Notes under the pieces: model-generated
The model's input: only the letters and a program-made list of their open reading frames with translations
Databases searched by the model: none
What the model was told of the DNA's origin: nothing
Source of the DNA: an uncultured Eubacteriales bacterium
GTDB lineage: Bacteria; Acidobacteriota; Aminicenantia; Aminicenantales; Aminicenantaceae
NCBI GenBank assembly: GCA_964429795.1
Contig: CAYSCW010000003.1
Span: 67,061 to 131,060, forward strand
Direction of reading: 5' to 3'
Length of the DNA stretch: 64,000 bases
Position numbers and translations under genes: made by a program
Shown: positions 1 to 64,000 of the stretch, one piece after another
Layout: the number at the start of each line of letters is the position of its first letter
Position numbering within the stretch: the stretch's first letter is position 1

Positions 1-1191
1 CTGGCCGGAGAGAACGGCAGGCGTCTTATTCTCCGCGACGCCAAACAGAGAGAATACCATTTTGAGACTCAAAAAGAACCCAAGCCGGGAACCGATTTGA
101 TCCTGACTATTGATGAAACCATGCAGTACATCGCAGAGAAAGAATTGGAGCAGACTGTCTTGGAGAAGAAGGCAAAATGGGGGACGGTGATTATCTGCCA
201 GCCTTCGACTGGGGAGATCTTAGCCATGGCCAGCTCGCCCTCCTATGATTTGAACAGCTTACCCCATAATCCTCTACTTCTGGACAGGAATCCGGCCATC
301 CATAACATCTTCGATCCTGGCTCGACCTTCAAAATCGTCACCTTTGCGGCAGCCATAGAATCTCAATCCATAGACTTTAACGAAGAATTCGATTGCAGCC
401 TGGGCTTTATTCCTGTTGCCGGAAAAAAATTCATGGATCACAAAAAATTCGGAGTGCTCTCTTTTCCGGAAGTTATTATTCATTCCTCAAACGTAGGAAC
501 GATTCAGGTAGGACAACGTCTGGGCCGCAAAAATCTTTACCAGACCATAAAAGATTTTGGTTTCGGAGAGAAAACAGGAGTCGACCTTCCCGTTGAAGAA
601 AGAGGAATCTTCAACTCTGCTGGCTCCTGGTCCCGACTCTCTCTGGCTTCCCTTTCCATCGGCTATGAAATTTCGGTGACAGCCATTCAGATGCTACAAG
701 CCATAAACACAATCGCCAACGGAGGAGTTGTCACCGCTCCCAGAATAGTCAAAAAAATCTTAGACCCCTCATCAGGAGAAGAAACAAATTTTCGCCGTTT
801 CAAAAGAGTCATCTCTGAGGAAACGGCCCATAACTTGAGGGTTTTGTTGGAGAAAGTTGTCCAAGAAGGAACCGGACAGGCCGCCCAAGTCAAGGGATAC
901 CGAATCATAGGGAAAACGGGAACGGCTCAAAAATTCGATCCCTCCATCAAAGCCTATACATCTTCCGCTCATGTCGCCTCATTCGTTGGCTTCGTGCTTG
1001 TCGAAAAGCCTCTCTTCTCCATAGCTGTGGTTATCGACGATCCTCAAGGCCTGTACTACGGAGGCCAAGTGGCAGCTCCTCTGTTTCAGAAAATCGCCTC
1101 TCGCCTGTTTCAGTACCTTCGCATTCCACCTAAGGACATCCCACAAGAAACCATCATCGCCTCAAAAGCATGGAGTCCCGACCAAAGATGA
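1..1191 (+). CDS. ftsI: Penicillin-binding protein 3 / FtsI transpeptidase, 5' part outside the window
   Basis: Frame is open from base 1. Transpeptidase motifs PGSTFK (SxxK), SSN (SxN) and KTGT. First gene of the dcw cluster. Confidence 0.93.
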   Translation: MAGENGRRLILRDAKQREYHFETQKEPKPGTDLILTIDETMQYIAEKELEQTVLEKKAKWGTVIICQPSTGEILAMASSPSYDLNSLPHNPLLLDRNPAIHNIFDPGSTFKIVTFAAAIESQSIDFNEEFDCSLGFIPVAGKKFMDHKKFGVLSFPEVIIHSSNVGTIQVGQRLGRKNLYQTIKDFGFGEKTGVDLPVEERGIFNSAGSWSRLSLASLSIGYEISVTAIQMLQAINTIANGGVVTAPRIVKKILDPSSGEETNFRRFKRVISEETAHNLRVLLEKVVQEGTGQAAQVKGYRIIGKTGTAQKFDPSIKAYTSSAHVASFVGFVLVEKPLFSIAVVIDDPQGLYYGGQVAAPLFQKIASRLFQYLRIPPKDIPQETIIASKAWSPDQR

Positions 1192-2666
1192 AACTCAAAG
1201 ACGTTTTGGCCGGTGTCCCTGTTTGCGAAATCAGCGGAGATGAAAAAATAGAGATCAAAGGAATCTCGTACACCTCTAAGAAGATCCAAAATGGATTCTT
1301 GTTTGTAGCACTTAGGGGGGAAAGAACACACGGCATCCGACACATCCAAGAAGCTCTCCTCAAAGGGGCTAAAGCTTTTCTCTCTGAAGAACCCGTCCCC
1401 CGAAATTTCCCCGAGACGTGGGTAGAGGCTCCTGATGCCCGGGGAGCCCTGGCTTTATGCTCGGCCAACTTCTACTCTCATCCCTCAAAAAGGATGAAGA
1501 TCGTGGGCATCACTGGCACAAAGGGAAAGACAACGTTGACCTATCTCTTGGAAGCCATACTCAAAACATCTCGTTGTCTTCCCGGAGTGATCGGCACTGT
1601 TTCCTATCGACTTCTGGATAAAGAAATATCTTCCGAGAGAACGACCCCGGAAGCGCCGGACTTACAGAGAATGCTCGCTGAAATGGCGGAGAATGGTGCC
1701 ACTCATTGTCTTATTGAAGTCTCCTCCCATGCCTTGGAATTGAAAAGAGTGGCGGGCATTGAGTTTGATGTGGTGGTCTTTACCAATCTCAGTGGCGAAC
1801 ATCTCGATTATCACCAATCCATGGAGAACTATTTCCAAGCCAAAAAAAAGCTTTTCCTCTTCAATCAGAACAAGAAGAGGATGGCAGTCATAAATACCGA
1901 TGATCCCTGGGGAAAGAAGCTCGTATCCGAAGTTCCCCTGGGTGTCATCACCTATGGTCTTGAATACTCCGCAATCATCCGAGGCGAAAAAATTAAGCTA
2001 AGCGAAGAGGGAGTCAGACTCTCTATCAAGTTCCCTGGAGGAACACTCCCTCTCCGTTCTCCCCTCCTCGGGAAACCCAATCTGTATAACATCCTGGCTG
2101 CAGTTGCTGTAGCGTTGACTCTGAATATTCCCCACCCTGCCATTAAAGAAGGCATCGCGTCCCTAAAAGGAGTTCCAGGACGTTTCGAAAAAATAAAGAA
2201 TTCACTGGGGCTGCATATCTTCGTCGATTACGCGCACACGGACGACGCTTTAAGAAACCTCCTGGAGACCATCCGAGATCAAAGCGCCAACCGAATCATC
2301 CTGGTTTTCGGAGCAGGCGGGGATCGGGATAAAGCCAAAAGAGAGAGAATGGGCCGAGTGGCTGGGGATCTGGCTGACTGGACCATTCTCACCTCAGATA
2401 ATTCTCGATCGGAAGACCCACAGGCTATTATCTTCGACATCGAAAAAGGGATAAAAAAGACTGGTGAAAACAAGTACGAAATCCAATCTGACCGTAGAAA
2501 GGCCATAAATAAAGCACTGGATTTGGGGAAAAAGGGCGACTACATCCTGGTGGCCGGAAAAGGGCATGAAGATTACCAGATTATCGGCGATAAGGTCCTC
2601 CCTTTCAAAGACGCTGAGGTGATAAGAGAAAGTCTCCAAAAAATGGAGGAGCAGGACATTGGTTGA
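1188..2666 (+). CDS. murE: UDP-N-acetylmuramoyl-L-alanyl-D-glutamate--2,6-diaminopimelate ligase
   Basis: GITGTKGKTT P-loop, TTPE, EVSSH, DYAHT and DNSR (DNPR-like) motifs. ATGA overlap with the ftsI stop. Confidence 0.96.
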   Translation: MKLKDVLAGVPVCEISGDEKIEIKGISYTSKKIQNGFLFVALRGERTHGIRHIQEALLKGAKAFLSEEPVPRNFPETWVEAPDARGALALCSANFYSHPSKRMKIVGITGTKGKTTLTYLLEAILKTSRCLPGVIGTVSYRLLDKEISSERTTPEAPDLQRMLAEMAENGATHCLIEVSSHALELKRVAGIEFDVVVFTNLSGEHLDYHQSMENYFQAKKKLFLFNQNKKRMAVINTDDPWGKKLVSEVPLGVITYGLEYSAIIRGEKIKLSEEGVRLSIKFPGGTLPLRSPLLGKPNLYNILAAVAVALTLNIPHPAIKEGIASLKGVPGRFEKIKNSLGLHIFVDYAHTDDALRNLLETIRDQSANRIILVFGAGGDRDKAKRERMGRVAGDLADWTILTSDNSRSEDPQAIIFDIEKGIKKTGENKYEIQSDRRKAINKALDLGKKGDYILVAGKGHEDYQIIGDKVLPFKDAEVIRESLQKMEEQDIG

Positions 2667-4041
2667 ACTTCGTCTGGATCAGATCGCCCGGAAAATCGAG
2701 GGAACCATCCTTCAGGGTTCTCCTTCTCTTTCTTTCCAGAGATTCAACATCGATTCAAGGCAGAGCGAACCCGGAGAACTGTTCTTCGCCCTGGTGGCTC
2801 AGAGAAATGGCCACGATTATGTCCCTCACGCCGTGGAAAAAGGAGCTTCGGGAGCTGTCATCTCTCAAAAACTCTCTCTTCCTGCAAAGGATGTGGGGCT
2901 TATCCTGGTGAAGGATACCCTGACCGCCCTGCAAAGCCTGGCAAAAAAAGTGCTCCAAGAGCATAACATAAAGGTTGTGGGCATCACCGGAAGTTCCGGA
3001 AAAACAACCACCAAGGAGTTCTCTTTCACTCTTCTCAGCTCTTCATACCAGGTTCTTAAATCAGAAGGTAACTTCAACAACCAGTTGGGACTTCCCCTCT
3101 CTCTTCTCCGTTTGAATAATTCTCATCAAGTGGCAGTGCTTGAGATGGCCATGAACCATAAGGGAGAAATCAAAACCCTGACAGAAATCGCACCTCCTGA
3201 TGTGGCTGTTATCACCAACATCAATCCTGTCCATCTTGAATTTTTCAAAAGCATCGATGATATCTCTCTGGCTAAAAGAGAAATCTTGGAGGGGCTGAAA
3301 GAAGGAGGCACAGCAATACTCAACGGCGATGACCCTTATGTGCAGAAAATCGCACCATATTGGAAAGGAGAAAAGATCACCTTTGGCTTCTCTCCAGAAT
3401 GTGATGTTCGTGCTCGGGACATCCAGAAACAAGCCTTGGAGGGCATGCGTTTTAAACTCCTCTACGGCCAAAAGCAAAAGGAGATCCTGTTTCCCTTTTT
3501 CTTGGAAAATTATCTTAATGATTTCCTCGCGGCATCAGCAATAGCCTACTTCTTTTCTCTACCTCTGGATCTCATCCACGATAAGGCTAAATCTTTGAAG
3601 CCGCTCCCTCGGAGAGGGGTTCTTCTCTCCCTGCATGGAAATATTAAACTCTTCGACGAATCATACAACTCCAATCCCATAGCACTGGAGGAAGTCCTCA
3701 AGGGGCTGTCCGACTTCCCTGCCAAGAGAAAAGTTGCTGTCTTGGGAGACATGCTTGAACTGGGGGAGAAGGAAATCGTCTACCACGTTCAAGCCGGAAA
3801 ACAGGTGGCCCAGTGGGGATGGGACTGTTTGGTGACCGTAGGTCCTCTTAGCCGGCATATGGCTGAGGCTGCTCTAACATCGGGAATGAAAAAGGATCAA
3901 ATTTACTCTTACAAAGACTCAACTGAGGCTGCTGATGCTATTCGGGATATTGTCCAGGAAGGAGACTTTATTCTGGTCAAGGGTTCAAGAGGAATTCAAA
4001 CAGAGATAATCGTTGAAAAATTGAAATCAAGAGGAACTTGA
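2659..4041 (+). CDS. murF: UDP-MurNAc-tripeptide--D-Ala-D-Ala ligase
   Basis: GITGSSGKTTTKE, GNFNNQLG, DESYNSNP, GDMLELG and KGSRG motifs. Confidence 0.96.
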   Translation: MVELRLDQIARKIEGTILQGSPSLSFQRFNIDSRQSEPGELFFALVAQRNGHDYVPHAVEKGASGAVISQKLSLPAKDVGLILVKDTLTALQSLAKKVLQEHNIKVVGITGSSGKTTTKEFSFTLLSSSYQVLKSEGNFNNQLGLPLSLLRLNNSHQVAVLEMAMNHKGEIKTLTEIAPPDVAVITNINPVHLEFFKSIDDISLAKREILEGLKEGGTAILNGDDPYVQKIAPYWKGEKITFGFSPECDVRARDIQKQALEGMRFKLLYGQKQKEILFPFFLENYLNDFLAASAIAYFFSLPLDLIHDKAKSLKPLPRRGVLLSLHGNIKLFDESYNSNPIALEEVLKGLSDFPAKRKVAVLGDMLELGEKEIVYHVQAGKQVAQWGWDCLVTVGPLSRHMAEAALTSGMKKDQIYSYKDSTEAADAIRDIVQEGDFILVKGSRGIQTEIIVEKLKSRGT

Positions 4042-4042
4042 T

Positions 4043-5131
4043 ATGCTCTACTATCTTCTGATTCCGCTCAGAGAATATTTTATCTTCTTCAATATCTTCC
4101 GCTATATCACAGTTCGCACCGCCTTGGCAGGGATCACTGCTCTTCTCTTCACGCTTATCTTCGGTTCTCTGATGATAAGACTTTTAAAAAAATATCAGAT
4201 TGGTGAAGAGATCAGGCCTGATGTTCCGCAGACACATACAGGTAAAAGAGGCACTCCCTCCATGGGAGGGATCCTGATCATGGGCTGCACTATCATACCC
4301 ACATTGCTCTGGGGAGATCTGAGAAACACCTATATCTGGTTGGCCATGGCGACCATGGCTTGCTTTGGCCTGTTAGGCTTCTGGGATGATTACCTGAAGA
4401 TCAAGAAGAAAAAGAATTCAGGCCTGATCATCCGACGAAAGCTTCTTCTCCAGGTTATTCTCTCAGGAATCATCGGATTGGTTCTCATATATCTCGGATC
4501 CAGGGGAGAGTTCAATCTTCACCTGGGTGTACCCTTCTTTAAGAAATGGGGTTCTTATCTGGGGTGGTTCTATCTTCCCTGGATTATGTTCATCCTGGTG
4601 GGCTCTTCCAACGCGGTCAACCTCGCCGATGGCCTTGATGGATTGGCCATAGGGCTGACCTTTATCAGTGCCAGCGCATTCACTGCCCTCACCTACACAG
4701 CCGGAAATGCTCTCTGGTCTGAGTATCTTAATATCGTCCTGGTTCCCCAGGCGGCGGAACTGACCATCTTTACCGGAGCCATGTCAGGAGCCTGCCTGGG
4801 ATTTCTCTGGTTCAACTGTCACCCTGCTCAGATCTTCATGGGAGATGTGGGCGCCCTTTCTCTGGGTGGGGCCCTGGGAACAATCGCTATCTTGATCAAA
4901 CAGGAATTCCTTCTCTTCATGGTGGCAGGTGTTTTCATACTGGAAGCTCTATCTGTCCTTCTTCAGGTGGGCTACTTTAAACTGACCGGGGGAAAACGGA
5001 TATTCAAGATGGCGCCACTCCATCATCATTTCGAACTCATCGGATGGTCAGAAGAAAAAATCGTGGTCCGTTTCTGGATTGCGGCTATCATCTTCGCCCT
5101 TTTCAGTCTGACCACCCTCAAGCTAAGGTAA
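4043..5131 (+). CDS. mraY: Phospho-N-acetylmuramoyl-pentapeptide transferase
   Basis: GTPSMGG, DDYLK, NAVNLADGLDGL, FMGDVG and MAPLHHHFE motifs; multiple TM segments. Confidence 0.97.
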   Translation: MLYYLLIPLREYFIFFNIFRYITVRTALAGITALLFTLIFGSLMIRLLKKYQIGEEIRPDVPQTHTGKRGTPSMGGILIMGCTIIPTLLWGDLRNTYIWLAMATMACFGLLGFWDDYLKIKKKKNSGLIIRRKLLLQVILSGIIGLVLIYLGSRGEFNLHLGVPFFKKWGSYLGWFYLPWIMFILVGSSNAVNLADGLDGLAIGLTFISASAFTALTYTAGNALWSEYLNIVLVPQAAELTIFTGAMSGACLGFLWFNCHPAQIFMGDVGALSLGGALGTIAILIKQEFLLFMVAGVFILEALSVLLQVGYFKLTGGKRIFKMAPLHHHFELIGWSEEKIVVRFWIAAIIFALFSLTTLKLR

Positions 5132-5132
5132 G

Positions 5133-6503
5133 ATGGATCTGAAAGGAAAAAAAGTGTTGGTTGTAGGATTGGGAAAGACAGGAGAAGCAGTCTGCAAGTT
5201 CCTCCTCAGCCGAGGGGCCCAGGTAAAAGTGAGCGAGAAGAAGACAGATGAAGAACTCGGGGAAAAAATCTCTCTATGGGTCAATAATGGAGTGACGGTG
5301 GAGACAGGAAGACATCAGCTACAATCTTTCCTCGAAGCAGACCTGATCGTTCCCAGCCCGGGAGTTCCTCCCCTGCCTGAGCTCAAAACCGCGCAGGAGC
5401 GGGGAGTCAAAATCATCTCCGAAATAGAATTAGCTTACAACTTTCTGAGAGGCAAAATCGTGGGAATAACGGGATCCAACGGAAAATCCACCACAGCCTC
5501 CCTTACTCATAAAATCCTCCAAGAAGGAGGGGTGCCATCGTATCTGGGTGGCAACATTGGGACACCATTGATCAGCTTTGTCGATGGAAGCAAAGGCGGC
5601 GACGTCTATGTGACAGAGATTTCTAGCTTCCAGCTCTTCTATATTGAACACTTCAGAGCTTCTGTTTCAGTTTTTCTTAACATTTCTCCAGATCACCTCG
5701 ATTGGCACCCCTCTTTCTCCGACTATTATGAGGCAAAAAAGAAACTCGTCCTTCTCCAGGGAGAAGACGAGAACGCTGTCCTCAACCAAGACGACCCTCT
5801 GGTCTGGAGCCTCCGCAACGAAGCGAAAGCCCGCATCTATGCTTTCAGTCGGGAGAGGAAGGTCTGTCCAGGATGTTACATCCATAAGGGTTGGATCGTC
5901 CTCATCGATACGGATAAGAAAAGAGTGATGAAGACCTCAGAAATCCCTCTTTTTGGCGTGCATAATCTGGAGAATGTGTTGGCCGCCTCTCTGGTGGGGA
6001 ATCTCTTCTCTCTGCCTCACTCTGGAATCAGAGAATCCATCCGAAGCTTTAAAGGGCTGGAACATCGCCTGGAAAAAGTTGCCAATATAAAAGGAGTGGA
6101 TTTCTATAACGATTCCAAGGCCACAAACGTGGATGCCGCCTTGAAATCCATCCTGAGCTTTGATCGCAACATCATCCTTATAGCCGGAGGAAGGGACAAA
6201 GGAGGAGATTTCGAAAAATTGAGGAAGCCTATACAGGAAAGAGTCATAAAAATCATGCTCATAGGGGAGGCCAGACATAAGTTAAAGAAGGCTTTATCCC
6301 ATACCGTTCCCGCCGAGGAAGTCTCCTCCCTGGAAGAGGCAGTAAACAGAGGCTTCTCCCAAGCAAGCCCTGGTGATGTGGTTCTTCTTGCTCCCGCCTG
6401 CACAAGCTTTGACATGTTCGAGAATTTTGAACAGAGAGGCCTCATTTTCAAGCAAGCGGTCTTTAACCTCAAGCAAGCTCTGGAGAGAGAAAAGGAAAAC
6501 TAA
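5133..6503 (+). CDS. murD: UDP-MurNAc-L-Ala--D-glutamate ligase
   Basis: GLGKTG, GITGSNGKSTT, DHLDWH, NDSKATN and LLAPACTSFDMF motifs. Confidence 0.97.
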   Translation: MDLKGKKVLVVGLGKTGEAVCKFLLSRGAQVKVSEKKTDEELGEKISLWVNNGVTVETGRHQLQSFLEADLIVPSPGVPPLPELKTAQERGVKIISEIELAYNFLRGKIVGITGSNGKSTTASLTHKILQEGGVPSYLGGNIGTPLISFVDGSKGGDVYVTEISSFQLFYIEHFRASVSVFLNISPDHLDWHPSFSDYYEAKKKLVLLQGEDENAVLNQDDPLVWSLRNEAKARIYAFSRERKVCPGCYIHKGWIVLIDTDKKRVMKTSEIPLFGVHNLENVLAASLVGNLFSLPHSGIRESIRSFKGLEHRLEKVANIKGVDFYNDSKATNVDAALKSILSFDRNIILIAGGRDKGGDFEKLRKPIQERVIKIMLIGEARHKLKKALSHTVPAEEVSSLEEAVNRGFSQASPGDVVLLAPACTSFDMFENFEQRGLIFKQAVFNLKQALEREKEN

Positions 6504-6504
6504 A

Positions 6505-7617
6505 GTGGAGGTATTCAGGCCCTACGGATTCGACAAGATCCTTTTCGCCACCACTCTCATCCTCATCGGCATCGGCCTGGTCATGGTCTTCAGCTCATCG
6601 GGAGTCTTGGCCAGTGAAAAATACCAGCAGCCCTTTCATTTCCTCATCCATCAGCTCATCGGTGTAGCAGTAGGGCTGGTGATGATTCTGCTCATCCTTC
6701 CCATCAGAAAGCCCGTGTACCAGAATCCATTATTTATTTACGGGCTCCTGCTTATTTCCTTGTTGTTTCTGGCTTCGTGCCTATTCATGCCAGCCCTCGG
6801 GAACACCAATCGCTGGATTTATCTACAGGGTCTGAGATTCCAGCCGTCTGAGCTTTCCAAGATAAGCATGATCCTCTTTCTCAGCCTTTATCTTGAGCGC
6901 AAAAAGGACAGGCTGAATGACTTTCGAACTCTTCTTTTCCCGTTGAGCATCCTCTTTGTGTTCATCCTGTTGATCATCAAGGAGCCTGATTACGGCACCG
7001 CCTTCTTGCTCTTGGTCATCTGTTCCATTATCCTTTTCATAGGAGGGGTTAAGCTGAGACATTTTCTCATACTGGGAATCGTCTCCTCTGTCCTCTTCCT
7101 CTTCTACCTTCTTCAGGCTGATTACAGGATAAACAGAATCTTCGCCTTCATCTCCCCCACTACAGATCCCCAAGGGAACGGTTTTCAGATTATCCAATCG
7201 AAGATGGCCGTCGGTTCAGGAGGACTCTTCGGCGTCAGCATCGGAGAAAGCATCCAGAAGCTTTACTTCCTTCCCTGTGCCCACACGGATTATATCTACG
7301 CTATCGTGGGAGAGGAATTCGGGCTTGTGGGAACCATGGCCATACTCCTCCTCTTTACTATCTTTTTTTGGAGAGGATTGGTCATTTCTCTCAAAGCTCC
7401 GAACCTGTTTAGTCAAATGGCGGCTGCCGGGCTGACCATGGCTGTCTTTTTTCAGGCTTTGCTCAACGTGAGTATTGTTCTGGGCTTAGGTCCTCCGACT
7501 GGAGTTCCGCTGCCTCTGATCAGCTTTGGACGATCATCACTTATCTGTACTCTGCTCAGTATCGGAATTCTCCTCCATATCTCGCAGAGAAAGGGACACA
7601 TGCGAAGGAAAAAATGA
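6505..7617 (+). CDS. ftsW: SEDS peptidoglycan polymerase FtsW
   Basis: RWI..FQPSELSK, EPDYGT, HTDYI..IVGEE and GVPLPLISFG motifs. GTG start at 6505 chosen just after the murD stop. Confidence 0.95.
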   Translation: MEVFRPYGFDKILFATTLILIGIGLVMVFSSSGVLASEKYQQPFHFLIHQLIGVAVGLVMILLILPIRKPVYQNPLFIYGLLLISLLFLASCLFMPALGNTNRWIYLQGLRFQPSELSKISMILFLSLYLERKKDRLNDFRTLLFPLSILFVFILLIIKEPDYGTAFLLLVICSIILFIGGVKLRHFLILGIVSSVLFLFYLLQADYRINRIFAFISPTTDPQGNGFQIIQSKMAVGSGGLFGVSIGESIQKLYFLPCAHTDYIYAIVGEEFGLVGTMAILLLFTIFFWRGLVISLKAPNLFSQMAAAGLTMAVFFQALLNVSIVLGLGPPTGVPLPLISFGRSSLICTLLSIGILLHISQRKGHMRRKK

Positions 7618-8696
7618 GAGCGCGCAGAGTCATAATCAGCGGCGGAGGCACAGCCGGCCACCTCTATCCCGCTTTGGCAGTAGGCCGGAAAATTAAAGAA
7701 AAAGCCCCACATCTTCACCTGACCTATGTGGGAAGCGGGCGAGCTCTGGAGCGAGACATCATGAAACATCATGGAGTCGAGTTCATCCCGCTTAAAATCA
7801 AAGGCATCAAGGGAAAAGGCTGGAAAGCTATCCCATCGCTGCTGCTCCTTCCCTTTTCCTTCAAAAAATCTATCTGGATCCTGCTTCGTAGAAGGCCTCA
7901 TCTGGTGGTAGGCGTAGGCGGTTATAGCTCGGGACCAATCGTGCTGCTGGCATCTTGGCTTCGCATTCCCACACTCATCATGGAGCAAAACCTCAAACCC
8001 GGCTACACCAACCGGCTTCTCATCCCCTGGGTCAGAAAGGCTGTGGTCGCCTTCAAAGGTTCGCTTCCCTTTTTCAGGGAAAAAGGCGCCTTTATGGGCA
8101 ATCCTGTCAGAGACGAATTCTACGGGCTTTCACCCAAAGAAGAAAACGGCAAACTGACTATCCTCATTTTCGGAGGAAGCCAGGGTTCGCATTTCTTGAA
8201 TCAAAGTCTGGTAAGATCGCTTCCTCTTCTCAAAAAGGAAAAAGACAGCCTGAGAATCTTCCATCAGACCGGAAAGGCGGATTGTGAATGGGTCAAACAA
8301 AATTACCAGGAAACGAGCTTCAAAGACGTGGTTGTTGCTTCCTACTTCCATGATATGGCCCAGTTCTTCCAGAAATCCGATCTGATCGTGAGCCGTGCCG
8401 GAGCCACTACCATAGCCGAGCTTATCGCTTCATCGAAGGCGTCTATCCTGATCCCTTTCTCTCAAGCCACAGACAATCATCAGGTCTTGAACGCCCGGGA
8501 GTTGGAACGAGTTGAGGGAGCAGAAGTGATCCTGGAGGAGGAGTTTGACCCTGAGGACTTTTCGCAGAGAATTTTCGAGTATCTCCGCAACAAAGAAAAA
8601 ATACGACGAATAGGAAAAAATCTGGAGACTTTGAGAACCGAGAATACCGCTGAAAGAATCGCCAGCCTTTGTATGGAAATGATGGAGAAAAAGTGA
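7614..8696 (+). CDS. murG: Lipid II GlcNAc transferase MurG
   Basis: GGGTAGH, GGYSSGP, GGSQGS, SRAGATT and HQVLNA motifs. Confidence 0.97.
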   Translation: MRARRVIISGGGTAGHLYPALAVGRKIKEKAPHLHLTYVGSGRALERDIMKHHGVEFIPLKIKGIKGKGWKAIPSLLLLPFSFKKSIWILLRRRPHLVVGVGGYSSGPIVLLASWLRIPTLIMEQNLKPGYTNRLLIPWVRKAVVAFKGSLPFFREKGAFMGNPVRDEFYGLSPKEENGKLTILIFGGSQGSHFLNQSLVRSLPLLKKEKDSLRIFHQTGKADCEWVKQNYQETSFKDVVVASYFHDMAQFFQKSDLIVSRAGATTIAELIASSKASILIPFSQATDNHQVLNARELERVEGAEVILEEEFDPEDFSQRIFEYLRNKEKIRRIGKNLETLRTENTAERIASLCMEMMEKK

Positions 8697-8708
8697 GAGG
8701 AAACCAAA

Positions 8709-10097
8709 GTGGTTAAACAGATTTACAAAAAGTTCAAACACATCCACATGATTGGGATCGGCGGCACAGGAATGAGTGGGATTGCTGAAGTGCTTCTCAA
8801 TCTTGGTTATGAGGTATCGGGAACAGACATCACCCGTAACGAAGCCACAAGGCGACTCAGACGATTGGGCGCAAAAGTCTCCATCGGACACAAGGCGGAA
8901 AAAGTGGAAGGAGCCGATGTGGTGGTGGTTTCTACTGCCATTGGAGAGCAGAACGTGGAGGTGCAGGAATCAAGGCGCAGGAAAATTCCTGTCATACCGC
9001 GGGCAGAGATGCTGGCGGAATTGATGAGGATGAAATACGGAGTTGCAGTTGCCGGCTCCCACGGAAAAACGTCCACCACGTCCATGATTGCCCAAGTCCT
9101 GGAAACAGCTAATTATGATCCGACCATCGTAGTGGGAGGACGCCTCAACACAGTGGGGGGACATGGAAAACTGGGCGAGGGCGACTTCATTGTTGCCGAA
9201 GCCGACGAAAGCGATCGCTCATTCCTCTATCTCTCTCCTTTTATCGCCGTGCTCACCAATTTAGACCAAGAGCACCTTGACTATTACAAAACTCTCGACG
9301 AAATCAAAAACACATTTGTCTATTTCGCCAATAAAGTACCTTTCTTTTGCCCGGTCATCCTCTGCCTCGACGACTCGAACCTCCAGAGCCTGATTCCTTC
9401 GCTCGAGCGCAGGATCATCACTTACGGTTTCTCCACCCAGGCCGACGTGTTCGTTCGAGACCCCCAATTTGAGAGGTTCTCCAGCACTTCCACCGTTTTC
9501 TGGAAAGGGGAGAAGCTGTCTGAATTGAAGCTCAATGTTCCAGGCACCCACAGCATCTACAACGCTATGGCTGCCATCTGCGTAGGGATGGATCTGGAAA
9601 TCCAGCCCTCCCTCATCTTCGAGGGCCTGGAAAAATACAGAGGACCTGGCCGCCGCTTTGAGCTGAAGAAAAAAGTAGGCGAGATTATGATCATCGAGGA
9701 CTACGCTCACCATCCCACTGAGATCAAGGCGACTCTTGAAGCGGCCAAAAAAGGCTGGTCACGCAGGATTGTGGGAATTTTTCAACCCCATAGATACACC
9801 CGCCTCTCTCTTCTGATAAAAAGCTTCAGCACCTCATTCAACCAGGCAGATGTGCTTATCCTTACCGAAATATACCCTGCGGGCGAAAAAACCATTCCCG
9901 GAGTGACGGGAGAGATTCTCTATCAGGAAATCCTCAATTTCGGACATAAGAATGTCCTCTTCGAACCCAAAATGAAGAAAATCCCCTCTCTGGTTAAAAA
10001 GATCGTTCAGCCCGAGGACATGGTCATCATCATGGGAGCAGGAAACATCTATCGCATTATCCCGGATATCATAAAATCTCTGGAAGGAAAAGTGTAA
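8709..10097 (+). CDS. murC: UDP-N-acetylmuramate--L-alanine ligase
   Basis: IGIGGTGMSG, GSHGKTSTT, EADESD, DYAHHPTE and FQPHRYTR motifs. Confidence 0.97.
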   Translation: MVKQIYKKFKHIHMIGIGGTGMSGIAEVLLNLGYEVSGTDITRNEATRRLRRLGAKVSIGHKAEKVEGADVVVVSTAIGEQNVEVQESRRRKIPVIPRAEMLAELMRMKYGVAVAGSHGKTSTTSMIAQVLETANYDPTIVVGGRLNTVGGHGKLGEGDFIVAEADESDRSFLYLSPFIAVLTNLDQEHLDYYKTLDEIKNTFVYFANKVPFFCPVILCLDDSNLQSLIPSLERRIITYGFSTQADVFVRDPQFERFSSTSTVFWKGEKLSELKLNVPGTHSIYNAMAAICVGMDLEIQPSLIFEGLEKYRGPGRRFELKKKVGEIMIIEDYAHHPTEIKATLEAAKKGWSRRIVGIFQPHRYTRLSLLIKSFSTSFNQADVLILTEIYPAGEKTIPGVTGEILYQEILNFGHKNVLFEPKMKKIPSLVKKIVQPEDMVIIMGAGNIYRIIPDIIKSLEGKV

Positions 10098-10099
10098 TC

Positions 10100-10969
10100 A
10101 TGGCAGTAGATCTTCACTCGGCGCTCAAGCTCAGACGAGAGCCTTTCCTCTCTTCCTCTCTTCAATACAGGCGCCGCGGAGAAGGAATCAGAACAAAGAA
10201 GATCCAGAAAAAATTCAAGGTCAAACTGATCCATATCCTGCTGGCTTTCCTGCTTTTAATAGGTCTATTCGTTCTCATCCAGCAGACCTATCTCTTTCTC
10301 ATCACCTGGGACAACCTGAATGTCAGGGGCTTTGAAGTCGACTGCCAAAAGGCAGGGGTCAAGGAAGAAATTGCCGAACTCTTCCAAGGTAAAAAGCTGG
10401 GAAATATCCTCCTGGTCAACATCGACCACCTTCAAAATATGCTAGAGAGGCATAGATGGGTGAAGAATGTTTGCGTGAGAAAGATATTTCCCTCATCCTT
10501 AAGAATAGAAATCCAGGAGAGAATCCCCGCAGCTGTGGTCAAGAAAGACAAGTTTTATCTCATCGACAGAGAAGGCATCCTTCTTGAGGAAACCAATCCC
10601 CAGGAGAGACATGGCCTTCCTCTGCTCACCGATTCCGATGGTTTCGAAAGCCACTACCAGGAGAAACTCAAGTTAGCATGGAAATGTCTGGACAGCCTCC
10701 CCACCCCGGAAAGAGAGCTCATCGAAGTCTTGGACTTGTCGGAATATGCAAATGTGGTAGCCCATCTTAGAGGAGAAGAGATGCGACTGAAACTCGGGGC
10801 CGACCAATTCCCTCAAAAATTGAAGACCTTCAGGCAGTACCAGACTAAGCTGGAGAAATTCGAGCCGCTTGAATATGTTGACCTTCGATTCGAAGACCGT
10901 CTCTACCTCAAACCCCAAAAAGGTTCCAGCGAAGACCCCCTTCCCAATCTCCAAAAGGAGGAAAGATAA
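10100..10969 (+). CDS. ftsQ: Cell division protein FtsQ/DivIB
   Basis: Basic N-terminus, single TM, POTRA-like region (WVKNV.VRKIFPSSL.I.I.ER) and YVDLRFEDR C-terminus. Lies between murC and ftsA. Confidence 0.9.
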   Translation: MAVDLHSALKLRREPFLSSSLQYRRRGEGIRTKKIQKKFKVKLIHILLAFLLLIGLFVLIQQTYLFLITWDNLNVRGFEVDCQKAGVKEEIAELFQGKKLGNILLVNIDHLQNMLERHRWVKNVCVRKIFPSSLRIEIQERIPAAVVKKDKFYLIDREGILLEETNPQERHGLPLLTDSDGFESHYQEKLKLAWKCLDSLPTPERELIEVLDLSEYANVVAHLRGEEMRLKLGADQFPQKLKTFRQYQTKLEKFEPLEYVDLRFEDRLYLKPQKGSSEDPLPNLQKEER

Positions 10970-12192
10970 TGCCAAAGAATAGCTATATTGTCGGATTTGA
11001 CATCGGGACGAAAAAAGTCGCCGCCATAATCGGCGAAATCACCGAAGAGAAAAAAGTGGAGATCATCGGAATCGGAACAGCCGAATCCAAAGGATTAAGA
11101 AAAGGCGTTGTGGTCAATCTCGATGCCACCGTGGAAGCCATCAAAAAGTCTCAAGAGGAAGCAGAACTCATGGCAGGAGTGGAGATCGACTCGGCCTTTA
11201 TCGGCCTTTCCGGGGCTCACATCAAGAGCTTCAACAGCCGAGGTGTAATCGCCGTTTCCGGAAAAAACAGGGAGATCAGTCGAGATGATATCAAGCGGGT
11301 CATCGACCAGTCGAAAGCTGTCTCCATCCCCCCGGACAGAGAAATCATCCACATCATCCCTCAGGAGTTTGTGGTCGACGAGCAGGATGGGATCAAAGAT
11401 CCCCTGGGAATGAGCGGCATAAAACTTGAAGTCAACGTCCATATCGTCACAGGTGCCATCACCTCTGTCCAGAATCTAAGAACCTGTGTGGCAAGGGCTG
11501 GAATAGAGATTGAACAGCTCGTTCTGAATCAGATTGCCACCAGCGCGTCCACGCTGACTCATGATGAGATGGAGCTGGGGATTGGCCTGATCGATGTTGG
11601 TGGGGGAACGACTGAAGTGGCCATCTTCGAAAGAGGAAGCCTTTGGTACACATCCATCATCCCTATTGGAGGAGATAACTTTACCAATGATATCGCCGTG
11701 GGGCTGCGCACTCCTATTCCTGAAGCGGAAAAAATCAAGAAGAAATTCGGCTGTGTCACCTCGCCCCTCGAAGACGAACAGGAAACTATCGAAGTCCCCT
11801 CTGTAGGACGGGGTAAAAAGCCTCGGATTCTTTCCCGTCAGATACTGGCCGATATCATCCATCCCCGGGCAGAGGAAATCTTCCGTCTGGTCGACAACGA
11901 CATAAAGCGAATGGGCTATGAAAAATCCCTCAATTCCGGAATCGTGCTGACAGGAGGAACGGCCCTACTCGATGGCCTGGAAGAGATTGCCGAAGAAATC
12001 TTTGATTTACCCGTAAGACGAGGCGACCCAAGTGGCATAGGAGGGTTGGTCGACCGGGTCAGCACTCCTGATTATGCCACTTCGGTGGGCCTCATCCTTT
12101 ATGGATACAATCAATGGAAGGAAAAAGGCATATCTAAGGATAGAAAAAAAGGATTTTGGGCCAAATTCAAAGACTGGCTCAAAGAAGCATAG
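10969..12192 (+). CDS. ftsA: Cell division protein FtsA
   Basis: DIGTKK, DVGGGTT, AEKIKKKFG, VLTGG and a C-terminal amphipathic helix (FWAKFKDWLKE). Confidence 0.97.
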   Translation: MPKNSYIVGFDIGTKKVAAIIGEITEEKKVEIIGIGTAESKGLRKGVVVNLDATVEAIKKSQEEAELMAGVEIDSAFIGLSGAHIKSFNSRGVIAVSGKNREISRDDIKRVIDQSKAVSIPPDREIIHIIPQEFVVDEQDGIKDPLGMSGIKLEVNVHIVTGAITSVQNLRTCVARAGIEIEQLVLNQIATSASTLTHDEMELGIGLIDVGGGTTEVAIFERGSLWYTSIIPIGGDNFTNDIAVGLRTPIPEAEKIKKKFGCVTSPLEDEQETIEVPSVGRGKKPRILSRQILADIIHPRAEEIFRLVDNDIKRMGYEKSLNSGIVLTGGTALLDGLEEIAEEIFDLPVRRGDPSGIGGLVDRVSTPDYATSVGLILYGYNQWKEKGISKDRKKGFWAKFKDWLKEA

Positions 12193-12201
12193 GAGGAAAA
12201 T

Positions 12202-13413
12202 ATGAGTGAAGCCATCAGAAACAACTTAAAATTCCGTTTGGTTGAAGAGCATTTTGGCGCCAATCTCAAGGTGATCGGCATCGGCGGAGGTGGCGGTAAT
12301 GCCATCAACCGGATGATCGAAACCCAAATCGAAGGCGTGGATTTTATCTCTGTCAACACCGACCTCCAAGCCATGAGCACCAATAATGCCCCAGTTAAAG
12401 TCCAGATCGGGGCAGAACTGACTAAAGGGCTGGGGTCTGGAGGCAGACCTGATATCGGAAAACAGGCTGCCATGGAGGACACAGAAAAACTCATCGAGCT
12501 TATCCAGGGCGCGGACATGGTCTTCCTGACCGCTGGTTTGGGAGGCGGAACGGGCACAGGGGCCACCCCTATCATAGCCAATCTGGCCTCTGAAATGGAT
12601 ATTCTAGCCATCGCTATCGTCACCCTTCCTTTCGATTTTGAAGGCAAAATCAGGGGAGAACAGGCGCGAGAAGGCCTGAGTGAACTCAAATCTGCTGTGG
12701 ATACGGTCATCTCTATCCCCAACGAAAGACTGCTTCAGACGGTGAACCTGGACACTTCCATCCAGGATGCCTTCAAAATGGCCGATGATATCCTTCGCCA
12801 GGCAGTTCAGGGTATCTCAGACCTTATCACCAAACCCGGATTGATCAACCTGGATTTTGCCGATGTCAAATCCATCATGAAAGGCATGGGAATGGCCTTC
12901 ATGGGGACAGGCATCGCTGCTGGAGAAAACAGAGCTGTTGATGCCGCTCAAAAAGCGATATCCAGTCCCCTGCTGGTGGACACATCCATCGAGGGAGCTC
13001 AGGGAGTTTTGATCAACATCACAGGAGGCAAGGACGTGACTCTTCATGAAGTCTCAAAGGCTTCCCAGTTGATCCACAGCCTCGCTCACCCCGAAGCCAA
13101 CATCATTTTCGGTACAGTGATCGAGGAGAGCATGAAAGAAATGGTCAAAGTTACTGTTATTGCCACTGGCTTTGCTCATCCGGAAGAGAGGGAGGCGGTT
13201 TCCCCAGTAGATTTTGCATCCACCCCTTCAGAAACTCCGCCACCCTTTGAAGTCCATAGAGAAACGCCACCATACATCTTCGAACCCAAGGGAAGTGATC
13301 CTCTGTGGAACAAGCCAGCCTGGGAGAAACGTTGGGAGCCGTATGAAACCCCATCTTTTATCCGCAAAAACAGACAGACATCCATAAAAAAGAGTCCCCA
13401 TGAGATCGGCTGA
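12202..13413 (+). CDS. ftsZ: Cell division protein FtsZ
   Basis: GGGTGTG tubulin signature, INLDFADV and C-terminal core ETPSFIRK. Confidence 0.98.
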
Positions 13414-14674
13414 CTTTCTCATAGCCAACTGCCATCAAATCCTTACCTGCAAAGGTCCTCCACCGAAAAGAAAAGAAGAATTAGGCAAAGTTGGCTTTGG
13501 GGAAAATAGATGCATCGCCTCCCATAAAGGAAGAATCGTCTTCGTGGGTGAGGAAGAACGCTTCAGGGACGAGTTTCGACTAGATAAGGATGCTGTATGT
13601 CTCGATGGCAGTGGGCTTGTTGCTCTTCCAGGCTTCGTGGATTCTCACACTCACCTTCCTTTCGCAGGAACCAGGGAGGAAGAATTTGTCCTTCGACTCA
13701 AAGGTTCCTCTTATCAAGAGTTGGCTGATAAAGGATTGGGCATCCAGACCACAGTCAGAGCAACCCGGAAGGCTCCCCTGGAAGAACTCATCTCTCTCTG
13801 TCTCTCCCGGCTGGACAGCATGCTCCTCCACGGAACAACCACGGTGGAGGCCAAAAGCGGCTATGGATTGAACTTAAAAGATGAGATCAAACAGCTTCAA
13901 GCTTTGAAGGAAGCCGATAAAATCCATCCTGTGGATATTGTTCCCACGTTCATGGGTGCTCACGAGATTCCGGAAGAGTACAAAAACCGAACCCATGACT
14001 ACATCGATCTTCTCATCCTCCAGGTTCTTCCTGAGGTTGCGGAGAAGAATCTGGCCGAATTTTTCGATGTCTTCTGCGAAGAGGGAGTTTATTCCGTGGA
14101 AGAGTCGAGAAAGTTGATCCGCGCTGCCAAAGAGGTTGGTCTAAAAATCAGGATTCACGCCGATGAATTCTCGCCCCTGGGAGGGGCTGTGCTCGCCGTA
14201 GAAGAAGGAGCAACCTCGGCTGACCACCTGATCAAAGTCACCGATGAGGGAATCCGAAAGCTTTCCGAAAGCTCGACCGTCGCTACTCTCCTTCCAGCCG
14301 TGCCATTCTTTTTAATGCAGCAAACAAGAGCACCAGCCCGCAAGCTCATCGAAGAAGGGGCCATCGTGGCCATAGCTTCGGACTTCAACCCGGGAAGCTC
14401 GATGACTGAATCCATGCTCTTTATCATCCAACTTGCTGTTCTCACCATGGGAATGTCCATCGAAGAAGCGGTCAACGCCGCCACAGCCAATGCCTCCTAT
14501 GCTTTAGGAAGAGACAAGGACGTGGGAAGCCTGGAAGAGGGAAAGAAGATGGATCTCATCCTCTTCGAGGTTCCCCACTATTTCTTCCTTGTCTATCATT
14601 TGGGAATCAATCCCACTAAATACGTCATCAAAAACGGCAAAGTGGTGGTCAAAGAGGGAAAAATTTTAAGATAG
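13400..14674 (+). CDS. hutI: Imidazolonepropionase
   Basis: [41 protein letters not shown] and DFNPGS motifs. Confidence 0.95.
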
Positions 14675-14750
14675 AAATAAAAAGAACAAGCCAGCAAAGG
14701 ACTTCCTGCCTTCAGAACAACATCCTCATTGTTCAAGATGAAATTACGAT

Positions 14751-14987
14751 ATGGACTATCCTGTGGAAAACCTGGCCATCGGCTACATTCCCGACTGGAA
14801 GAGCGAGTATGGTTGGCAAAATAATCTGTTCAAACACGTGATCAAGGGCGGGCCTGCGGGAGGAAGATTTTCCACCGTCAGGGATCTCTTCCGGTTTGCC
14901 CGTGCTTTATTGGGAGGGTTTGATTCTCCGATCGGTTTGATTTCAAATTTTTCCTATGTGATAATTCAAGGGAAAAGGAGCAATTAA
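14751..14987 (+). pseudogene. Isolated internal fragment of a serine hydrolase (beta-lactamase family)
   Basis: NLAIGY...NNLFKHVIKGGPAGGRFSTVRDLFRFARAL resembles the PAGG.YST..DL.RF region of AmpC-like hydrolases. No SxxK part; similarity stops after about 55 codons. Confidence 0.5.
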
Positions 14988-15024
14988 TGACAGAGCGGAG
15001 AAATCTCAAAGGAGATAATGAATC

Positions 15025-16230
15025 ATGTCGAATATCAACACAGAAAAAGGAACTTTAGGAATTCTAACTGGAGGAGGAGATGTACCCGGATTGAATCCGG
15101 CCATACGCGCCATTACCATTCGGGCTCTCCGGGAAGGATACAAAGTCATTGGAATCAGAAGAGGATGGGCGGGATTGACGGATCTTGTCAGAGATAAAAA
15201 CGTTCCGCATGACGATTTTGCACAAATTCTGACAGAAGAGATGGTTAACAAAATCGGCCGCACGGGAGGAACATTCCTTCATACATCCAGGACTCGACCC
15301 AGCCATATGCGTGCGGCCAACATCCCCCCTCATCTCAGGGATAAATATAAAGATGAAACCAGCGACCTCACTCCCGAAGTCCTGAAAAACCTGGAATACT
15401 TGGGCATCGACTACCTCATTCCCATCGGAGGTGACGATACTCTGAGTTACGGCGTCAGACTTCATAAAGAAGGCGTTAAAGTCATCGGTATCCCCAAAAC
15501 AATGGACAACGATGTTCCGGGCACGGATTACTGCATCGGCTTCAGCACATGTGTGACGCGAACCATAAGCATGACCCATGCTCTGAGAACAACCGCCGGT
15601 TCACACGAGCGTTTTCTGGTCATCGAAGTTTTCGGGAGGTATGCGGGATTTACGGCCCTGCTGCCGACAATGGCTGGAGCAGCCAACCGTTGTGTCATTC
15701 CCGAGTACACATTCAACATTGAAATCCTCTGTGATCTACTTTCCCAGGACCGCTATACCAATCCCAGCAAATATTCAGTTGTTCTCGTCTCGGAAGGGGC
15801 ATCGATTGAAAACGAAGGCATGATTTTCGAGAGCAGCGAGAAAGACATGTACGGTCACAGAAAGCTTGGCGGTATCGGAGACCGGGTCTCGCAACTCCTG
15901 AAGGACCTCTCGCCGAAATTCAACAGAGGGCACCGCATCAATGTCATCAACCAGAGATTGAGCTATCTTGTCAGATGCGGCGACCCGGATGCCATCGATT
16001 CTATCGTCCCCATGGCCTACGGGAATATTGCTCTGGACCTGATCAACGAGAAGTCTTTCGGACGAATGGTCTGCCTGAGAAAAGGACAATACGACAATGT
16101 TCCTATTGAGGTGGTCATAAGTACGAAAAAAGTTGTTGATGTGGACAAATATTACAACATCGAGCGTCTTCGTCCGAAGTATGAGTGCTTCAACATGAAG
16201 CCCCTGTTTCTCGTAACCAGCGACTTGTAA
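15025..16230 (+). CDS. pfkA: 6-phosphofructokinase with PPi-type signature
   Basis: GGDVPGLN, GGTFLHTSR, GGDDT, PKTMDND and IEVFGR motifs. Confidence 0.92.
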   Translation: MSNINTEKGTLGILTGGGDVPGLNPAIRAITIRALREGYKVIGIRRGWAGLTDLVRDKNVPHDDFAQILTEEMVNKIGRTGGTFLHTSRTRPSHMRAANIPPHLRDKYKDETSDLTPEVLKNLEYLGIDYLIPIGGDDTLSYGVRLHKEGVKVIGIPKTMDNDVPGTDYCIGFSTCVTRTISMTHALRTTAGSHERFLVIEVFGRYAGFTALLPTMAGAANRCVIPEYTFNIEILCDLLSQDRYTNPSKYSVVLVSEGASIENEGMIFESSEKDMYGHRKLGGIGDRVSQLLKDLSPKFNRGHRINVINQRLSYLVRCGDPDAIDSIVPMAYGNIALDLINEKSFGRMVCLRKGQYDNVPIEVVISTKKVVDVDKYYNIERLRPKYECFNMKPLFLVTSDL

Positions 16231-16327
16231 GACCTTTCTATTATTATTGGCGGGTGGATCTCTCCCTTTTAAGCCGTTGCAGAAGTGAGCCTAAACCCCA
16301 TTGGGTCCAGCCGCATCTCATGGCCAT

Positions 16328-17380
16328 TCAGGCTACTGTCACCTCCTGACATGAATACACGTCCTGAATCGCATTCAAGAGGGCTATCCCCTCCTCCATC
16401 GGTTTCTGAAAAGCCTTCCGGCCCGATATTAAACCCATGCCTCCTGCACGTTTATTGATGACAGCCGTTCTGACGGCTTCTTCAAGGTCACCTGCTCCGC
16501 TTGAGGCTCCTCCGGAGTTGATGAGTCCTACTCGTCCCATGTAGCAGTTGATCACCTGATACCTGGTCAAATCGATCGGATGATCTGATGTCAAATCTGT
16601 GTAGACTTTCTCGTCAACCTTTCCGAAACGGAGAGCTTTAAAACCTCCATTGTTAGTAGGCTGTTTCTGCTTGACGATATCCGCCTCTATCGTGGCACTC
16701 AGATGATTGGCCTGTCCCGTTAAGTCTGCGGCAGTGTGGTAGTCCTTTTCCTTTGTCTTAAAGGCAGGATTCCGCAGGTAGGCCCAGAGCACAGTGACCA
16801 TGCCCATTTCATGAGCCATCTGGAACGCCTCAGATATTTCTTGAATCTGTCGATTACTCTCAGGAGAACCGAAATATACCGTGGCCCCTACTGCCACAGC
16901 TCCAAGATCGAAGGCCTGCTCGACGCTGGCAAACAGTATCTGATCATACTTATTCGGATAGGTCAGAAGCTCATTGTGATTGATCTTGACGATAAAGGGG
17001 ATCTTATGCGCGTATTTCCGTGCACAGGAGCCAAATACTCCGAGGGTAGAAGCAACAGCGTTACATCCTCCCTCTATAGCCAGCTTTATGATATTCTCGG
17101 GGTCAAAATATATCGGATTTGGGGCAAAAGACGCTCCGGCGGTATGCTCGATACCCTGATCCACAGGCAGGATTGACAGATAACCTGTACGGGCCAGCCG
17201 GCCATGATTGAAGACAGACTGCATATTGCGCAATGTTGTCGGATTTCTGTCAGAAAAAAGCAAAACGCGGTCGATAAAATTTTCTCCAGGCAGATATAAC
17301 TGTTCTTTTGGAAATTTGGCTTTATAGTTGAGAAGCTCTTCCGCTTCTTTGCCCAATAATTGTTTGATTCTTTCTATCAT
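16328..17380 (-). CDS. fbaB: Class I fructose-bisphosphate aldolase (FbaB/DhnA type)
   Basis: [23 protein letters not shown] (Schiff-base Lys) and [10 protein letters not shown] motifs. Confidence 0.94.
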
Positions 17381-17724
17381 CCTCTGAATCCTCCTTAAAT
17401 TGTGTTTTTATCCGAAACAATATCAGGACATTTCCACTTTGTATAAAAGATAAAGGTAGCAATTGATACTATAAACCATAATAAAAGCAAAGGAAAGGCC
17501 GGTCTCTATGCTGCCACTTGTCTTGAACCGGAGTGTACAGAATCATCCGAACAAGATGGCCTCTGCTTTATATTCTCTATCCTCAATCACCTGGACTACT
17601 CAGATTCATTAAACGCACAAGGTTTGTAAAACAATTTTACGTCCTGGCAAGATCATCAAATTTTTTTTATTCATAAACAGTTTGTAACCTGTTTTAAAAA
17701 AATAAATTGACAGTAAGTTGAGCA

Positions 17725-17740
17725 TGGCATAAAAATTGCT
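17725..17740 (+). promoter_or_regulatory. Sigma54 (-24/-12) promoter
   Basis: TGGCAT-AAAAA-TTGCT matches TGGCAC-N5-TTGC(A/T). Upstream inverted repeats at 17626-17640 and 17675-17694 could be enhancer sites. Confidence 0.75.
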
Positions 17741-17751
17741 TCTTTCTTTGA

Positions 17752-18003
17752 AAAATCGCATGAGGCAAAAAAGTAAGATTTGAGATGAGATATGAGATAA
17801 AGGAGGTCAAATATTCTCTCCTCTCATCATCCGCCATCAACAGCTCCCGCTGGATGAGAAGGATCGGAGGAGGACGTACTGCATAACGAAGGTAAGTGGT
17901 GAGGTGGGGAGTGATATTCGGCACTGAGTATGACAGGATAGGCAGGAACTTACCTTTGAGGTAAGGTAAGGACTTGGGATTCCTTAAATATTGGAATCCT
18001 TTC
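17752..18003 (+). ncRNA. Putative sigma54-dependent GGA-rich small RNA
   Basis: Between the sigma54 promoter and a terminal hairpin. No ORF >=60 aa on this strand, 12 GGA triplets in 17802-17995, internal hairpins. Confidence 0.45.
17977..18002 (+). terminator. Probable intrinsic terminator hairpin
   Basis: GGATTCC-ttaaatatt-GGAATCC followed by TTT (short U-tract). Confidence 0.45.
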
Positions 18004-18122
18004 GGTTGATGTGAAAAAGATTAGACCAAAAAAAAGCTTCTTCTAATCACGCATCCTTTCTTCTAAATAAGCAAAGTCTAAGCAAATTATATTTGGAAAA
18101 AATCTTTATGTTTTTACTGTGA

Positions 18123-18548
18123 TTATGGCCTCTTTTCCATCATCACTTTCTGAAATTCTTCCTGGGCTTTTTGTACTTCAGGATCTTCAGCATATTTCAT
18201 AACCTTCATCATCACAGAACCCATCTTCATGGCGACTGCCCTCATCTTCTCGGCTTCTGTCTTGAGCTCTTTCGGCGGGTTGTCTATTTCTTTCAATTCC
18301 GGATATTTCTTTTCAAATCCCTCCATTTTGGATTTCATTTCTTTCATGAACCCGGTGTAATCTCTGAGTGCAGCTGCAACTTCTTTTCCACTTTCTGCTT
18401 TTTCAAGAGCATTGACGAATTTTTCTGTTTCTTGGGTATACTTTTTAATAATAGGCTTAACGTCAGAATACTTGCCGCCTCCACAGGATGAAAAAGCAAT
18501 TAGAAAAAACACCATTCCAAGTAGGGCGATCCATGATTTCCCTTTCAT
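18123..18548 (-). CDS. Hypothetical helical lipoprotein
   Basis: Signal peptide with lipobox FSSC followed by GGG; mature part is K/E-rich and helical. Confidence 0.8.
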   Translation of the reverse strand: MKGKSWIALLGMVFFLIAFSSCGGGKYSDVKPIIKKYTQETEKFVNALEKAESGKEVAAALRDYTGFMKEMKSKMEGFEKKYPELKEIDNPPKELKTEAEKMRAVAMKMGSVMMKVMKYAEDPEVQKAQEEFQKVMMEKRP

Positions 18549-18639
18549 TTTTCCTCCTTTCCTTTGAAATGAAAATGAATTGATGCGTCTAGATCTGGAT
18601 GTATACTACATAAATTTCCTCTCGGAGTCAAAAGAATCC

Positions 18640-18790
18640 CGTATGATTTATTGATTTTATTTGCATTTATATTTGAAGTCGTATTGATGTATTTATTCGT
18701 ATTTTGCGGTATTTGTTTATTTGTTTATTTGAAGTCCGTTTTTTTATTTGTTTGGACTTTGTTTATTTGAAGTCGGTCTGTTCTAAATTA
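18640..18790. repeat. T-rich degenerate repeat array left of the RAYT gene
   Basis: ATTTGAAGTC at 18671, 18727 and 18765, embedded in TTATTTG/TTTATTTG-like iterations. Confidence 0.7.
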
Positions 18791-18845
18791 TTGATATCAA
18801 TCAATTAAGCCTTTATTTTCATATCCATAATTGTCTTAGATGAGA

Positions 18846-18862
18846 ATTTTTTCGGGCAAAAT
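18846..18862 (+). repeat. 17-bp direct repeat, left copy flanking RAYT
   Basis: ATTTTTTCGGGCAAAAT, identical to 19608-19624. Confidence 0.85.
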
Positions 18863-18881
18863 CGTCGATTAAAACGATAAA

Positions 18882-19607
18882 ATGTCCCGCGCTAAACTTT
18901 ATTATCTTCCCGGAATTTGCTGGCACATTACTCATCGATGCCATAATAGAGATTTTCTCTTGAAATTCTCTAAAGACCGCAAAAGATGGCTTTATTGGTT
19001 GTTTCAGGCGAAGAAAAAATATGGGCTATGTATTTTAAACTATGCTGTCACTTCCAACCATATCCACCTGCTGGTTAATGACGATGGAAGAAGACATGTT
19101 ATTCCCAGGTCCATTCTCTTGACTGCAAGCCGAACCGCCCGAGAATACAATCAGAGGAAAAGCCGCAGAGGCGCTTTCTGGGAGGACCGCTATCATGCCA
19201 CAGCCATAGAGTCGGGAAAACAGTTGAATCAGTGTATGGCCTACATTGATCTAAACATGGTCCGAGCAGGGAGAGTAGGACATCCGGCCGAATGGCCATC
19301 TTGCGGATATAACGAAATCGTGAGCAACCGACAAAGATATCGACTCATTGCTATAGAAAAATTATTGGAGTTATTGCATATTGAAGATCGAGAGAGTCTA
19401 AAGAAATTCTACACGGAATGGATTGAATCTATGTTGGAATCTACGAAGTTAGAGCGCGAAAGCCGCTGGACTGAAAGCATAGCAGTTGGGAAGCGAGATT
19501 TTGTTGAAACAATAAAAGCTAGACTTGGCATTAGGGCATATTACAGAGATATCGAAGAACTTCAAGGATCATTCGTATTAAAAGAACTTGGAAGGCCTTT
19601 CAAGTAG
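18882..19607 (+). mobile_element. REP-associated tyrosine (Y1/HUH, RAYT-type) transposase
   Basis: HITHRCHNR, SNHIHLL (HUH), FWEDRYH, AYIDLNMVRAG (catalytic Tyr) and EWPSCGY motifs. Confidence 0.9.
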
Positions 19608-19624
19608 ATTTTTTCGGGCAAAAT
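19608..19624 (+). repeat. 17-bp direct repeat, right copy flanking RAYT
   Basis: ATTTTTTCGGGCAAAAT immediately after the stop codon. Confidence 0.85.
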
Positions 19625-19682
19625 AGAAGGTCTAAGTGCAAAAATTTGAAGAAAATAAGGATTATATCTTTTATAATCTACG

Positions 19683-19820
19683 ATTTGTTGTAGCCCGCCT
19701 TCAATTCCAACAATTCAAATTTGTTGTAGCCCGCCTTCAATTCCCAAAATCAAGACCAACATCAATTCCACAATTCCAATTCCATACTTCAAATACAAAT
19801 TACGCTTTCAATTCATACTT
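19683..19820. repeat. C/A-rich repeat array right of the RAYT gene
   Basis: Two exact 26-bp copies of ATTTGTTGTAGCCCGCCTTCAATTCC (19683-19708 and 19719-19744), then CAATTC iterations and ACTTCAAATA. Confidence 0.8.
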
Positions 19821-21679
19821 CACTGCTTGATGCTGAATCCTATGTTTAAGCTTCGGCCAGGCATGGGATAGGGGCCTGCTTCTATACCTGGCAAATCGAC
19901 ATATATCAAATAATCTTTATCAAGAATATTGTTCATTTCAGCGAAAATGCTAAGAAAAGAGAGCGCATTCACTTCAAAGCGCAAGTTAAGCAGGAAATAG
20001 GAAGGCAGACAGGATTGAGCGAAATCTTCGGCATAGTAATCGGTTACGTACTGGGTTTGCAGAGAAGCAAAGACATTAGCATCTTCAAAGCGAAGAGAAA
20101 AATCCCATTTCTGGCCTGCTCTTCCCTTTGTTTTTTCACCGGGATCGAGATAGGTATAGAAAAGAAGAGCGGAGAAAGAGCGGCTTAAGGCTGCCCTTAT
20201 GTTCAATTCAGCACCGGAGAAAGTGAATTCTCCTATATTCTGAAATTTAAACGGCGGCGGTGGAGAGGGATTAGAAGCTGTCTCGATTATGTTTGAGCCT
20301 TTCATCCTGTAAAAAGCTGCGCCCAGGCTCATCCAGTCGCCAATTTTTTGGTCGAATCCGACTTCATAATTCCAGACTTTCTCCGGCTTCAAATCAGGGT
20401 TTGCTGCAGGAAACATATAAAGCTCATTGAGCTGGGGAGAACGGAACCCTTTGTTAATGGATGCCCTGAGAGTGGTCTTCTCGCTCGCTTTAAATACAAT
20501 CCCCCAGTGAGGACACCCCTCTATCCCAAAAAGGGAATCCCGATGGAGGCGAAAACCCGCAGAGATAATCCATCTTTGATGGAGAACGTATTCATCCTGA
20601 ACGAAAACTGCCACTTCATTTTTATCCCACTGGCCCATAGGCCAGTTGTAGCTTTTTCCTCCCAAGATACGAAAATCCACTCCACAGACGAGTTCATTAT
20701 TGCGGATTCTGTGCGCTGTATAGCGCAGAACTCCTCCGTTGATATAGTCCCTTGAGTGCCAGCCGTCGGAGAATCTATGGTGTCCGAAATTGCGGTATAC
20801 TTTAAGGAAAAACTCATCCCTCTCGTCTCCTGCTTTCATGGTTAAATCTACTGCCCCTCTTTGGTAGTCATTCCAAAAATCGCTGAGAGGAAAATCAGCC
20901 GTCCCTGCTTCATATTTCTTTCCATCGAAATATTTTCCTTGAAGGCTCAATTGAAAGCGATCGGAAAAATCATAGCTCAATTTTCCAGTGAAGGCGTTTC
21001 CATTATAGCTTGAGTTTTCTCGGTGGCCGTCGCTTCGCCGCCGGTCAAATGTCAGGTAGTAAATCCATCGCTTCAGTTTGCCACCATGGCGCAGATTAAG
21101 CTGCTGGGTGTTAAAACTTCCGTAGGAGGCTGACAGATCTGTTTCCAATCCTTCCTCCGGGTTTCGGGTAATGATGTTAACCACGCCACCAAAGGCTTCA
21201 GAACCGTAAAGAACAGATGAAGGCCCCCGTACAACTTCAATCCTTTCCACATTATCCAGAGGAAAGGCATGGGTCACGGCGCATCCATAAAGGCCCATCT
21301 TCTCTGGGCGGCCGTCAACAAGGATGTTGATCCTCCGGCCTCTCTGTCCGATTCCTCTGATATTAACATCGGCACGTCCAAAATCCCCGGTCCGCTGGAC
21401 AAAGACACCTGGCAGGAAATTCAACAGATTCAAAGCATTGCTGGCTGAAATTGCTCTAATATCCTGTGAGCTAACAACGCTCACCGAAGAGGAACAGTCT
21501 TTAACAGCTTTACGGGTGGCCGTGGCCGTGACCACGACCACTTCATGAGGATGCAAGATATCGTCTTCCTTCCTCTTTTGTTTCTTTGAATCCTTTGCTT
21601 CCTGTGCTAGGGCATTACTATTGATAATCGCAGACAGAATCAAAATAACAGAAGCGAAACCCAAAAATCGTCTCTTCAT
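19820..21679 (-). CDS. TonB-dependent outer-membrane receptor, probably nickel-related
   Basis: Signal peptide MKRRFLGF, TonB-box-like EVVVVTAT, plug (IERGQRG..IL.DG) and IEVVRGPSSVLYGS..GGVVNIITR, then barrel repeats. NikR operator directly upstream. Confidence 0.92.
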   Translation of the reverse strand: MKRRFLGFASVILILSAIINSNALAQEAKDSKKQKRKEDDILHPHEVVVVTATATRKAVKDCSSSVSVVSSQDIRAISASNALNLLNFLPGVFVQRTGDFGRADVNIRGIGQRGRRINILVDGRPEKMGLYGCAVTHAFPLDNVERIEVVRGPSSVLYGSEAFGGVVNIITRNPEEGLETDLSASYGSFNTQQLNLRHGGKLKRWIYYLTFDRRRSDGHRENSSYNGNAFTGKLSYDFSDRFQLSLQGKYFDGKKYEAGTADFPLSDFWNDYQRGAVDLTMKAGDERDEFFLKVYRNFGHHRFSDGWHSRDYINGGVLRYTAHRIRNNELVCGVDFRILGGKSYNWPMGQWDKNEVAVFVQDEYVLHQRWIISAGFRLHRDSLFGIEGCPHWGIVFKASEKTTLRASINKGFRSPQLNELYMFPAANPDLKPEKVWNYEVGFDQKIGDWMSLGAAFYRMKGSNIIETASNPSPPPPFKFQNIGEFTFSGAELNIRAALSRSFSALLFYTYLDPGEKTKGRAGQKWDFSLRFEDANVFASLQTQYVTDYYAEDFAQSCLPSYFLLNLRFEVNALSFLSIFAEMNNILDKDYLIYVDLPGIEAGPYPMPGRSLNIGFSIKQ

Positions 21680-21694
21680 CCTTCCTCCCAAAAA

Positions 21695-21721
21695 GTGTTA
21701 CGATTATTAAAATAGTAATAC
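21695..21721. promoter_or_regulatory. NikR operator
   Basis: GTGTTAC-N13-GTAATAC matches the GTGTTAC-N13-GTAACAC type site of Arg-Gly-Ser NikRs. It lies downstream of a minus-strand TTGACA at 21734-21739 and overlaps the predicted -10. Confidence 0.8.
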
Positions 21722-21769
21722 ATATAACTGAAATGTCAACATTTTTTTTAAAATGGGTAATCATCAGGC

Positions 21770-21822
21770 GAGCGGGCATGGTTCCTCTCCATATTCGCTG
21801 GGGAAAATTCGCGGGCTGACGA
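21770..21822. repeat. Dispersed intergenic repeat, copy 1
   Basis: Reverse complement matches 34724-34744 (19/21) and 34655-34682 (25/28). Shares GGTTCCTCTCCAT with 57609-57621. Confidence 0.7.
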
Positions 21823-21932
21823 ATCAGCTTACCTTACTGTGACTTCATCACGGTTTTGTTAATAATTCCTTAAAATGGGTTTATTTTTTCTGGAAAAAAA
21901 TGTTTTAGGGGAGTTAGTTCAAAAGAGAGGGC

Positions 21933-22352
21933 CTAGTCTATCCCTTCTCCTGTGGTTGTCATGATCAACTTCCCATGTTTGACATGCCTTGTGCTGAGAA
22001 GCGCATCTGCTGTCTTTCGAATCAGAGAGCTCTTCCCTCTGAGGACGATGACCTCCAGACAGTTGTGATGATCGAGATGAATATGAGTGGAAGAGATGAT
22101 GGTATCGATATGCTGGTGCTGGATTCTGTTCAAAGTCTTTGTGATTTCTCTCATATCATGACTAAAGACTATCCCGAGGATTCCAACTGTCTCTCTTTTT
22201 TCATCTTTCCATTCTTCCTCCACAAGAAACTCTCTAATCAGATCCCGGATGGCTTCTGAGCGGTTCTTATATCCAATTTCCCTGATCAATGAATCAAATT
22301 TTTTCAGAAGAGAGGTCTCAATGGAAACTCCAAACCTTGTCACTCTATCCAT
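21933..22352 (-). CDS. nikR: Nickel-responsive regulator NikR
   Basis: Ribbon-helix-helix RFGVSI..NRSEAIRDLIR and ACT domain with HIHLDHHNCLEV nickel ligands. Confidence 0.96.
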   Translation of the reverse strand: MDRVTRFGVSIETSLLKKFDSLIREIGYKNRSEAIRDLIREFLVEEEWKDEKRETVGILGIVFSHDMREITKTLNRIQHQHIDTIISSTHIHLDHHNCLEVIVLRGKSSLIRKTADALLSTRHVKHGKLIMTTTGEGID

Positions 22353-22548
22353 CTCCCTAACCTCTTGAGTTTTTCCTGAAGATAATATTATTCGCTCAAG
22401 AAGTCAATCCGAAGCCGCTCGATGTAAACATCTCCAAAAAGGATGTAATAGGACAACTTTCATCATTTGTGGTATAAATAATCCCTACTATGGTTCCTCA
22501 AAATAAGGCAAGGCGATAAAAGCCTAACAGAGGCACAGCCAGGTTTGG

Positions 22549-24270
22549 ATGATGTACACCAAGGAAAATCTCAGAAATATCCTCAGAAGGATCGATGGAA
22601 GGGGGTACAAGGCTTACAAGGATATGGAAGGTGTCTATAATTTTGTCAACTATGTGCTTCATATCGATCATGTACAAGGAGATCCTTTCGCTTCACCTAG
22701 CCAGGTGCGCGTCAGAGTGCCTCAGGAGAAAGCCGGATTTCCAAGAGAGACATTCAAAAATAAAAGCCGAAAAATTGCTCTCCGCGACTATCTCACCCGC
22801 ATGTTTTTCAAAGCGAGCAAGAGATTTTGCCGCGGGATCCGGGGGACAGGAAAGAGCGGAATCATCGATATCGATCAGCCCAGCCCAGAAATTCTGGAAC
22901 GCACATCCTGTTTCATCACAGACTCCTTCGTCGAAGCCAGGTTTGTGATGGGCCTCCCAGCCTATGGAAGAAAAATAGCGAGCAGGCACGCCGAGTCCAT
23001 GCTCTTTGAGGAGCTTCCCCCAATTGTCCAAGCCTCCCTCTTCTACAAAAACCTTGACCCACGATCCCTAAAAAGACACGTGGAAACCACTGAAGATGCC
23101 GATATCTTAAGAAAGCGACTGGAAGAGTTGAATCTGGTTGCCTTCGTGGCCGATGGCGCTATCCTTCCCCGGGCAAGTGGTATCGATCCCCGTCCGCTTA
23201 CCGAGGGGCAGGTAGTTTCATTCCTATCTCCGCCATCGCTTCGTCTCGAAATCGAGCTGCCAAACCGGGGTCTGCTTTCGGGGATGGGAATTCCCAGGGG
23301 AATAACTCTCATCGTAGGCGGAGGTTACCATGGCAAATCCACTCTGCTAAAAGCCTTGGAAATAGGGATATATGACCATATTCCTTGCGATGGAAGGGAA
23401 TATGTGGTCACCAATTCCTATGCCGTGAAGATAAGGGCGGAGGATGGCCGGCGGATAGAGAATGTGGATATTTCCCCTTTTATCAATAATCTTCCCTTCG
23501 GGCAGCAAACCCAGCAGTTCTCCACAGAAGATGCCAGCGGCAGCACCTCTCAAGCGGCCAACACTATCGAAGCCTTAGAACTGGGGGCTCAGGTTTTGCT
23601 CATCGACGAGGACACCTCTGCCACCAATTTCATGATCAGAGACCACAGGATGCAGGAATTGGTCTCCAAGGACAAGGAACCTATAACGCCGTTTATAGAT
23701 AAAATCTGCCAACTCTATAGGGATCTTGGAGTCTCGACCATCTTGGTCACAGGAGGTTCGGGCGACTACTTCGACGTTGCCGACTATGTGATCTGCATGG
23801 CGGATTATAGACCCTACGATCTAACCGCCAGAGCCCGCTCCATTGCCGAAAAACACAAGGCAGAACGGACTCCTGAAGGGGGATTGCATTTTGGCAAAAT
23901 CGTCCCCAGGATTCCCCTGGCTCAGAGCATTAACGCCAGAAAAGGGAAGAAATCGGTAAAAATATCCGCAAAAGGATTGACCTCCCTCCTCTTCGGCAGA
24001 CACCATATAGACCTCAGCTTTGTGGAGCAGTTGGTGGATAAAAGCCAGACTAGAGCTATAGGTGAGGCGGTCTGCTACGCTCTTAGATACATGGATGGTC
24101 AGAAGACATTAAGGGAAGTCACCGAAGCGGTGCTTAAGGAGATTGAAGAAAAGGGCCTGGATATTTTGAATCCTCGGCCGGTAGGCGATCATGCCGCCTT
24201 CAGGAGCTTGGAGCTTGCTGCGGCCATAAACAGGTTGAGAACTCTTTCTGTCAGGCAAGAGAGGACATAG
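22549..24270 (+). CDS. Predicted ABC-class ATPase (COG3044-like, soluble)
   Basis: HVQGDPFASPS, GGGYHGKSTLL, EDASGSTSQAA and LLIDEDTSATNFM motifs. Confidence 0.85.
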   Translation: MMYTKENLRNILRRIDGRGYKAYKDMEGVYNFVNYVLHIDHVQGDPFASPSQVRVRVPQEKAGFPRETFKNKSRKIALRDYLTRMFFKASKRFCRGIRGTGKSGIIDIDQPSPEILERTSCFITDSFVEARFVMGLPAYGRKIASRHAESMLFEELPPIVQASLFYKNLDPRSLKRHVETTEDADILRKRLEELNLVAFVADGAILPRASGIDPRPLTEGQVVSFLSPPSLRLEIELPNRGLLSGMGIPRGITLIVGGGYHGKSTLLKALEIGIYDHIPCDGREYVVTNSYAVKIRAEDGRRIENVDISPFINNLPFGQQTQQFSTEDASGSTSQAANTIEALELGAQVLLIDEDTSATNFMIRDHRMQELVSKDKEPITPFIDKICQLYRDLGVSTILVTGGSGDYFDVADYVICMADYRPYDLTARARSIAEKHKAERTPEGGLHFGKIVPRIPLAQSINARKGKKSVKISAKGLTSLLFGRHHIDLSFVEQLVDKSQTRAIGEAVCYALRYMDGQKTLREVTEAVLKEIEEKGLDILNPRPVGDHAAFRSLELAAAINRLRTLSVRQERT

Positions 24271-24378
24271 GAAAACAGTGGCTGCTGTGACAGCCGTTCT
24301 GAGAGTCTCAACGATGCAGCTTTTGAGATAAAAAGGGGAGAAGCTAATCTTCGAAAGAAACAGGCAATCCTATTTGAT

Positions 24379-24948
24379 TTAAGCTTTCAGGGATAAAAGC
24401 TCTTCTGTTTTTGCTGCAGCCAGAAGACCCAGTCGGACACAGACTTCTCTGCTGGTTTCCTCCTTTCTGATCTCAGAACAGTGTAAGGGGGCCTGGGAAG
24501 TCCACCACTTCCAATATTCCTTCACTAGATTTTTACCATGCTCCTTGGCTTCTTTTCGCTCTTTCTCCAGCATGCCAGCTCGAAGACCGATGGCCATGAT
24601 CCCGCCGGTCAGAAACCCACAGAGATCTTTGTGATAAAGCCCACCTCCAAAGCCGCTGGCGATCCATACTAGTTCTTCCGGTTTTTTCAAATGTCTCAGG
24701 GAAACCATCCACAGGGATTCTGCACAGCTGTAATCTTTGCCAAAAAAGTTTTTTATATCTTCAGCCATGGAAAACTTTTTGACCCATTCCAATTCTTGCT
24801 CGGACAACTCCTCCTTGAGCTTCTGTGGAGCCTGAAAAACAGGAGTCCACAGAGAACTATGGCCGAGTAACTCACTTCCCATTACAAGAGTGGAAGCAGA
24901 AGCTATAAATAGTCTTCGGGATATTTTCATATCATCTCTTCTCTTCAT
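24379..24948 (-). CDS. C-GCAxxG-C-C family protein with Tat-like leader
   Basis: SCAES, GFGGG, LCGFLTGG, HCSEI and EVC Cys pattern; N-terminal SRRLFI. Confidence 0.8.
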   Translation of the reverse strand: MKRRDDMKISRRLFIASASTLVMGSELLGHSSLWTPVFQAPQKLKEELSEQELEWVKKFSMAEDIKNFFGKDYSCAESLWMVSLRHLKKPEELVWIASGFGGGLYHKDLCGFLTGGIMAIGLRAGMLEKERKEAKEHGKNLVKEYWKWWTSQAPLHCSEIRKEETSREVCVRLGLLAAAKTEELLSLKA

Positions 24949-25005
24949 GATTCCTCCTTACAGGAGAAGCGTGTTGGACAATTTTAACGCCTATTATCGC
25001 TCATC

Positions 25006-26499
25006 CTATTGTTCACTTTTCTTAGGCTTGACAGGGGGTTTGAGATCTGGAGGCAGAGGAGATTTATACTCCTTGCCTTTCTTTGCCTTCATCCATTCTT
25101 CTCTCATCTTCTTTATCATCTCAGGATGGTCAAGGAAATCGAGTCCGGATCCAGCCATGACTTTAGCTGCAGTAAGCATGGCCTTATGACCGATGGACAT
25201 CTGGCCGCAGGCTACTGATGACCAGTGATGACCGGGTGTTCCCGTAGGCTTGAAAGCCACGCCGAGTGTAGTCGTGGGGGTCAGCCAGCTTACCTCTGCC
25301 ACATCCGTAGAGCCACCTCCCCAGCTTCTCTCCGGCAGACGAAAGGGCTCGACTTTCGTCTTCAATCCTTTCTCCTCCATTCCCAGATTCTCTTGGATTG
25401 CCTTGGCGAATTCCTGTTCTTCCTCGGTGAATTTCGGTCCTCCCACTAGAAGCAGGTTGCTGTAGACAATTTCATTGCCTGTCCTGTTGGTCAACATCTC
25501 GTGAACTCCACTGATGAGATGTATCTTATAGGTTGTTTCTGTCATCATTGCTGCCGCCTCGATGATCTTGAGCACTCTCTTGTAATCCTTTTCCACGCTC
25601 TCCCGGTCGATGTCCCTCACATAGTACCAAGCTTTGGCATAGTCGGGGACCACATTGGGAACACCTCCGCCCTGTTCTATGACATAATGAATCCTGGCAG
25701 TGGGTTTGAGATGTTCCCTCAGATAATTCAATCCCACATTAGTCAGCTCCACCCCATCAAGGGCACTGCGGCCATGCCAGGGGTCGCCGGCAGCATGAGC
25801 TGTCTTCCCAAACCATTCCACCTCAAACTGATTCAGGGCATTGCTCGAGTCTAAAGGCACATCATTTACAGAGCTGGGATGCCATTGGACACAGCATGAA
25901 AGCCCATCAAAAACTCCATCACGAGCCATGAATACCTTACCCACAACAGTCTCTTCAGCCGGACAGCCGAAAAGCTTGAGTGTTCCGGGAAGACTATTCT
26001 TTGCCATAACTTCTTTCATGGCGACAGCAGCAGCGGTGCTGGCCGTTCCGAAGACATTATGGCCACAGCCGTGTCCGGGTTTTCCTTCCTCGACGGGCTT
26101 CTTGTAAGGAACGGGCTGCTGAGAAAGACCGGGAAGGGCATCATATTCCGCCAGTATGCCGATCGCAGGCTCACCCGATCCATAGACAGCCACAAAAGCT
26201 GTGGGCATGCCAGCTACTCCTCTGGTCACTTCGAATCCGTTCTCTTCGAGGTACAAGGCCAGAAGCTCTGATGATTGGTACTCTTCCATGGCCACCTCAG
26301 CAAAGCCTGCTATCTTATCGTTGATTTCAGCAAGCTCCTTCATGTGGGAATCGAGCCAGGCAAACGCTTCTTTCTTGTGCTCAGTGAGCTGGGCTGGCTC
26401 TACTTCGATCAGAAGAGGATCCTCCTTCTCCTCCTTTGGATAAAGAGAGAAAGAGAAAAGCATGCATACGCTTAACAGAAAAACAAAGGACTTTTTCAT
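25006..26499 (-). CDS. Exported M20 amidohydrolase (AbgB-like)
   Basis: Signal peptide from ATG 26499. EYDALPGL, GHGCGHN, PAEE, WHP, AHAAGDPW and GGSTDVAEVSW motifs. Confidence 0.88.
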   Translation of the reverse strand: MKKSFVFLLSVCMLFSFSLYPKEEKEDPLLIEVEPAQLTEHKKEAFAWLDSHMKELAEINDKIAGFAEVAMEEYQSSELLALYLEENGFEVTRGVAGMPTAFVAVYGSGEPAIGILAEYDALPGLSQQPVPYKKPVEEGKPGHGCGHNVFGTASTAAAVAMKEVMAKNSLPGTLKLFGCPAEETVVGKVFMARDGVFDGLSCCVQWHPSSVNDVPLDSSNALNQFEVEWFGKTAHAAGDPWHGRSALDGVELTNVGLNYLREHLKPTARIHYVIEQGGGVPNVVPDYAKAWYYVRDIDRESVEKDYKRVLKIIEAAAMMTETTYKIHLISGVHEMLTNRTGNEIVYSNLLLVGGPKFTEEEQEFAKAIQENLGMEEKGLKTKVEPFRLPERSWGGGSTDVAEVSWLTPTTTLGVAFKPTGTPGHHWSSVACGQMSIGHKAMLTAAKVMAGSGLDFLDHPEMIKKMREEWMKAKKGKEYKSPLPPDLKPPVKPKKSEQ

Positions 26500-26658
26500 C
26501 TCATCCTCCTTTCTAGCTTCTTGATACGAGCAAAAAAAGTGGATTGTCGGCATCCAAACACATATTAAAATGATAACTCCAGATCAAAGTCAAGGAAAAA
26601 CAGAGTATGCATCTCAAATCTCTTTTATAAAAATTTGGAGGATCCAAAGAATGAGGCA

Positions 26659-28182
26659 TTACTGAAAGTATTTATCCATTATCCGGTATTGAACAGCTTC
26701 TGAAATGTGCACAGGAGTGATCCTTTCTTCACCGTTTAAATCGGCAATCGTACGGGCGACTTTCAGAACGCGAGTGTAGCCCCGGGCAGTGAATCCCAGA
26801 CGATCAACCGCCATTTTCAGAAGCTCCTGCCCCTCCTTATCTACAGGACAGTGCCTTTTCACTTCCTTTGTCCCCATCTGGGCATTAGAGAAAATCTTCT
26901 TTCCCCTGAACCTCTGAAGCTGTCTTTTTCTGGCCCTGACCACTCTTTTCCGTATCTCGGCAGAGCTTTCACCCTCATTCTTGGCTATGATGTCATGAAA
27001 TGCCACCTTGGGGACTTCAACCTGAATATCGATCCGGTCCAACAGCGGTCCAGATATTTTGGAATAGTAGCGAACTCTTGTGCTGTCTGTGAAGGTGGTG
27101 CCTGATGAGGGAAGACCCTGATAGGCATCTTCATAAGGGTTCATAGCAGCCACCAGCATAAAAGAAGAGGGAAAAGTCACCGAGACAAATGCCCGGGAGA
27201 TGGTTACCTGGCCATCCTCCAAAGGCTGTCTTAAGTCTTCCAGCACCTTCCTCTTGAATTCGGAAAACTCATCCAGAAAGAGGACTCCATGGTGGGCGAG
27301 GCTTACCTCTCCTGGTCTGGGCACCAACCCGCCTCCGATCAAGCCCGCATCAGATATGGTGTGATGGGGAGCTCGAAAAGGCCTTTCCCCCACTACTCCC
27401 TTGTTCCTCAAATGCCCTGCAGCGCTGTAGATCTGGGTTACTTTTATGATTTCTTCGAATGTCATAGGGGGAAGGATAGTGGGCAGTCTGCGGGCCAGCA
27501 TGGTCTTCCCTGCACCGGGAGGTCCGATCAGAAGAACATTATGCGCTCCAGCGGCCGCCACCTCCAATACCCGTTTAACGTGCTGCTGGCCTTTTATTTC
27601 TTGGAAATCCACTTCGTACTGGAGAGGAGGAAGCAGCTCTTTGAGAGAATACTCACAGGGAGCAATCGCTTCGGGATGGCTGAGAAGTTCCACTACCTGG
27701 ACCAAATTTTCTAAACCGTATATGTCGATCCCCTTGACTAAAGCCGCCTCTTTCTCGTTTTCTTTAGGAATGACAATCCCCTTGAATCCCTCTCTCTTGG
27801 CCATCACCGTAGCAGCAAGGATGCCCTTTCCGGGTTTGAGGCTCCCATCGAGAGCTAGCTCTCCCAAGAAAAGATAATCATGTAGTCTTTCTGGTGGAAA
27901 AAGATCTAAGTGAGCTAAAAATCCCAGTGATATGGGAAGATCAAAAGAAGAGCCTTCCTTTCTCCTGTCGGCAGGAGCCAGATTGATGGTTATCCTTCTT
28001 GAAGGAAAATCAAAACCGCAGTTCTTTAAGGCGGCTCTTACCCTCTCCTTGCTCTCCCTGACCGATGCATCAGGAAGGCCTACGGTGACAAAATTGGGCA
28101 AGCCAAAGGAGATGTCCACTTCCACATCGACGATATAGGCTTCGATTCCGATGAGGGAGGCACTGGAGATCTTGAAAAGCAT
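26659..28182 (-). CDS. comM: YifB/ComM Mg-chelatase-like AAA+ ATPase
   Basis: INLAPAD.RKEGSSFDL, GPPGAGKTMLA, RAPHH, GVLFLDEF and ISGPLLDRID motifs. Confidence 0.93.
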   Translation of the reverse strand: MLFKISSASLIGIEAYIVDVEVDISFGLPNFVTVGLPDASVRESKERVRAALKNCGFDFPSRRITINLAPADRRKEGSSFDLPISLGFLAHLDLFPPERLHDYLFLGELALDGSLKPGKGILAATVMAKREGFKGIVIPKENEKEAALVKGIDIYGLENLVQVVELLSHPEAIAPCEYSLKELLPPLQYEVDFQEIKGQQHVKRVLEVAAAGAHNVLLIGPPGAGKTMLARRLPTILPPMTFEEIIKVTQIYSAAGHLRNKGVVGERPFRAPHHTISDAGLIGGGLVPRPGEVSLAHHGVLFLDEFSEFKRKVLEDLRQPLEDGQVTISRAFVSVTFPSSFMLVAAMNPYEDAYQGLPSSGTTFTDSTRVRYYSKISGPLLDRIDIQVEVPKVAFHDIIAKNEGESSAEIRKRVVRARKRQLQRFRGKKIFSNAQMGTKEVKRHCPVDKEGQELLKMAVDRLGFTARGYTRVLKVARTIADLNGEERITPVHISEAVQYRIMDKYFQ

Positions 28183-28260
28183 ATTCGTCTAGAATAAAGA
28201 CGTAGGCTTTTCAGATTTTTATCAGACCCAGAAAAAGAAAAAAAAGGTGGGATGAAAGTT

Positions 28261-29169
28261 TCAGGATTGGTCCTTAAATTCCCGGGCCAACCTTTCCACT
28301 TCCTTTTCGATATCTTCCTGAGATTTGAATTTCATCTTCACAAATCTAACGCGAGAGACCTTGGGCGAGGCTTCTGGAACAAGCTCAATCTCCTCTACCT
28401 TAGTGGATTCTTCCCTGAGAGTTTCTTCCTTTAACTCCACCTGGGCAGAATCCTCGACAAGCTCCTCGAGTTCGACTCTGACTTCTTCGACTGCTTCTTC
28501 CCTAACTTCTTCCCTGGTTTCCTCCTCCATCTCCTCTTCAATTTCCTCTTCTTCCATTTCAAGCTCAATCCTTCTCTCTCCAAAGATACTCTTTCTTACC
28601 ACTGGCACGGTAAGCCTGGAGATCTCTTTGAGAGTTTCGATGACTCCCACTCCATTGATAGCTGAGGATTCGAAGTAAGGAAGCTTCCGCGGATTGAGGA
28701 GGTTGTTAAAGGTTTCCACGGGAATGAGATTATCCAAATCTCTCTTGTTGTACTGGAAGACCAAAGGAATGTAATTGAGGTCGATATTGTGCTCCAGCAG
28801 GTTTTTCCTCAGCCCATCGAAGTTTTCAAGGTTGGCATCAAGAAGAGACACCTGGGAGTCGGCCACAAAGACAATACCGTCTGCACCTTTTAGAACGCTC
28901 TTCCTCGAAGCCTCATAAAAAACCTGACCAGGAACGGTCATCAATTGAAAATGAATCTTGAAATCACCAATCTGACCGGCCTTTATGGGAAGAAGATCGA
29001 AGAAAAGAGTCCTTTCTGTATCTGTTTCCAGACAAATGAGATCGCCTCTGGAATCCAAGTCCAATCGGACATAGATGTAACGGATATTGGTGGTTTTTCC
29101 ACTCAAGCCCGGACCATAGTAGACGACCTTGATCGCTACGTTTTTTGTGGCGTAGTTTACAAAGGCCAT
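28261..29169 (-). CDS. MglA-like small GTPase with an acidic C-terminal extension
   Basis: YYGPGLSGKTTN, RTLFFD, TVPGQVFY, NKRDL and SSA motifs, then an approximately 100-aa Glu-rich tail. Confidence 0.88.
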   Translation of the reverse strand: MAFVNYATKNVAIKVVYYGPGLSGKTTNIRYIYVRLDLDSRGDLICLETDTERTLFFDLLPIKAGQIGDFKIHFQLMTVPGQVFYEASRKSVLKGADGIVFVADSQVSLLDANLENFDGLRKNLLEHNIDLNYIPLVFQYNKRDLDNLIPVETFNNLLNPRKLPYFESSAINGVGVIETLKEISRLTVPVVRKSIFGERRIELEMEEEEIEEEMEEETREEVREEAVEEVRVELEELVEDSAQVELKEETLREESTKVEEIELVPEASPKVSRVRFVKMKFKSQEDIEKEVERLAREFKDQS

Positions 29170-29235
29170 TTCTTCTTTTTCCGCTTCCTTTTAGTTATTC
29201 TTAGCATAATCCGCCTTTGTGAGTCAAATCTTTCC

Positions 29236-30405
29236 TTAGCTAGACAAATATTGGAAGAGCTTTTGGTACTTTTCCATCACTCGCGGCCAAGAATAGTGCT
29301 CTTGAACATATCTTAATCCATTCTTCCCCATGGCTCTTCTCAATCTGGAATCTTGAAGCAGAAGGTTAAGACTCTCTTCGAATTCTTCACAGGAGGAATA
29401 GTACAGGCCGCTTCTTCCTTGGATGGCATGGCTTCGGAGAGCCTCTGTTGCCTCTTGGACTAGAATGGGCGTCTCAACCATCATCGACTCCAGAGCGGCC
29501 ATGCACAGACTTTCAAATCGAGACGGATGGACTGTGGCCAAGGCGGAGGCCATGGCCACATTCTTTTCTTCAGAAGGAATAAATCCAAGGTATCTGATCT
29601 TGGAATGCTGTGGCAAATCCATCAACAGCTTTCCGATCAGAACAAGGCTTACCTCAGGATGGGAGCGATTGTAAGCAAGAAAACAATCGATCAGATCCTG
29701 ACATCCTTTACCCGGTTCTATCCGGCCCGCATAAAGAATGTAAGGAGGCCACACATTATACCTGAAAAAGAAAGATGAACTGTCTTTGACTTCAGGCACA
29801 TCCACACCCACACCCGCTATATCCTGGTACTTGCCCTCGAAGGAAAAAAGGCGTGCAAGCAAATCTCTTTCAGAAGCGGTGTTGAAGATGAAGGCATCTG
29901 GGATGGAGAAAACTTCCTTCATGATATCAAGATACAAGGGAGGCTCATCATGCGCGGTGGGCACCAGCACTTTTCTGCCTTCAGTCCTTTTCAAGCCCCA
30001 GTAGGTGTTGTAATAGAGATAGGTGAAAAAGATGAGGAAGTCATAAGAAAAAGATTCTTTCTCCAAAGCCTTGATGAGAGCTGGTGAGTAGGGCCCTTGC
30101 CTTTCCAGCCAATTCAACTCATCCTGGTGGCTGTGGTCTTGGGAGAAAACCTGCTCAGAAAATCTGTTGAATGAAACGATGTCCCGCTCTCTGTCCACAG
30201 GAAAACGCTTGATAACCACTCCCTTAAGAAGGACTTCTCCAGGGGAATACACATTCTTCCAGCTGATATAATCCTGGGCGCATGTGGTGTAGACCACACA
30301 ATCATGACCTGAATCGGCTAATCTTTCAGCCAGCTGGCGGCAATGAAGTTCCGAGCCACCCATCACCTCTTTTCCGTATCTCTGGATGGCAAAGGCAATC
30401 TTCAT
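29236..30405 (-). CDS. GT4 glycosyltransferase, type A paralog
   Basis: [23 protein letters not shown] and [15 protein letters not shown] motifs. Confidence 0.9.
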
Positions 30406-30411
30406 CTTCCT

Positions 30412-31479
30412 TCACTCCAAGAGGTCCATCAGCTTCTTCTTCAGAACCTCTTCCAGTTTTAACTCCTTGAATCTTTGCAATCTCTGCCGCTGACCCTGGA
30501 TGAGCTTTTCCCTTAATTTTCTATGGTGAGCCACCATATCCACAAGCTCGGCCACGTACTCCACTCTTTTGCTTTTAAGCAGAACACCCGCATCCCCCAG
30601 AGTGAAAGGCACCGCACAACACTCATAGGCGATCACAGGAAGGTCAAAAATCAGGCATTCAATGAAGGGCAAACCGAAGCCCTCGTGTTCACTCATGGAG
30701 AGAAAAACATCGGAGGCCTTGTAGAGAGCAAACATCTCCTCATCAGGAATGTGTCCGGTAAAGCAGATCTCCTCCGGCTTCAGATAGAACTCATCGGCCA
30801 AGCGAACGAGGCTTTCATAATATTTGGGAATAGTTGATGTCTTTCCCACCACGATCAACCTGACTAAGGGGGAGACATATTTCTTGAAATAAAAGGTCAC
30901 TCGAATCAGGTCTTCTACCTTCTTGTTAGGAGCAATCCGCCCCACAAAAAGAATATTGGTGCGGTCATCGCGGAAGAGATCATACAGAAACTGGCTGGGT
31001 GGTTTCTGGTATTTCTCAAAATCCAAAAAAAGAGGAAAGACCTCGGCTCTTTTGAAGCCGAGCTTGAGTATCTCTTGCTGGTTATACTCTGAGTCGGCCA
31101 AAACCAGGGAAACATGTGGAATCAAAGACTCCAGCTCCTCTCTGCCCCGGCGTGAAATTCTCGCCAGTTCCTGACTGAAATCCAGGAAAAAATCCTGAGG
31201 AGTGATGTTATGATAGATCATGACTTTTTTACTGGGCAGACTCATGAAGGCCTCGGTCAGCGGTGACGGCAAGGCAAAGTGAAGGATGGTGATATCAGAA
31301 GAAGAGGGCTTGGAAAAAGCTTCAAATAACTCACTTTCCTGTTCAAGGCCTTTATCGCGGGAGATACAATAAATCTGGGACTCATATCCCTGGGAGAGGA
31401 AAAAATGTTTCATATGGAAGGACGTGTCTCCGATAGCATCTCCCCGATGAAAGGCGGGCAGGAGCTGGTCTACTCTCAT
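30412..31479 (-). CDS. GT4 glycosyltransferase, type B paralog
   Basis: GDAIGD, YHNITP, FVGRIAPNKK and SEHEGFGLP..E motifs. Confidence 0.9.
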   Translation of the reverse strand: MRVDQLLPAFHRGDAIGDTSFHMKHFFLSQGYESQIYCISRDKGLEQESELFEAFSKPSSSDITILHFALPSPLTEAFMSLPSKKVMIYHNITPQDFFLDFSQELARISRRGREELESLIPHVSLVLADSEYNQQEILKLGFKRAEVFPLFLDFEKYQKPPSQFLYDLFRDDRTNILFVGRIAPNKKVEDLIRVTFYFKKYVSPLVRLIVVGKTSTIPKYYESLVRLADEFYLKPEEICFTGHIPDEEMFALYKASDVFLSMSEHEGFGLPFIECLIFDLPVIAYECCAVPFTLGDAGVLLKSKRVEYVAELVDMVAHHRKLREKLIQGQRQRLQRFKELKLEEVLKKKLMDLLE

Positions 31480-32543
31480 TTTTTGCTCACCTTTTCCACA
31501 TGCCGCAGCAAAATCTTCCTGACATTTTCCTTTCTGTACCTCTCTAAGGCCTTCAACTGGGAATCAATCAATCTCTTTTTTAAACCATTCTCCTTGATGA
31601 TTCTATCCAGAAGAGATGCTGTTCCCAGGAAATTCTTTTTAAAGAGAAGAAGCCCTCCTCCGTTCATGGTCTCTTCCACAGCTCCCGCAGCGTAAGCCAC
31701 CACAGGGACCTTCATGTAGAAAGATTCCACGAGCGGCACGCCAAAGCCCTCGTGCTCACTGAAGCTTAAATAGATGTCTGCTAATCTGTAAAAAGCAATC
31801 AATTCGGAAAATTCCACATGCCCGGTGAAGTGAACATCTCTCAGACCAAGCCTTGAGAGCAAATCCTGAAGCGCTCCATAATACCTCTCCAATCCTCTGT
31901 AATCACCCACCAACACCAGCTGTGATTGAGAGCTGAAATATTTTTTGTAGAAAAAGAAGGTCTTGATCACATCCTCGAACTTTTTATTGGGTATCAAACG
32001 GCCCACATAGAGGATGGTGGTTTTTCCGTTGGAAAAAACGTCCCGTGTTACCGGATCCCCTTCCTGATCAAACTTTGAAAAATCGAGAAGCAGAGGAAGA
32101 ATACCGGTCTCAGAATAGCCCACATCTTCAAGCTCTCTGCGGTTGTATTCGGAGTCTCCAAGAGCCATATCCACCTTGTCCACAAAGAGCCTGATTTCCA
32201 GGCGTCCTTTGTAACACTCTCTGGCCAGAATCCGGTGGTAACCGACGAAGAAGTCATGGGGAGTGATGTTGTGGTAGATCATGATTTTCTTATCCGGGAT
32301 GCGGAAGAACATCTTGGAGAGAGGAGACCCGATGGAAAAATGAAAGATAACTACGTTCTTGGGGGAGCTATATCTTCTGTATTCTCTGAAATCTTTCACG
32401 TATCCGGCCATGCGGGGATCGTAGAACCGGACGAATATTTCGGAAGGGAAACCTTCCTCCTTGAGGACTTTCTGAATTTCCAGCATCTCATCTGAGATAG
32501 CATCGCCGTAACTCAGGGATGTGGCAAACTGGTGGACCTCCAC
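31476..32543 (-). CDS. GT4 glycosyltransferase, type B paralog
   Basis: GDAISD, YHNITP, YVGRLIPNKK and SEHEGFGVP..E motifs. Confidence 0.9.
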   Translation of the reverse strand: MEVHQFATSLSYGDAISDEMLEIQKVLKEEGFPSEIFVRFYDPRMAGYVKDFREYRRYSSPKNVVIFHFSIGSPLSKMFFRIPDKKIMIYHNITPHDFFVGYHRILARECYKGRLEIRLFVDKVDMALGDSEYNRRELEDVGYSETGILPLLLDFSKFDQEGDPVTRDVFSNGKTTILYVGRLIPNKKFEDVIKTFFFYKKYFSSQSQLVLVGDYRGLERYYGALQDLLSRLGLRDVHFTGHVEFSELIAFYRLADIYLSFSEHEGFGVPLVESFYMKVPVVAYAAGAVEETMNGGGLLLFKKNFLGTASLLDRIIKENGLKKRLIDSQLKALERYRKENVRKILLRHVEKVSKK

Positions 32544-33718
32544 TATTCCTCCTTCTCCAGCCGTTCAACAAGGGAGAGGTATTTTTGCTCGATGGTCTCC
32601 CAAGTGTAATGATGCATGAAGTATTGGCGTCCGTTTTTCCCCATCGCTCTCCGCAATCGGGGAGAGGAGAGGAGCAAAGTCAAGGCCTCTTCGAATTCCT
32701 CGTAATTCTCATAGAAAAATCCGGCGTTGCTCCTCAGACATTGCCCCTTGAGAACATCGCATCTTCCATTGGCCAAAACAGGCTTTTCTGCGGCCCAGGC
32801 CTCCAGAGTCACCATGGAAAGACTCTCAAAAAAAGATGGCATAACCAGAAGCAATGACCCATCCAGAGCAGAAAATTTCATCTCATCGGATAAAAAGCCC
32901 AGATGGTGAATATCAGGATGGGGAGGGATGTCCAAAATAGTGCTTCCGATCAATACCAGTTTGATCGGCAAGCCTGTCTCTCTCTTAAAGAAGAGAAAAA
33001 AATCGAAGAGCTCGTCACAGCCTTTGTTCTCATCGATTCTTCCGATGTAGATGACATAGTCGCCGTCAATTCTATACTTTTTACGAAACTTTTGACTGGA
33101 AAAATGGGATGGAATCTCTGCTCCCACACCGACCACATCGCCAGGGATATGGTCATTGCAGGAAAGAGCGTTTATCATCTCCCTTTCTTCTTTGGAATTA
33201 TAGACAATTGCCCGGGGCATCCTGAATAAATCCTTGAATATGTTGAGTTGAATCACGGGATCCTTCTCAGCGGTAGGAACCAGAATGCCTTTCTGGGGAA
33301 CAGCATGGATTCCCCAGTAGGAATGGTAATAACGGTAGCTGAAGAAAACAAAGTAATCGTAATCATCCTGATGGTCTTTTATGTATTGGATAAGGGGAGG
33401 AGAGGAAGGGCCTTCTTCTTCCAGCCACCTCAATTCGTCTTCTATCCTGTGTTCGTTCTCTACAATAAATTTTTGGATTCGTCCGAACTTAACCGGATCC
33501 CTGGTTTTGGACACAGAAAACCTTCTCACCGGAATCCCGTTGATGACCTCCAGCCCCTTGGGGTAGTGATTCTTCCAGGTGATGTAGTCAAAAGCCCTGG
33601 TGGTCAAAGCCTCGACTTCCCAGTGTTTCCTCATGTGTTCAGCAACCCAGCGACAGTGGAGCTCTGCCCCGCCGCTGATCTCCATTCCATATCTCTGGCA
33701 GACAAAGGCGACTTTCAT
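32543..33718 (-). CDS. GT4 glycosyltransferase, type A paralog
   Basis: QRYG.E..GGAELHCR, YIGRIDENKG and PSFFESLSMVTLEAW motifs. Confidence 0.9.
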   Translation of the reverse strand: MKVAFVCQRYGMEISGGAELHCRWVAEHMRKHWEVEALTTRAFDYITWKNHYPKGLEVINGIPVRRFSVSKTRDPVKFGRIQKFIVENEHRIEDELRWLEEEGPSSPPLIQYIKDHQDDYDYFVFFSYRYYHSYWGIHAVPQKGILVPTAEKDPVIQLNIFKDLFRMPRAIVYNSKEEREMINALSCNDHIPGDVVGVGAEIPSHFSSQKFRKKYRIDGDYVIYIGRIDENKGCDELFDFFLFFKRETGLPIKLVLIGSTILDIPPHPDIHHLGFLSDEMKFSALDGSLLLVMPSFFESLSMVTLEAWAAEKPVLANGRCDVLKGQCLRSNAGFFYENYEEFEEALTLLLSSPRLRRAMGKNGRQYFMHHYTWETIEQKYLSLVERLEKEE

Positions 33719-34269
33719 TTGAGGATCTGTTTCTCCACAGCTCTTTCCCTCTTGCCCAGAAACTCAAAATCTTTTTCCATGATGCGCGTTTTTAGCCTCA
33801 AGTTCTCCTCTTCGATCTTCAACTTGGTAAGCTCAACCACAATGTTATGAGAAAGGCTATGAAGGAGTTTTGTGTACTCCATCGCTCTTTTTAGTCTCTG
33901 GTCTACCTCATCAATCGAAGCCGACAAAAAATCCAACCGTCTGTTTGTCTGATCAAGGATCAACACGGTTTCCCTGAATTGGGCATAAACGGGAAAAATG
34001 AGCAATTTGATGAGCGGAGAGAACGGCTTGGTGAGTTTTAGAAGAATTCGCTTCATCTTGGCCTTTATTCCTGAGGTTTCGTATTGTTCCAGAACAGAAG
34101 GACTGGTTTTGGCTGGGGAATATTCTCTCCGGAATTCCTTCCGAGCCCCCTTTGGCCTCTGAGCTATTTTCTTCTTGATCTGGTCCATGATATTCGCCAC
34201 ATCGATGTTTTCATAATCAATCTTTATCTCTCCCTCTTTGTATTTTCTCCCTTTTTCTTCCTTATTCAT
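33715..34269 (-). CDS. Hypothetical coiled-coil protein of the GT operon
   Basis: 184-aa ORF overlapping the next GT start; IDVANIMDQIKKKI and a heptad-like C-terminus. Confidence 0.75.
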   Translation of the reverse strand: MNKEEKGRKYKEGEIKIDYENIDVANIMDQIKKKIAQRPKGARKEFRREYSPAKTSPSVLEQYETSGIKAKMKRILLKLTKPFSPLIKLLIFPVYAQFRETVLILDQTNRRLDFLSASIDEVDQRLKRAMEYTKLLHSLSHNIVVELTKLKIEEENLRLKTRIMEKDFEFLGKRERAVEKQILK

Positions 34270-34298
34270 GGTTATCCCTCCAGGAATGGCGAGCTTTT

Positions 34299-34508
34299 TT
34301 ATTTATTCTTGAAGAGGAAATTCTCATAGATGCTCTGCACATCCTGAATATCAGGAAGAGCACGGAGTTTCATCTCCTTGATTTCTCTGATTTCCCGCTC
34401 TGTCAAGAGTCCTTCCCTCTTCTTGTCGTCTATCTTCTTCTTAATCTCCTCCAAAATCCTCTTCTTTTCTTTTTCATCCAAGCATTTTATTTCAAAGAAA
34501 TCAGTCAT
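34299..34508 (-). CDS. Small highly charged hypothetical protein
   Basis: 69-aa ORF with RBS (GGGGGAAAGCA-ATG), first gene of the GT operon. Confidence 0.7.
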   Translation of the reverse strand: MTDFFEIKCLDEKEKKRILEEIKKKIDDKKREGLLTEREIREIKEMKLRALPDIQDVQSIYENFLFKNK

Positions 34509-34591
34509 TGCTTTCCCCCTTGTTTTGTGTCATCGGTAAGCTTTTATCCTGTGATTGCCTTTCCAAGAGAGGCATTTTAATCCATTTGAAG

Positions 34592-34853
34592 GGGGACAGG
34601 CAACTTTTTTCATTAAACATCTCCATTTTCGCCATAGAGGTGAGGACTGGGGGGTCGTCAGCACGCTGATTTTCCCCAGCGAGAAAAATCAGCTCCCGTT
34701 CGGACTTCGCTCTTCTCTCCTACGGAGAGAAACCGTGCCCGCTCAGTCCTCACAGGGGCTTCCTCACCCCCCAGCCCTCACCGTTTTCACACATTCAATT
34801 ATATCTGTACTGATCATCCTTCTGGAAATGCTTGATAAAAGCAGCCTGTCCCC
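34592..34853. repeat. Nested palindromic MITE/REP-like element, copy 2 of the dispersed family
   Basis: Inner inverted repeats 34639-34655 / 34766-34782 (16/17). Outer GGGGACAGGC / GCCTGTCCCC at 34592-34601 / 34844-34853. Internal hairpin GCTGATTTT...AAAATCAGC. Confidence 0.7.
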
Positions 34854-34920
34854 ATTCTATTTGAAATGATCGTCTGTCTGTGCTAATTAAGTTAGAGTTC
34901 ATATGGATTGAGGAAAAAGG

Positions 34921-35382
34921 ATGAATGAGCTTAAGAAAAAACTGAGAATAGGAGTTATCGGAGGAGCGAATCCTTCTCAAGGATCGTATAACCTTGCCCT
35001 GAAGGTGGGCAGACTGATTGCTGAGAACGATGCCATCCTCATCTGCGGAGGCCTCGGCGGGGTCATGGAAGCTTCATCCCGGGGAGCCAAGGAAGCAGGA
35101 GGCGTGACCGTGGGGATTCTTCCGGGGAACTCAAAGCTTGATGCCAATCCCCATATCGATCTCGCCATCACCACCGGACTGGGCTACGCCAGAAATTCCC
35201 TGGTGGCCATGAACTCAGATGTCATTATTGCCGTGGACGGACAGTACGGAACTTTAACCGAAATCGCCTACGGATTCATCTACGGAAAGAAAGTCATCGG
35301 GCTGGGAACATGGGATATCCGGGGAGTTATCAAAGCGGGCACGGCTGAGGAAGCCGTGAAGCTTGCTTTGGGCAATCCATGA
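34921..35382 (+). CDS. LOG/TIGR00725 family Rossmann-fold protein
   Basis: ICGGLGGVMEA, GILPG, GYARN and GQYGTLTEIA motifs. Confidence 0.88.
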   Translation: MNELKKKLRIGVIGGANPSQGSYNLALKVGRLIAENDAILICGGLGGVMEASSRGAKEAGGVTVGILPGNSKLDANPHIDLAITTGLGYARNSLVAMNSDVIIAVDGQYGTLTEIAYGFIYGKKVIGLGTWDIRGVIKAGTAEEAVKLALGNP

Positions 35383-35506
35383 TTCTTCCCCTCTCCAATT
35401 TTGGAACAAGATGAGGAATCGAGACAAGAAACAAGCCAAAAAAGAAATTTCCAAGACACTGTCTGCGAAGAGGTAAATAGGAGAAAATAGAGGGAGGTAT
35501 TTTAAA

Positions 35507-36238
35507 ATGCCCCAGAACTATAAGCTCGTCTTCAGCTATGACGGAACAGATTTCCACGGCTGGCAACGGCAGCCCCGAAAACGGACTGTTCAAGGCGTGA
35601 TCGAGGATTTGCTGGAGAGAATCGTCCATAAGAGAACACCTGTCACAGGTGCAGGAAGGACAGATGCGGGCGTCCATGCTCAAGGCCAAGTCGCTCACTT
35701 CAAGGTCAAAACCAGTATGAAGGAAGAAGAGCTCTGCCGGGCCCTGAATTCTCTGCTGCCCCCTGATGTGCGGGTTGTTTCTCTGGCGAAAGCCGACCCC
35801 GACTTCCACGCCCGAAAAATGGCTCACTCCAAAATCTATCAATACCGCATATTTAACTCTCCCCGCATCACCCCCTTCCTCATCCGCTATGTCCACCAGT
35901 GGTCCTCTCCCCTTGATATCACTCAGATGAAAAAGGCCGCTTCCCTCTTCATCAGGGAAGCCGACTTTTCTGGCTTTTCATCCAACAGGTTTCTCTATCC
36001 AGTAAGGAAGGTCCTCTCTTCTGATATAACAAAAAAGAGTCATGAAATCACCTACACCGTGGAGGCCAATGGATTCTTAAGATACATGGTCAGGACCATG
36101 GTGGGGACTCTGCTGGAAATAGGCAGAGGAAAATTCCCTCCTTCGATCATCGATGAAATCTTCGAAGAGAAGCAGCGTTCCCTGGCCGGTCCTACAGCCC
36201 CAGCCAAGGGACTATGCCTGATGAAGGTGATCTACTGA
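35507..36238 (+). CDS. truA: tRNA pseudouridine(38-40) synthase
   Basis: YDGTDFHGWQ, GAGRTDAGVHA, FLRYMVR and APAKGL motifs. Confidence 0.96.
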   Translation: MPQNYKLVFSYDGTDFHGWQRQPRKRTVQGVIEDLLERIVHKRTPVTGAGRTDAGVHAQGQVAHFKVKTSMKEEELCRALNSLLPPDVRVVSLAKADPDFHARKMAHSKIYQYRIFNSPRITPFLIRYVHQWSSPLDITQMKKAASLFIREADFSGFSSNRFLYPVRKVLSSDITKKSHEITYTVEANGFLRYMVRTMVGTLLEIGRGKFPPSIIDEIFEEKQRSLAGPTAPAKGLCLMKVIY

Positions 36239-36666
36239 ACAAGGCGCCTTCCCATGATGATGGCGTGTTCCTCGGGATTCCGGTAATAGTCCTTCCTTAT
36301 GCCCACTATTTCAAAATCCAATTTTCTGTACAGGTTCAGAGCTGCCGTGTTGGAAGGTCTAACCTCTAAAAAAATGAATTTTGTTCTGTTTTTTCTCAAT
36401 TGAGACAGCAGTTGTCTCAACACCGTCTCTCCGATACCCATTCTTCTGTAATCTGGGTGGATGGCGATATTACTGATCTGAACCTCCTTATTCAGGGTCC
36501 AGTAAATGAAATAGCCGATAATCCTCTTCTCGATGCTGTGAATAATGACATAAGGATGAGAGACCGGATAGTTGTGGATCTCACCAAGAAAGGCGGATTC
36601 ATGCCAGGGATTGGTGAATGAGACCCTCTCGATTGCCCACACTTCAGGCACATCGTCATCCATCAT
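36232..36666 (-). CDS. rimI: Ribosomal-protein-alanine N-acetyltransferase
   Basis: NIAIHPDYRRMGIG, LEVRPSN and RKDYY motifs; follows tsaB. Confidence 0.93.
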   Translation of the reverse strand: MMDDDVPEVWAIERVSFTNPWHESAFLGEIHNYPVSHPYVIIHSIEKRIIGYFIYWTLNKEVQISNIAIHPDYRRMGIGETVLRQLLSQLRKNRTKFIFLEVRPSNTAALNLYRKLDFEIVGIRKDYYRNPEEHAIIMGRRLVQ

Positions 36667-36706
36667 CTTCCTGAAATAAAAGAAGTTCTGTGGAAATTTT
36701 TCTCCC

Positions 36707-37387
36707 TTAATCTTTCTCCTCCGCCTGCGACTTCCTAAAATAGAGAGGCCGGACCTGGCGAAAATCTTTGCCTTTGTTATCCCTCAGCATCTGGTATCCC
36801 AATAGCCCAATCTCATGGGCGATAAAAAGGGAACGCGAAGATAGTCGCGCTTTATCCTTGAAATATTGAAAAATTTTCTCTTTGTAAACATCGACTCCGC
36901 TCCCGATAAAATGAATGACTCGGTGCGAAGGAAGAAGAGAGAAGAAACGGTCAGGGGAATAGGCTCCCTGAGGAACAATCTCATTCAGCTTTTTTCCCCT
37001 TGATTCGAAAAGACCTGCATAGATTTCTCCTTTCTTCGCATCCAGGAGCGGGGAAAGGAGGCGCTTTTGAGGGTCCTTCAGTTTGAGAGCCAATGCCTCC
37101 AGGGTAGATACCGGAGCAATCGGTTTTCCCGAAGCCCAGCCAAATGATTTGATCGTGCTCAAACCGATCCGAATCCCTGTAAAAGAGCCCGGCCCGACAG
37201 AAAGGGCATAGCCATCGACATCCTGGATATCAAGGCTGTTGCTCTCCAGGATAAAATCAATAGCAGGAAGGAGCTTCTCTGAATGGGTCATGGGAGATTC
37301 CAGGTTAACCTCAGCCAGAAGCGTTGTCTTTCTCAACAGGGCCACAGAGCCCGAGAACGTGGTTGTATCCACGGCCAGGATAAGCAT
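36707..37387 (-). CDS. tsaB: tRNA threonylcarbamoyladenosine protein TsaB
   Basis: LAVDTT, HSEKLLP, GPGSFTGIRIG, DAKKGEIY and PLYFRKSQAE motifs. Confidence 0.94.
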   Translation of the reverse strand: MLILAVDTTTFSGSVALLRKTTLLAEVNLESPMTHSEKLLPAIDFILESNSLDIQDVDGYALSVGPGSFTGIRIGLSTIKSFGWASGKPIAPVSTLEALALKLKDPQKRLLSPLLDAKKGEIYAGLFESRGKKLNEIVPQGAYSPDRFFSLLPSHRVIHFIGSGVDVYKEKIFQYFKDKARLSSRSLFIAHEIGLLGYQMLRDNKGKDFRQVRPLYFRKSQAEEKD

Positions 37388-37397
37388 AAATGATTAC

Positions 37398-37937
37398 CTA
37401 TTTGATGGTTTTCCCATAGTCGAAAAGACCTCCAGCCATAAAAATATCACATTGAACCTGACTCATGGGATTAAATTGAAAGATGATATTTTTGGTGATG
37501 TTTCTTCCCGAACTTTTTCGAAAGTCGATTTCAACCAGGTCTCCTGTCTCCAAGCCCTTCTGAGCCACTAACTCTTCAAGCTGGGGACCCCTCAGGAGAG
37601 GGAAACCCGAATTGATTGCATTCCGGAAGTAGATGGCCCCGAAGGAAGGCGCAAGAATGCATCTGATTTTCAATGAAATGAAGCAATCCACAGCCTGTTG
37701 ACGAGATGAGCCTGCCCCAAAATTTCTTCCGGCAACGATGATGTCTCCGGACCTGGCTTTTTGGGCGAAATCCTTCCATCCTTCCAGATTTCCCATGGCA
37801 TATTGTCCCATCTCGGAAAGCTCAGTGATATGAAGAAAGGCGTTGTGATAGATCTGGTCGGTATCGATGTCCGCGATCAATTTTCCCTCTTCGTCCAAAA
37901 TAACCCAGATCCTTCCTTGATGAATCGTGCTTTTCAT
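37398..37937 (-). CDS. Aconitase-family small subunit (LeuD-like), second copy
   Basis: DIDTDQI, GRNFGAGSSRQQA and SFGAIYFRNAINSG motifs. ATG at 37937 directly after the large-subunit stop. Confidence 0.9.
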   Translation of the reverse strand: MKSTIHQGRIWVILDEEGKLIADIDTDQIYHNAFLHITELSEMGQYAMGNLEGWKDFAQKARSGDIIVAGRNFGAGSSRQQAVDCFISLKIRCILAPSFGAIYFRNAINSGFPLLRGPQLEELVAQKGLETGDLVEIDFRKSSGRNITKNIIFQFNPMSQVQCDIFMAGGLFDYGKTIK

Positions 37938-37938
37938 C

Positions 37939-39189
37939 CTAGAGGTCCTCCGGGCTGGCAATCTGACCGGCCGCACAAGAAGCGGCCACAACCGCTGGAC
38001 TGGCCAAGTATGTTTTTCCCTTACCCTGTTTGCCGACAAAATTACGGTTTCCGGTGCTGATCTGAACCTCCCCCTCTCCAGTTAACCCGACCATCCCCTC
38101 CGCACAACCGCCGCAACCAGGGCTGGAGATGATGGCGCCGCTTCGAAACAGGCCTTCGATGATACCTTTTTCGAGAAGCTCTGTGTAGACGCGTTTTGTG
38201 GCAGGAACGATTTTAAGCATGATATCTTCTTTCACTTTCCTCCCCTTTAAAATACGGTAAGCTTCCTCAAAATCTTCTGTGCGTCCGTTGGTGCAGGAGC
38301 CGATGAACCCGGAATCAATTCTGACCCCTCGAAGTTCGGAGACAGAAAAGACATTTGTGGGAGAGAAAGGGGCAGCTACCTGGGGAGGAAGTCCATCCAG
38401 GTCGATCTCAATTTCATCCGTGTAAACACAATCTTTATCTGGCTTGAGAGGCGAAAATTTTGACCCTGAAAAATGTCCGATTTCCTCCACCAGCGATCTT
38501 TTAAATTCAGGGACAAATCCGATGATTCCGGCCATCTCGGTGACCATGCTGCACAGGGTGATCCGGCCGGAAAGAGAAAGGCGTTCTGCTGGCTGTCCGT
38601 AAAATTCGACGGCTTTCAAGGCGACCTTTTCGGTCCCCAGTTTTTTCAGGAGGAAAAGGGTTAAATCCTTGGCCGATGAAGGCCAGGAATACTCTCCTCT
38701 AAGGAGAATCCTGACGGTCTCCGGGATCTCAAACCAGGTCTTTCCGGTCTTAAAGGCGAAGGAGATATCCACATCTCCCATGCCCTGCCCAAAGCAGCCT
38801 ATGGCACCAAGGATGTTCATATGGCTATCTGTTCCCACAACCGTGGAGTTGGATTCAGCCAAATCCTCTTCCATCAAAACATGAGAGCCGATACCTCTGT
38901 CCACATCAAAGACTCTTATATTCTGTTTGCGGGCAAAGATACGGCATATCTGCTGGTTGTCGGCGTACTTGAGGGAGCTAGCTGGGGCACAAAGGTCAAA
39001 AGTAAAGAAAGTTCTATCGGGATCAGCCACTGGCTCATCTCCGTATTCCCTCTTATAATTCTTAACCACATTGGGACCCCCAAAATCCCGAGCTGACCGG
39101 ATGTCGAGATTCATCCAGACAATTTTCCCAGGCTTCACCTCTTCCTTGGTGTGGGACTGGATGATCTTCTCGATGACGGTTTTTCCCAT
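37939..39189 (-). CDS. Aconitase-family large subunit (LeuC-like), divergent second copy
   Basis: GTDSH, GSCTNGR, CGGC and STGNRNF motifs. The DH motif is replaced by DL. Confidence 0.9.
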   Translation of the reverse strand: MGKTVIEKIIQSHTKEEVKPGKIVWMNLDIRSARDFGGPNVVKNYKREYGDEPVADPDRTFFTFDLCAPASSLKYADNQQICRIFARKQNIRVFDVDRGIGSHVLMEEDLAESNSTVVGTDSHMNILGAIGCFGQGMGDVDISFAFKTGKTWFEIPETVRILLRGEYSWPSSAKDLTLFLLKKLGTEKVALKAVEFYGQPAERLSLSGRITLCSMVTEMAGIIGFVPEFKRSLVEEIGHFSGSKFSPLKPDKDCVYTDEIEIDLDGLPPQVAAPFSPTNVFSVSELRGVRIDSGFIGSCTNGRTEDFEEAYRILKGRKVKEDIMLKIVPATKRVYTELLEKGIIEGLFRSGAIISSPGCGGCAEGMVGLTGEGEVQISTGNRNFVGKQGKGKTYLASPAVVAASCAAGQIASPEDL

Positions 39190-39200
39190 GGTCTTATTTT

Positions 39201-40316
39201 TTAAAGCTTGGAAGCTACCTCACGGGCCATATCCAGGCTGGTCGAGCTCCCGCCTAAATCATAGGTTCTTACCTTTCCTTCCTTGATCACTGCAGCAACG
39301 GCTTCTTCCATGACCCGCGCTTTATCTCTCTCTCCCAGCCATTCAAGCATCATCTTAGTTGCCAAAAGCATAGCCGTCGGGTTCACCTTGTAAAGGCCGG
39401 CGTACTTGGGAGCAGAGCCATGCGTGGGCTCAAAAACGGCATAACTATCTCCGATGTTGCCGCTGCAAGCAAAACCCAGCCCGCCTACAAGCTGAGCAGA
39501 AAGGTCGGAGATGATATCTCCGAACAGATTTTCTGCCACCAAAACATCATAATCCTGGGGATTCTTCACCAGCCACATGGCCATGGCATCCACATTGGCT
39601 TCCCTGAATTCCACATCTGGATATTCCTTGGCCATCTTCCTGGCTATCTCCAGGATGAAACCGCCAGTTTCTCGCAAGACATTAGGTTTTTCCACGATGG
39701 TGACTGACCGACGTTTATATTCCCGGGCATACTCAAAGGCCCGCCTCAGAATTCTGGTACAGGCATTTTTGGTCATGATCCTGGTGGAAAGGGCAATCTC
39801 TTCCAGCGGGAAGTCCTCAAATTTCTTCATCTTGGGGTGGAGGAGCAAAGCCTTCATCACTTCCTCTGGGAGAGGATGAAATTCCACCCCCGCATACATG
39901 CCCTCTGTGTTTTCTCGAAATATTACCAGATCTATGTCATCGCGGTAATTGAGAGGGTTACCAGGATAGGCTTTGCAAGGCCTGAGATTGGTATAGAGGT
40001 CAAATTCCTGACGAAGGCGAACGATAGGACTGAAATAGGAAAAACCTTTATCCCGGAGCGACGGATCGAGCTCCATGAGGGCTTCTTCCTTCGGCTTGGA
40101 GGTGATGGCCCCAAACAGACAGACATCTGTTGTCTTGAGCATCTGGATGGTCCGGTCAGGAAGCGGATTCCCTTCCTCACACCAGTACTTCCAGCCGATA
40201 TCGCCATAGACATATTCGGCATCAAGACCTAACCTCTCCAGCACGATCATGGCCGCTTCCACCACATCCTTGCCCACCCCGTCTCCGGGCAGGACGGCTA
40301 TCCTGTATTCCGGCAT
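39201..40316 (-). CDS. Isocitrate/isopropylmalate/homoisocitrate dehydrogenase family protein
   Basis: PGDGVG, SPIVRLRQ, NLRP, RENTEG, KPNV, NLFGDIISD and EPTHGSAP motifs. Confidence 0.92.
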   Translation of the reverse strand: MPEYRIAVLPGDGVGKDVVEAAMIVLERLGLDAEYVYGDIGWKYWCEEGNPLPDRTIQMLKTTDVCLFGAITSKPKEEALMELDPSLRDKGFSYFSPIVRLRQEFDLYTNLRPCKAYPGNPLNYRDDIDLVIFRENTEGMYAGVEFHPLPEEVMKALLLHPKMKKFEDFPLEEIALSTRIMTKNACTRILRRAFEYAREYKRRSVTIVEKPNVLRETGGFILEIARKMAKEYPDVEFREANVDAMAMWLVKNPQDYDVLVAENLFGDIISDLSAQLVGGLGFACSGNIGDSYAVFEPTHGSAPKYAGLYKVNPTAMLLATKMMLEWLGERDKARVMEEAVAAVIKEGKVRTYDLGGSSTSLDMAREVASKL

Positions 40317-40433
40317 CGAATCCTCCTCTCAAGATAGGGTCTCATCCCTTTGTCCCTGTCCTCACTGAGCATTTAAGACTTAAGCCCTCTTCTTTAATAA
40401 TCCAAGCCAGTGATGATCACGTTTTGACTTCTT

Positions 40434-40949
40434 TTAATGGCATCTGCGTTGGATTCTTGTTTTATTTTGCAGTTTTTTCTTAATATAGGGGATAAGGCCT
40501 CCGGCCTCAAAGATTCTGAGCACCTCTCTTGGAGGAGGAGAAAAGGTCAAGATTTCCTCTCCGGTCTTGATCTCTCCCTGGATGAAACCGATCTCCACCT
40601 CCTCACCCTGGCTGAGGCGGTCAGCCGCCTCCTTCGATTGAATCACGGGCAATCCCTGGTTTATGGCATTGCGGAAAAAAATCCGGGCAAAAGACTTGGC
40701 AATCACCGCCTGAACGCCGGCATACTTGAGGCAGGTAGCAGCCTGTTCCCTTGAGCTTCCACAGCCGAAATTGGTCCCAGCAACAATCACATCTCCAGGC
40801 TTGACCTTTTGGGCAAAACCGGGGTCCAGGTCCTCAAGAGCATGCTTGGCCATCTCCTCAGGCTCCAGAATAGAATAGGTGTATTTCCCAGGAAAGATGA
40901 TGTCGGTGTTGACATCATCCCCGTACTTCCATACTTTTCCTTTTTTCAC
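40434..40949 (-). CDS. Aconitase-family small subunit (LeuD-like), first copy
   Basis: DDVNTDII, NFGCGSSREQA and SFARIFFRNAINQG motifs. GTG start overlaps the large-subunit stop (GTGA). Confidence 0.9.
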   Translation of the reverse strand: MKKGKVWKYGDDVNTDIIFPGKYTYSILEPEEMAKHALEDLDPGFAQKVKPGDVIVAGTNFGCGSSREQAATCLKYAGVQAVIAKSFARIFFRNAINQGLPVIQSKEAADRLSQGEEVEIGFIQGEIKTGEEILTFSPPPREVLRIFEAGGLIPYIKKKLQNKTRIQRRCH

Positions 40950-42199
40950 AGGAATTTCCTCGGATCCGCTATATTTCCTTCCAGGGCTGAAGCGGCCACC
41001 GTAGCCGGAGATGCCAGATAAATCTCCGCATCGCGGCTTCCCATCCTCCCACGAAAGTTCCGGTTGGCTGTGCTCAAAGCCACTTCTCCTGGAGCAAGAA
41101 CTCCTTGATGGGCTCCCAGGCAGGGGCCGCAACCAGGGTTCAATATCACACATCCCGATTCAGAAAAAATCTTCAAGACGCCTCTCTCAATAGCTTGCAG
41201 GTACACTTTCCTGGATGAGGGAATAATGAGTGCTCGAATCTTAGGATGGACCTTTCTTCCTTTTAAAATCTTGGCTGCGATCTCTAGGTCTTCCAGCCTC
41301 CCGTTGGTGCAGGTGCCGATAACAGCTTGGTTGAATGGAGTGCATTCAACCTCGCTGATTATCTTGACATTATCCACTGTATGAGGGCAGGCTACCTGCG
41401 GCTCAAGCGAAGAGACATCGTACTTGAGGATGGCTTCATACCGGGCGTCAGGATCGGAAAAAACGGCCGTAAAATCTGCTTTTGCCCCTCCCTTCAGCCA
41501 ATCGAATGTCCTCTGGTCAGCCTCGCAGTAGGCGCTCTTGGCACCCATCTCTGCACCCATGTTGGAAAGCACCATCCGGGAAGCCAGACTGAAATTCCTA
41601 ACCGTTTCTCCCGCAAACTCCAAAGCCTTATAATTGGCCCTTTCTGCTCCCTCCTCACCAATAATCTTCAAGATGACATCCTTGGCATAGACCCCCAAGG
41701 AAAGCTTCCCCTCGATTTCCATCCTTATGGTCTCAGGAACCTTAAGCCATATCTCATCTGTGGCCCAGAGGCTGGCCACTTCTGAGCGGCCAATTCCTGC
41801 TGAAAAGGCTCCAAAAGCTCCGGAGGTTGGGGTATGGGAGTCAGCACCCAGGATCAGTTTTCCGGGCAGGGCAAAGCCTTCCTCAGCAAACACCTGGTGG
41901 CAGATCCCATAAGGAATATCATAGAAGTAGTCGATCTTCTGTTCGGCCACAAACTCGCGGATGATCTTATGATTCATGGCGTATTTTTCAGAAGCTGCAG
42001 GAACCACGTGATCCAGGATGATGACGATTTTCTGAGGGCATTTAACCTTCTTTAAGCCTAGCTTTCCAAACTCCATGATGATGGCGGCGGAATTGTCGTG
42101 GGAGAGGATGAAATCAGGAGAGGCAATGACGATTTCTCCTGCGCATGCCTCTTTTTCCGCCTTATCAGTGAGAATTTTCTCGGCGAATGTCTTTCCCAA
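40946..42199 (-). CDS. Aconitase-family large subunit (LeuC/HacA-like), first copy
   Basis: SHDN, LDH, GADSHT, GTCTNGR, CGPC and NRNFRGRMG motifs. Confidence 0.92.
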   Translation of the reverse strand: MGKTFAEKILTDKAEKEACAGEIVIASPDFILSHDNSAAIIMEFGKLGLKKVKCPQKIVIILDHVVPAASEKYAMNHKIIREFVAEQKIDYFYDIPYGICHQVFAEEGFALPGKLILGADSHTPTSGAFGAFSAGIGRSEVASLWATDEIWLKVPETIRMEIEGKLSLGVYAKDVILKIIGEEGAERANYKALEFAGETVRNFSLASRMVLSNMGAEMGAKSAYCEADQRTFDWLKGGAKADFTAVFSDPDARYEAILKYDVSSLEPQVACPHTVDNVKIISEVECTPFNQAVIGTCTNGRLEDLEIAAKILKGRKVHPKIRALIIPSSRKVYLQAIERGVLKIFSESGCVILNPGCGPCLGAHQGVLAPGEVALSTANRNFRGRMGSRDAEIYLASPATVAASALEGNIADPRKFL

Positions 42200-42219
42200 A
42201 GAAAACCTCCTTGGATGCT

Positions 42220-42753
42220 TTAAACCTCCAAGCTCTCAAAATTCACAAAGTCGGCATGATTGACGATGATAGCCTCCACTGTCCTTCGTGCCCCATCTCC
42301 TTCCTTGGAATGGGCAGCAATGATGTGGATCACTTCCTGTGGGATTCCGTGTTGGAAAGCAAAGGAAGCACCTGAGATGGGATGGCGGAGGAGCTTACCT
42401 TCATCGCTTTTGACGAACCTCTCCCCTTCTCTTCTGTATTCGAAGAGTTTTCCCACATCATGCAGGAGCGCTCCAGAGAGAAGATGATCCAGGTTGATGG
42501 AAATCTTCTCTTTGTATTCCTTGATCAGAATCTCGGCAATCCTCAAGCTGCACAGAGTCACCGCTCTTGTGTGTTGAATGATATTAATTGAGGTCCTCGC
42601 GATCAAGAGAGTAAAAGGCATCTCGGTCAAGTCTTCCGTCTTCCATCCGCCCCGCTTTATAGCCTCCTGCCATACATGGATGGTCTTCTCACGGAGGCCG
42701 CTGTCTTTGATAAGCTCGAATTCCGGGATGATGGACAAGAGTTTCGGGTTCAT
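42220..42753 (-). CDS. Stand-alone HD-domain phosphohydrolase
   Basis: QHT, LLHDVGK, RHP, HIIAAH and HAD motifs. Confidence 0.9.
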   Translation of the reverse strand: MNPKLLSIIPEFELIKDSGLREKTIHVWQEAIKRGGWKTEDLTEMPFTLLIARTSINIIQHTRAVTLCSLRIAEILIKEYKEKISINLDHLLSGALLHDVGKLFEYRREGERFVKSDEGKLLRHPISGASFAFQHGIPQEVIHIIAAHSKEGDGARRTVEAIIVNHADFVNFESLEV

Positions 42754-43530
42754 CTAAATCTCCTTTTCTTGGGGACCATCATATTCATAATCTTGAGGAT
42801 GGATCTTCCGCATGGGCCTCATCCGCGTTTTCTCCTCATGGATATGAGCCACCAGGCCAGGCACCCGGGCGATGATGAAAAAGGCGTTGCCAATCTCCGA
42901 AGGAACATCAAGCTCACAGAGAAGGGCAGCTATGGCACCATCTACGTTAATGGGCAAAGACTTGCCAAGAAGCCCGACCAGTTCTTCCTCCACAGCCCTT
43001 GCGATCCGGACGTATTTTCCCGCAAGGCCTAACTCCTCAGCCAGGGAAAAGAGCTTTTTGGTGCGAGGGTCCTGAGTGTGGATGCGGTGACCAAATCCTG
43101 AAGCTCTTTTCTTCTTCTTTTTCATCTCCTTCAAGGCGTCCGCAGCCGCTTCTCTCTCGGATATCCCCTTCTCCTCCATCCTTCCAGCGATCTCATGAAA
43201 GAGCTCCATCCCTTCTTCGATGGCCCCTCCGTGAAAGCGAGATATGGCCAAAACACCGGCCGCTATGGCTGAATTCAGTTCTGCCCCGGTAGAGGCTACT
43301 GTCCTCGCCGCCAGGACTGAAGGCGGACTGGCGCCGTGATCCACGGATGAGACAAAAATGGCATCGATAAGTTTTCCCTTTTCAGGCGATGGAAGCTCTC
43401 CCTTTAAAACCAGGTAGATCACCTGAGAAAAGGAAATTTCGCCCATCAACTTGTCTATGGGATACCCCCTGAGCGAGACTCTATTGGGTTGGACATCGGT
43501 TATTGCCGTTTTCCAATGAAGTTCACTCAT
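42754..43530 (-). CDS. Citryl-CoA-lyase-like protein (short citrate-synthase fold)
   Basis: DHG, HGGA, GFGHR, DPR, NVDG and ARVPG motifs in 258 aa. Confidence 0.88.
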   Translation of the reverse strand: MSELHWKTAITDVQPNRVSLRGYPIDKLMGEISFSQVIYLVLKGELPSPEKGKLIDAIFVSSVDHGASPPSVLAARTVASTGAELNSAIAAGVLAISRFHGGAIEEGMELFHEIAGRMEEKGISEREAAADALKEMKKKKKRASGFGHRIHTQDPRTKKLFSLAEELGLAGKYVRIARAVEEELVGLLGKSLPINVDGAIAALLCELDVPSEIGNAFFIIARVPGLVAHIHEEKTRMRPMRKIHPQDYEYDGPQEKEI

Positions 43531-44438
43531 TACTGTCCCCCTAAAGAATTTCTTATTTCTTTGGCCATTTCAGGAATATCGGAAACAGAATCGACCACAT
43601 GGACGCCGGCTTCTTTAAGCCTCTTGACCTTGCTCTCATAAGAGCCCCGCGACCCTTCCACGATGGCACCGGCATGGGAAAATCTTGTGCCCGATTTGGC
43701 GGCTCTGCCCCCGACAAAAGCGATGAGAGGCTTGGTGAAATTTTTCTGTTCTATGAGGGCAGCCACCCTTTCTTCCTGGGTGGTTCCAATCTCCCCGAAC
43801 ATGACCACCATCTTTGTCTGGTTATCCTGTTCAAAAAGCTCCATGACCTCAGGACTGGAAAGGCCGACCACTGCATCTCCGCCCACATGGATGATAGTGC
43901 TCTGTCCAAAACCCGCCTCTGTCAAATAGTAGGCAATGGCTGATGTCATGCCGCCGCTTCTTGAACTGACTCCGATATCACCGGGACGAAACCACTCCCT
44001 GGCTCTTTCTGCCCGGCCGCCAATCATGCCCAGGACAGCTTTCCCCGGACTCACAAGGCCCAGGGTGTTAGGGCCGACAAAGCGGGCACTCTTCTCCTTG
44101 GCAAAGTTGCTTATTTCCAGAACATCAAAAATGGGGACGCGGTCCGGGACAAGAACAAGCAGGTTCACTCCTGCGGCGATGGCTTCCAAGGCTGCACTCT
44201 TAACCAGATGGGCAGGAACAAAAACCACGCTGATATCGATCTGGCCGGTCTTCTCTACCGCCTCTTCCATAGAATCAAAGACCGGAACTCCGTAGACCTC
44301 AACTCCTCCCTTTCCGGGAGTCACCCCTGCCACTACGTTCGTTCCGTAATCCTTCATCAATCGGGTGCGGACCATCCCTTCTCTTCCAGTAATTCCCTGA
44401 ATACACACTCTCGACCTTCCGTCCGCCAAAATAGCCAT
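43530..44438 (-). CDS. ADP-forming acyl-CoA ligase alpha subunit (SucD / citryl-CoA synthetase-like)
   Basis: QGITG, GVTPGKGG, GPNTLG, SRSGG, GGD, GEIG and RFSHAGA (phospho-His) motifs. Confidence 0.9.
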   Translation of the reverse strand: MAILADGRSRVCIQGITGREGMVRTRLMKDYGTNVVAGVTPGKGGVEVYGVPVFDSMEEAVEKTGQIDISVVFVPAHLVKSAALEAIAAGVNLLVLVPDRVPIFDVLEISNFAKEKSARFVGPNTLGLVSPGKAVLGMIGGRAERAREWFRPGDIGVSSRSGGMTSAIAYYLTEAGFGQSTIIHVGGDAVVGLSSPEVMELFEQDNQTKMVVMFGEIGTTQEERVAALIEQKNFTKPLIAFVGGRAAKSGTRFSHAGAIVEGSRGSYESKVKRLKEAGVHVVDSVSDIPEMAKEIRNSLGGQ

Positions 44439-44506
44439 TTATTTTCCTCTTAAAATCAAGAGATTCGTTTCCAATCTCAGAAGATCGGTAGATGTCCCTG
44501 ATTTTC

Positions 44507-46072
44507 TCAAGATCTTTCTCCTTCTTCGATGATTCTCTCCCTGTATTCCTTGAGCCCTGGAATGGGAAGACGGATGAAGATGGCATTCTGCTCGTGAAAG
44601 CTGCAGAAGATCTCACAGGCCAGACATTCCGTGCACTTCCCCTTCTCTGCTTCTCCCGGAGAGACAGCAAGAACAGGCTTCCCATCTTCAAGTTTGAGAA
44701 TCTCTGCCTTGCAGGCTTCTATGCATCCCTTTGTCTTGCAGCGGGGGCATTTTTGATGGTCGATGGCAAGTTCTCCAGTCAGAGTCTTGAAAGAATAACA
44801 GTCTTCGGGGAGAGAAGGCTCCATCATCGGCTTCACGCGATGGGAGTGGCGACTGTTTTCTTCGATTAGCTCCTCAAGCCTCTGAGCACAGAATTCGGGT
44901 GAATCATTCCTTCCATACCCTTCCACTTTGGCTGGAATATCTTTGAGGTAAGTGGCCAGAATCTCAGCGGCTTCCTCTTCAAAGTTTCCTCCGAGGCGGA
45001 TCACCCCGGGGATAGCGAGATTTTCCTCCCGGAAAGCCTTGACCAAACCTCTTGCTGAATGGTACTGCTCCTGGCTGGCCACACCAGATCCAGAGGCAAA
45101 ATAACCCTTGATGTGGGGCTGAGAAAGGATGATTTTGGCTGCCCGGTAGACCTTGCTCGCAGCAGGATTTCCGCTTGTGTCACAGTAATTGGCCAGCTTA
45201 AATCCCTTACTCAATACAGCATCCATGGACATCATCGAACCGCCGCCCCCAGCACCGTTAAAACCGATGTAAGGTTCTTCCTCCGGAATCTCCTCTGCCA
45301 TCTGGAAGAAATAGAATGTGCCCCGGTAATCGCTTTCCTCAACCTGATAGGCGATCTTTTCCAGCTCGGTGGGAGGACGATCGAATTCTCTGGCCACTTC
45401 AATGCCCAGCTCAGGATGGCGGAATGCGGCATAGTCATCGATGGTCAGGTGGCAATCGGCCGCGTAAACAAGGCCTTCTTCAGTCACCACCAGAGGATTT
45501 ATCTCCGCTGAGCGGGCGTCGTACCTACGGGCGATCATGTAGAATTTTGTCAAAGTGTCTGAGAGTCGAAGAAGAAGCTTTCCAGATATTCCCGTTTTCC
45601 GTATGAGGTTGCGAACTTCATACTCCTTGAGCCCTCTCAGGATATCGATGGGAATCTGAGATATCTTCTCCGGATGGGACCGGGCGATCTCTTCCACTCC
45701 TGTGCCTCCTGCAGAACTGAAGATGAGCAGGGGGCACTTTTTGGAGTCATCGATGACAAGGCCTGCAAAGTACTCAGACTTGATGTTGAGTCTTTCTTCG
45801 ACCAAGACCTTTTCGATGATGAAATTCTTAACCTTCATTCCCAACATTTGTTTGGCAATCGCTTCGGCTTGTTGCGGGCTCTCGGCAAATTTTATCCCTC
45901 CCAAGCCGGCTCTCCCTGTCAGCCAGACCTGAATCTTTAGCACTACTGGTTTTTTCACCTGCTCGGCGATCTGACGCGCTTCAGAAGGCGTGGAAGCTAC
46001 ACCGCCATCTGGAATGCGGATTCCTCCTTCCTGGAGAAGCTTTTTGCTCAGGTATTCATAGAGACGGGCCAT
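44507..46072 (-). CDS. ADP-forming acyl-CoA ligase beta subunit (SucC-like) with a C-terminal ferredoxin-like domain
   Basis: LYEY.SK.LL, KIQV..TGR..LGGI, EINPL, GAGGGGSM and N.CDTSG motifs. C-terminus CPRCKTKGCIEAC...CTECLACEIFC. Confidence 0.88.
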   Translation of the reverse strand: MARLYEYLSKKLLQEGGIRIPDGGVASTPSEARQIAEQVKKPVVLKIQVWLTGRAGLGGIKFAESPQQAEAIAKQMLGMKVKNFIIEKVLVEERLNIKSEYFAGLVIDDSKKCPLLIFSSAGGTGVEEIARSHPEKISQIPIDILRGLKEYEVRNLIRKTGISGKLLLRLSDTLTKFYMIARRYDARSAEINPLVVTEEGLVYAADCHLTIDDYAAFRHPELGIEVAREFDRPPTELEKIAYQVEESDYRGTFYFFQMAEEIPEEEPYIGFNGAGGGGSMMSMDAVLSKGFKLANYCDTSGNPAASKVYRAAKIILSQPHIKGYFASGSGVASQEQYHSARGLVKAFREENLAIPGVIRLGGNFEEEAAEILATYLKDIPAKVEGYGRNDSPEFCAQRLEELIEENSRHSHRVKPMMEPSLPEDCYSFKTLTGELAIDHQKCPRCKTKGCIEACKAEILKLEDGKPVLAVSPGEAEKGKCTECLACEIFCSFHEQNAIFIRLPIPGLKEYRERIIEEGERS

Positions 46073-46237
46073 TCTGGTTTTCTCTCGAGTTAATATTATT
46101 CAGACGGTGATGAAATTTGTCAATGGAATAAGATAGTAATTCCATCTGACTCCTTTTGCGCTTTGACATAATTTTTGCTCCTATGATATTTAATACACAA
46201 GATATCAATGATGCACATCGGCAAGTAAGGAGGCCAC

Positions 46238-46405
46238 ATGAAATGCATCGCTTTTCTCTTAATCATTCACATCCTGCTTTTTATCTTCCCTGGGAATCAA
46301 GCCGGGATTCGGCCTAAAAACGATGCCGGGATCTGGTCTTCATCTCTGTGGCTTTCTTCATCTCATTACCTCCTGCAAGCTTTATTCCTGTCCTCTGCTA
46401 TATAA
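46238..46405 (+). CDS. Small 55-aa ORF with hydrophobic N-terminus (small protein or remnant)
   Basis: TAAGGAGG RBS then ATG; MKCIAFLLIIHILLFIFP...; below the ORF-track cutoff. Confidence 0.35.
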   Translation: MKCIAFLLIIHILLFIFPGNQAGIRPKNDAGIWSSSLWLSSSHYLLQALFLSSAI

Positions 46406-46673
46406 CCGAGTTCTTGTGCAGTGTCCAAGACATAGCTCATCATCGGCTCGCCTCATCGTTCCGAAGGATTTGGAAGGGAAGGATGTGTTCGAGCTCGCCT
46501 TCTCGAAAATCAGGGCGAACTCAACCAAGAGGATGAAAGTGTATTGATATGCCGGACATTCCGGCTTCCCAGGGAAGCAACTTAATGCTCTCCTGACCAT
46601 GAGTAGTCATGATCGCGCAGTCTGTAAATGACTTAAAAAACATCGATCTGGACGATCTTCATAACTTTCTCTT

Positions 46674-47360
46674 TTAGCCTTCATTTTTTTCTTCTGTAGG
46701 ATAGTATTTCTTTATAAATTTTTTCTGAACTTTGAAGGACCAATGCACATCCCTGATAAAATTTGCAGCATCCAGAAATTTACCCTCGGCTAGGAGATTT
46801 AACAATTGTTGGTGTTCTTTTATCGATGTTTCTTCCCATTCTTTTATGTATCCCTTCCGGCGTGGGAAGTCATAAAGCCTTTTTTTTAAAATATCCACTG
46901 TCCTCCTGAGCATCCTGTTTCCAGCCTGATTAATGTATACATCATGAAACATGAGATTCCTTTCATAGAAGGCATCAAAATTGTCCTTCTCTATAGCCCT
47001 CTTCATTCCTTCATTGAGCTTCTCCATTTTCTTAATGTCCGAGGCTTTCAGGCTTTCAGAAGCGGCTATGATCGCCGTACTCTCCAGAGCTCCTAATATC
47101 TGATAATAATCTTTAATATCCTGAAGAGTGAGCTTATTGACGATAACACCCCGCCGAGGCAGAATCGTTACAAAGCCTTCCCTCTCAAGCTGCAAAAGGG
47201 CATCTCTCAGGGGTGTCTTACTCACCCCTAATTTCTTACTGGTAGAATCCATATTTATCACTGAATCAGGTAGAATCTCTCCTATCTTCATCTGATGCCT
47301 CAGATATTCATAAACCTGGTCTTTCAAAGAAGAAAGATTGATTATGCCCGTTTTGGCCAT
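46674..47360 (-). CDS. GntR-family regulator with FCD domain
   Basis: SLKDQVYEYLR..LGVSKTPLRDAL.QLEREGFV..PRRG winged HTH; FH..Y and EH...L in the FCD domain. Confidence 0.92.
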   Translation of the reverse strand: MAKTGIINLSSLKDQVYEYLRHQMKIGEILPDSVINMDSTSKKLGVSKTPLRDALLQLEREGFVTILPRRGVIVNKLTLQDIKDYYQILGALESTAIIAASESLKASDIKKMEKLNEGMKRAIEKDNFDAFYERNLMFHDVYINQAGNRMLRRTVDILKKRLYDFPRRKGYIKEWEETSIKEHQQLLNLLAEGKFLDAANFIRDVHWSFKVQKKFIKKYYPTEEKNEG

Positions 47361-47419
47361 TTTACCTCCATCTCAACGAAATACTGTATATTATTCGTTT
47401 ATATGAAATTATACTCAAA

Positions 47420-47487
47420 GTCAATATTGCAATAACAGGTTTTTTTAATATTGACAATACATCTAATATCTGATATATTTAATATCA
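47420..47487. promoter_or_regulatory. Back-to-back sigma70-type promoters with a palindromic operator candidate
   Basis: GTCAATATT / AATATTGAC inverted repeat gives opposite -35 boxes. TTGACA-N17-TATATT on +. TGATAT-N5-ATATCA overlaps the -10. Confidence 0.6.
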
Positions 47488-47596
47488 AAGAGGAGAAAAA
47501 TTGGTCTGTTTTAGGCATTTATCCAGATAAGAAGCTACAAACAAATAAAAAAAGGGAAATGAGATTTAACAAGAATCCTGAGGTAAGTAATAAGAA

Positions 47597-48505
47597 ATGA
47601 AAAAGGGGATAATCTTCGATATTAAAAGATACGCCATCCATGATGGGCCTGGAATACGGACCACTGTTTTCTTCAAAGGCTGTCCTTTGCGGTGCTTGTG
47701 GTGTCATAATCCTGAAGGCCTAGTTTCTGAACCTGAGCTTACTTTTATAAAAACCAGATGTCTTCAAGATTGCAATGAATGTGTGGAGAGCTGCACAAGA
47801 GGAGCGCTTTCCCGCCCTGATCAAGATATATTTATGGACAGAGAAAAATGTGACCTTTGCGGCGATTGTGTTCAGGTGTGCCCTACTGAGGCTCTTGAAA
47901 TCATAGGGAGATGGATGAGTATAGAAGAAGTCATGAGAGAGATAGAAAAAGATATAATATTTTACGATGACTCAAAGGGAGGAGTGACATTTTCGGGAGG
48001 GGAACCTCTCTTGCAACCCGAGTTTCTAAATGCCCTACTCGAGGAATGCAAGAAAAAGGGCATTCACACCAGTTTAGATACGTCGGGATATGTCCCCATC
48101 GAAAACTTGGAAAAAATCAAAGATAAAGTTGACCTCTTTTTATACGATATTAAAATGATTGATGATGAAAAGCATAAAAAAACCACAGGAGTTTCGAATA
48201 AGTCAATTCTTGATAATTTAAGAAAACTTTCCGAGAAAGGAAACAATATTGTTGTTCGAATTCCAGTTATTCCCGGGATAAACAACACCGATGAAGACAT
48301 TTCCAAAATCGCTGAATTTATTACAACTCTCAAGGAAATAAAAGAGATCTGTCTTCTTCCTTACCATAATATAGCCAATCATAAATACGAGAGATTGAAT
48401 AGACCCTTTATGATGAAAAAGACGGAGCCTCTCTCCCAAAAAAATAAAGAGGAAATAAAGAAAAAATTTGAACACTTTGGATTTAAGGTAAGAATTGGAG
48501 AGTAG
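47597..48505 (+). CDS. Glycyl-radical enzyme activating enzyme (radical SAM with ferredoxin insert)
   Basis: HDGPGIRT, GCPLRCLWCHNPE, two extra Cys clusters, GGEPLLQ and LPYH motifs. Confidence 0.95.
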   Translation: MKKGIIFDIKRYAIHDGPGIRTTVFFKGCPLRCLWCHNPEGLVSEPELTFIKTRCLQDCNECVESCTRGALSRPDQDIFMDREKCDLCGDCVQVCPTEALEIIGRWMSIEEVMREIEKDIIFYDDSKGGVTFSGGEPLLQPEFLNALLEECKKKGIHTSLDTSGYVPIENLEKIKDKVDLFLYDIKMIDDEKHKKTTGVSNKSILDNLRKLSEKGNNIVVRIPVIPGINNTDEDISKIAEFITTLKEIKEICLLPYHNIANHKYERLNRPFMMKKTEPLSQKNKEEIKKKFEHFGFKVRIGE

Positions 48506-48509
48506 AGAG

Positions 48510-50873
48510 ATGAATGAAAGGATAAAAAAACTAAGGGAGCAAAGCATTAATACCAAACCTTGGATTACTCCAGAAAGAGCTAAACTAATAACTGAATTTT
48601 GCAAAAATGACATTGCTAATAGAGTATCATCCCCAGTGAAAAGAGCTTTGGCCCTAAAATATTTGATGGAACATAAAACAATCTGCATTAATGAAGGAGA
48701 GCTGATTGTTGGTGAGAGAGGCCCTTCTCCCAGGGCAACACCGACCTACCCAGAGATCACTATTCATAGCCTTGAAGACCTTGAAATCCTAAATTCAAGG
48801 AAAAAAACCTCATTTTCAGTAAATGACAAAACAAAAACGATATATAAAGAGGAGATTATTCCCTTCTGGAAGGGAAAATCAATCAGGGACAGAATTTTTA
48901 ATGAAATGTCCGATGAATGGAAAGATGCCTATGAAGCTGGAATCTTTACTGAGTTTATGGAGCAGAGAGCTCCTGGTCATACAGTCCTGGATAACAAAAT
49001 TTATAAGAAAGGATTTCTTGATTTTAAAGAAGATATAAAAAGAAGCATCCAAAATCTCGATTTTTTTAACGACCCTGAAGCTTACAAAAAACGGGAAGAA
49101 CTTAAGGCTATGGAAATCGCTGCAGATGCTTTGATTCGGTATGCAGAGCGACATGCGGAAAAAGCTAGAGAATTGGCTAAAAAAGAGAAAGATCCTCAAA
49201 GGAGAAAAGAGTTCGAGAAAATAGTCGAGATTTGTACTCATGTTCCGGCTCATGTTCCTCGCAATTTTTGGGAAACGTTGCAGTATTACTGGTTTGTTCA
49301 CCTAGGAGTGATAATAGAGCTTAATGGTTGGGATTCTTTTAATCCTGGAAGACTCGACCAGCATCTTTATCCATTCTACAAAAAAGGATTAGAAGATGGC
49401 TCTCTAACAAAAGAAAGCGCCAAAGAGCTTTTAGAGGCTTTCTGGATCAAATTTAACAATCAACCAGCTCCTCCAAAAGTAGGTGTGACTGCGGAAGAAA
49501 GCAGCACCTATACTGATTTTGCCTTGATAAACACCGGTGGAGTTAAGGCTGATGGGTCAGATGCGGTGAATGAGCTTTCCTACTTTATCCTTGATATAGT
49601 AGAGGAGATGAGAATTCTACAGCCGAGCTCAGCTGTTCAGATAAGCAAGAAGAGCCCGGACAGATTCTTAAAGAGGGCTCTTCATATAATCAAAACAGGA
49701 TTTGGTCAGCCATCAATATTCAATACAGACGTTATTGTTCAAGAGCTGGTGAGACAGGGAAAATCAATTGAAGATGCTAGGAACGGAGGTTCAAGTGGTT
49801 GCGTAGAGGTAGGAGCTTATGGAAAGGAAAACTATAATCTTACCGGATACTTTAATATAGTGAAGGTGTTGGAGATCACGCTGAATAATGGATTAGATCC
49901 AAGAACTGGCAAAAAAATTGGACTAGAAACAGGAGACCTTTCTCATTTCAGCTCTTTTGACGAACTCTTTGAAGCCCTCAAAAAACAGCTAAAATATTTT
50001 GTCGACATCAAAATTCAAGGGAACAATATCATAGAAAGACTATATGCTGAATATGTACCAGCACCTTTCCTCTCGCTTCTCATAGATGATTGTATCGAAA
50101 AGGGAAAAGATTATCATGATGGCGGAGCACGTTACAACACATCTTATATCCAGGGTGTAGGGTTGGGAACTGCGACAGATTCTTTAACTGCCGTTAAATA
50201 CAATGTGTACGATAAAAAAATTATCTCAATGAAGGAAATCCTGGAGGCTCTAAAGAACAATTTTACTGGCAGCGAAAATCTACGCCAAATGCTTTTGAAC
50301 AAAACCCCCAAATACGGAAATGATGAAGATTATGCTGATGAGGTCATGAAATCTATTTTTGAAGCTTATTATGAGGCTATAGACGGAAGACCCAACACAA
50401 AAGGCGGACGTTACTGTATAAATATGCTTCCTACCACAGTTCACATTTATTTTGGCCGAGTTGTAGGAGCTACTCCGGATGGGAGGAAAGCCTCTGAGCC
50501 TTTATCTGAAGGTGTTTCGCCTGTTCAGGGTGCTGACCGACATGGCCCCACGGCGGTTATAAAATCGGTGGCCAAAATGGACCACGCTCGCACAGGGGGA
50601 ACCCTTCTTAACCAAAAATTTTCCCCTAATCTTTTAGCCACGGAAGAGGGAATAGACAAGCTAGCCTATCTCATACGTTCCTTTTTTAAACTTGACGGCC
50701 ACCATATCCAGCTCAATGTGATCACTGCCGAGACTCTGCGAGATGCCCAAAAAAATCCAGAAAAATACAGAGATCTCATTGTACGAGTGGCAGGCTACAG
50801 CGACTATTTCTTGGATATCAACAAAGACCTTCAGGATGAAATCATTGCTAGGACAGAACATCAAGTATTTTGA
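48510..50873 (+). CDS. hypD: Glycyl radical enzyme, trans-4-hydroxy-L-proline dehydratase type
   Basis: FMEQRAPGHT, WDSFNPGR, ESSTYTDFA, GCVE, LTGY, LPTT and VRVAGYS; the HypD-type active-site residues appear retained. Confidence 0.85.
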   Translation: MNERIKKLREQSINTKPWITPERAKLITEFCKNDIANRVSSPVKRALALKYLMEHKTICINEGELIVGERGPSPRATPTYPEITIHSLEDLEILNSRKKTSFSVNDKTKTIYKEEIIPFWKGKSIRDRIFNEMSDEWKDAYEAGIFTEFMEQRAPGHTVLDNKIYKKGFLDFKEDIKRSIQNLDFFNDPEAYKKREELKAMEIAADALIRYAERHAEKARELAKKEKDPQRRKEFEKIVEICTHVPAHVPRNFWETLQYYWFVHLGVIIELNGWDSFNPGRLDQHLYPFYKKGLEDGSLTKESAKELLEAFWIKFNNQPAPPKVGVTAEESSTYTDFALINTGGVKADGSDAVNELSYFILDIVEEMRILQPSSAVQISKKSPDRFLKRALHIIKTGFGQPSIFNTDVIVQELVRQGKSIEDARNGGSSGCVEVGAYGKENYNLTGYFNIVKVLEITLNNGLDPRTGKKIGLETGDLSHFSSFDELFEALKKQLKYFVDIKIQGNNIIERLYAEYVPAPFLSLLIDDCIEKGKDYHDGGARYNTSYIQGVGLGTATDSLTAVKYNVYDKKIISMKEILEALKNNFTGSENLRQMLLNKTPKYGNDEDYADEVMKSIFEAYYEAIDGRPNTKGGRYCINMLPTTVHIYFGRVVGATPDGRKASEPLSEGVSPVQGADRHGPTAVIKSVAKMDHARTGGTLLNQKFSPNLLATEEGIDKLAYLIRSFFKLDGHHIQLNVITAETLRDAQKNPEKYRDLIVRVAGYSDYFLDINKDLQDEIIARTEHQVF

Positions 50874-51300
50874 GCAATCTCTCACTCCTACTGCAGAGGC
50901 CCTTCTCCTGAAAAAGTCAATCTCCTGCTCACAAGCAAGCCCATCAGGAAAACCGAGCATGGAAGCCACTTTCTGCCCATAGGCCTGCAAATATTAAACT
51001 CCTTACTTAGAGATTTGCCCCCGGAATGAACTCTTCTTCACCCAGGAAACAGCCAGAAGTAATTCCTAGGAAATCCAGAAGTTTTACTGAGCTTGATAAA
51101 TATTTCCGTTGGCAAGAAAATAAGAATCATATATAATAATTAAAGTCGATAGAGAGTTTGCCAGGGAGAGGAAAAAGAAGAATTAGGACAAAATCAACTA
51201 CCAATTCTCAAGATTCAGGAATTCCTCTATATTTAAGGGCGTGATATAGGTTAATGTCTTTATCTCTGAAATAGCTGAGAAAGATGTTCATCTTGATGAA

Positions 51301-51636
51301 GTGTCAATAAAAATGGCCATGTTTTCCAAAAAGTGGGAAGTCTGTCTTTATTCTGATTATCCTAAATACAGGGAACTCTGCAAAAATTTCAGGACATTCT
51401 GGCGAGCCACTCGATTTATGAGAAAGCACCTGGGCAAGGATGAAGAATTCTATTGTGCCACTATCTGGCGGGAGAACACCTCTTCCTTCTATACTTTTTA
51501 CTGGAATGGAAAAAGAATCATCCATTGGAAATACCGGAAAAAACCCTGGGTTTTCTCCCGCAGACAGGCCCGAAGATTGAGGATTAACAGGCACGGACAG
51601 GTTATCTTCACCCCTTATGTTGATCGGGTCGTCTGA
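51301..51636 (+). CDS. Small basic, aromatic-rich hypothetical protein
   Basis: 111-aa ORF with protein-like composition (W/Y/F/R/K-rich); no recognised family. Confidence 0.5.
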   Translation: MSIKMAMFSKKWEVCLYSDYPKYRELCKNFRTFWRATRFMRKHLGKDEEFYCATIWRENTSSFYTFYWNGKRIIHWKYRKKPWVFSRRQARRLRINRHGQVIFTPYVDRVV

Positions 51637-51851
51637 CCGCAATTTCGCTTGAAACAGGGATTGCTGAGTATAAAAAAAATGCTGGCTGTGAGAATCTCTA
51701 GCGATAAAGGAGGACTGACAGTGGAGGAGCCCTGCCCAGCCAGCTCAGCGGGACCTTATATTTAGTCGGGCATGAAGCGACTATATGAATAAAGGGGGAG
51801 GAAATAATTCCCGTTCCCCTGTTTTGTCGCTACTTCTCGATCCGCCCCTCC

Positions 51852-52238
51852 TTATTCGAACCACACTTTTAGAGTCACTCCTTTCTCACAGATCTCCATC
51901 ACCGACATCGGACCCAGCTTCTTAAGATCCCGAAAAAGATCCATAAGATTCACATCACAATCATCGCGTTTTATCCTCATATGTTTGTCTTCAGTACACT
52001 TTAAAAAATATTCAACCAAGGCAACAGGCAGTGTCATCCTGACTTTGTCTTTTTTGTTTCGATTGTCGGTGATAAGAAGCTTAAACCACATCACCTCTCT
52101 TCCCGATTTATAGGCAGGATTCTTTTTGACTGCCTTCTTGATGATTTGAATATCATCACTGCTTTCTGCGACCAATGCTGTAGTCAGGAGCAGACTCAAA
52201 AGGATGATGACCACAATTAAAATCGCCGCTTTTTTCAC
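51852..52238 (-). CDS. Exported hypothetical protein of the ECF operon
   Basis: Signal peptide; FKLLITD..KVRMTLPVALV motif. Confidence 0.8.
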   Translation of the reverse strand: MKKAAILIVVIILLSLLLTTALVAESSDDIQIIKKAVKKNPAYKSGREVMWFKLLITDNRNKKDKVRMTLPVALVEYFLKCTEDKHMRIKRDDCDVNLMDLFRDLKKLGPMSVMEICEKGVTLKVWFE

Positions 52239-52253
52239 GATTACCTCCTTTCT

Positions 52254-53099
52254 CTAATCTATCCACATTTTTATGGTTATTTTATCTCCCTGGATCACGA
52301 TGACATTCGCTCTGAGTCTGGTCAGTTCGTCTCTTATTCTATCCAGATCATAGCCCCTCTCTTTTATCAGTGCCTTTTCCTCATCTCCGATAGCACCAAA
52401 CACAAGATCAGCTAGAGCCCAGGGAATATTGATGGAAAATTTTGTCTTGTTGGTCTCCGTTTCATAGACTCTTATCTTAAAAATAACTGCCCTTCTCTCG
52501 TAGCGTTCCTCCTCAAAATCTCTCAGAGCTTCTGGATCAATACGGAGCATGGCTATTTTTGCCCTGTCTCTAAGTTCATCGTCCCTCTCCTTGCTGATAA
52601 TCTCTTTCAACACCGGAAGTCCCCGAGCCGCAACCTTTCTCTCCTTGATATAGCTCAGCTTTAAAGCAGCATAATATTTGATCACTTTGTTCAGGCTGGA
52701 GAGTCTGCTCTCGATTTCCCTCAGGTAAGATTTTTCCCCTGCTTTGTACAGATCTGAGGCTAAGTCAATGATGGAAATCTCCGATTCCTCGACTAAACCC
52801 CTATTACGGTCTTTGAGCTGAACATAACCTTTGTACGCGTTTATCGCCTCCTTCTCCTTGCCTTCCTGTTCCTGCAGGCATTTGGCTCTGTAGAAGAAAG
52901 CCAGCGGGTACCAGCGGCTCTCAGGAAAATCACGGATGATCTCCTCCAGCATTTCTTGAGCCTTTTGCCATTCCTTGTCGAACATAAGTATTTTTGCTTC
53001 TTTAAAGAGTTTCTCATCGGGTTGATCCTTGGCATAAAGCTGAAGGGTAAAAGGGACAAGACAAAAAATTAGGCAATATATTCCTATTCTTTTTTTCAT
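52254..53099 (-). CDS. Exported TPR/BamD-like repeat protein
   Basis: Signal peptide; A...F..II..FPESRW..LA.FY.A TPR; C-terminal FKIRVYE..KFSINIPWAL motif. Confidence 0.82.
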   Translation of the reverse strand: MKKRIGIYCLIFCLVPFTLQLYAKDQPDEKLFKEAKILMFDKEWQKAQEMLEEIIRDFPESRWYPLAFFYRAKCLQEQEGKEKEAINAYKGYVQLKDRNRGLVEESEISIIDLASDLYKAGEKSYLREIESRLSSLNKVIKYYAALKLSYIKERKVAARGLPVLKEIISKERDDELRDRAKIAMLRIDPEALRDFEEERYERRAVIFKIRVYETETNKTKFSINIPWALADLVFGAIGDEEKALIKERGYDLDRIRDELTRLRANVIVIQGDKITIKMWID

Positions 53100-53100
53100 C

Positions 53101-53901
53101 TTAGACCTCGCTTTCTTTAAGCTCCCTCTTCAAGAGTTTTATCTTCAACAAAAGCTGGTTTTCTTCGATCAATCTCCGAATTCTTTCCAGATCTTCTCTG
53201 GTTAGCTGTTCTCCCATTTGAGTCAACTCATAGAAAAGAAGTTCGATCTGGTCGCAGATCTCTTTGGCTTTCGCCATCTGGAATTTCATCAACTGGGGAT
53301 TGATGTATTTCTTCTTGGAAAGAAGATCTCTCGCCTTTTCAAAGGCCAGCTCGGGCTTTCTGAGTTCCTCCCTGTCAGGAGAATACTGGACAAAATCCAG
53401 AAGCAAAAATTGGCTTTCATCCAAGTAATCCAAAGTCTCTCTTCGGGCCATCTCTGTCTCCACCTTTTCCAAAAAATCTCGGGAGACAATGAATGCCTCT
53501 CCCCTCTCTTTCACAAAAGGGCGCTGGAAGATCAAAAGTGTGGCCAGAGATCCGATGAGAATCCCCACTAGGATTCCTGCATAAACAGGCCTCATCTTGG
53601 ATTGAAAGGCAATCCTCATGAATCTGGCAAGCCATCCTTCTCTTGAAGGCTGCGGAACCTTCTCCAACACCGCTTCTGTGATCTTGGAAGGAAGAGATTC
53701 CCAATCTATAGAATCCATGGCTTCTTGAATGTCAGCATGAAGGGTATCCGCCTTCTCTGTCATTTCCCTGATTTCATGGATCGCTCTCTGACAGTGGGAA
53801 CATCCCACAAGATGGGAGAGGAAGCGGTCCCTTTCCTTTGCCTCGAGCTCCCCAAAAAGAAAAGCTACCCTATCCTGTTCATGCTTTTTACATTCCCTCA
53901 T
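53101..53901 (-). CDS. Zinc-finger (ZAS/zf-HC2) transmembrane anti-sigma factor
   Basis: HLVGCSHC (HxxxCxxC), single TM, directly downstream of the ECF sigma gene. Confidence 0.85.
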   Translation of the reverse strand: MRECKKHEQDRVAFLFGELEAKERDRFLSHLVGCSHCQRAIHEIREMTEKADTLHADIQEAMDSIDWESLPSKITEAVLEKVPQPSREGWLARFMRIAFQSKMRPVYAGILVGILIGSLATLLIFQRPFVKERGEAFIVSRDFLEKVETEMARRETLDYLDESQFLLLDFVQYSPDREELRKPELAFEKARDLLSKKKYINPQLMKFQMAKAKEICDQIELLFYELTQMGEQLTREDLERIRRLIEENQLLLKIKLLKRELKESEV

Positions 53902-53904
53902 TTT

Positions 53905-54525
53905 TTATCTCCCTATATAAGGGGCCATTATGACCCTGAGGTTTTGAACGGCTTTAAAATGAAGGGATTTCACCGTTCCCGAAGAAATGCCCAAAATCTG
54001 AGCGATCTCTCTGTACTTGAGCTGATTGTACTGTTTCATGACAAAAATCATCCTCTGTTTCTCAGTGAGTTTTATCAGGCTGCGCTTCATGATGTCCTTC
54101 AAATCCAAGGATCGAAAGTTCTTATCATCCTCATCTGGCAAATTCATATCGCCGATATCTCCATCTATTTGCCATTCGCTTCTCTTGCTGTGATCCTTGC
54201 GATAATGATCGATACATATATTTTTGGCTATCTGGAGCAGCCAATTCTTAAAATTCTTTCCCTTCTCATACAAATGAACCTTCTGGTAGAACCTGAGAAA
54301 TGTTTCCTGAATAATGTCCATAGCATCTTCCCGGTTATGAAAAAAAGAATAGGCCAGCAAGAAAACCTTTTTCTGATAAAGACTCACCACTGTCATGAAA
54401 GCCTGTCTGTCTCCTTGTTTGATTTTTTCCACAAGGGAAGAGATATCTTCATTGGTGCTCTCTCTCTCTTCTAACATACTCTGTATCTCTGCTGATTTCT
54501 TCAGGATATAGCCAAGCGGGCTCAT
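53905..54525 (-). CDS. ECF RNA polymerase sigma factor
   Basis: D..QETFLR, FKNWLLQIAKN.CID.YR and EIA..LG...GTVKS motifs. The real start may be downstream (MLEERE). Confidence 0.93.
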   Translation of the reverse strand: MSPLGYILKKSAEIQSMLEERESTNEDISSLVEKIKQGDRQAFMTVVSLYQKKVFLLAYSFFHNREDAMDIIQETFLRFYQKVHLYEKGKNFKNWLLQIAKNICIDHYRKDHSKRSEWQIDGDIGDMNLPDEDDKNFRSLDLKDIMKRSLIKLTEKQRMIFVMKQYNQLKYREIAQILGISSGTVKSLHFKAVQNLRVIMAPYIGR

Positions 54526-54939
54526 TCACTCAAGCCATAGGAGAATTTTACTCTTTTGGTCATCCAATTCAAACAAAAGCCCAGGACCGATATCCTTCAA
54601 ATCGTCTAAGCCTCTCCACTCGATATCATACTCATCCTCAAAATCAAATCCATGGTGCTCTTTAGCCGCTGTCACCACTTCCCTATAGTTATTCGCAACC
54701 CAAACAGGAGCTGTGACTCTAAACAATTTTCGGTGGGAACCTTCGTAAATGAGAACATGGATAGAATGAGGCCTTCCTTCTCTGCGGGGATATCGTTTGT
54801 GAATTCTTCCAATCTGGCGATAGGCTTCACGAAAATACCGGTTCGGATTTTTCACGTTCTCCTTGATCTCAAGGGCAATACAAGAAATCAACAAAACAGA
54901 CAATGCACTCAACAGTCCAATCTGAAAGACTTTTTTCAT
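54526..54939 (-). CDS. Lipoprotein, first gene of the ECF operon
   Basis: ATG 54939 with GAGG RBS; lipobox LISC; IHVLIYE..LFRVTAPVWV motif. Confidence 0.8.
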   Translation of the reverse strand: MKKVFQIGLLSALSVLLISCIALEIKENVKNPNRYFREAYRQIGRIHKRYPRREGRPHSIHVLIYEGSHRKLFRVTAPVWVANNYREVVTAAKEHHGFDFEDEYDIEWRGLDDLKDIGPGLLFELDDQKSKILLWLE

Positions 54940-54972
54940 AACTAACCTCTTGAGAGAATCTTCAAAGTGTAT

Positions 54973-54998
54973 TACGGTGGGTTTTCTAAAAAGGTTCA
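54973..54998 (-). promoter_or_regulatory. ECF-sigma promoter, probably autoregulatory
   Basis: Minus strand TGAACC-N16-CGTA, like the TGAAAC-N16-CGTA ECF consensus. Confidence 0.65.
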
Positions 54999-55022
54999 CG
55001 TTTATGAATATTTTATCCAACA

Positions 55023-55161
55023 GGGACGTTCCCTGCGGGGGCGTCCTTTCTGATTCTAGTTATGAATTCAATGAGAAAGAAAAAGTTTCCCCCCGGGAAC
55101 GTCCCCATGAGGCGGCGGTCTCTGTCAGTCCGAAGCCCATGGAGGAGGGTGGGAGGGTCTT
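55023..55161. repeat. Dispersed palindromic repeat, copy 3
   Basis: GGGACGTTCCC / GGGAACGTCCC inverted repeat (55023-55033 / 55095-55105). 55108-55161 is 46/54 identical to 57600-57653. Confidence 0.72.
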
Positions 55162-55168
55162 CCTGGTT

Positions 55169-56443
55169 TTACTTATAGCGGATCCACTTGACGATTTCCT
55201 GGAAGCTGGGACGCTTGCCGTACATCAGAATGCCCACCCTGTATATCTTTCCGGTGAGCCAAATCATCAAGAATATGGTCAAGAGAAGAATCCCGATGGA
55301 TCCTGCTACTTGAATGAAAGGGGGAAGAAGCACACAGATGCGAAGAAGCATCAGAATGGGAGCGAAAAAGGGAATCAGAGAAAGAACAACCGCAAATGTG
55401 CTGTTTGGTGCTCTTATCACGAACATGATGAGCAAAATCGGAACAACCAGAAACATGGTGACCGGAAAGAGGAGTTGCTGAGCTTCCTTTTCTGAATTGA
55501 CCATGGAGCCGATGGCCGCATAAAAGGTCCCATAAAGAAAATACCCCAGGATGAAGAACACCACGAAATAGACGAAGATATAAGGAGGGACGCTGGGAAG
55601 CTTAAACCCGGAGGCTCCAGGGAAGATGGACACAATCAACGATTTGCTGTAGCGAGTGGCAGAAAAGCCAAAAATAGCCCAGATCGTATATTGAGTAAAA
55701 CCTACAGCAGCGATCCCCAAGATTTTTCCAGCCATCAACTGAAAAGGCCTGAGAGAGGAGAGGACAATCTCCACGACCCGGGAGGTTTTCTCCTCGATCA
55801 CCCCTCTCATGATGATTGCCCCGTAGAAGAAAAGAGTCATATAGAGAATAAGCACCAAAATATAAGCAATGAGGAAAGTGCCTCCTGTATCTTCTTCCTC
55901 TCCTTTCTTGGTCACCTTGATGGTTTTTAATCCCACCCTTTTAATGTACTGAGCGATCTTTCGGGGATCCAGCCCTTCTCTGCGCAAACGTTTTTCGATG
56001 ATAACGCTGTTTAAAGTTTCATTGATGTTTCTCAATTTTGTGAAATCAGAAACATGCTCAGAGACATATTCGGCTGTTCCATCCTCTATTACGTTCCCGG
56101 GTATATGGAGATAAGCGTTAAGGGATTTATGCAACACTTTCTGGTTCAAATCTTGCCTTAGCGCTTCCATATCTGCAGCGGGCTTATATTCTTCCAGGAT
56201 ATAGCGTCGGTTCCCATCTTTCAGTTTGTGGTCAAGCTTTTTGTCCAGGGCCTCAAAAATCTCATGAGTCTCGTCCACCACGCCAATCCGTTCCTGCTCT
56301 CCAACTGAAACTACGGAAACCAGAAAAGGCACAAAAATGATGGCGCCCATGAGCACAGGCCCCAAAATGGTCCCGATGATAAAACCTTTGGTTTTAACGA
56401 TCTGGAGATATTCTCTCTTAATGACTGACCATATCTTTTTCAT
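55169..56443 (-). CDS. ABC-2 type exporter permease (NatB/YhaP-like)
   Basis: REY...VKTKGF, EEKTSRVVEIVLSSLRPFQLMAGK and IPFFAP..M..R motifs. Confidence 0.9.
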   Translation of the reverse strand: MKKIWSVIKREYLQIVKTKGFIIGTILGPVLMGAIIFVPFLVSVVSVGEQERIGVVDETHEIFEALDKKLDHKLKDGNRRYILEEYKPAADMEALRQDLNQKVLHKSLNAYLHIPGNVIEDGTAEYVSEHVSDFTKLRNINETLNSVIIEKRLRREGLDPRKIAQYIKRVGLKTIKVTKKGEEEDTGGTFLIAYILVLILYMTLFFYGAIIMRGVIEEKTSRVVEIVLSSLRPFQLMAGKILGIAAVGFTQYTIWAIFGFSATRYSKSLIVSIFPGASGFKLPSVPPYIFVYFVVFFILGYFLYGTFYAAIGSMVNSEKEAQQLLFPVTMFLVVPILLIMFVIRAPNSTFAVVLSLIPFFAPILMLLRICVLLPPFIQVAGSIGILLLTIFLMIWLTGKIYRVGILMYGKRPSFQEIVKWIRYK

Positions 56444-57347
56444 CCCTTGCTCCCACTTTCTCGATAAAGATGGCATTCAAAGTGGGTTCTCTCACTTCGA
56501 ACTTGTTTACCCTGATCTTTCCCACAATTTTGGGAAGCAGCACTTGGGGATCGATCTCCTCTTTCAACCGGATTTCCATGAATTTGCCGTAGTCATCGAG
56601 TCTGTCAATCTCTGGAAAATCTTTTATGAAACAACCATCCCCTTCATAGTCAAGAATCACGGTGTTCTTTCCGTACTGCTTTTTGATCTGACTCAAGTCC
56701 CCCTCTAAGATTCTCTCTGCTTTGTTGATAAGACAGATGTTGTCGCAAATCATCTCTACCTGCTCCATACGGTGAGTTGAGAAAATCACCGTCCTTCCCT
56801 CGGCCTTCATCTCTAACATGATGTCTTTCAACAGTTTAGTGTTGACAGGATCCAGGCCGGAAAAAGGCTCATCCAGGATAATCAGCTCAGGTTGATGGAT
56901 GACGGTGGCGATAAACTGGAGCTTTTGCTGCATCCCGCGGGAAAGCTCTTCAACCTTTTTGTCCTTCCAATCGGCAAGATCAAACCTTCCCAACCATGAG
57001 TTGATTTTCTTCCGGGCATCGAGTTTAGCCATTCCCTTAAGCTCGGCAAGAAAAAGAAGAAGTTCTCCTACCTTCATCTTGGGATAAAACCCTCTATCTT
57101 CGGGAAGGTAGCCTATCCTCTCTTTCATCTCTTCATCCATTTTCCGATCGAGTACCTTGATTCGGCCCTCATCGGGGATAATGATGTTCATCACCATCCG
57201 GATTGTAGTCGTTTTTCCTGCACCATTGGGACCCAGAAGACCGTAGATAGTCCCTTCGGAGATGTTGAAGGTAAGATTTTTTACCGCATAGAAATCTCCA
57301 AAACTTTTGGAGATGTTTTCGACCTCAAGCGCGTTCATTTTTACCAT
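56418..57347 (-). CDS. ABC transporter ATP-binding subunit (NatA/YhaQ-like)
   Basis: GPNGAGKTT, LSRGMQQK, LDEPFSG and STH motifs. Confidence 0.93.
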   Translation of the reverse strand: MVKMNALEVENISKSFGDFYAVKNLTFNISEGTIYGLLGPNGAGKTTTIRMVMNIIIPDEGRIKVLDRKMDEEMKERIGYLPEDRGFYPKMKVGELLLFLAELKGMAKLDARKKINSWLGRFDLADWKDKKVEELSRGMQQKLQFIATVIHQPELIILDEPFSGLDPVNTKLLKDIMLEMKAEGRTVIFSTHRMEQVEMICDNICLINKAERILEGDLSQIKKQYGKNTVILDYEGDGCFIKDFPEIDRLDDYGKFMEIRLKEEIDPQVLLPKIVGKIRVNKFEVREPTLNAIFIEKVGARDEKDMVSH

Positions 57348-57599
57348 CCTCAATAAGAATTATACCTTTATTCTTTTCTTTTTAAATCTGGCGGAGTCTA
57401 TCTCCAAGAGTCGACTCATGATACTTGCTCTTTTTCGGGGGAACCTCCAATCCTTTGATACGATGAAAATGCAAGGTAAGTTTTGGGATTGAAAGTCTTC
57501 CCTTCAAGTATTGAAATTATAAATGAATTTTTATATATTTCAACTCCCTTAAGATCGCATCTTTATTACCCCGTGAAAATATCTCATCCAGCTAGGCAG

Positions 57600-57678
57600 T
57601 GAGGCGTCGGTTCCTCTCCATCCGATGCCCATGGCGGAGGGTGGGAGGGTCTTGGCGAGGATGGAGAGGAACCGCCGC
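57600..57678. repeat. Dispersed palindromic repeat, copy 4
   Basis: 19-bp stem 57604-57622 / 57660-57678 (18/19); shares 46/54 with 55108-55161. Confidence 0.75.
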
Positions 57679-57815
57679 TGTTAATAGCGATCACAGAACA
57701 GATGTACTCTTCTCAGAATTTCTTTTCTTCAATAGCACTCGACTTTCTGCTATATTTTATTCATAACTGCTACAATGGTCCATACGTATTTTTTAGTGAT
57801 GAAGAGGAGGATAAG

Positions 57816-59525
57816 ATGAAAAAAGGGAAATATATTCTAATTATTCTGCTGATTTTCTTCATTCTCTTTCTGATAACAGCGGTTTCCTTCTTTTACTATG
57901 AGTTCAGGAAGCCACCCACCGTAAAAGCCCACTCTTACCTGGAGTTTAACCTTACAGGAGAGATTGTGGAAAAATCCATGCCTAACATCTTCACGCTGCT
58001 TTTCGGAGTGGAACCTCTCTCCGTATACGATATATGGATGAACATCCGTAAAGCAGAAAACGATGAGCGCATCAAATGTCTCCTGTTGCGTCTTGGGTAT
58101 CTTGATTGTGATTGGGCCAAAATCAGCGAAATAAGAGAGGCTGTCCTGGATTTCAAGAAATCCGGGAAAAAGGCCTACGCTTACATCGAGGAAGCCCCGG
58201 ATATCGACAAGGAGTATTACCTGGCCACAGCATGCGATGAAATCATTCTCCAGCCATTGGGATTTTTAGGAATAAATGGAATCGGTGGATATTTTCCTTT
58301 CTTCAAAAGAACCTTTGCCAAGCTGGGCATCGAGGCTGAGTTCGAACATGTCGAAGAGTACAAAACAGCCTATAACATCTTTACAGAAGACAAATTCACT
58401 CCTGCACATAAGGAAATGGTGGAGTCCATCTACAGCGACATCTTTGATCATTATCTCAAAGCAGTTGCTGAGGCAAGAGCAAAAAGTGTGGAGGAGATAA
58501 AAGCTCTGATCGATGATGGTTTTTTTCAAGGAGAAAACGCCTTGAAGTCTGGACTGGTGGACAAACTTCTCTTTGAGGATGAATTACAAAACACCCTCAA
58601 ATACAACGGAAAAAAACTCTCCAAAATCAGCCATGATCAGTACTTAAAGATTAAACCCACATCCTTAGGACTGAACAGAGGGAAAAAAATCGCACTCATC
58701 TATGGAATGGGTCCCATCTACGTAGGAGAAAGCACTCCTCAAATGATGGGAAGTTCGACTGTCTCGCGCTGGATCAGAAGCGCAAGAAAGGACAATTCCA
58801 TCAAGGCTGTGGTCTTTCGAGTGGACAGCCCGGGTGGTTCTGCTGTTGGTTCAGATGTGATCTGGAGAGAGGTGGCTTTAACCAGGAAAGAAAAGCCAAT
58901 CATCGTCTCCATGTCCGATGTGGCCGGGTCAGGCGGTTATTGGGTCTCCATGGCAGCCAATAAAATCGTGGCTCAACCTCAAACCCTCACCGGTTCGATC
59001 GGGGTTCTGGCCGGCAAATTCAACATGGCTGAGCTCTACAAAAAATTGGGGATCACTTCAGAAAGGCTGATCTATGGAGAGAGAGCCGATGTTTTTTCCA
59101 CCTTTCGAGGCTTCACCAAAGAGGAGAGGAAGAGCCTCAAGGAGGAAATCCTGTGGATATACGATCAATTCCTGGCCAAAGTCGCCGAAGGCCGTAAGAT
59201 TACAAAAGAAAAAGTGGACGAAATTGGAAAAGGGAGGGTCTGGACAGGAAGTCAGGCAAAGAATTTGGGATTGGTGGATGAGGTCGGAGGTCTGTCTAAA
59301 GCCGTCCAGCTGGCAAAACAATTGGCAGGCATCCCAGAAGGCGAGGAAGTGAAACTCGTCGTCTGGCCGAAAAAGATTTCCCTCTTCCAGGCTCTGTTAG
59401 CAAGGAAAACAGTCCAGATAGACCTTCCCCGAGATCATCGAGTCCAAGACATCCTGGTGACACTCCAAGCGCTGGAAAAAGAAAGAATCTGGGCGGTGAT
59501 GCCTTTCTGGATTCTCCCCGATTAG
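57816..59525 (+). CDS. sppA: Signal peptide peptidase A (67K type)
   Basis: N-terminal TM, YYLATACD, EEYKTA, RVDSPGGS, SGGYW, TGSIGV and GRVWTG motifs. ATG 57816 with GAGGAGG RBS. Confidence 0.94.
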   Translation: MKKGKYILIILLIFFILFLITAVSFFYYEFRKPPTVKAHSYLEFNLTGEIVEKSMPNIFTLLFGVEPLSVYDIWMNIRKAENDERIKCLLLRLGYLDCDWAKISEIREAVLDFKKSGKKAYAYIEEAPDIDKEYYLATACDEIILQPLGFLGINGIGGYFPFFKRTFAKLGIEAEFEHVEEYKTAYNIFTEDKFTPAHKEMVESIYSDIFDHYLKAVAEARAKSVEEIKALIDDGFFQGENALKSGLVDKLLFEDELQNTLKYNGKKLSKISHDQYLKIKPTSLGLNRGKKIALIYGMGPIYVGESTPQMMGSSTVSRWIRSARKDNSIKAVVFRVDSPGGSAVGSDVIWREVALTRKEKPIIVSMSDVAGSGGYWVSMAANKIVAQPQTLTGSIGVLAGKFNMAELYKKLGITSERLIYGERADVFSTFRGFTKEERKSLKEEILWIYDQFLAKVAEGRKITKEKVDEIGKGRVWTGSQAKNLGLVDEVGGLSKAVQLAKQLAGIPEGEEVKLVVWPKKISLFQALLARKTVQIDLPRDHRVQDILVTLQALEKERIWAVMPFWILPD

Positions 59526-59554
59526 CCAGTTCAAAAAGAATGCTCTAGATGATC

Positions 59555-62476
59555 TCAATATGCATAGGAATAGGGGCAGATGGTTCTGAAGTCGCACACC
59601 CTGCAGTTATGCCAGTCGGGTTTGGCCTCATGATTGTGGCGACGTATGCCGTCTTCAGCCTCCCTGATTTTTTCCATGGCCTTCTCCAAATCTTCTCCTG
59701 ACTTCTGGGCATGCCCGATGATATCCGACTCCAGAAAATGAAGCTGGGTATCTGCGAGGGGAACCGAAAGTGCTTTCTCAAAGGAGAGAGCATACAAATC
59801 CATCTGGAGGCTGCTTCTGGTTTTCTGGTCCGCCTCCTTCTTGTTTTTCACCTCTGTAGCCTTATAATCGATAATCACTGCTCCATCCTGACGGACATCA
59901 ACCCGATCCCACCGACCGATAAATTTCACTCCTTCTGCGTGCCACTTGAAACTCTTCTCCAGGTATGATGGCAGAAATTCGGAGTGTTCCTCACGACGAT
60001 AAAAAAGACGGAGAGCCCTCTCCCCTGCCTTCCTCCTCATTTCCTCGTGCTCCCTGCTGAGAAAACCCTCGTTGATCCATCTCTTTTCATATTCTTTCAA
60101 CAGATCATCTTCTGGCATCCTGATCCTGGCCATTTTCTTCTTCAAATAAAAATGAATAGTATTGTGAAGTGCCCGGCCAAAGACCAAGGCATGATGGGGG
60201 AGAACAGGAATCCTCATGATATGTCTGTACTTGTACTTGAGCGGGCAGGTCAGATAATCCTCCACCTGAAAATAGCTGAGGGTCAGAATTTCCTTTTCTC
60301 TCACAGCCGGAATGAAGGGAGGGGAGGAAACTGGAGCAGCATACCTCTTTATCTCCTCCAGAGCAGAGGAACGTGCCATTTCTTTTGGCATCTGCCTCAG
60401 ATCCAAAGCCTCCAAGACAAAGGGACTCACTTTTTTCAACCGCTTCAGACCATAATCCCTGGCCCAGGTTAAGTAGAGTAGTTCCTTAGTCCTGGTCATT
60501 CCCACATAGAAAAGTCGGCGTTCTTCCTGGAGATAGTTCTCTCCTTCTGGGAGGCTCTCTTTCAGGATCTCATCTGGGATGGGGATTTTCTCCCGCCTCA
60601 GCCGTCCGGGAAATCGATCAGCGATCAAGCTGACAATGAACACGATAGAAAACTCAAGGCCCTTGGCCTTGTGAACAGTAATCACATGAACGGCTTCCTC
60701 CTCCAACTCCGCCTCGGCTGTGGCTGGGTTATCCCCGACTTCTTGAAGAAGGTCCAGATGTTGGGCAAAGGAATGGATGGAATCATCGGCGGACAGCTCA
60801 GAAAAATTCTTGACCTTATCGAAAAAAATCCGGATATTCTTGATCTTCATTTCCTTCTGGAGGCTTGGATTCTCTACCAAAGACTTCAGATATCCTGTCC
60901 TTTCCAGGAAGGAATAGAGCACCAGGCCTGCATTCTGAGAACTTCCCATTTGAACAAAAAAGAGCAGGTCGTCAAAAATCCTTTTGGTCCCTTTCTCAGT
61001 AGTCGCCGAAATCTCAATTGGGCATTTCCCTTCATAGATCTCCCTGAAGACCTTGTGCAGAGGGAAGTTTTTCTTGTGAGCATAATTGGAAATGACGGTC
61101 AGATCATAGGGGTCGGTTTGGTAGATCTCGGAAAGAGCCAGGTTGAAGAGGCTTTTGCTATCCTCAAAATCTGTCAGAGCCTTGATGAAAGAGATGAGAA
61201 TCTTCACTTCCTCCTGGGAATAAAGCCCCCTGCTTCCTGAAAATCGGAAAGGAATCTCCTTTATGTTTAGGGCCCTGAGAAAAGGATCGGCATCGGCATT
61301 TCTGCGGACCAGGATAGCGATGTCTCCGTATCGATAACCTGTCTTCACCTTCTCCTGGATGATTTCGGCAGCCCTGTCTGCCTCATGGGAAAGGGTGTCA
61401 AATTGAAGAAGATGGATGCTTTTCCCTTCACTTTCCACAGAGGACTCAAGAACTTTGTTCACTCCATACTTGTGCTCCAACCGATAAGGATTATTCTGCT
61501 GGATAAGCTGATAGGCAGAGTCGAGGATGTCCTGAGTGGAACGGTAATTTTTGCTCAACACAATTTTCTTAGTTTCGGGATAGACCTCCTCAAAATTGAG
61601 GATGTTGGCCAAGGATGCTCCCCGGAAGCGAAAAATGCTCTGATCATCATCCCCGCAGACAGTGAGATTTTTGTGTTTTGCGGCTAATCCTTTCAACAGC
61701 TCAAACTGAATGTAGTTTGTGTCCTGAAATTCATCGACCAGGATATACTTGTACTTGTCCTGGAATTCCCGAAGGATAGAAGGTCTTTTGCGCCAAAGAT
61801 CCAGAACCAGCCAAACCTGGTCCTCGAAGTCGATCTTGCTCTCTCTCTTCAGCAGTTCCTGATACTCCTGGTAAACCTTGCTCATCTCCAGATGTTTCAG
61901 GGCTCTCTCCTTTTCAACATCGTCTGCGGCCTTGTTGACTAGATTGCTGGCATAGGCGATATATTCCTCTGGGCTTATATCTTCCTGCTTCAATCTCTTT
62001 ATCGCTGCCAGGATGTCCTGGATGTATCTAGCAGGAGAACTTAAAGGCCTGTAGTAATCAAGGGAAAAATGGAAGAGATGTTCTCTGAAAAAAATGGCCT
62101 GCTCCACCTCATCCAGAAGTTTGAAATCAGGAGGGTATCCCAGTTCAATTCCATAGTTTCTCAGCACCCTTTCACCAAAGGAATTGAAAGTGCTGATCTC
62201 CACAAAAGAATAACTGTAGGGGATCAGGATGTCGACTCTCTCCTCCATCTCGTTAGCTGCCTTCTCGGTAAACGTGACGGCAAGAATTTCCTCTGGCTTT
62301 GCCCGTTTAGCAGCGATGAGATAGGCAATGCGGTGGGTAATGGCTTTGGTTTTGCCGGTTCCGGCTCCGGCGATGATAAGAAGAGGCCCTTCTCCGTGAG
62401 TGACAGCCTCTCTCTGAGCAAAATTCAGGTTATCCAGCAGATGATGGAATTTTCCATTCTTGGATGACTGATGCAT
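59555..62476 (-). CDS. UvrD/PcrA-like SF1A helicase fused to a PD-(D/E)xK nuclease with Fe-S cysteines
   Basis: AGAGTGKT, DEFQD, GDDDQSIF.FRGA, TVHKAKGLEF and EERRLFYV.MTR. C-terminus YLTCP..GRWDRVD..IDYK..NCRVCDFRTIC. Confidence 0.92.
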   Translation of the reverse strand: MHQSSKNGKFHHLLDNLNFAQREAVTHGEGPLLIIAGAGTGKTKAITHRIAYLIAAKRAKPEEILAVTFTEKAANEMEERVDILIPYSYSFVEISTFNSFGERVLRNYGIELGYPPDFKLLDEVEQAIFFREHLFHFSLDYYRPLSSPARYIQDILAAIKRLKQEDISPEEYIAYASNLVNKAADDVEKERALKHLEMSKVYQEYQELLKRESKIDFEDQVWLVLDLWRKRPSILREFQDKYKYILVDEFQDTNYIQFELLKGLAAKHKNLTVCGDDDQSIFRFRGASLANILNFEEVYPETKKIVLSKNYRSTQDILDSAYQLIQQNNPYRLEHKYGVNKVLESSVESEGKSIHLLQFDTLSHEADRAAEIIQEKVKTGYRYGDIAILVRRNADADPFLRALNIKEIPFRFSGSRGLYSQEEVKILISFIKALTDFEDSKSLFNLALSEIYQTDPYDLTVISNYAHKKNFPLHKVFREIYEGKCPIEISATTEKGTKRIFDDLLFFVQMGSSQNAGLVLYSFLERTGYLKSLVENPSLQKEMKIKNIRIFFDKVKNFSELSADDSIHSFAQHLDLLQEVGDNPATAEAELEEEAVHVITVHKAKGLEFSIVFIVSLIADRFPGRLRREKIPIPDEILKESLPEGENYLQEERRLFYVGMTRTKELLYLTWARDYGLKRLKKVSPFVLEALDLRQMPKEMARSSALEEIKRYAAPVSSPPFIPAVREKEILTLSYFQVEDYLTCPLKYKYRHIMRIPVLPHHALVFGRALHNTIHFYLKKKMARIRMPEDDLLKEYEKRWINEGFLSREHEEMRRKAGERALRLFYRREEHSEFLPSYLEKSFKWHAEGVKFIGRWDRVDVRQDGAVIIDYKATEVKNKKEADQKTRSSLQMDLYALSFEKALSVPLADTQLHFLESDIIGHAQKSGEDLEKAMEKIREAEDGIRRHNHEAKPDWHNCRVCDFRTICPYSYAY

Positions 62477-62491
62477 GAGGTGAAAGCTGAC

Positions 62492-62815
62492 CTATTTGTC
62501 TTTTTCTTCGTTCTTTTTGATGATCACGATCTCATCTGGATCCATAAGCCAAAGCTCCTCTCGCGCTTTCTTCTCTACAGCCTTTGGATTTTTCTTCAGC
62601 TCTTCGATTTCCCTCTCCAGTTGACTTCTCTTCTCCTCAAGACGTTCTATTCCCTGAAACAGCGCTCTCTGTTTTTTCTTGGCCCGATCCATTTCGATCC
62701 AACCGTTCTTACCGAAGAAGGAAGCTATGAACAGGATCAAAAAAAGGAGGCTCAAGGCGACGATGAGAAGCTTCCTGCGAAAATTGCTTCTGTCTTTTAC
62801 TTCCTTGCGCCTCAA
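62492..62815 (-). CDS. ftsB: Septum formation initiator FtsB/DivIC family protein
   Basis: Basic N-terminus, TM, coiled coil and EKKAREELWL.DPDE. TTG start overlaps the upstream stop. Confidence 0.8.
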   Translation of the reverse strand: MRRKEVKDRSNFRRKLLIVALSLLFLILFIASFFGKNGWIEMDRAKKKQRALFQGIERLEEKRSQLEREIEELKKNPKAVEKKAREELWLMDPDEIVIIKKNEEKDK

Positions 62816-63999
62816 GATATGGCCTCCAACCCAGATTTGATAAGCCTCGCCACCTCCTTCTTGGTCGCGGCTTCTCCATAACAACGGATGATGGGCTCAG
62901 TCCCTGAAAACCGGAAAAGGATCCAGTCATCGTTGCTGAAATCCAATTTTATACCATCTATGGTCTCGGTGTTCTCTACCTTCTGTCCTGCAAACACGGA
63001 TGGAGGATTCTTTATCAATTTCTTCAGTATTCTTTCATTTTTCGATTTAAGGGGCACATTCCGCTGTTTGCCCACTCTCTTTCCATATTTTCGAAAAAGA
63101 GCCTCGATCATTTGCCCGAGGCTCTTGTCCATGGCTGCTATCATTTCAGCCACCAAAAGACCGGCATAGATACCATCCTTCTCCGGGAGGTGGTCTCTTA
63201 TCGCCATACACGCACTCTCTTCCGCACCAAAAATGATTTTCTTTCGTAAGAAGAGATCCGCCAAATACTTGAACCCCACGGGTGTCTTATAAAGACGAAG
63301 ATCATACTTCCGGGCGATTCTATCCACCAGATGCGTTGTGGCCACGGAACGGGCCACTCCTCCCCTCCAGTTTTTCTCTGTAACGAGGTAATCCAACAGC
63401 AAAGAAAGGATCAGATTCTGGACGATGAAGTTTCCTTTATCATCGACCACACCAAACCGGTCCCCGTCAGCGTCGGTGGCGATCCCCAAATGACACTTCT
63501 TCTCCTTAACCAAGTTTTTCAGTTCTCCTAGATTTTCTTCCGAACAGGAAGGCGTAATTCCTCCAAAATAGGGATCAATATACCCATGAATCTCTACCAC
63601 GGGAATGCCATTCTCTTCCAAGATTTCATCCAGATACTCACGACTCGTCCCGTAAAGAAGGTCCACAGCGATTCTGATCTTGGACTTCCTTATCAGTTCG
63701 AAATCTATTTTCTCCTGGATAAAATTCAAGTAATCATCTTGAAGATTAATCTTCTCTATGTATTCGGTCTTAGGATAATAGGGATACAAGGAAGAATCTT
63801 TGAGAAGACTTTTGATCTCTTTTTCTATTCTATCCGTCTCCTCAGGAAGGGCCGGAGCTCCTTTTTCAGTGTTGAACTTGAGGCCGTTGTATTCAGGCGG
63901 GTTGAAGGAAGCCGTGAAGTTTATCCCTCCCTGTGCTCCTCGTTTTATGATCTGGTAGGACTGCGCTTGGGAGGGAGCATCCCTGTCAGCCATAAAAAC
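62812..63999 (-). CDS. Phosphoglucomutase/phosphomannomutase family protein, 5' part outside the window
   Basis: TASFNP (variant of TASHNP), DADGDRFG, GAEES and RFSGTEP motifs. Frame stays open to the window edge. Confidence 0.9.
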   Translation of the reverse strand, partial: VFMADRDAPSQAQSYQIIKRGAQGGINFTASFNPPEYNGLKFNTEKGAPALPEETDRIEKEIKSLLKDSSLYPYYPKTEYIEKINLQDDYLNFIQEKIDFELIRKSKIRIAVDLLYGTSREYLDEILEENGIPVVEIHGYIDPYFGGITPSCSEENLGELKNLVKEKKCHLGIATDADGDRFGVVDDKGNFIVQNLILSLLLDYLVTEKNWRGGVARSVATTHLVDRIARKYDLRLYKTPVGFKYLADLFLRKKIIFGAEESACMAIRDHLPEKDGIYAGLLVAEMIAAMDKSLGQMIEALFRKYGKRVGKQRNVPLKSKNERILKKLIKNPPSVFAGQKVENTETIDGIKLDFSNDDWILFRFSGTEPIIRCYGEAATKKEVARLIKSGLEAIS

Positions 64000-64000
64000 G

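Follow-up and report, generated by a model that had tools for sequence, protein, structure and literature searches.

A probable TIRtron with hypervariable arrays outside its degenerate terminal inverted repeats in an Aminicenantaceae bacterium

The window, a stretch of 64,000 nucleotides from an uncultured bacterium of the family Aminicenantaceae, contains the gene of a tyrosine transposase, here termed tirYT, with repeated sequences on both sides (Table 1). The window sequence (WIN) was compared with 80 homolog loci, which are designated by L-numbers. The tirYT protein belongs to the Pfam family Y1_Tnp (E 5.9e-10) and possesses the HUH motif NHIH and the Y motif YIDLNMVR, both of which are conserved in alignment A1. 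The best Foldseek match of its AF2 model (pLDDT 86.9) is TnpA_REP of E. coli (4ER8, E 7.7e-7), and IS608 is matched as well, which bears out the RAYT-type HUH protein of the original prediction, while a profile search of PDB sequences with alignment A1 gave no match. The score is below the cut-off of both the NCBIfam model NF047646 REP_Tyr_transpos (64.3 bits, cut-off 80) and the IS200 model NF033573 (21.7 bits, cut-off 55). In BLASTP, the protein aligns over its full length with the published TIRYT hch1378 (30% over 222 aa, E 1e-23); the values are E 3e-15 for the published TIRYT pca3049 and E 4e-6 (23% over 150 aa) for the E. coli RAYT.

The C-terminal extension of the tirYT protein comprises about 100 aa. 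No match to it was found in Pfam, and when modelled alone (AF2, with a mediocre pLDDT of 68) it gave no Foldseek match below E 0.3, so that neither an HTH nor another DNA-binding fold is assignable to this domain from Pfam or AF2/Foldseek. The reading frame behind the TAG codon resembles the ..F..K(M/N)SGL..K.. tails of longer homologs (alignment A1, tail listing), and the position of the stop is common to WIN, L084 and L085; this relic is non-coding, yet 88% of its nucleotides are conserved between WIN and L085. A consensus scan found a promoter-like site between TIR-L and H1, which may serve tirYT but is a weak lead only, as such sites are no more numerous here than in shuffled sequence. In Rfam, neither the window locus nor any of seven homolog loci matched a relevant family.

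Table 1. Features of the tirYT locus, with positions counted from the first nucleotide of the window
Feature	Position	Strand	Description
Left hypervariable array	18654..18768		T-rich, degenerate reiterations of the TIR-L outer half
TIR-L (degenerate)	18769..18794	+	GAAGTCGGTCTGTTCTAAATTATTGA; homolog of family GGGGTCGGGCCAAGCTAACTTATTGA
Promoter-like site	18791..18819	+	TTGATA-17-TATTTT; weak candidate
H1	18835..18874	+	upstream 40-nt near-palindrome; holds the 17-mer at 18846-18862
tirYT	18882..19607	+	241-aa Y1 HUH tyrosine transposase; ATG at 18882, TAG at 19605-19607
H2	19597..19636	+	downstream 40-nt near-palindrome; holds the 17-mer at 19608-19624; overlaps the stop codon
Relic of ancestral C-terminal tail coding sequence	19608..19649	+	in frame after TAG: IFSGKIEGLSAKI, then a stop
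TIR-R (degenerate)	19677..19702	+	TCTACGATTTGTTGTAGCCCGCCTTC; homolog of family TCAATAAGTTAGCTTGGCCCGACCCC; alignment A3
Right hypervariable array	19703..19814		second TIR-R end copy, CAATTCC-type units, ACTTCAAATA, CGCTTTCAATTC

The two degenerate terminal inverted repeats (TIRs) of the window were identified by alignment to relatives and from the boundaries of strain-level conservation, which resumes at about 18762 on the TIR-L side and stops at 19700 on the TIR-R side. TIR-L aligns with the TIR-L of L004, L005, L007 and L019, matches the family consensus at 18 of 26 positions and is complementary to TIR-R at 16 of 26. In the family, the TIRs are located at about -105 to -135 from the ATG, and nearly all homolog loci contain GGGGTCGGRCCAAGCTAAC about 115 nt upstream of the ATG and its complement just past the stop. 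Family-wide conservation of the TIRs contaminated the shuffled control for their detection. The flanks of the window taken alone reach a best 26-mer complementarity of 18 (shuffled mean 17.1, maximum 20); the inverted sequence that the original prediction saw in both flanks is thus present but not above chance, and its meaning comes from the comparison with homologs. The outer end of the TIR reads GAAGTCGG in the window, GGGGACAG or GGGGACGG in the Aminicenantes relatives and GGGGTCGG in the main family. Elsewhere in the family, the terminal repeats are the boundaries of a mobile unit: the elements of L029 and L051 are 97.5% identical within unrelated flanks, with the identity beginning exactly at TIR-L, and internally deleted derivatives without the ORF retain a TIR and an H motif at both ends. 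The breakpoint of one copy pair falls in the loop of H1. At 39.4 kb and 43.3 kb of the window, weak TIR-like matches and a tblastn match sit within long ORFs and are taken as chance.

Inside the TIRs, the 17-mer ATTTTTTCGGGCAAAAT is found 19 nt upstream of the ATG and again immediately 3' of the TAG. There are no further exact copies in the 64 kb, three matches are obtained with up to three mismatches (0.71 expected), and the similarity around the two copies extends to 38 nt at 74%. The 17-mers are the central ATTTT-loop-AAAAT parts of the near-palindromes H1 and H2, whose motif CTTAnA-N6-nTTTT-N6-AAAA-N7-TnTAAG occurs twice at nearly all of the 80 homolog loci, once upstream of the ATG (H1, mostly by about 50 nt) and once in the 3'-terminal part of the ORF (H2, mostly at nt 716-755); H2 is retained where stop codons precede it or fall within it. 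The covariance model R1 detects H1 with 32.2 bits (E 2e-4) on the + strand and 20.1 bits on the - strand, and H2 with 30.2 bits (E 6.6e-4) on the + strand. It finds exactly two matches in the window, both on the + strand, and two at fixed positions in each homolog locus. A simple ungapped direct-repeat test of upstream against downstream regions, which is a weak test, flagged 7/53 loci and was superseded by the motif and covariance model analysis. H1 and H2 of the window have the same orientation on one strand, while direct orientation is not significant family-wide (p = 0.34).

The left array contains TATTTGAAGTC exactly three times (18670, 18726 and 18764) together with TATTTGTT units (repeat and TRF output). 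In the right array there are an inverted copy of TATTTGAAGTC with one mismatch (19785-19795), ACTTCAAATA as the exact inverse of TATTTGAAGT (19786-19795), a second copy of the TIR-R end that is 21/26 identical (19713-19738) and CGCTTTCAATTC (19803-19814). The 26-mer ATTTGTTGTAGCCCGCCTTCAATTCC occurs at 19683 and at 19719 (19719-19744), 36 nt from start to start, and shuffled sequences gave no match like this pair. The left array is enriched in T (AT skew -0.51) and the right array in C (GC skew -0.7). All repeats of the original prediction are therefore in place, including the threefold T-rich unit and the two 26-mers of the C-rich flank. As judged from the alignments, the arrays appear to be fast-changing reiterations of the outer halves of the degenerate TIRs. 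They run in opposite orientations because their units reiterate the outer halves of the two TIRs, and, since these units copy the two TIRs, the flanks follow the usual rule of inverted orientation.

Turnover of the arrays just outside the TIRs is much more rapid than that of the DNA around them, and the right terminus has been duplicated independently. Between WIN and L085, the consecutive segments of the left side are 93%, 29% (array) and 92% identical, and on the right side the identity is 88% in the adjoining non-coding sequence and 62% in the array. The left array varies in length and sequence in L084, L085 and L088, and the X9 contigs skip 18704-18762 within it. In L084, the region 19700-19803 is replaced by its own independent duplication of the right terminus, which has the same inner boundary as the duplication in WIN and an unrelated spacer, while L085 and L086 possess one TIR-R followed by about eight CAATTC units. 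The same joints recur in contigs from other runs. Elsewhere in the family, the outermost nucleotides of the TIR are found in about seven copies in L029 and in none in L051, an almost identical twin. A TRF array touches the outer end of the TIR at 19/70 element ends as compared with 4/70 controls, and 49/122 against 10/92 were obtained when arrays were counted by flank. Such end arrays are thus enriched across the family, and the iteratively built appearance of the arrays agrees with their hypervariability between strains and the two independent duplications of the right terminus.

From outside to inside, the proposed layout is a hypervariable array, a degenerate TIR, a 40-nt near-palindrome (H1 or H2) and the gene. 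By analogy with IS608 and TnpA_REP, H1 and H2 probably act as single-stranded DNA hairpins that the enzyme recognises, with cleavage and rejoining predicted at the outer ends of the TIRs or close to them; repeated abortive or local events of this kind, plus slippage once repeats exist, would yield tandem terminal arrays. A distinct end-processing mechanism, as suggested by the original prediction, is a hypothesis. That the enzyme, rather than slippage alone, drives the arrays is quite possible, if short of probable. The alternative in which the arrays are replication-slippage minisatellites in low-complexity intergenic DNA, with the enzyme uninvolved and the TIRs only supplying short seed repeats in the form of T-rich tracts and runs of G or C, is possible but rather doubtful. 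Tandem repeats are intrinsically unstable, so that any of them is expected to be hypervariable and hypervariability alone does not implicate the enzyme. Slippage would also suit the short, low-complexity units (7-17 nt) of many arrays, their presence at only 27% of the element ends and their overlap with the TIR end, which ranges from 2 to 14 nt without a fixed junction. However, it accounts less readily for an enrichment located exactly at the outer ends of the TIRs, for duplications with units of 35-58 nt that span the whole non-repetitive TIR (L024, L045, L008, WIN and L084), for the shared inner boundary and unrelated spacers of the duplications in WIN and L084, and for the involvement of both ends of the same element.

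The role assigned to H1 and H2 in enzyme-driven array building depends on their form. The window copies fold no better than shuffled sequence, and the H motif forms a strong hairpin in some relatives; hairpin-type elements thus exist in the family and are degenerate in the window. The original description of the flanks as non-hairpin holds for REP hairpins, as the flanking units form none, but not for the family at large. In an ungapped alignment of 48 sequences, 74% of the cells of the H motif are paired (68% shuffled) and the covariation is 0.249 (0.165 shuffled), with 0/500 shuffles reaching the pairing or covariation values. Pairing of the inner stem amounts to only 41-49% family-wide and no asymmetry of G:T over A:C, the test for a folded strand, was detected, so that a single-stranded hairpin is indistinguishable from a double-stranded dyad. 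H1 and H2 may accordingly be read as double-stranded dyad operators or as mRNA structures for autoregulation by the C-terminal domain, translation control or termination, although this is somewhat unlikely. The location of H1 between the promoter-like site and the ATG, the dyad symmetry of the invariant positions (CTTA..TTTT..AAAA..TAAG), the lack of a G:T excess and the strain-level conservation of window copies that do not fold are all consistent with such a function. It is harder to reconcile with the second copy that nearly all members carry at the extreme 3' end of the ORF, with the co-variation of H1 and H2 from the same element (more alike than non-own pairs, p < 0.0002), with the retention of both copies beside the TIRs in the ORF-less derivatives and with the breakpoint in the H1 loop. 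Moreover, the structural relatives 4ER8 and IS608 bind DNA hairpins, and the C-terminal domain presents no assignable DNA-binding fold.

TIRtrons are elements with a RAYT-like gene (TIRYT) between TIRs and with clustered TIR copies (Di Nocera, De Gregorio & Rocco 2013, PMC3733652); the copies occur as dimers or clusters, and the motif GGGGWSAS is present in some TIRs only (PMC3733652). They correspond roughly to the TnpAY1 subclass 2.1 (Quentin et al. 2018, PMC6006769) and to the RAYT Group 1 (Bertels et al. 2017, PMC5581495). The TnpAY1 class 2/subclass 2.1 is characterised by Y---NP, NHVH or NH[YF]H, W[EQ], a median length of 238 aa, a C-terminal extension and the absence of REP (PMC6006769). 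In its anatomy and family assignment, the locus is very probably a resident single-copy TIRtron. Like TIRtrons, it encodes a Y1 HUH protein that resembles RAYTs, measures about 240 aa and has a C-terminal extension; over its full length, this extension included, the protein is closer to published TIRYTs than to RAYTs. The genes of its family lie at fixed distances from long flanking inverted repeats that have no relation to REPs; these are clear in the family, whereas the homologous positions of the window are 16/26 complementary and on their own not above chance for this AT-rich DNA. The outer ends GGGGACAG or GGGGTCGG of the relatives are near the published GGGGWSAS, while the TIRs of the window, unlike those of TIRtrons with this motif, have lost the GGGG. 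As regards subclass 2.1, the protein fits in its 241 aa, its WE and its C-terminal extension, as does the lack of REPs, and the HUH motif is NHIH, but the NP signature of class 2 is missing because the Y motif reads YIDLNM and its M is invariant in alignment A1. The anatomy of TIRs, H1/H2 and gene is common to dozens of homologs. The TIRtron architecture itself is already known, and the element joins a barely studied class: a literature search on TIRYT internals gave nothing newer than the 2013 and 2018 papers and no biochemical study of any TIRYT. The papers on TIRtrons, subclass 2.1 and RAYT Group 1 make no mention of the paired H1/H2 palindromes within the TIRs or of strain-level hypervariability of arrays at the outer TIR ends.

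The element also shares with the IS200/IS605 family (IS608, ISDra2) the Y1 HUH catalytic domain and an imperfect palindrome near each end; the palindromes of the window are on the same strand, like the LE and RE hairpins of IS200/IS605, and internally deleted derivatives exist. In contrast to its family with clear TIRs, IS200/IS605 elements are without terminal inverted repeats, their transposase has about 130-155 aa and Y---Q (241 aa and YIDLNM in the window), and the window copy is not multi-copy. REPtrons, said to have been treated by Nunvar in 2010 and Ton-Hoang in 2012 and to be represented by the structure 4ER8, reportedly combine RAYT/TnpA_REP with flanking REP/BIME clusters. A classical REPtron, that is, a RAYT with GTAG-tagged REP hairpins dispersed through the genome, is a very improbable identity for the locus. 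TnpA_REP is indeed the closest solved fold, the gene resembles domesticated RAYTs in its single copy and in its vertical inheritance under purifying selection, the clustered flank repeats are inverted and GTAG is found within the 26-mer. Nevertheless, the window lacks GTAG-tagged REP hairpins and a dispersed repeat family, as no copies of the flank motifs were found outside ORFs beyond the locus in the 64 kb, and the protein is longer than RAYTs, contains an extra C-terminal domain, remains below the NCBIfam RAYT cut-off and is nearer to TIRYTs. The GTAG is coincidental and not conserved: it is GCAG in L084 and TTGG or GTGG in the family.

An origin of the 17-bp repeats as a target-site duplication, as an att-type scar or by a recent local duplication that boxed the gene is highly improbable, even though two exact direct 17-mers closely bracket the ORF. 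The distances of 76 nt to TIR-L and of 52 nt to TIR-R place them inside the element, and the same motif is found at the same two positions in dozens of unrelated loci, in most of which it belongs to the coding sequence; the two cores differ from each other in the sister strains L085 and L086, and the deletion derivative L088 retains H1 alone. The exact copies of the original prediction thus stand, whereas their boxing of the gene does not, and the 17-mers are best read, on comparative grounds, as the cores of a family-wide near-palindrome. The search for further copies that the original prediction proposed, carried out here across the 64-kb window, found the exact pairs of the 17-mer and the 26-mer at the locus only.

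The possibility that the arrays are assembly or low-complexity artefacts is negligible: short-read contigs do break within them (at 19713, the end of L001, and at 18609, the start of L003), but three other assemblies (L001-L003) match the region at 100% identity, giving one sequence in four independent metagenome assemblies, and related strains carry the same locus with distinct, coherent array versions assembled in other studies. The intergenic flanks of L087 are identical to those of the window, and synteny at the locus is the same in L084-L087. With a dN/dS of 0.10 and a dS that matches the neighbouring genes, tirYT is a vertically inherited single-copy gene under purifying selection, and its element has kept one site through speciation in this lineage. 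The sister species (L088-L092) retains only a deletion remnant, with 46 nt of the ORF in addition to the left array, TIR-L and H1. A search for an empty site by way of the lipoprotein gene led, at a homolog of 83% identity, to this deletion derivative instead of a true empty site, and a homolog of 56% is not syntenic.

The explanation developed here, in which anatomy and enzyme role are weighed together, is probable as a whole. Its furthest extension, that TIRYTs act in cis via H1/H2 and, by cutting and rejoining again and again at the outer edge of the TIRs, continuously build and remodel tandem arrays of their own ends, is speculative and on the unlikely side; if true, the locus would offer an in-situ view of RAYT-type enzymes making and multiplying REP/BIME-like clusters, and if the arrays are only slippage products, it would be an ordinary domesticated or decaying transposon. 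The locus and its strain variants map candidate cis sites, namely the TIRs and two co-evolving 40-nt palindromes, and provide natural states before and after terminal duplication (duplicated in WIN and L084 vs single in L085; array in L029 vs none in L051). Together with the conserved element, these make enzyme-driven repeat building directly testable, and they indicate that such an element can persist at one chromosomal site under purifying selection through speciation. Since the divergent lipoprotein gene has its promoter region where the left array lies, this array could also be a source of local regulatory variation.

The anatomy and family assignment of the window locus are well supported: it belongs to a class already described and is no new type of system. 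The transposase scores 64 bits on the NCBI RAYT equivalog model (cut-off 80) and 22 bits on the IS200 model (cut-off 55). Its AlphaFold model (pLDDT 86.9) is closest to 4ER8, the E. coli TnpA_REP with bound REP hairpin (E 7.7e-7), followed by the IS608 and ISDra2 transposases. As aligned with the published TIRYT sequences (PMC3733652, Additional file 5), the protein matches over its full length including the C-terminal extension (30% over 222 aa, E 1e-23), while its similarity to the E. coli RAYT is limited to the catalytic core (E 4e-6). The reading of the locus as a REPtron, a RAYT with REP hairpins, is contradicted by the data. The TIRtron/TIRYT architecture, a RAYT-like tyrosine transposase between terminal inverted repeats (TIRs), was named by Di Nocera et al. 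2013 (PMC3733652), who also described the GGGGWSAS motif and TIR copies as dimers or clusters; TIRYT equals TnpAY1 subclass 2.1 and Bertels' Group 1 according to Quentin et al. 2018 (PMC6006769), who found no REP-like structures near subclass 2.1 genes. Paired subterminal palindromes and hypervariable end arrays appear in neither PMC3733652 nor PMC6006769, and a search for newer TIRYT literature found none. Class 2 TnpAY1 proteins of Quentin et al. contain Y---NP, whereas the window protein has YIDLNM; the Met of Y---NM is invariant in 24 relatives, and the window clade may be an unclassified TnpAY1 subclass. More than 7,900 relatives, most annotated just "transposase", come chiefly from Aminicenantes, Desulfobacterota, Brocadiales and Nitrospirota metagenome bins.

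Positions of the element's features in the window
Feature	Position	Strand	Detail
TATTTGAAGTC, three copies	18670, 18726, 18764		left of gene
TIR-L	18769-18794		GAAGTCGGTCTGTTCTAAATTATTGA; alignment with nearest relatives
H1	18835-18874	+	covariance-model match
17-mer ATTTTTTCGGGCAAAAT, first copy	18846-18862		19 nt 5' of ATG at 18882
Transposase ORF	18882-19607		241 aa; Pfam Y1_Tnp
Catalytic-tyrosine motif	19242-19265		YIDLNMVR
H2	19597-19636	+	covariance-model match
17-mer ATTTTTTCGGGCAAAAT, second copy	19608-19624		directly 3' of TAG
TIR-R	19677-19702		TCTACGATTTGTTGTAGCCCGCCTTC; alignment with nearest relatives
26-mer ATTTGTTGTAGCCCGCCTTCAATTCC, two copies	19683, 19719		
TATTTGAAGTC, inverted copy	19785-19795		

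In nearly all homolog loci a left TIR, GGGGTCGGRCCAAGCTAAC(TTATTGA), lies ~105-135 nt 5' of the ATG, and the complementary repeat follows the stop at 0-25 nt, in some loci at 40-75 nt; the Aminicenantes variants are TGGGGACRGGCCACA. The TIRs bound the mobile unit. Two elements (L029 and L051) are 97.5% identical in unrelated flanks, the identity starting exactly at the left repeat, and internally deleted derivatives keep a TIR and a copy of the 40-nt near-palindrome H at both ends. The window TIR-L matches the family consensus at 18/26 positions and is complementary to TIR-R at 16/26, which taken alone is not above chance.

Two internally deleted, ORF-less derivatives of ~300 nt (L053 4215-4550 and L011 3400-3700), similar to MITE-like non-autonomous elements, run from TIR-L, H1 and the first ORF codons to the closing codons, which hold H2, and to TIR-R, beyond which L011 has an array of two GACCCCAAAATAC. 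In two Aminicenantes MAGs (L004 2665-3916 and L019 2683-3839), flanks 93-96% identical enclose ~1.2-kb elements that are distinct members of the family, with proteins 73% and 58% identical to the window's, a pattern that points to site-specific re-insertion or replacement at a single site of the chromosome. Two 99.9% identical copies 10 kb apart on one contig (L033 and L036, 2966-3841) share identity from the H1 loop (H1, 2947-2986) through TIR-R and three CCAATAG units. The L036 breakpoint adjoins a TIR-R-like end with two H-like motifs ahead of it, so rearrangement breakpoints lie at an H loop and at a TIR end.

All repeats of the original prediction, a RAYT gene boxed by 17-bp direct repeats and oppositely oriented low-complexity arrays, were located at the positions given there (see the table), and no further copies of ATTTTTTCGGGCAAAAT, TATTTGAAGTC or ATTTGTTGTAGCCCGCCTTCAATTCC were found within the 64-kb window. 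The 17-mers are not special boxing repeats; they form the ATTTT-loop-AAAAT centre of a family-wide 40-nt motif, CTTAnA-N6-nTTTT-N6-AAAA-N7-TnTAAG, and the similarity around them reaches 38 nt at 74%. Their reading as a target duplication is contradicted by the data. The motif came to light when ~60 homolog loci were inspected over the 75 nt ahead of the start codon and over their 3' tails; it occurs as H1 ~50 nt upstream of the ATG and as H2 at ORF nt 716-755. In a gapless alignment of 48 copies, a 17-bp hairpin gives 74% paired cells (68% shuffled) and a covariation of 0.249 (0.165 shuffled), values matched by 0/500 shuffles, while slid registers gave 32-55%. The H1 hairpins of L050 and L031 are very stable (z ~ -5.8); in the window, neither H1 nor H2 folds better than shuffled sequence. 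The covariance model has exactly two matches in the window and, at corresponding relative positions, two in each homolog locus.

In most homologs H2 codes for the conserved tail ..PY...F..KN..L(R)..N.YFW. The window lineage has its TAG directly 5' of the H2 core, and in-frame read-on gives IFSGKIEGLSAKI*, a relic of the ancestral C-terminal tail. At least eight other loci have stops at various points upstream of or within H2 with the nucleotide motif kept, so the constraint acts on nucleic acid, not peptide. H1 and H2 of one element are more alike than pairs across elements (11.0 of 26 variable columns, against 9.2; p < 0.0002); the family-wide test of direct against inverted orientation gave p = 0.34. 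No excess of G:T over A:C was found in H, and a single-stranded hairpin and a duplex dyad site both fit. In the lineage of the related strain L085, a parallel C-to-A change affects both cores (window 18857 and 19619 vs L085/L086; H1 TTCGGGA and H2 TTCGGCA; the window and L084 read TTCGGGC in both), a single hint that H1 and H2 change in concert or under joint selection. Solo, near-perfect H palindromes occur in L066 (1546-1760 and 5716-5830), one followed by a ~100-nt right-end segment in tandem (GGTCTGACCCC at 1641, GGTCCGACCCC at 1742).

The units of the left array (TATTTGAAGTC) and those of the right one (GTAGCCCGCCTTCAATTCC, CAATTCC and ACTTCAAATA) are copies of the outer halves of the two termini, hence the opposite strand composition of the arrays. 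Turnover is fast and confined to the termini: window and L085 are 93% identical from the lipoprotein start to the first unit, 29% in the left array (83 vs 159 nt), 92% from TIR-L to ATG, 88% from stop to TIR-R end and 62% in the right array, and the limits of strain conservation (~18762 and 19700) coincide with the TIR outer ends, which face the arrays. The right end comprises two 36-nt units with GTTGTAGCCCGCCT in the window, a separate duplication in L084 (GACTTGGCGCAGCCCGCCT-ATCTGCAAATAATCTG-GACTTGGCGCAGCCCGCTT; inner boundary as in the window, spacer unrelated), and a single terminus followed by ~8 CAATTC units in L085 and L086. The GTAG of the predicted units is incidental, being GCAG in L084 and TTGG or GTGG in the wider family. 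The intuition of iteratively built ends has support. Family-wide, tandem repeats occur in 49/122 flanks vs 10/92 distant windows, and arrays touch the TIR outer end at 19/70 element ends vs 4/70 controls, usually taking in the last 2-14 nt of the TIR and sometimes duplicating the whole TIR in 35-58-nt units. The outermost TIR nucleotides are present in ~7 copies in L029 and are not repeated in its twin L051. An assembly artefact is contradicted by the 100% identity of the region in three other metagenome assemblies (L001-L003) and by the identical intergenic flanks in the related strain L087; the same array joints are present in Logan contigs from other runs.

By analogy with IS608 and TnpA_REP, where hairpin binding with cutting and rejoining is established, the enzyme would bind H1 and H2 as DNA hairpins and would cut and rejoin close to the TIR outer ends. 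Such reactions, when repeated locally, may seed the arrays, which slippage would later remodel. Slippage alone as the origin of the arrays and a regulatory role of H1 and H2 are serious rivals to this enzymatic reading. The locus adds to the class a subterminal palindrome pair and a series of naturally occurring end duplications, through which the mechanism becomes testable.

The element is resident at this site. In the related strains (L084-L087) it lies at the same place, between lipoprotein-like and TonB-dependent receptor genes, and the transposase gene has a dN/dS of 0.10 and a dS (0.29) similar to that of neighbour genes; this synteny is shared by 0/80 GTDB homolog loci. The proposed search for an empty site yielded, in the sister species (L088-L092; lipoprotein 83% identical), a deletion derivative (L088 4555-5000) and no empty site. 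This derivative retains a left array of ~220 nt together with TIR-L, H1 and 46 nt from the ORF start, fused to window position ~19795; the junction falls on a CA(A)TT stretch of microhomology to the right array. The element is thus old, fixed and vertically inherited here; selection maintains it in one lineage, and in another it is decaying. L086 (1-100) encodes the L085 protein, with unrelated sequence upstream of TTAATTAGGCC, and is without TIR-L, left array and lipoprotein gene; either the contig is chimeric or the left end was lost by rearrangement. At window 17813-18096, ~285 nt of unrelated sequence replace the 401-aa aldo/keto-reductase gene which in L085 separates the genes for the DeoC-type aldolase and the lipoprotein.

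Follow-up and report, generated by a model that had tools for sequence, protein, structure and literature searches.

An uncultured Candidatus Aminicenantes bacterium carries nine closely packed genes that could, quite possibly, form a citrate branch with no citrate synthase: acetyl-CoA + oxaloacetate <-> citrate <-> isocitrate <-> 2-oxoglutarate, in which a CoA ligase and a citryl-CoA-lyase-type enzyme would take the place of citrate synthase and conserve ATP. We put this assignment forward tentatively, as the aligned residues give conflicting cues to the substrate: the lyase appears citrate-like, the substrate loop of the dehydrogenase homoisocitrate-like, and the ligase is devoid of the citrate ligands of ACL and CCS. 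If true, the branch would save the ATP otherwise wasted by citrate synthase.

Operon organization and conservation

The genes, numbered G1 to G9 in order of transcription, all lie on the minus strand (46072..37398) of the window, the whole stretch of 64,000 nucleotides that was analysed; at superfamily level, each product belongs to the family given in Table 1. As a preliminary description of this DNA had it, the genes share one strand and are tightly packed, the largest gap being 117 nt. G2 and G3 overlap by ATGA, G3 and G4 abut, G5 and G6 overlap by GTGA (the GTG start of G6 falls on the stop codon of G5) and 1 nt separates G8 from G9; the remaining gaps, of 68, 20, 117 and 11 nt, contain Shine-Dalgarno-like sequences. 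Ahead of G1 we found a candidate promoter, and no riboswitch or leader, amino-acid or lysine riboswitch, or T-box. The same description claimed that citrate and homocitrate synthases are missing; indeed, neither these nor isopropylmalate synthase (leuA) is encoded in the operon or in the window ORFs scanned.

Table 1 Coordinates of the operon genes, their subfeatures and flanking elements
Feature	Coordinates	Strand	Basis
G1, acyl-CoA ligase beta subunit (ATP-grasp, SucC/ACL-B-like), 521 aa	44507..46072	-	Pfam ATP-grasp_2, 5.9e-52
2x[4Fe-4S] ferredoxin-like domain of G1, C-terminal	44588..44767	-	C442-x2-C-x4-C-x3-C; C480-x2-C-x2-C-x3-C
G2, ligase alpha subunit, 302 aa	43530..44438	-	Pfam CoA_binding, Ligase_CoA; SucD-like
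G3, citryl-CoA-lyase-type C-C lyase (citrate-synthase C-terminal fold), 258 aa	42754..43530	-	NF004869
G4, small HD-domain metalloprotein, 177 aa	42220..42753	-	Pfam HD; H61, H98-D99, H124, H148, D168
G5, aconitase-family large subunit (LeuC/HacA type)	40946..42199	-	NF001614, 559 bits
G6, small subunit, partner of G5	40434..40946	-	LEUD_arch, 201 bits
G7, beta-decarboxylating dehydrogenase	39201..40316	-	Pfam Iso_dh
G8, divergent aconitase-family large subunit	37939..39189	-	NF001614, 400 bits; all equivalogs far under cutoff
G9, divergent small subunit, partner of G8	37398..37937	-	LEUD_arch, 128 bits; GSSRQQ
Sigma-70-like promoter (candidate site, match to consensus only)	46095..46123	-	TTGACA-17-AATAAT, 11/12 consensus matches; 23 nt 5' of G1 start codon
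tsaB and rimI-like GNAT gene	36232..37387	-	Pfam TsaD family, Acetyltransf_1; 10 and 40 nt downstream, co-oriented

Of 46 informative species loci, 27 show the full G1 to G9 order; this conservation, which the preliminary description had proposed to check, excludes a chance arrangement, as dozens of species-level genomes have the operon. Ligase beta, ligase alpha, the citryl-CoA-lyase-like protein and the HD protein form a four-gene core, present in 57 of 63 informative loci; these come from at least five phyla, with WOR-3, Marinimicrobia, Calditrichota and Hydrothermota among them. Outside Aminicenantes, conservation covers only these first four genes, a point overlooked before. The neighbours in other phyla belong to central carbon metabolism (genes for 2-oxoacid dehydrogenase E1 and E3, lipB and nuo), which speaks for citrate. 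In Calditrichota and Marinimicrobia loci G8/G9 are absent, and a divergent MmgE/PrpD protein comes after G7; since the known substrates of MmgE/PrpD proteins are tri- or tetracarboxylates, this suggests that the intermediate is a tricarboxylate and that two enzymes isomerise it.

Downstream of G9, tsaB and a rimI-like gene continue in the operon's orientation, which the preliminary description had missed. tsaB is the next gene after G9 in most Aminicenantes loci, and both genes are probably co-transcribed housekeeping neighbours outside the pathway.

Substrate and cofactor determinants of the enzymes

G3 is the best-anchored part of the operon. At 273 bits it clears the cutoff (212) of the citryl-CoA lyase subfamily NF004869 (NCBIfam), and it is 46% identical (209 bits) to H. 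thermophilus CCL, whose structure is solved (6hxp). Columns invariant between G3 and E. coli GltA comprise H65, H100, H148, R156, D197, F218 and R222, corresponding by order to citrate-synthase H229, H264, H305, R314, D362, F383 and R387; R407 is matched in the alignment by R243. Every catalytic and oxaloacetate-binding residue in the published citrate-synthase list (PMC13147460) is thus kept, and G3 looks specific for oxaloacetate/citrate.

Both ligase subunits fall short of the NCBIfam cutoffs, G1 with 249 bits where SucC requires 370-375 and G2 with 298 bits where sucCoAalpha requires 353. Their best PDB matches are Thermus SCS-beta for G1 (234 bits; the large subunit of H. thermophilus CCS gives 135) and archaeal SCS-alpha 2yv2 for G2 (288 bits, with 162 bits for CcsB, 6hxq_A). 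G2 and, in G1, the ATP-grasp half thus resemble succinyl-CoA synthetases more closely than they do the CCS of Hydrogenobacter, which counts against citrate. G2 has a phosphohistidine loop, SHAGA, with His255. In a neighbour-joining tree of 116 relatives, the ligase phylogeny suggested in the preliminary description, SucC-type sequences fall outside the clade of G1 in 50/50 bootstraps; G1 sits within a non-SucC radiation that includes ACL/CCS-type proteins (48/50), in favour of citrate. Given the scores and the separate clade, we rejected G1/G2 as a true SucCD. G1 also gives a weak match to ACL Citrate_bind (Pfam, 28.2 bits) and has the GGGGS and SGNP loops in common with CcsA and ACL. On the other hand, it reads VASQEQ and IRLGG, both conserved across its clade, where CcsA and ACL have ANNT/ANFT and RR; the citrate ligands of ACLY and CcsA are missing, with S/E/L at N346/T348/R379, which argues against citrate.

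A further feature of G1, also overlooked before, is its ferredoxin-like C-terminus. Seven of its eight cysteines are invariant and one is present in at least 90% of a 15-sequence alignment; both Cys motifs occur in 72/72 full-length orthologues, across phyla. The match to Pfam Fer4_9 is weak, and we infer metal binding from the cysteines. The HD protein G4 immediately follows G3 in the 57 of 63 loci mentioned above, but no informative relative of it was found; its AF2 model (pLDDT 87.6) best matches the HD domain of YhaM at a TM of only 0.66, making the fold generic.

Among the hydro-lyases, G5 has complete catalytic motifs (DH, DSH, three Cys, NRNFRGR), while its scores of 476 against 550 for HacA_Meth and 462 against 611 for LEU2 lie below the NCBIfam equivalog cutoffs. 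G8 is without the Asp-His pair and has Asp-Leu instead (FDLCAP), substitutions that are conserved in sampled orthologues. The specificity loop of G6, PGKYTYS, bears a one-residue insertion relative to 3vba, 2pkp and 1v7l, and that of G9, IYHNAFLHI, is conserved. By alignment, these loops (GKYTYS and IYHNAFLHI) fit neither isopropylmalate isomerase (ARYLVY) nor homoaconitase (GPYLRT). Neither G6 nor G9 has the homoaconitase loop Arg or the aconitase Arg580 for the third carboxylate, again against citrate.

In NCBIfam, G7 comes closest to AksF2, although its score of 353 stays under the cutoff of 540; it shares 45% identity with both TtHICDH and the NAD-IDH 6lky, and 34% with E. coli Icd. It contains the K344/Y345/V351 NADP motif of Icd (HGSAPKYAG.YKVNP) and an Icd-type insertion past the catalytic Tyr, as expected for citrate, unlike the compared LeuB, TtHICDH and NAD-IDH sequences, which read SAPDIAG/SAPDIAD and then IANP; we therefore predict that it is NADP-dependent. 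HGSAPKY is found in 33/33 orthologues and SPIV(R)LR in 31/33. The substrate loop, YFSPIVRLR, places Ile at the isocitrate dehydrogenase gamma-carboxylate ligand Asn115, against citrate, and matches the fungal homoisocitrate dehydrogenase of S. pombe (3ty3, YSSPIVALR), just as the preliminary description had recognised; it looks homoisocitrate-like. With sub-equivalog scores, loops of non-IPMI type and an NADP-type motif, the LeuCD pairs and G7 were rejected as ordinary leucine enzymes. The preliminary description had named three ways in which it could fail (a genuine SucCD, ordinary leucine enzymes, a gene set kept together nowhere else); each was tested and none was found.

Proposed pathway and competing explanations

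We propose a self-contained, near-equilibrium branch, acetyl-CoA + oxaloacetate <-> citryl-CoA <-> citrate <-> cis-aconitate <-> isocitrate <-> 2-oxoglutarate + CO2. G3 would form or cleave the C-C bond, and the two-subunit ligase G1/G2 (ADP- or GDP-forming) would exchange the thioester for a nucleoside triphosphate. Dehydration and rehydration would be split between two distinct Fe-S hydro-lyases, G5/G6 and G8/G9, the PrpD-like protein standing in for G8/G9 in other phyla, and G7 would carry out NADP-linked oxidation and decarboxylation of the isomerised product. Flux may run mainly forward in these fermentative heterotrophs, supplying 2-oxoglutarate for glutamate; as a guess, the ferredoxin-like domain and HD protein could exert redox or phospho-control of the ligase. 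The self-contained reversible (homo)citrate route of the preliminary description is partly supported, its parts disagreeing on the substrate. Caldithrix abyssi, for its part, is reported to have canonical citrate synthase, AcnA and monomeric IDH (PMC5317091). Calditrichota MAGs, from its phylum, carry G1-G4 and G7; if C. abyssi has the cluster too, then given its canonical enzymes the cluster is not simply gap-filling there, a point against citrate.

A homocitrate version, which we find rather unlikely, would run acetyl-CoA + 2-oxoglutarate <-> homocitryl-CoA <-> homocitrate -> cis-homoaconitate -> homoisocitrate -> 2-oxoadipate, with G8/G9 or the PrpD-like protein giving cis-homoaconitate, G5/G6 homoisocitrate and G7 2-oxoadipate. 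Such a route would elongate 2-oxoacids or be of the alpha-aminoadipate type, and would do without a synthase of the LeuA/NifV family. The S. pombe-like loop of G7 argues for it, as do the homoisocitrate dehydrogenases that are its best NCBIfam and near-best PDB matches, and the citrate ligands missing from G1. Fungi require two aconitase-family enzymes to turn homocitrate into homoisocitrate, and the homoaconitase of Thermus catalyses just the latter half of this conversion; two hydro-lyase pairs would match both. However, G3 retains all its oxaloacetate-binding residues unchanged, and we know of no citrate-synthase-fold enzyme using 2-oxoglutarate; G7 bears the NADP-Icd motif where the aligned homoisocitrate dehydrogenase has NAD-type SAPDIAG, and to our knowledge characterised homoisocitrate dehydrogenases use NAD; G6, moreover, does not have the YLRT Arg of homoaconitase. 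Links to lysine are equally scarce: none of the 80 inspected loci has lysW/X/Z/Y/J/K genes nearby, the lysine riboswitch is absent, and MurE encoded in the window retains the mDAP-type Arg, so that lysine may be made via the DAP route, a weak inference. C. abyssi bears on both sides, since it makes lysine by the LysW/aminoadipate route, with pathway homologues that the authors place in a 'TCA cycle locus', but already has its own homocitrate synthase (PMC5317091).

The citrate chemistry could also be reversed, 2-oxoglutarate (e.g. from glutamate) being carboxylated with NADPH to isocitrate and the resulting citrate cleaved with ATP to acetyl-CoA and oxaloacetate, an rTCA-type segment for amino-acid fermentation or gluconeogenesis (electron sink, acetyl-CoA source) or for CO2 fixation. 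The NADP-type motif of G7 suits reductive carboxylation, the reaction energies are close to equilibrium (PMC13147460), and Aminicenantes are described as fermentative anaerobes using peptides and sugars, yet these descriptions of the lineage show no sign of autotrophy (PMC5459899; PMC4897734). Sequence cannot reveal direction; still, the cluster lacks 2-oxoglutarate carboxylase, 2-oxoglutarate:ferredoxin oxidoreductase and fumarate reductase, its housekeeping synteny (tsaB/rimI) and strong, constitutive-looking promoter suit anabolism better, and we deem reversal improbable. Poor odds also attach to another, undescribed substrate, a hydroxy-di- or tricarboxylate (citramalate/alkylmalate type or an unknown acid) handled by the same logic or catabolically, the ferredoxin-like domain and HD protein being integral to chemistry not yet imagined. 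It would account for the G1 loops, conserved Glu included, that fit neither SucC nor ACL/CCS, for G6/G9 loops and a G8 active site that have no counterpart in any characterised family member, for Ile at the Asn115 position of G7, as in non-isocitrate enzymes, for a G4 without informative relatives, and for some Aminicenantes in which G1-G2 are paired with a class II aldolase-like protein and the lyase is missing. It sits badly with the citrate-synthase-like active site of G3 and the tricarboxylates indicated by the PrpD-like partner; by chemical reasoning, 2-alkylcitrates would isomerise to tertiary alcohols that a dehydrogenase cannot oxidise. The conserved surroundings of the cluster, moreover, include no transporter or catabolic regulator, a GntR gene being adjacent in the closest relative only. 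Finally, it is very improbable that ordinary genes are merely co-located, with G1/G2 the succinyl-CoA synthetase of the cell, the LeuCD pairs and G7 leucine/isoleucine enzymes and G3 an orphan, a short homologue of citrate synthase. The SucC-like RLxGN loop of G1, the top PDB hits of both ligase subunits (from succinyl-CoA synthetases) and JGI annotations ('succinyl-CoA synthetase beta subunit', '3-isopropylmalate dehydrogenase') would agree with this, but all NCBIfam equivalog/subfamily cutoffs for SucC, SucD, LeuC, LeuD and LeuB are unmet, and the G1 clade, the non-IPMI loops and the non-LeuB motif of G7 tell against it. So do the translational coupling of G2/G3, the four-gene synteny across phyla, a distinct LeuC-like gene in one Calditrichota locus, and the absence of leuA, leader and T-box.

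Likeness to known citrate-cleavage systems

In the preferred citrate reading, G1, G2 and G3 together would make a three-polypeptide equivalent of ATP-citrate lyase. Their order, beta-alpha-CCL with G2 and G3 overlapping, mirrors AclB/AclA and the domain order of ACLY, which favours citrate. Desulfobacter postgatei uses ATP-citrate lyase oxidatively, conserving ATP. Gibbs energies close to zero have been published for the ACL, CCS and CCL reactions, which are therefore reversible; the only characterised ligase + CCL system (Hydrogenobacter, Leptospirillum) runs toward cleavage (PMC13147460), as the reversed scheme would have it. The preliminary description equated the ligase and lyase with the Hydrogenobacter pair. 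Since G2 is closest to archaeal SCS-alpha and not to CcsB, the system is an analogue, rather than an orthologue, of that of Hydrogenobacter.

Layout and conservation of the operon

A check of the ORF coordinates places all nine genes, here G1 to G9, on the minus strand where the preliminary description had put them. They encode the beta and alpha subunits of a CoA ligase (G1, G2), a lyase resembling citryl-CoA lyase (CCL; G3), an HD protein (G4), two LeuC/LeuD-like pairs (G5/G6 and G8/G9) and a beta-decarboxylating dehydrogenase (G7). Their junctions are of operon type: G2 and G3 share an ATGA overlap and G5 and G6 a GTGA overlap, G3 abuts G4, one base separates G8 from G9, and a Shine-Dalgarno-like sequence occurs in each of the remaining gaps (68, 20, 117 and 11 nt). 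A TTGACA-17-AATAAT site ends 23 nt upstream of the G1 start codon; no Rfam riboswitch, T-box or leader was found upstream of the operon. Next downstream, on the same strand, are tsaB and a rimI-like gene. No citrate, homocitrate or isopropylmalate synthase is present among the window ORFs scanned, in line with the earlier remark on the first two.

Genes of the operon, of the neighbouring AT-rich island and of variant loci from other genomes (L numbers, positions within each locus)
Feature	Position	Strand	Length (aa)	Assignment (G1 to G9 by domain search)
G1	46072..44507	-	521	SucC-like ATP-grasp
G2	44438..43530	-	302	SucD-like
G3	43530..42754	-	258	citrate-synthase C-terminal fold
G4	42753..42220	-	177	HD
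G5	42199..40946	-		LeuC-like
G6	40946..40434	-		LeuD-like
G7	40316..39201	-	371	Iso_dh
G8	39189..37939	-		divergent LeuC-like
G9	37937..37398	-		divergent LeuD-like
Island gene	47360..46674	-		GntR/FCD regulator
Island gene	47597..48505	+		radical-SAM glycyl-radical activase
Island gene	48495..50873	+		PFL-like glycyl radical enzyme
L071	9748-11127			MmgE/PrpD-family, adjoining G7 orthologue
L076	8740-10110			MmgE/PrpD-family, adjoining G7 orthologue
L069	19048-20436			MmgE/PrpD-family, adjoining G7 orthologue
L049	12459-13121			aldolase-like variant locus
L057	2984-3652, 4584-6089			aldolase-like variant locus
L056				aldolase-like variant locus
L065				aldolase-like variant locus

The AT-rich island (window 46100-50900; GC 0.38-0.40, against 0.47-0.51 in its surroundings) may have been acquired horizontally. 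We rejected its GntR gene as the operon regulator: only the closest relative has it beside G1, and it accompanies the AT-rich glycyl-radical-enzyme pair, which it probably serves. Elsewhere in the window, an IS200/Y1-type transposase gene (18882-19607) lies in the stretch of lowest GC (0.376) and adjoins a TonB-dependent receptor gene (19820..21691, minus strand). Two flanking genes (34921-35382 and 24379-24948), of the SLOG cluster4 (LDcluster4) family and the C_GCAxxG_C_C putative redox proteins, show no obvious connection with the operon. MurE (1170-2666), encoded in the dcw/mur cluster, reads DNSR-SEDP in place of the canonical DNPR motif; it retains the mDAP-adding-type Arg, a weak argument for lysine synthesis through the DAP route.

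Homologues of G1 at 72-93% identity come from Candidatus Aminicenantes MAGs, and so do those of G7 and G4. A scan with a G1 alignment, over one genome per species, matched at least 599 stretches, of which at least 541 encode a relative. The best 80 of these (at least) 541 loci, which we fetched and compared with the window proteins by tblastn, are spread over Aminicenantes, WOR-3, Marinimicrobia, Calditrichota and Hydrothermota. The operon is indeed kept elsewhere: where enough downstream sequence is available, G1-G2-G3-G4 occur in this order in 57 of 63 loci and the complete G1 to G9 order in 27 of 46, usually with tsaB next. Ligase, lyase and HD protein are the conserved core.

Around this core the gene set varies. 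WOR-3 loci have G1-G4 only, Calditrichota-type MAGs G1-G4 and G7, one Marinimicrobia MAG G1-G7, and one Hydrothermota MAG at least G1, G2 and G5-G7. In Calditrichota and Marinimicrobia loci, which are without G8/G9, G7 is followed by a highly divergent member of the MmgE/PrpD family (scoring about 100 bits, where PrpD model cutoffs are 458-950); genes for 2-oxoacid dehydrogenase E1 and E3, lipB and nuo lie among the neighbours there. Some Aminicenantes have G7-G8-G9 as a unit of their own, with G1-G6 standing alone. From this pattern of conservation, the cluster is modular and under selection. No lysine-pathway genes were found associated with the inspected loci.

Several variants were seen in passing. 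The Aminicenantes loci include L011 and L019, and some Aminicenantes have only G1-G6 at the operon locus; in L045 (366-3277, 10001-15203), G7-G8-G9 lie about 6 kb upstream of G1-G5. In Marinimicrobia, an N6_N4_Mtase DNA methylase gene separates the G1 and G2 orthologues (L069 11524-12513; L078 6200-7213). A few Aminicenantes loci have, after G1-G2, a class II aldolase/adducin-family gene that replaces G3; their G1 is 64-66% identical to that of the window, and an oxidoreductase of NADPH-glutamate-synthase type (TIGR01316) is encoded nearby. Such aldolase-paired ligases may constitute a second, different module.

Predicted enzymes

The lyase G3 is the firmest anchor of our interpretation. It passes two NCBIfam citryl-CoA lyase cutoffs (NF004869, 272.7 against 212; NF004866, 261.8 against 245) and matches Hydrogenobacter thermophilus CCL (6hxp) with 209 bits and 46% identity, compared with at most 80 bits for citrate synthases and 67 bits for the AclA/ACL CCL module. 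When G3 is aligned with CCL, E. coli GltA and PrpC, residues H65, H100, H148, R156, D197, F218 and R222 are invariant, and R243 is aligned to the Arg of IARPR in GltA; by order, they match the defining residues of E. coli citrate synthase, H229, H264, H305, R314, D362, F383, R387 and R407 (PMC13147460). The active-site motifs are retained in nearly all of 48 orthologues. By family and residues alike, G3 is a predicted citryl-CoA lyase, converting (3S)-citryl-CoA to acetyl-CoA and oxaloacetate. To our knowledge, every known member of this citrate-synthase-type fold uses oxaloacetate. Citryl-CoA synthetase (CCS) and CCL have been reported only in Aquificaceae and Leptospirillum (PMC13147460), and orphan CCL homologues have been noted in Thaumarchaeota.

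The ligase gives a different picture. Its best PDB matches are succinyl-CoA synthetases (SCS): the Thermus beta subunit, in its ATP-grasp half, for G1 (234 bits, against 135 for a CcsA-type CCS subunit; 114 for AclB, 6hxj_A) and an archaeal alpha subunit for G2 (288 bits, against 162 for CcsB). The phosphohistidine loop of G2, FSHAGAIVEG with His255, occurs throughout the superfamily and does not separate its members. The possibility raised beforehand that these are true SucCD proteins nevertheless fails. G1 stays below the SucC cutoffs (249.4 against 375.6 in TIGR01016, 248.5 against 370 in NF001913) and G2 below those of SucD (297.9 against 353.2; 295.7 against 336). G1 has loops AGGGGSMM and DTSGNPAA where SucC has NGAGLAM and DVGGGAT, the GGGGS/SGNP type being common to CcsA and ATP-citrate lyase (ACL). 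It scores 28.2 with Pfam Citrate_bind PF16114 (cutoff 26.8). At the ACL/CCS citrate-ligand positions, however, G1 and its whole clade carry GSGVASQEQ.H and RLGGN: VASQEQ and IRLGG in G1 stand against TANNTR and VRRNGP in CcsA (6hxq_B), and ANFT or ANNT plus RR in ACL/CCS-type representatives. The corresponding citrate-binding residues of ACLY are N346, T348 and R379.

We searched 1.84 billion representatives and built a neighbour-joining tree of 116 hits, with E. coli SucC as the root. In 50/50 bootstraps, no SucC-type sequence falls within the G1-type clade, so the clustering with SucC named beforehand as a possible refutation is not seen, and ACL/CCS-type sequences are excluded just as consistently (50/50); a larger clade of G1-type, ACL/CCS-type and other sequences is without SucC-type members in 48/50. 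Extension-less proteins from Bathyarchaeia belong to the G1-type clade, and almost no distant G1 relatives bear a name, bar the unfused one from Bathyarchaeia. All 72 full-length orthologues share C-terminal Cys motifs of 2x[4Fe-4S] type. An AF2 model of G1 from a 15-sequence alignment (pLDDT 55.6) was too poor for a fold search. Given the PDB scores and the separate clade, G1/G2 are a new ligase lineage, analogous to citryl-CoA synthetase and not orthologous to it.

The HD protein G4, with the ligand set H..HD..H..H..D, is counted as part of the module for its fixed position after the lyase gene. Its AF2 model (pLDDT 87.6) has YhaM as best fold match (TM 0.66) and generic HD-domain matches only; a PDB sequence search gave nothing beyond the generic HD phosphohydrolase fold, and the names of 2,230 homologues read only 'HD domain' or 'HDIG'.

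The two hydro-lyases are not redundant. G5 has the full aconitase-superfamily motif set (three cluster Cys, DSH, the Asp-His pair and NRNFxGR), while G8 keeps the cluster Cys and DSH, with Asp-Leu for Asp-His and NRNFxGK. Where G5 reads LDHVVP and E. coli LeuC MDHNVS, G8 has FDLCAP, and SARDFGG takes the place of LSHDNS, Arg replacing the first-motif His. As these substitutions are conserved across all sampled orthologues, they suggest altered chemistry, not decay. In the specificity loop of the small subunit, G6 reads GKYTYS, with a one-residue insertion, and G9 reads IYHNAFLHI; reference loops are ARYLVY (isopropylmalate/citramalate isomerase, 3vba), GPYLRT (homoaconitase, 2pkp) and GRYNLT. 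Ordinary LeuCD, another earlier possibility, is contradicted both by these loops, which are not YLVY, and by the scores (LEU2 462 for G5 and 327 for G8, against 611; leud 179 for G6 and 111 for G9, against 246). Homoaconitase models are not reached either (HacA_Meth 476 for G5 and 310 for G8, against 550; HacB at most 172, against 230), the Arg of YLRT-type loops is absent from both G6 and G9, and none of the four proteins attains any equivalog cutoff. Two such enzymes, with a PrpD-like stand-in in other phyla, suggest that dehydration and rehydration are divided between them, as in the 2-methylcitrate cycle and the fungal aminoadipate pathway.

The dehydrogenase G7 shares 45% identity with the homoisocitrate dehydrogenase (HICDH) of T. 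thermophilus and with a small NAD-dependent isocitrate dehydrogenase, and 34% with E. coli Icd. It stays below the model cutoffs for isocitrate dehydrogenase (best NF006529, 302.7 against 510) and HICDH (AksF2 352.6 against 540; AksF 298 against 500). The Icd coenzyme motif K344-Y345...V351 (APKYAG..KVNP) is present, G7 reading HGSAPKYAGLYKVNP and E. coli Icd HGTAPKYAGQDKVNP. Within HGSAPKYAG.YKVNP, the NADP-type KY, found in 33/33 orthologues, stands where NAD-type SAPDIAG has DI, and an Icd-like insertion follows the catalytic Tyr. Of the ligands of the isocitrate gamma-carboxylate, G7 (S96-P-I98-V-R-L-R) keeps the Ser113 equivalent and has Ile for Asn115. The HICDH-like loop claimed earlier holds up: YFSPIVRLR resembles YSSPIVALR of S. 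pombe HICDH (3ty3) and differs from both IRSLNVALR of Icd and FGAIRYLR, with Arg85, of T. thermophilus HICDH. Judged by its motifs, G7 is a mosaic of an Icd-type cofactor site, pointing to an isocitrate-dehydrogenase-like role, and an HICDH-type substrate loop, pointing to homoisocitrate or another non-isocitrate substrate.

Proposed route and alternative readings

We propose that G1/G2 and G3 would together act as a three-polypeptide analogue of ATP-citrate lyase, that a two-enzyme aconitase function (G5/G6 and G8/G9) would connect them to the dehydrogenase, and that NADP-dependent oxidative decarboxylation would close the route. The net reaction would be acetyl-CoA + oxaloacetate <-> 2-oxoglutarate + CO2, conserving or spending one NTP. 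This is the most coherent reading of the operon, and we hold it tentatively, at rather less than even confidence, because the ligase is without the known citrate ligands and the G7 loop is homoisocitrate-like. It is further tempered by Caldithrix abyssi, whose phylum includes MAGs with G1-G4 and G7: this bacterium is reported to have canonical TCA enzymes, and it makes lysine by the aminoadipate route, for which there are 'homologues in the TCA locus' (PMC5317091).

Reaction energies of ACL, CCS and CCL are near zero, near equilibrium (PMC13147460), so either direction is possible. We favour the oxidative, anabolic one: the Aminicenantes hosts are fermentative heterotrophs (PMC5459899, PMC4897734), the operon lies among housekeeping genes behind a constitutive-looking promoter, it has no associated lysine-pathway genes, riboswitch or leader, and MurE has the mDAP-type Arg. 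The same chemistry run reductively, to which the energetics pose no obstacle, seems improbable for these hosts. A homocitrate version of the route would suit the G7 loop; with small-subunit loops and scores outside the homoaconitase range and a lyase fold tied to oxaloacetate, we think it unlikely. The altered citrate positions of the ligase would be at home in a route on another substrate altogether, of which the chances seem slim beside the citrate-synthase-like active site of G3. Ordinary SucCD and leucine enzymes, for which the overall best matches of the ligase speak, are hardly credible given the family cutoffs, loops and tree.

A more elaborate proposal, also with little chance of being right, has ligase and lyase acting on homocitrate or another 2-oxoacid adduct, with G8/G9 or the PrpD-like protein as 'homocitrate dehydratase' and the ferredoxin-like (Fer4) domain and HD protein gating the ligase by redox or phosphorylation state. 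Were it true, use of 2-oxoglutarate by an enzyme of citrate-synthase fold would be seen in G3 for the first time, and the operon would be an elongation or aminoadipate-type route without a LeuA/NifV-family synthase that recovers one ATP per condensation; with homocitrate as substrate, it would also supply the long-missing bacterial homocitrate-dehydrating enzyme.

Returning to the citrate reading, citrate synthesis normally wastes energy, and ligase and lyase run backwards would recover one ATP per citrate, which is relevant to energy-starved anaerobes of the subsurface and sediments. Pipelines label genes of this type 'succinyl-CoA synthetase', 'isopropylmalate dehydratase/dehydrogenase' or rTCA markers, and such automatic labels can mislead on autotrophy, TCA completeness and amino-acid prototrophy. 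Four well-studied enzyme families are represented in the cluster by uncharacterised specificity variants, and two additions are unexplained: a 2x[4Fe-4S] domain attached to the CoA ligase, and an HD protein dedicated to the cluster. Altogether, it is a split system of ATP-citrate-lyase type joined to a 2-oxoacid module, wide in uncultured anaerobes.

Comparison with known systems

In agreement with the preliminary description, no pathway with this gene set is described in the literature searched. Two candidates are out on chemistry or fold. In the 2-methylcitrate pathway, 2-methylisocitrate is a tertiary alcohol and not a possible dehydrogenase substrate, and the cluster has no PrpB lyase. An itaconate or citramalyl-CoA route would need another lyase, G3 being of citrate-synthase fold and not of CitE/HpcH type, and there is no hydratase. 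The 2-methylcitrate cycle (PrpD, or AcnD and PrpF) still offers a parallel, since it has a separate dehydratase for a tertiary-alcohol tricarboxylate and an aconitase-family enzyme for rehydration; in Marinimicrobia and Calditrichota, a PrpD-family protein, low-scoring as it is, stands where G8/G9 would be.

With SucCD the ligase shares its fold, the SHAGA phosphohistidine loop, the ATP-grasp domain and the RLxGN loop; it differs in its altered substrate-domain loops, its Fer4 extension and its obligatory link to a lyase gene. The 2-oxoacid elongation modules (LeuABCD; AksA/DE/F of methanogens; homocitrate synthase, homoaconitase and HICDH of the aminoadipate pathway) likewise combine a LeuCD-type Fe-S hydro-lyase with a beta-decarboxylating dehydrogenase. 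The best NCBIfam scores of G5/G6 and G7 are with archaeal HacA/LeuD and AksF-type models, fungal HICDH has a loop of the G7 type, and the fungal aminoadipate pathway needs two hydro-lyases. Here, however, condensation would fall to a CoA ligase and a citrate-synthase-fold lyase in place of a LeuA/NifV (DRE-TIM) synthase, the small-subunit loops are of neither isopropylmalate isomerase nor homoaconitase type, and G7 has the NADP-type motif.

ATP-citrate lyase (AclB/AclA; ACLY) has the same beta-alpha-CCL domain order, and the G2-G3 overlap falls at the point of fusion in AclA. The operon encodes three separate polypeptides instead, with weak sequence similarity and without conserved citrate-binding residues. 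The direction proposed here has a precedent in Desulfobacter, where ACL runs oxidatively and conserves ATP.

The closest likeness claimed beforehand, to the split system of Hydrogenobacter (in H. thermophilus, CcsAB and Ccl; 6hxq, 6hxp), stands in part. The layout agrees, a SucCD-like two-subunit ligase with a short citrate-synthase-fold lyase, and G3 keeps all catalytic residues of Ccl; the ligase, by PDB scores and tree, is not the CcsA/CcsB orthologue. G1 shares the GGGGS and SGNP loops of CcsA without its ANNT and RR citrate ligands, and G2 is nearer to archaeal SCS-alpha than to CcsB. Compared with Hydrogenobacter, the operon adds the 2x[4Fe-4S]-type domain and the HD partner, clusters its genes with hydro-lyases and a dehydrogenase, and resides in anaerobic heterotrophs, not in rTCA autotrophs.

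Follow-up and report, generated by a model that had tools for sequence, protein, structure and literature searches.

The locus described here raises the question whether a hydroxyproline dehydratase and a tricarboxylate operon, which lie 1.5 kb apart in the genome of an uncultured sediment bacterium of the Aminicenantes type, form one catabolic system, and where the P5C made by such an enzyme would go. An earlier note on this DNA had proposed that P5C passes via glutamate and 2-oxoglutarate into the neighbouring operon. The analysis of the window (the whole stretch of 64,000 nucleotides), of this genome and of its relatives leads us to a different reading, which we hold to be probable: a self-contained, repressor-controlled entry module for hydroxyproline, fed by peptides and delivering P5C to glutamate, beside an operon that is separate and was brought close by deletions.

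Identity of the dehydratase and its activase

The open reading frames and the Pfam and NCBIfam matches place three genes between 46674 and 50873 of the window:

46674..47360, minus strand: GntR-family (FadR/FCD type) regulator, candidate cognate repressor of the hypD module (Pfam GntR and FCD)
47597..48505, plus strand: radical-SAM glycyl-radical enzyme activase of the HypD-AE type (Radical_SAM and ferredoxin-type domains)
48510..50873, plus strand: trans-4-hydroxy-L-proline dehydratase HypD, 787 aa (NF043068 match, 6VXC alignment)

The start of HypD is likelier to be the ATG at 48510 than the TTG at 48495, with which the listed open reading frame (48495-50873) begins. The protein scores 1351.4 bits on NCBIfam NF043068 (trans-4-hydroxy-L-proline dehydratase, cut-off 1100) and thus belongs to this family, the second-best family being TIGR01774 with 737 bits; the PFL-like barrel (PF02901, 791 bits) and the glycyl radical domain (PF01228, 129 bits) are both present. 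In the alignment with PDB 6VXC (1103 bits), the Cys loop C436-V437-E438 matches C434-V-E436, the C-X-E of GRE eliminases, and the Gly loop RVAGYS, of the RVxG type, contains G767. The twelve catalytic or substrate-binding positions compared with C. difficile HypD in this alignment, the translation and the published mutagenesis paper (PMC7077986) are all conserved (R158, H162, D280, K328, S336, D341, F342, C436-V-E438, Y452, T647, G767), and among them H162, D280, D341, S336, F342, Y452 and T647 correspond to His160, Asp278, Asp339, Ser334, Phe340, Tyr450 and Thr645 as defined by mutagenesis. The activase scores slightly below the cut-off of the HypD-AE equivalog NF043069 (412.9 bits, cut-off 425) and well above that of TIGR02494 (376.8 bits, cut-off 174); its CX3CX2C motif occupies residues 29-36, and additional ferredoxin-type Cys clusters lie at 55-62 and 85-91.

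The earlier note had recognized an activase and a glycyl radical enzyme with HypD active-site motifs, and both identifications hold. Enzyme family and activase type are those of the HypD/HypD-AE/P5C reductase cluster of C. difficile (Levin 2017; Backman 2020; PMC7077986; PDB 6VXC, 6VXE), with which the RVAGYS Gly loop, the C-V-E Cys loop and all HypD-specific residues are common. Judged by its sequence, the enzyme is a typical member of the known family of oxygen-free hydroxyproline dehydratases. The activase would install a glycyl radical on HypD, which would in turn dehydrate trans-4-hydroxy-L-proline to P5C, as family membership and residue conservation suggest.

Distribution in the order and fate of P5C

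HypD is core to the order Aminicenantales, being found above the NF043068 cut-off in 37 of 41 genomes; we found no report on HypD or hydroxyproline in Aminicenantes in the literature searched. The conserved neighbours at the HypD loci of 80 other species are the activase (68 loci), a prolidase-type Xaa-Pro peptidase that comes after hypD (29), a GntR regulator (10-11) and a member of the proline-racemase family (8). The gene order GntR-activase-HypD-prolidase, recovered in relatives, is the ancestral arrangement of Aminicenantales as a whole. The present locus differs from these operons of sediment bacteria in that the regulator is inverted and the orthologue of the Xaa-Pro peptidase (61.5% identical) is unlinked (C5:25098-26474). 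Given these peptidases, the source of hydroxyproline would probably be peptides.

The earlier note had observed that no P5C reductase gene adjoins hypD. This is correct and extends further, since neither profile searches (TIGR00112, PF14748) nor tblastn with the ProC of a relative found one elsewhere in this genome. The assembly is 92% complete and lacks EF-Tu itself, which makes absences from it alone weak, and the absence of proC therefore rests on closed relatives, three of which, each a single contig, gave no match to TIGR00112 or to the P5CR dimer domain PF14748. Across the order, proC was found above cut-off in 1 of 41 genomes. PrdA-type proline reductase (PF09338) gave no match in this genome, nor in the control genomes. 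In contrast to the C. difficile cluster, proC is thus neither adjacent nor in the genome and no proline reductase was found, so the module probably does not feed Stickland reduction and stands apart from the clostridial hypD-proC clusters.

Because P5C reductase and proline reductase appear to be lacking in this genome and its order, P5C would most likely be oxidised to glutamate. The search for a P5C dehydrogenase elsewhere, which the earlier note had suggested, was successful: a gene on contig C47 (G000:C47:9086-10666) scores 778 bits on TIGR01236 (cut-off 613.6), unlinked to hypD, and proline dehydrogenase and glutamate dehydrogenase-family genes are also encoded elsewhere in the genome. 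Since proC is lacking and these genes are present, the conversion of hydroxyproline via P5C to glutamate is the likely route on the basis of gene content, and one of several enzymes of the glutamate dehydrogenase family would then deaminate the glutamate. This part of the earlier proposal is plausible; the further passage into the neighbouring operon is unsupported, as set out below. The P5C dehydrogenase gene carries no operator and is surrounded by unrelated genes (RarA, BamB-like, HDIG, PanB, PanC) and by an L-piperidine-6-carboxylate dehydrogenase gene. A dehydrogenase of the TIGR01236 type occurs in 19 of 41 relatives, that is in only about half of those bearing HypD, and for this reason cannot be the universal partner of HypD.

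Neither the enzyme nor the idea that P5C goes to glutamate is new, and the module itself adds little to them: most HypD genomes have no adjacent proC, and a fate of P5C as glutamate has been considered for them (Huang et al., 2018, PMC6219649). Compared with those proC-less loci, the P5C dehydrogenase is unlinked here and the whole lineage lacks proC, which sharpens the question raised in 2018 but does not change it. What stands out is the near-universal presence of a hydroxyproline dehydratase, with a sharply defined putative operator, in an abundant uncultured order from sediments that is without the proline-forming reductase.

Two other readings of the enzyme itself have to be considered. 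That its substrate is something other than trans-4-hydroxy-L-proline might be argued from the fact that no member from this phylum has ever been assayed and from divergent paralogues (45% identity) in three relatives. However, the score far over the equivalog cut-off, the conservation of all residues that mutagenesis showed to be required for hydroxyproline binding and catalysis, and the prolidase-type peptidase and proline-racemase family genes beside hypD in relatives make this extremely improbable. A supply of proline in the absence of ProC, by a non-canonical reductase that turns P5C into proline, is less remote, although we still regard it as unlikely. Members of the ornithine cyclodeaminase/mu-crystallin (OCD) family would be candidates, as this family includes imine reductases; its genes were present in 5 of 5 genomes checked, and the lineage lacks proC although HypD is nearly universal in it. 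On the other hand, no OCD-family gene recurs beside hypD, the OCD-family protein of this genome falls below its equivalog cut-off, and proline dehydrogenase together with P5C dehydrogenase indicates a flux away from proline.

The GntR/FCD regulator and its putative operator

The regulator combines an N-terminal GntR winged helix (PF00392, 43.6 bits) with a C-terminal FCD domain (PF07729, 66.3 bits). At least 17 genomes of the order have an orthologue (53-67% identical) immediately upstream of activase-HypD and in the same direction. The gene here is inverted instead; its divergence from activase-hypD had been noted earlier. Two further features lie between the divergent genes:

47451..47479, plus strand: promoter-like site TTGACA-17-TATATT with TG extension, facing activase-hypD (consensus match only)
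47464..47488, no strand assigned: putative 25-bp operator TAATATCTGATATATTTAATATCAA, covering the -10 box of the hypD promoter (weight matrix)

The promoter-like site is the best sigma-70-type match in 45900-52000 (11/12). The weight matrix was built from the sites of 16 relatives, with the window itself excluded, and it ranks the site over the -10 box, with 28.6 bits, as the top match in 3.15 Mb. With up to 3 mismatches allowed, the pattern TRATATSTGATATWTYASATATCAR has matches in 22 of 41 genomes, almost invariably a single one located at the HypD module, compared with 1 match for the reversed control, and it also occurs at 19 of 80 public HypD loci. One new element of this work is a conserved 25-bp putative operator at the hypD promoter, of which genomes throughout the order are predicted to have about one each. 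Most likely it is bound by the GntR/FCD protein, which thereby blocks transcription of activase-hypD; the genes would stay off until an effector releases the repressor. By analogy with the HypR repressors of aerobic hydroxyproline pathways, the effector is likely to be hydroxyproline or a close metabolite.

GntR/FadR-type HypR repressors control hydroxyproline catabolism in S. meliloti, in Proteobacteria and in S. coelicolor (PMC5343134, PMC6608401). The present regulator is likened to them by architecture: it is a winged-helix GntR protein with an FCD domain, its putative site covers the -10 box of the promoter, and in relatives of this genome it heads its own operon, which would mean autoregulation. 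The differences are that the target here is an anaerobic radical enzyme, whereas HypR acts on the epimerase/oxidase route, and that the operator with its TGATAT half-sites departs from the published S. coelicolor motif CTNTGC(A/C)ATGTCAC. A GntR/FCD regulator with its own putative operator, as well as the host, also sets the locus apart from the C. difficile cluster.

In other bacteria, HypR regulons extend to prolyl peptidases and TonB-type transporters (PMC5343134, PMC6608401). A wider regulon in this genome was sought by a genome-wide scan with the weight matrix and rejected: the other matches are weak (17-22 bits, where chance alone would give about 1.5 positions of at least 17 bits per genome), and the strict pattern gives about one site per genome over 41 genomes. 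Among the top matches listed by the scan, none lies near P5C dehydrogenase, proline dehydrogenase or Xaa-Pro peptidase genes. The weak operator-like matches fall at two BNR/sortilin-like paralogues, a GH127 locus and an ABC exporter; the region around the one on C5 has no counterpart in the sister species G001, and the BNR proteins gave only weak propeller matches in a structure search by sequence.

The neighbouring operon, deletions and origin of the module

The tricarboxylate operon is not part of the hydroxyproline system, and its neighbourhood to hypD is chance. The two loci are near each other only in this genus, and in G001 they are separated by 16.9 kb of peptidase, glycosidase and outer-membrane genes, two parts of which, 11.2 kb and 4.15 kb long, are missing from the present genome. 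Relative to G001, synteny is interrupted at 47440 and again at 46316/46333, the latter within a gene remnant:

46163..46190, plus strand: promoter-like site TTGACA-16-GATATT directed towards the stub and divergent from the operon promoter (46123-46095, minus strand)
46184..46208, no strand assigned: weak look-alike of the operator with 5 mismatches to the pattern, conserved in its outer half-sites and degenerate at the centre
46238..46405, plus strand: stub (55 codons) left by the deletion of a secreted alpha-galactosidase-like/NPCBM gene; the deletion junction falls near 46316-46333

The promoter-like site before the stub is also present in G001, where it faces a complete gene; the 845-aa product has Melibiase and NPCBM domains and matches alpha-galactosidase structures, and the first ~30 residues of the stub match its N-terminus. 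At the stub junction G001 carries the 4.15 kb extra, flanked by the short repeat AAAAACGAT..CCGG; its contigs C26 and C54 share an overlap of 55 nt, and a single continuous 1021-aa ORF results when they are joined. Deletions of ~11.2 kb and ~4.15 kb in this genus or genome would thus have removed the separating genes and made the operon a neighbour of the module. The earlier note had offered chance adjacency after horizontal transfer as its alternative; chance stands, in view of the non-conserved neighbourhood, while the mechanism is deletion, as the synteny breaks and the stub indicate.

The reading favoured by the earlier note, one co-regulated non-Stickland hydroxyproline fermentation in which P5C passes via glutamate and 2-oxoglutarate into the adjacent dehydrogenase-aconitase-CoA ligase-lyase operon, would draw on the distance of 1.5 kb, on the look-alike within the 165 nt that separate the stub from the CoA-ligase gene, and on predictions that some proteobacterial HypR regulons include TCA-type enzymes (PMC5343134). 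The note itself had named co-conservation as a point on which the coupling should be judged, and co-conservation is missing: none of the 80 other species' loci has an operon gene within 10 kb of HypD, HypD occurs alike in genomes of the order with a match to the operon's citryl-CoA lyase (28 of 29) and without one (11 of 12), and in two closed genomes the HypD locus and the operon are separated by 0.2 and 1.0 Mb. The look-alike, with 17.8 bits the third-best locus in the genome where about 1.5 positions of at least 17 bits are expected by chance, is identical in G001, but it overlaps the -10 box of a promoter that faces the other way and belonged to the deleted glycosidase gene, and the 19 operons of other relatives have no match of even 6 bits in the available 131-500 nt upstream of the CoA-ligase gene. 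As a shared motif linking both loci it was rejected, since it belongs to the promoter of the deleted alpha-galactosidase-like gene; lying ~60 nt upstream of the operon's -35 box, it may have some influence on the operon in this genus. The two loci are, moreover, opposite compositional outliers, and taken together these observations make the coupling very unlikely. This is a clean negative: the attractive link to the operon is a by-product of two deletions, which spares follow-up on the operon.

The earlier remark that the module is more AT-rich than its flanks was confirmed, and the contrast is visible because module and left operon deviate in opposite directions: the module has a GC content of 0.388 (genome mean 0.454; lowest 2.4% of 4.2-kb windows) and the left operon one of 0.505 (top 1-2%). 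GC3 is 0.359 for HypD (lowest 3.2% of 1321 long ORFs) and 0.380 for the activase, against a genome mean of 0.51, which is at odds with simple vertical descent. Acquisition of the module in this genus, or replacement of a resident copy, by transfer from a lower-GC relative is therefore quite possible, if somewhat short of an even chance. Expression bias does not account for the low GC3, as GroEL, the codon-usage reference in place of the missing EF-Tu, has 0.564; HypD GC follows its flanks in 40 other genomes (mean difference +0.01), and the inverted GntR gene departs from the order-wide gene order. Against transfer, HypD identity declines with kinship roughly as vertical descent predicts (94% within the genus, 72-80% within the family and 68-77% to other families), the right flank is likewise slightly under the mean GC, and even the best match from outside reaches just 80% identity, so that no donor has been sampled. 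The compositional signal fits a lateral origin, while HypD itself is not new to the lineage.

Dehydratase and operator are simple handles for asking what Aminicenantales feed on. Tentatively, and with more doubt than confidence, we suggest that hydroxyproline use in this order, with HypD as core and no P5C reductase, may be obligately oxidative to glutamate under a HypR-like GntR regulator and the 25-bp operator, the feedstock being hydroxyproline-rich glycoprotein of the plant or algal cell-wall type in sediments. The island in G001 encodes an alpha-galactosidase-like/NPCBM protein, M61 and DPP-IV-type peptidases, a sulfatase, a TonB-type barrel and a BNR propeller, and together with the weak operator-like sites that lie close to BNR paralogues and to GH127 beta-L-arabinofuranosidase genes it gives a hint of such a feedstock.

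The HypD module and its putative operator

The activase and glycyl radical enzyme (GRE) that the earlier note had read as HypD-type are predicted to form a genuine HypD module of an ordinary kind, in a lineage that lacks proC. The window is C3:67061-131060 of genome G000, whose assembly comprises 3.15 Mb in 86 contigs and is 92% complete.

46674-47360, minus strand: GntR regulator with FCD domain (from domain content)
47597-48505, plus strand: radical-SAM glycyl-radical activase (ORF)
48495-50873, plus strand: glycyl radical enzyme, HypD (ORF; likelier start ATG 48510)

The GRE scored 1351 bits on the NCBIfam trans-4-hydroxy-L-proline dehydratase equivalog (cut-off 1100; next family 737) and 1103 bits with the C. 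difficile HypD of known structure (PDB 6VXC), and its nearest relatives are found in Candidatus Aminicenantes MAGs. The residues needed in HypD have been defined by structure and mutagenesis (PMC7077986); carried over via the 6VXC alignment and then checked in the GRE translation, all mapped residues were kept (R158, H162, D280, K328, S336, D341, F342, C436-V-E438, Y452, T647 and G767 in RVAGYS), which bears out the HypD assignment. The activase possesses a CX3CX2C motif and two more cysteine clusters and lies above the cut-off of the general GRE-activase model and just below that of the HypD-activase equivalog (412.9 vs. 425).

A second GRE, about 45% identical to HypD (810-843 bits, below the HypD cut-off), occurs in three relatives (G008:C122, G017:C29, G020:C142), and the HypD of another, G033, contains two in-frame stops. 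A 112-aa open frame elsewhere in the own genome (G000:C37:3340-3570, locus L002) matches the glycyl-radical C-terminal domain (109 bits) and is possibly a GrcA-type spare radical protein. The 111-aa basic ORF 3' of hypD (51301-51636, plus strand) has no Pfam match; its region is kept in the sister genome.

In relatives, a 25-bp element (consensus TRATATSTGATATWTYASATATCAR) lies 5' of GntR-activase-HypD. A weight matrix from which the window sequence was left out had its best genome-wide match at 47464-47488 (28.6 bits). This match overlaps the -10 box of the region's best promoter-like site (TTGACA-17-TATATT, 47451-47479), which faces the activase. With up to three mismatches allowed, 22 of the 41 genomes contained the pattern, nearly always in a single copy at the HypD module (reversed control, 1 match), and so did 19 of 80 public HypD loci. 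In at least 17 genomes a GntR orthologue stands directly 5' of activase-HypD and points the same way. The conserved element fits a dedicated repressor, whose binding and effector are inferred. The architecture of this candidate repressor is analogous to that of the HypR proteins, GntR/FadR-type repressors controlling aerobic hydroxyproline (Hyp) catabolism (PMC5343134, PMC6608401).

Weak operator-like sites were observed where an 805-aa BNR/sortilin-like gene begins (G000:C5:48950, L173; 21.8 bits), 256 nt upstream of its 924-aa paralogue (C13:19508, L175; 17.1 bits), and in the space separating a GH127 beta-L-arabinofuranosidase-family gene from a DUF362 gene (C37:15913, L174; 17.2 bits). They hint at a regulon linked to glycoproteins, but their scores are near chance level.

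Fate of P5C

The P5C reductase reported missing beside hypD was not found elsewhere in the own genome, whether by a TIGR00112 profile search or with the ProC of a relative as tblastn query. PF14748, the dimer domain of P5CR, had no match in this genome, the sister or three single-contig relatives, and only 1 of the 41 genomes of the order has a ProC above cut-off. EF-Tu (TIGR00485) was likewise not found in the assembly, so that absences from one genome are weak evidence. The PrdA/GrdE family gave no match, but neither did it in control genomes, which leaves this a weak negative.

The search for a P5C dehydrogenase elsewhere led to an unlinked contig (C47:9086-10666; TIGR01236, 778 bits vs. 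a cut-off of 613.6). A monofunctional proline dehydrogenase is encoded on C57, and PF00208, the Glu/Leu/Phe/Val dehydrogenase family that includes glutamate dehydrogenase, has four matches above cut-off. Since these genes are present and ProC matches absent, Hyp to P5C to glutamate is the best-supported route. The oxidative half of the proposed fermentation is therefore plausible, and is not new, having been proposed in the literature; its onward coupling to the neighbouring tricarboxylate operon did not hold. As a caveat, the TIGR01236-type dehydrogenase occurs in only 19 of 41 relatives, vs. HypD in 37; other forms occur, such as a PutA-like fusion in G025. The own genome also encodes a proline-racemase-family protein and OCD-family proteins. 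On C47 the P5C dehydrogenase adjoins an L-piperidine-6-carboxylate dehydrogenase (G000:C47:9086-12174, L114; 803 bits vs. 730); their proximity suggests a catabolic pair shared between imino acids and lysine.

Adjacency to the tricarboxylate operon

The HypD loci of 80 other species, each taken with flanks of at most 10 kb per side, contained none of the nine operon genes. Among recurrent neighbours the activase stood in 68 loci, a prolidase-type Xaa-Pro peptidase immediately after hypD in 29, GntR in 10-11 and a proline-racemase-family gene in 8. The operon's citryl-CoA lyase occurs in 29 of the 41 order genomes; 28 of these also have HypD, as do 11 of the 12 lacking a lyase match. In the closed genomes G025 and G039 the two loci lie 0.2 and 1.0 Mb apart. 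The operon was thus rejected as part of the Hyp module, the loci not being co-conserved, an outcome that the earlier note had named among those speaking against its reading.

Its alternative, chance adjacency, fared better in comparison with the sister species G001.

46238-46405, plus strand: stub of an alpha-galactosidase-like/NPCBM gene (55 codons; first ~30 match an 845-aa protein)
G001 C26:34744-45124 + C54:1-6075 (L116, L207, L123): island between hypD and operon

The stub begins signal-peptide-like. At this point G001 has an extra 4.15 kb, bounded by a short direct repeat and holding the intact 845-aa gene and an M61 peptidase; by sequence comparison the gap is demonstrably a deletion in this genome, which also took the M61 peptidase. 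A second synteny break lies at 47440, just 5' of the hypD promoter. Because C26 and C54 join through a 55-nt overlap, yielding a single uninterrupted 1021-aa TonB-type outer-membrane barrel ORF, the GntR and CoA-ligase starts of G001 can be placed 11.5 and 16.9 kb from the activase start. Between lie genes for a BNR propeller, a DPP-IV-type S9 peptidase, a sulfatase-TPR protein and the barrel protein; the island also holds the GntR, the M61 peptidase (two ORFs) and the alpha-galactosidase-like/NPCBM gene. The own genome is without orthologues of the glycosidase, the first part of the M61 peptidase, the DPP-IV-type peptidase and the BNR protein. Since 16.9 kb of other genes, part of them deleted here, separate the loci in G001, the adjacency is, on this comparison, a genus-level accident.

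An operator look-alike between the regulator and the CoA-ligase gene (46184-46208; 17.8 bits) was the third-best locus of the genome scan. About 1.5 positions of at least 17 bits are expected per genome by chance, so that its place beside the regulator is probably no accident. It overlaps a plus-strand promoter-like site (46163-46190) facing the 55-codon ORF, which has a strong ribosome-binding site; the G001 counterpart of this promoter heads the 845-aa gene, whose product is secreted. Upstream of the CoA-ligase gene in 19 other relatives (131-500 nt available), no match reached 6 bits. It is unlikely to be a shared motif linking operon and hypD.

Composition and origin

The AT-richness noted earlier is real: module GC is 0.388, within the lowest 2.4% of 4.2-kb windows (genome mean 0.454), and that of the operon to its left 0.505 (top 1-2%). 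HypD GC3 (0.359) is in the lowest 3.2% among 1321 long ORFs, for which expression-linked codon bias is an unlikely cause because GroEL GC3 is 0.564. HypD GC tracks flanking GC in 40 other genomes (mean difference +0.01), and the low GC is therefore peculiar to this genus. Being nearly universal in the order, HypD is old in the lineage; identity to the window copy declines with relatedness, from 94% in the genus to 72-80% in the family and 68-77% in other families. Judging by the low GC3 and the inversion of the regulator, the copy in this genus may be a replacement that came from a lower-GC relative.
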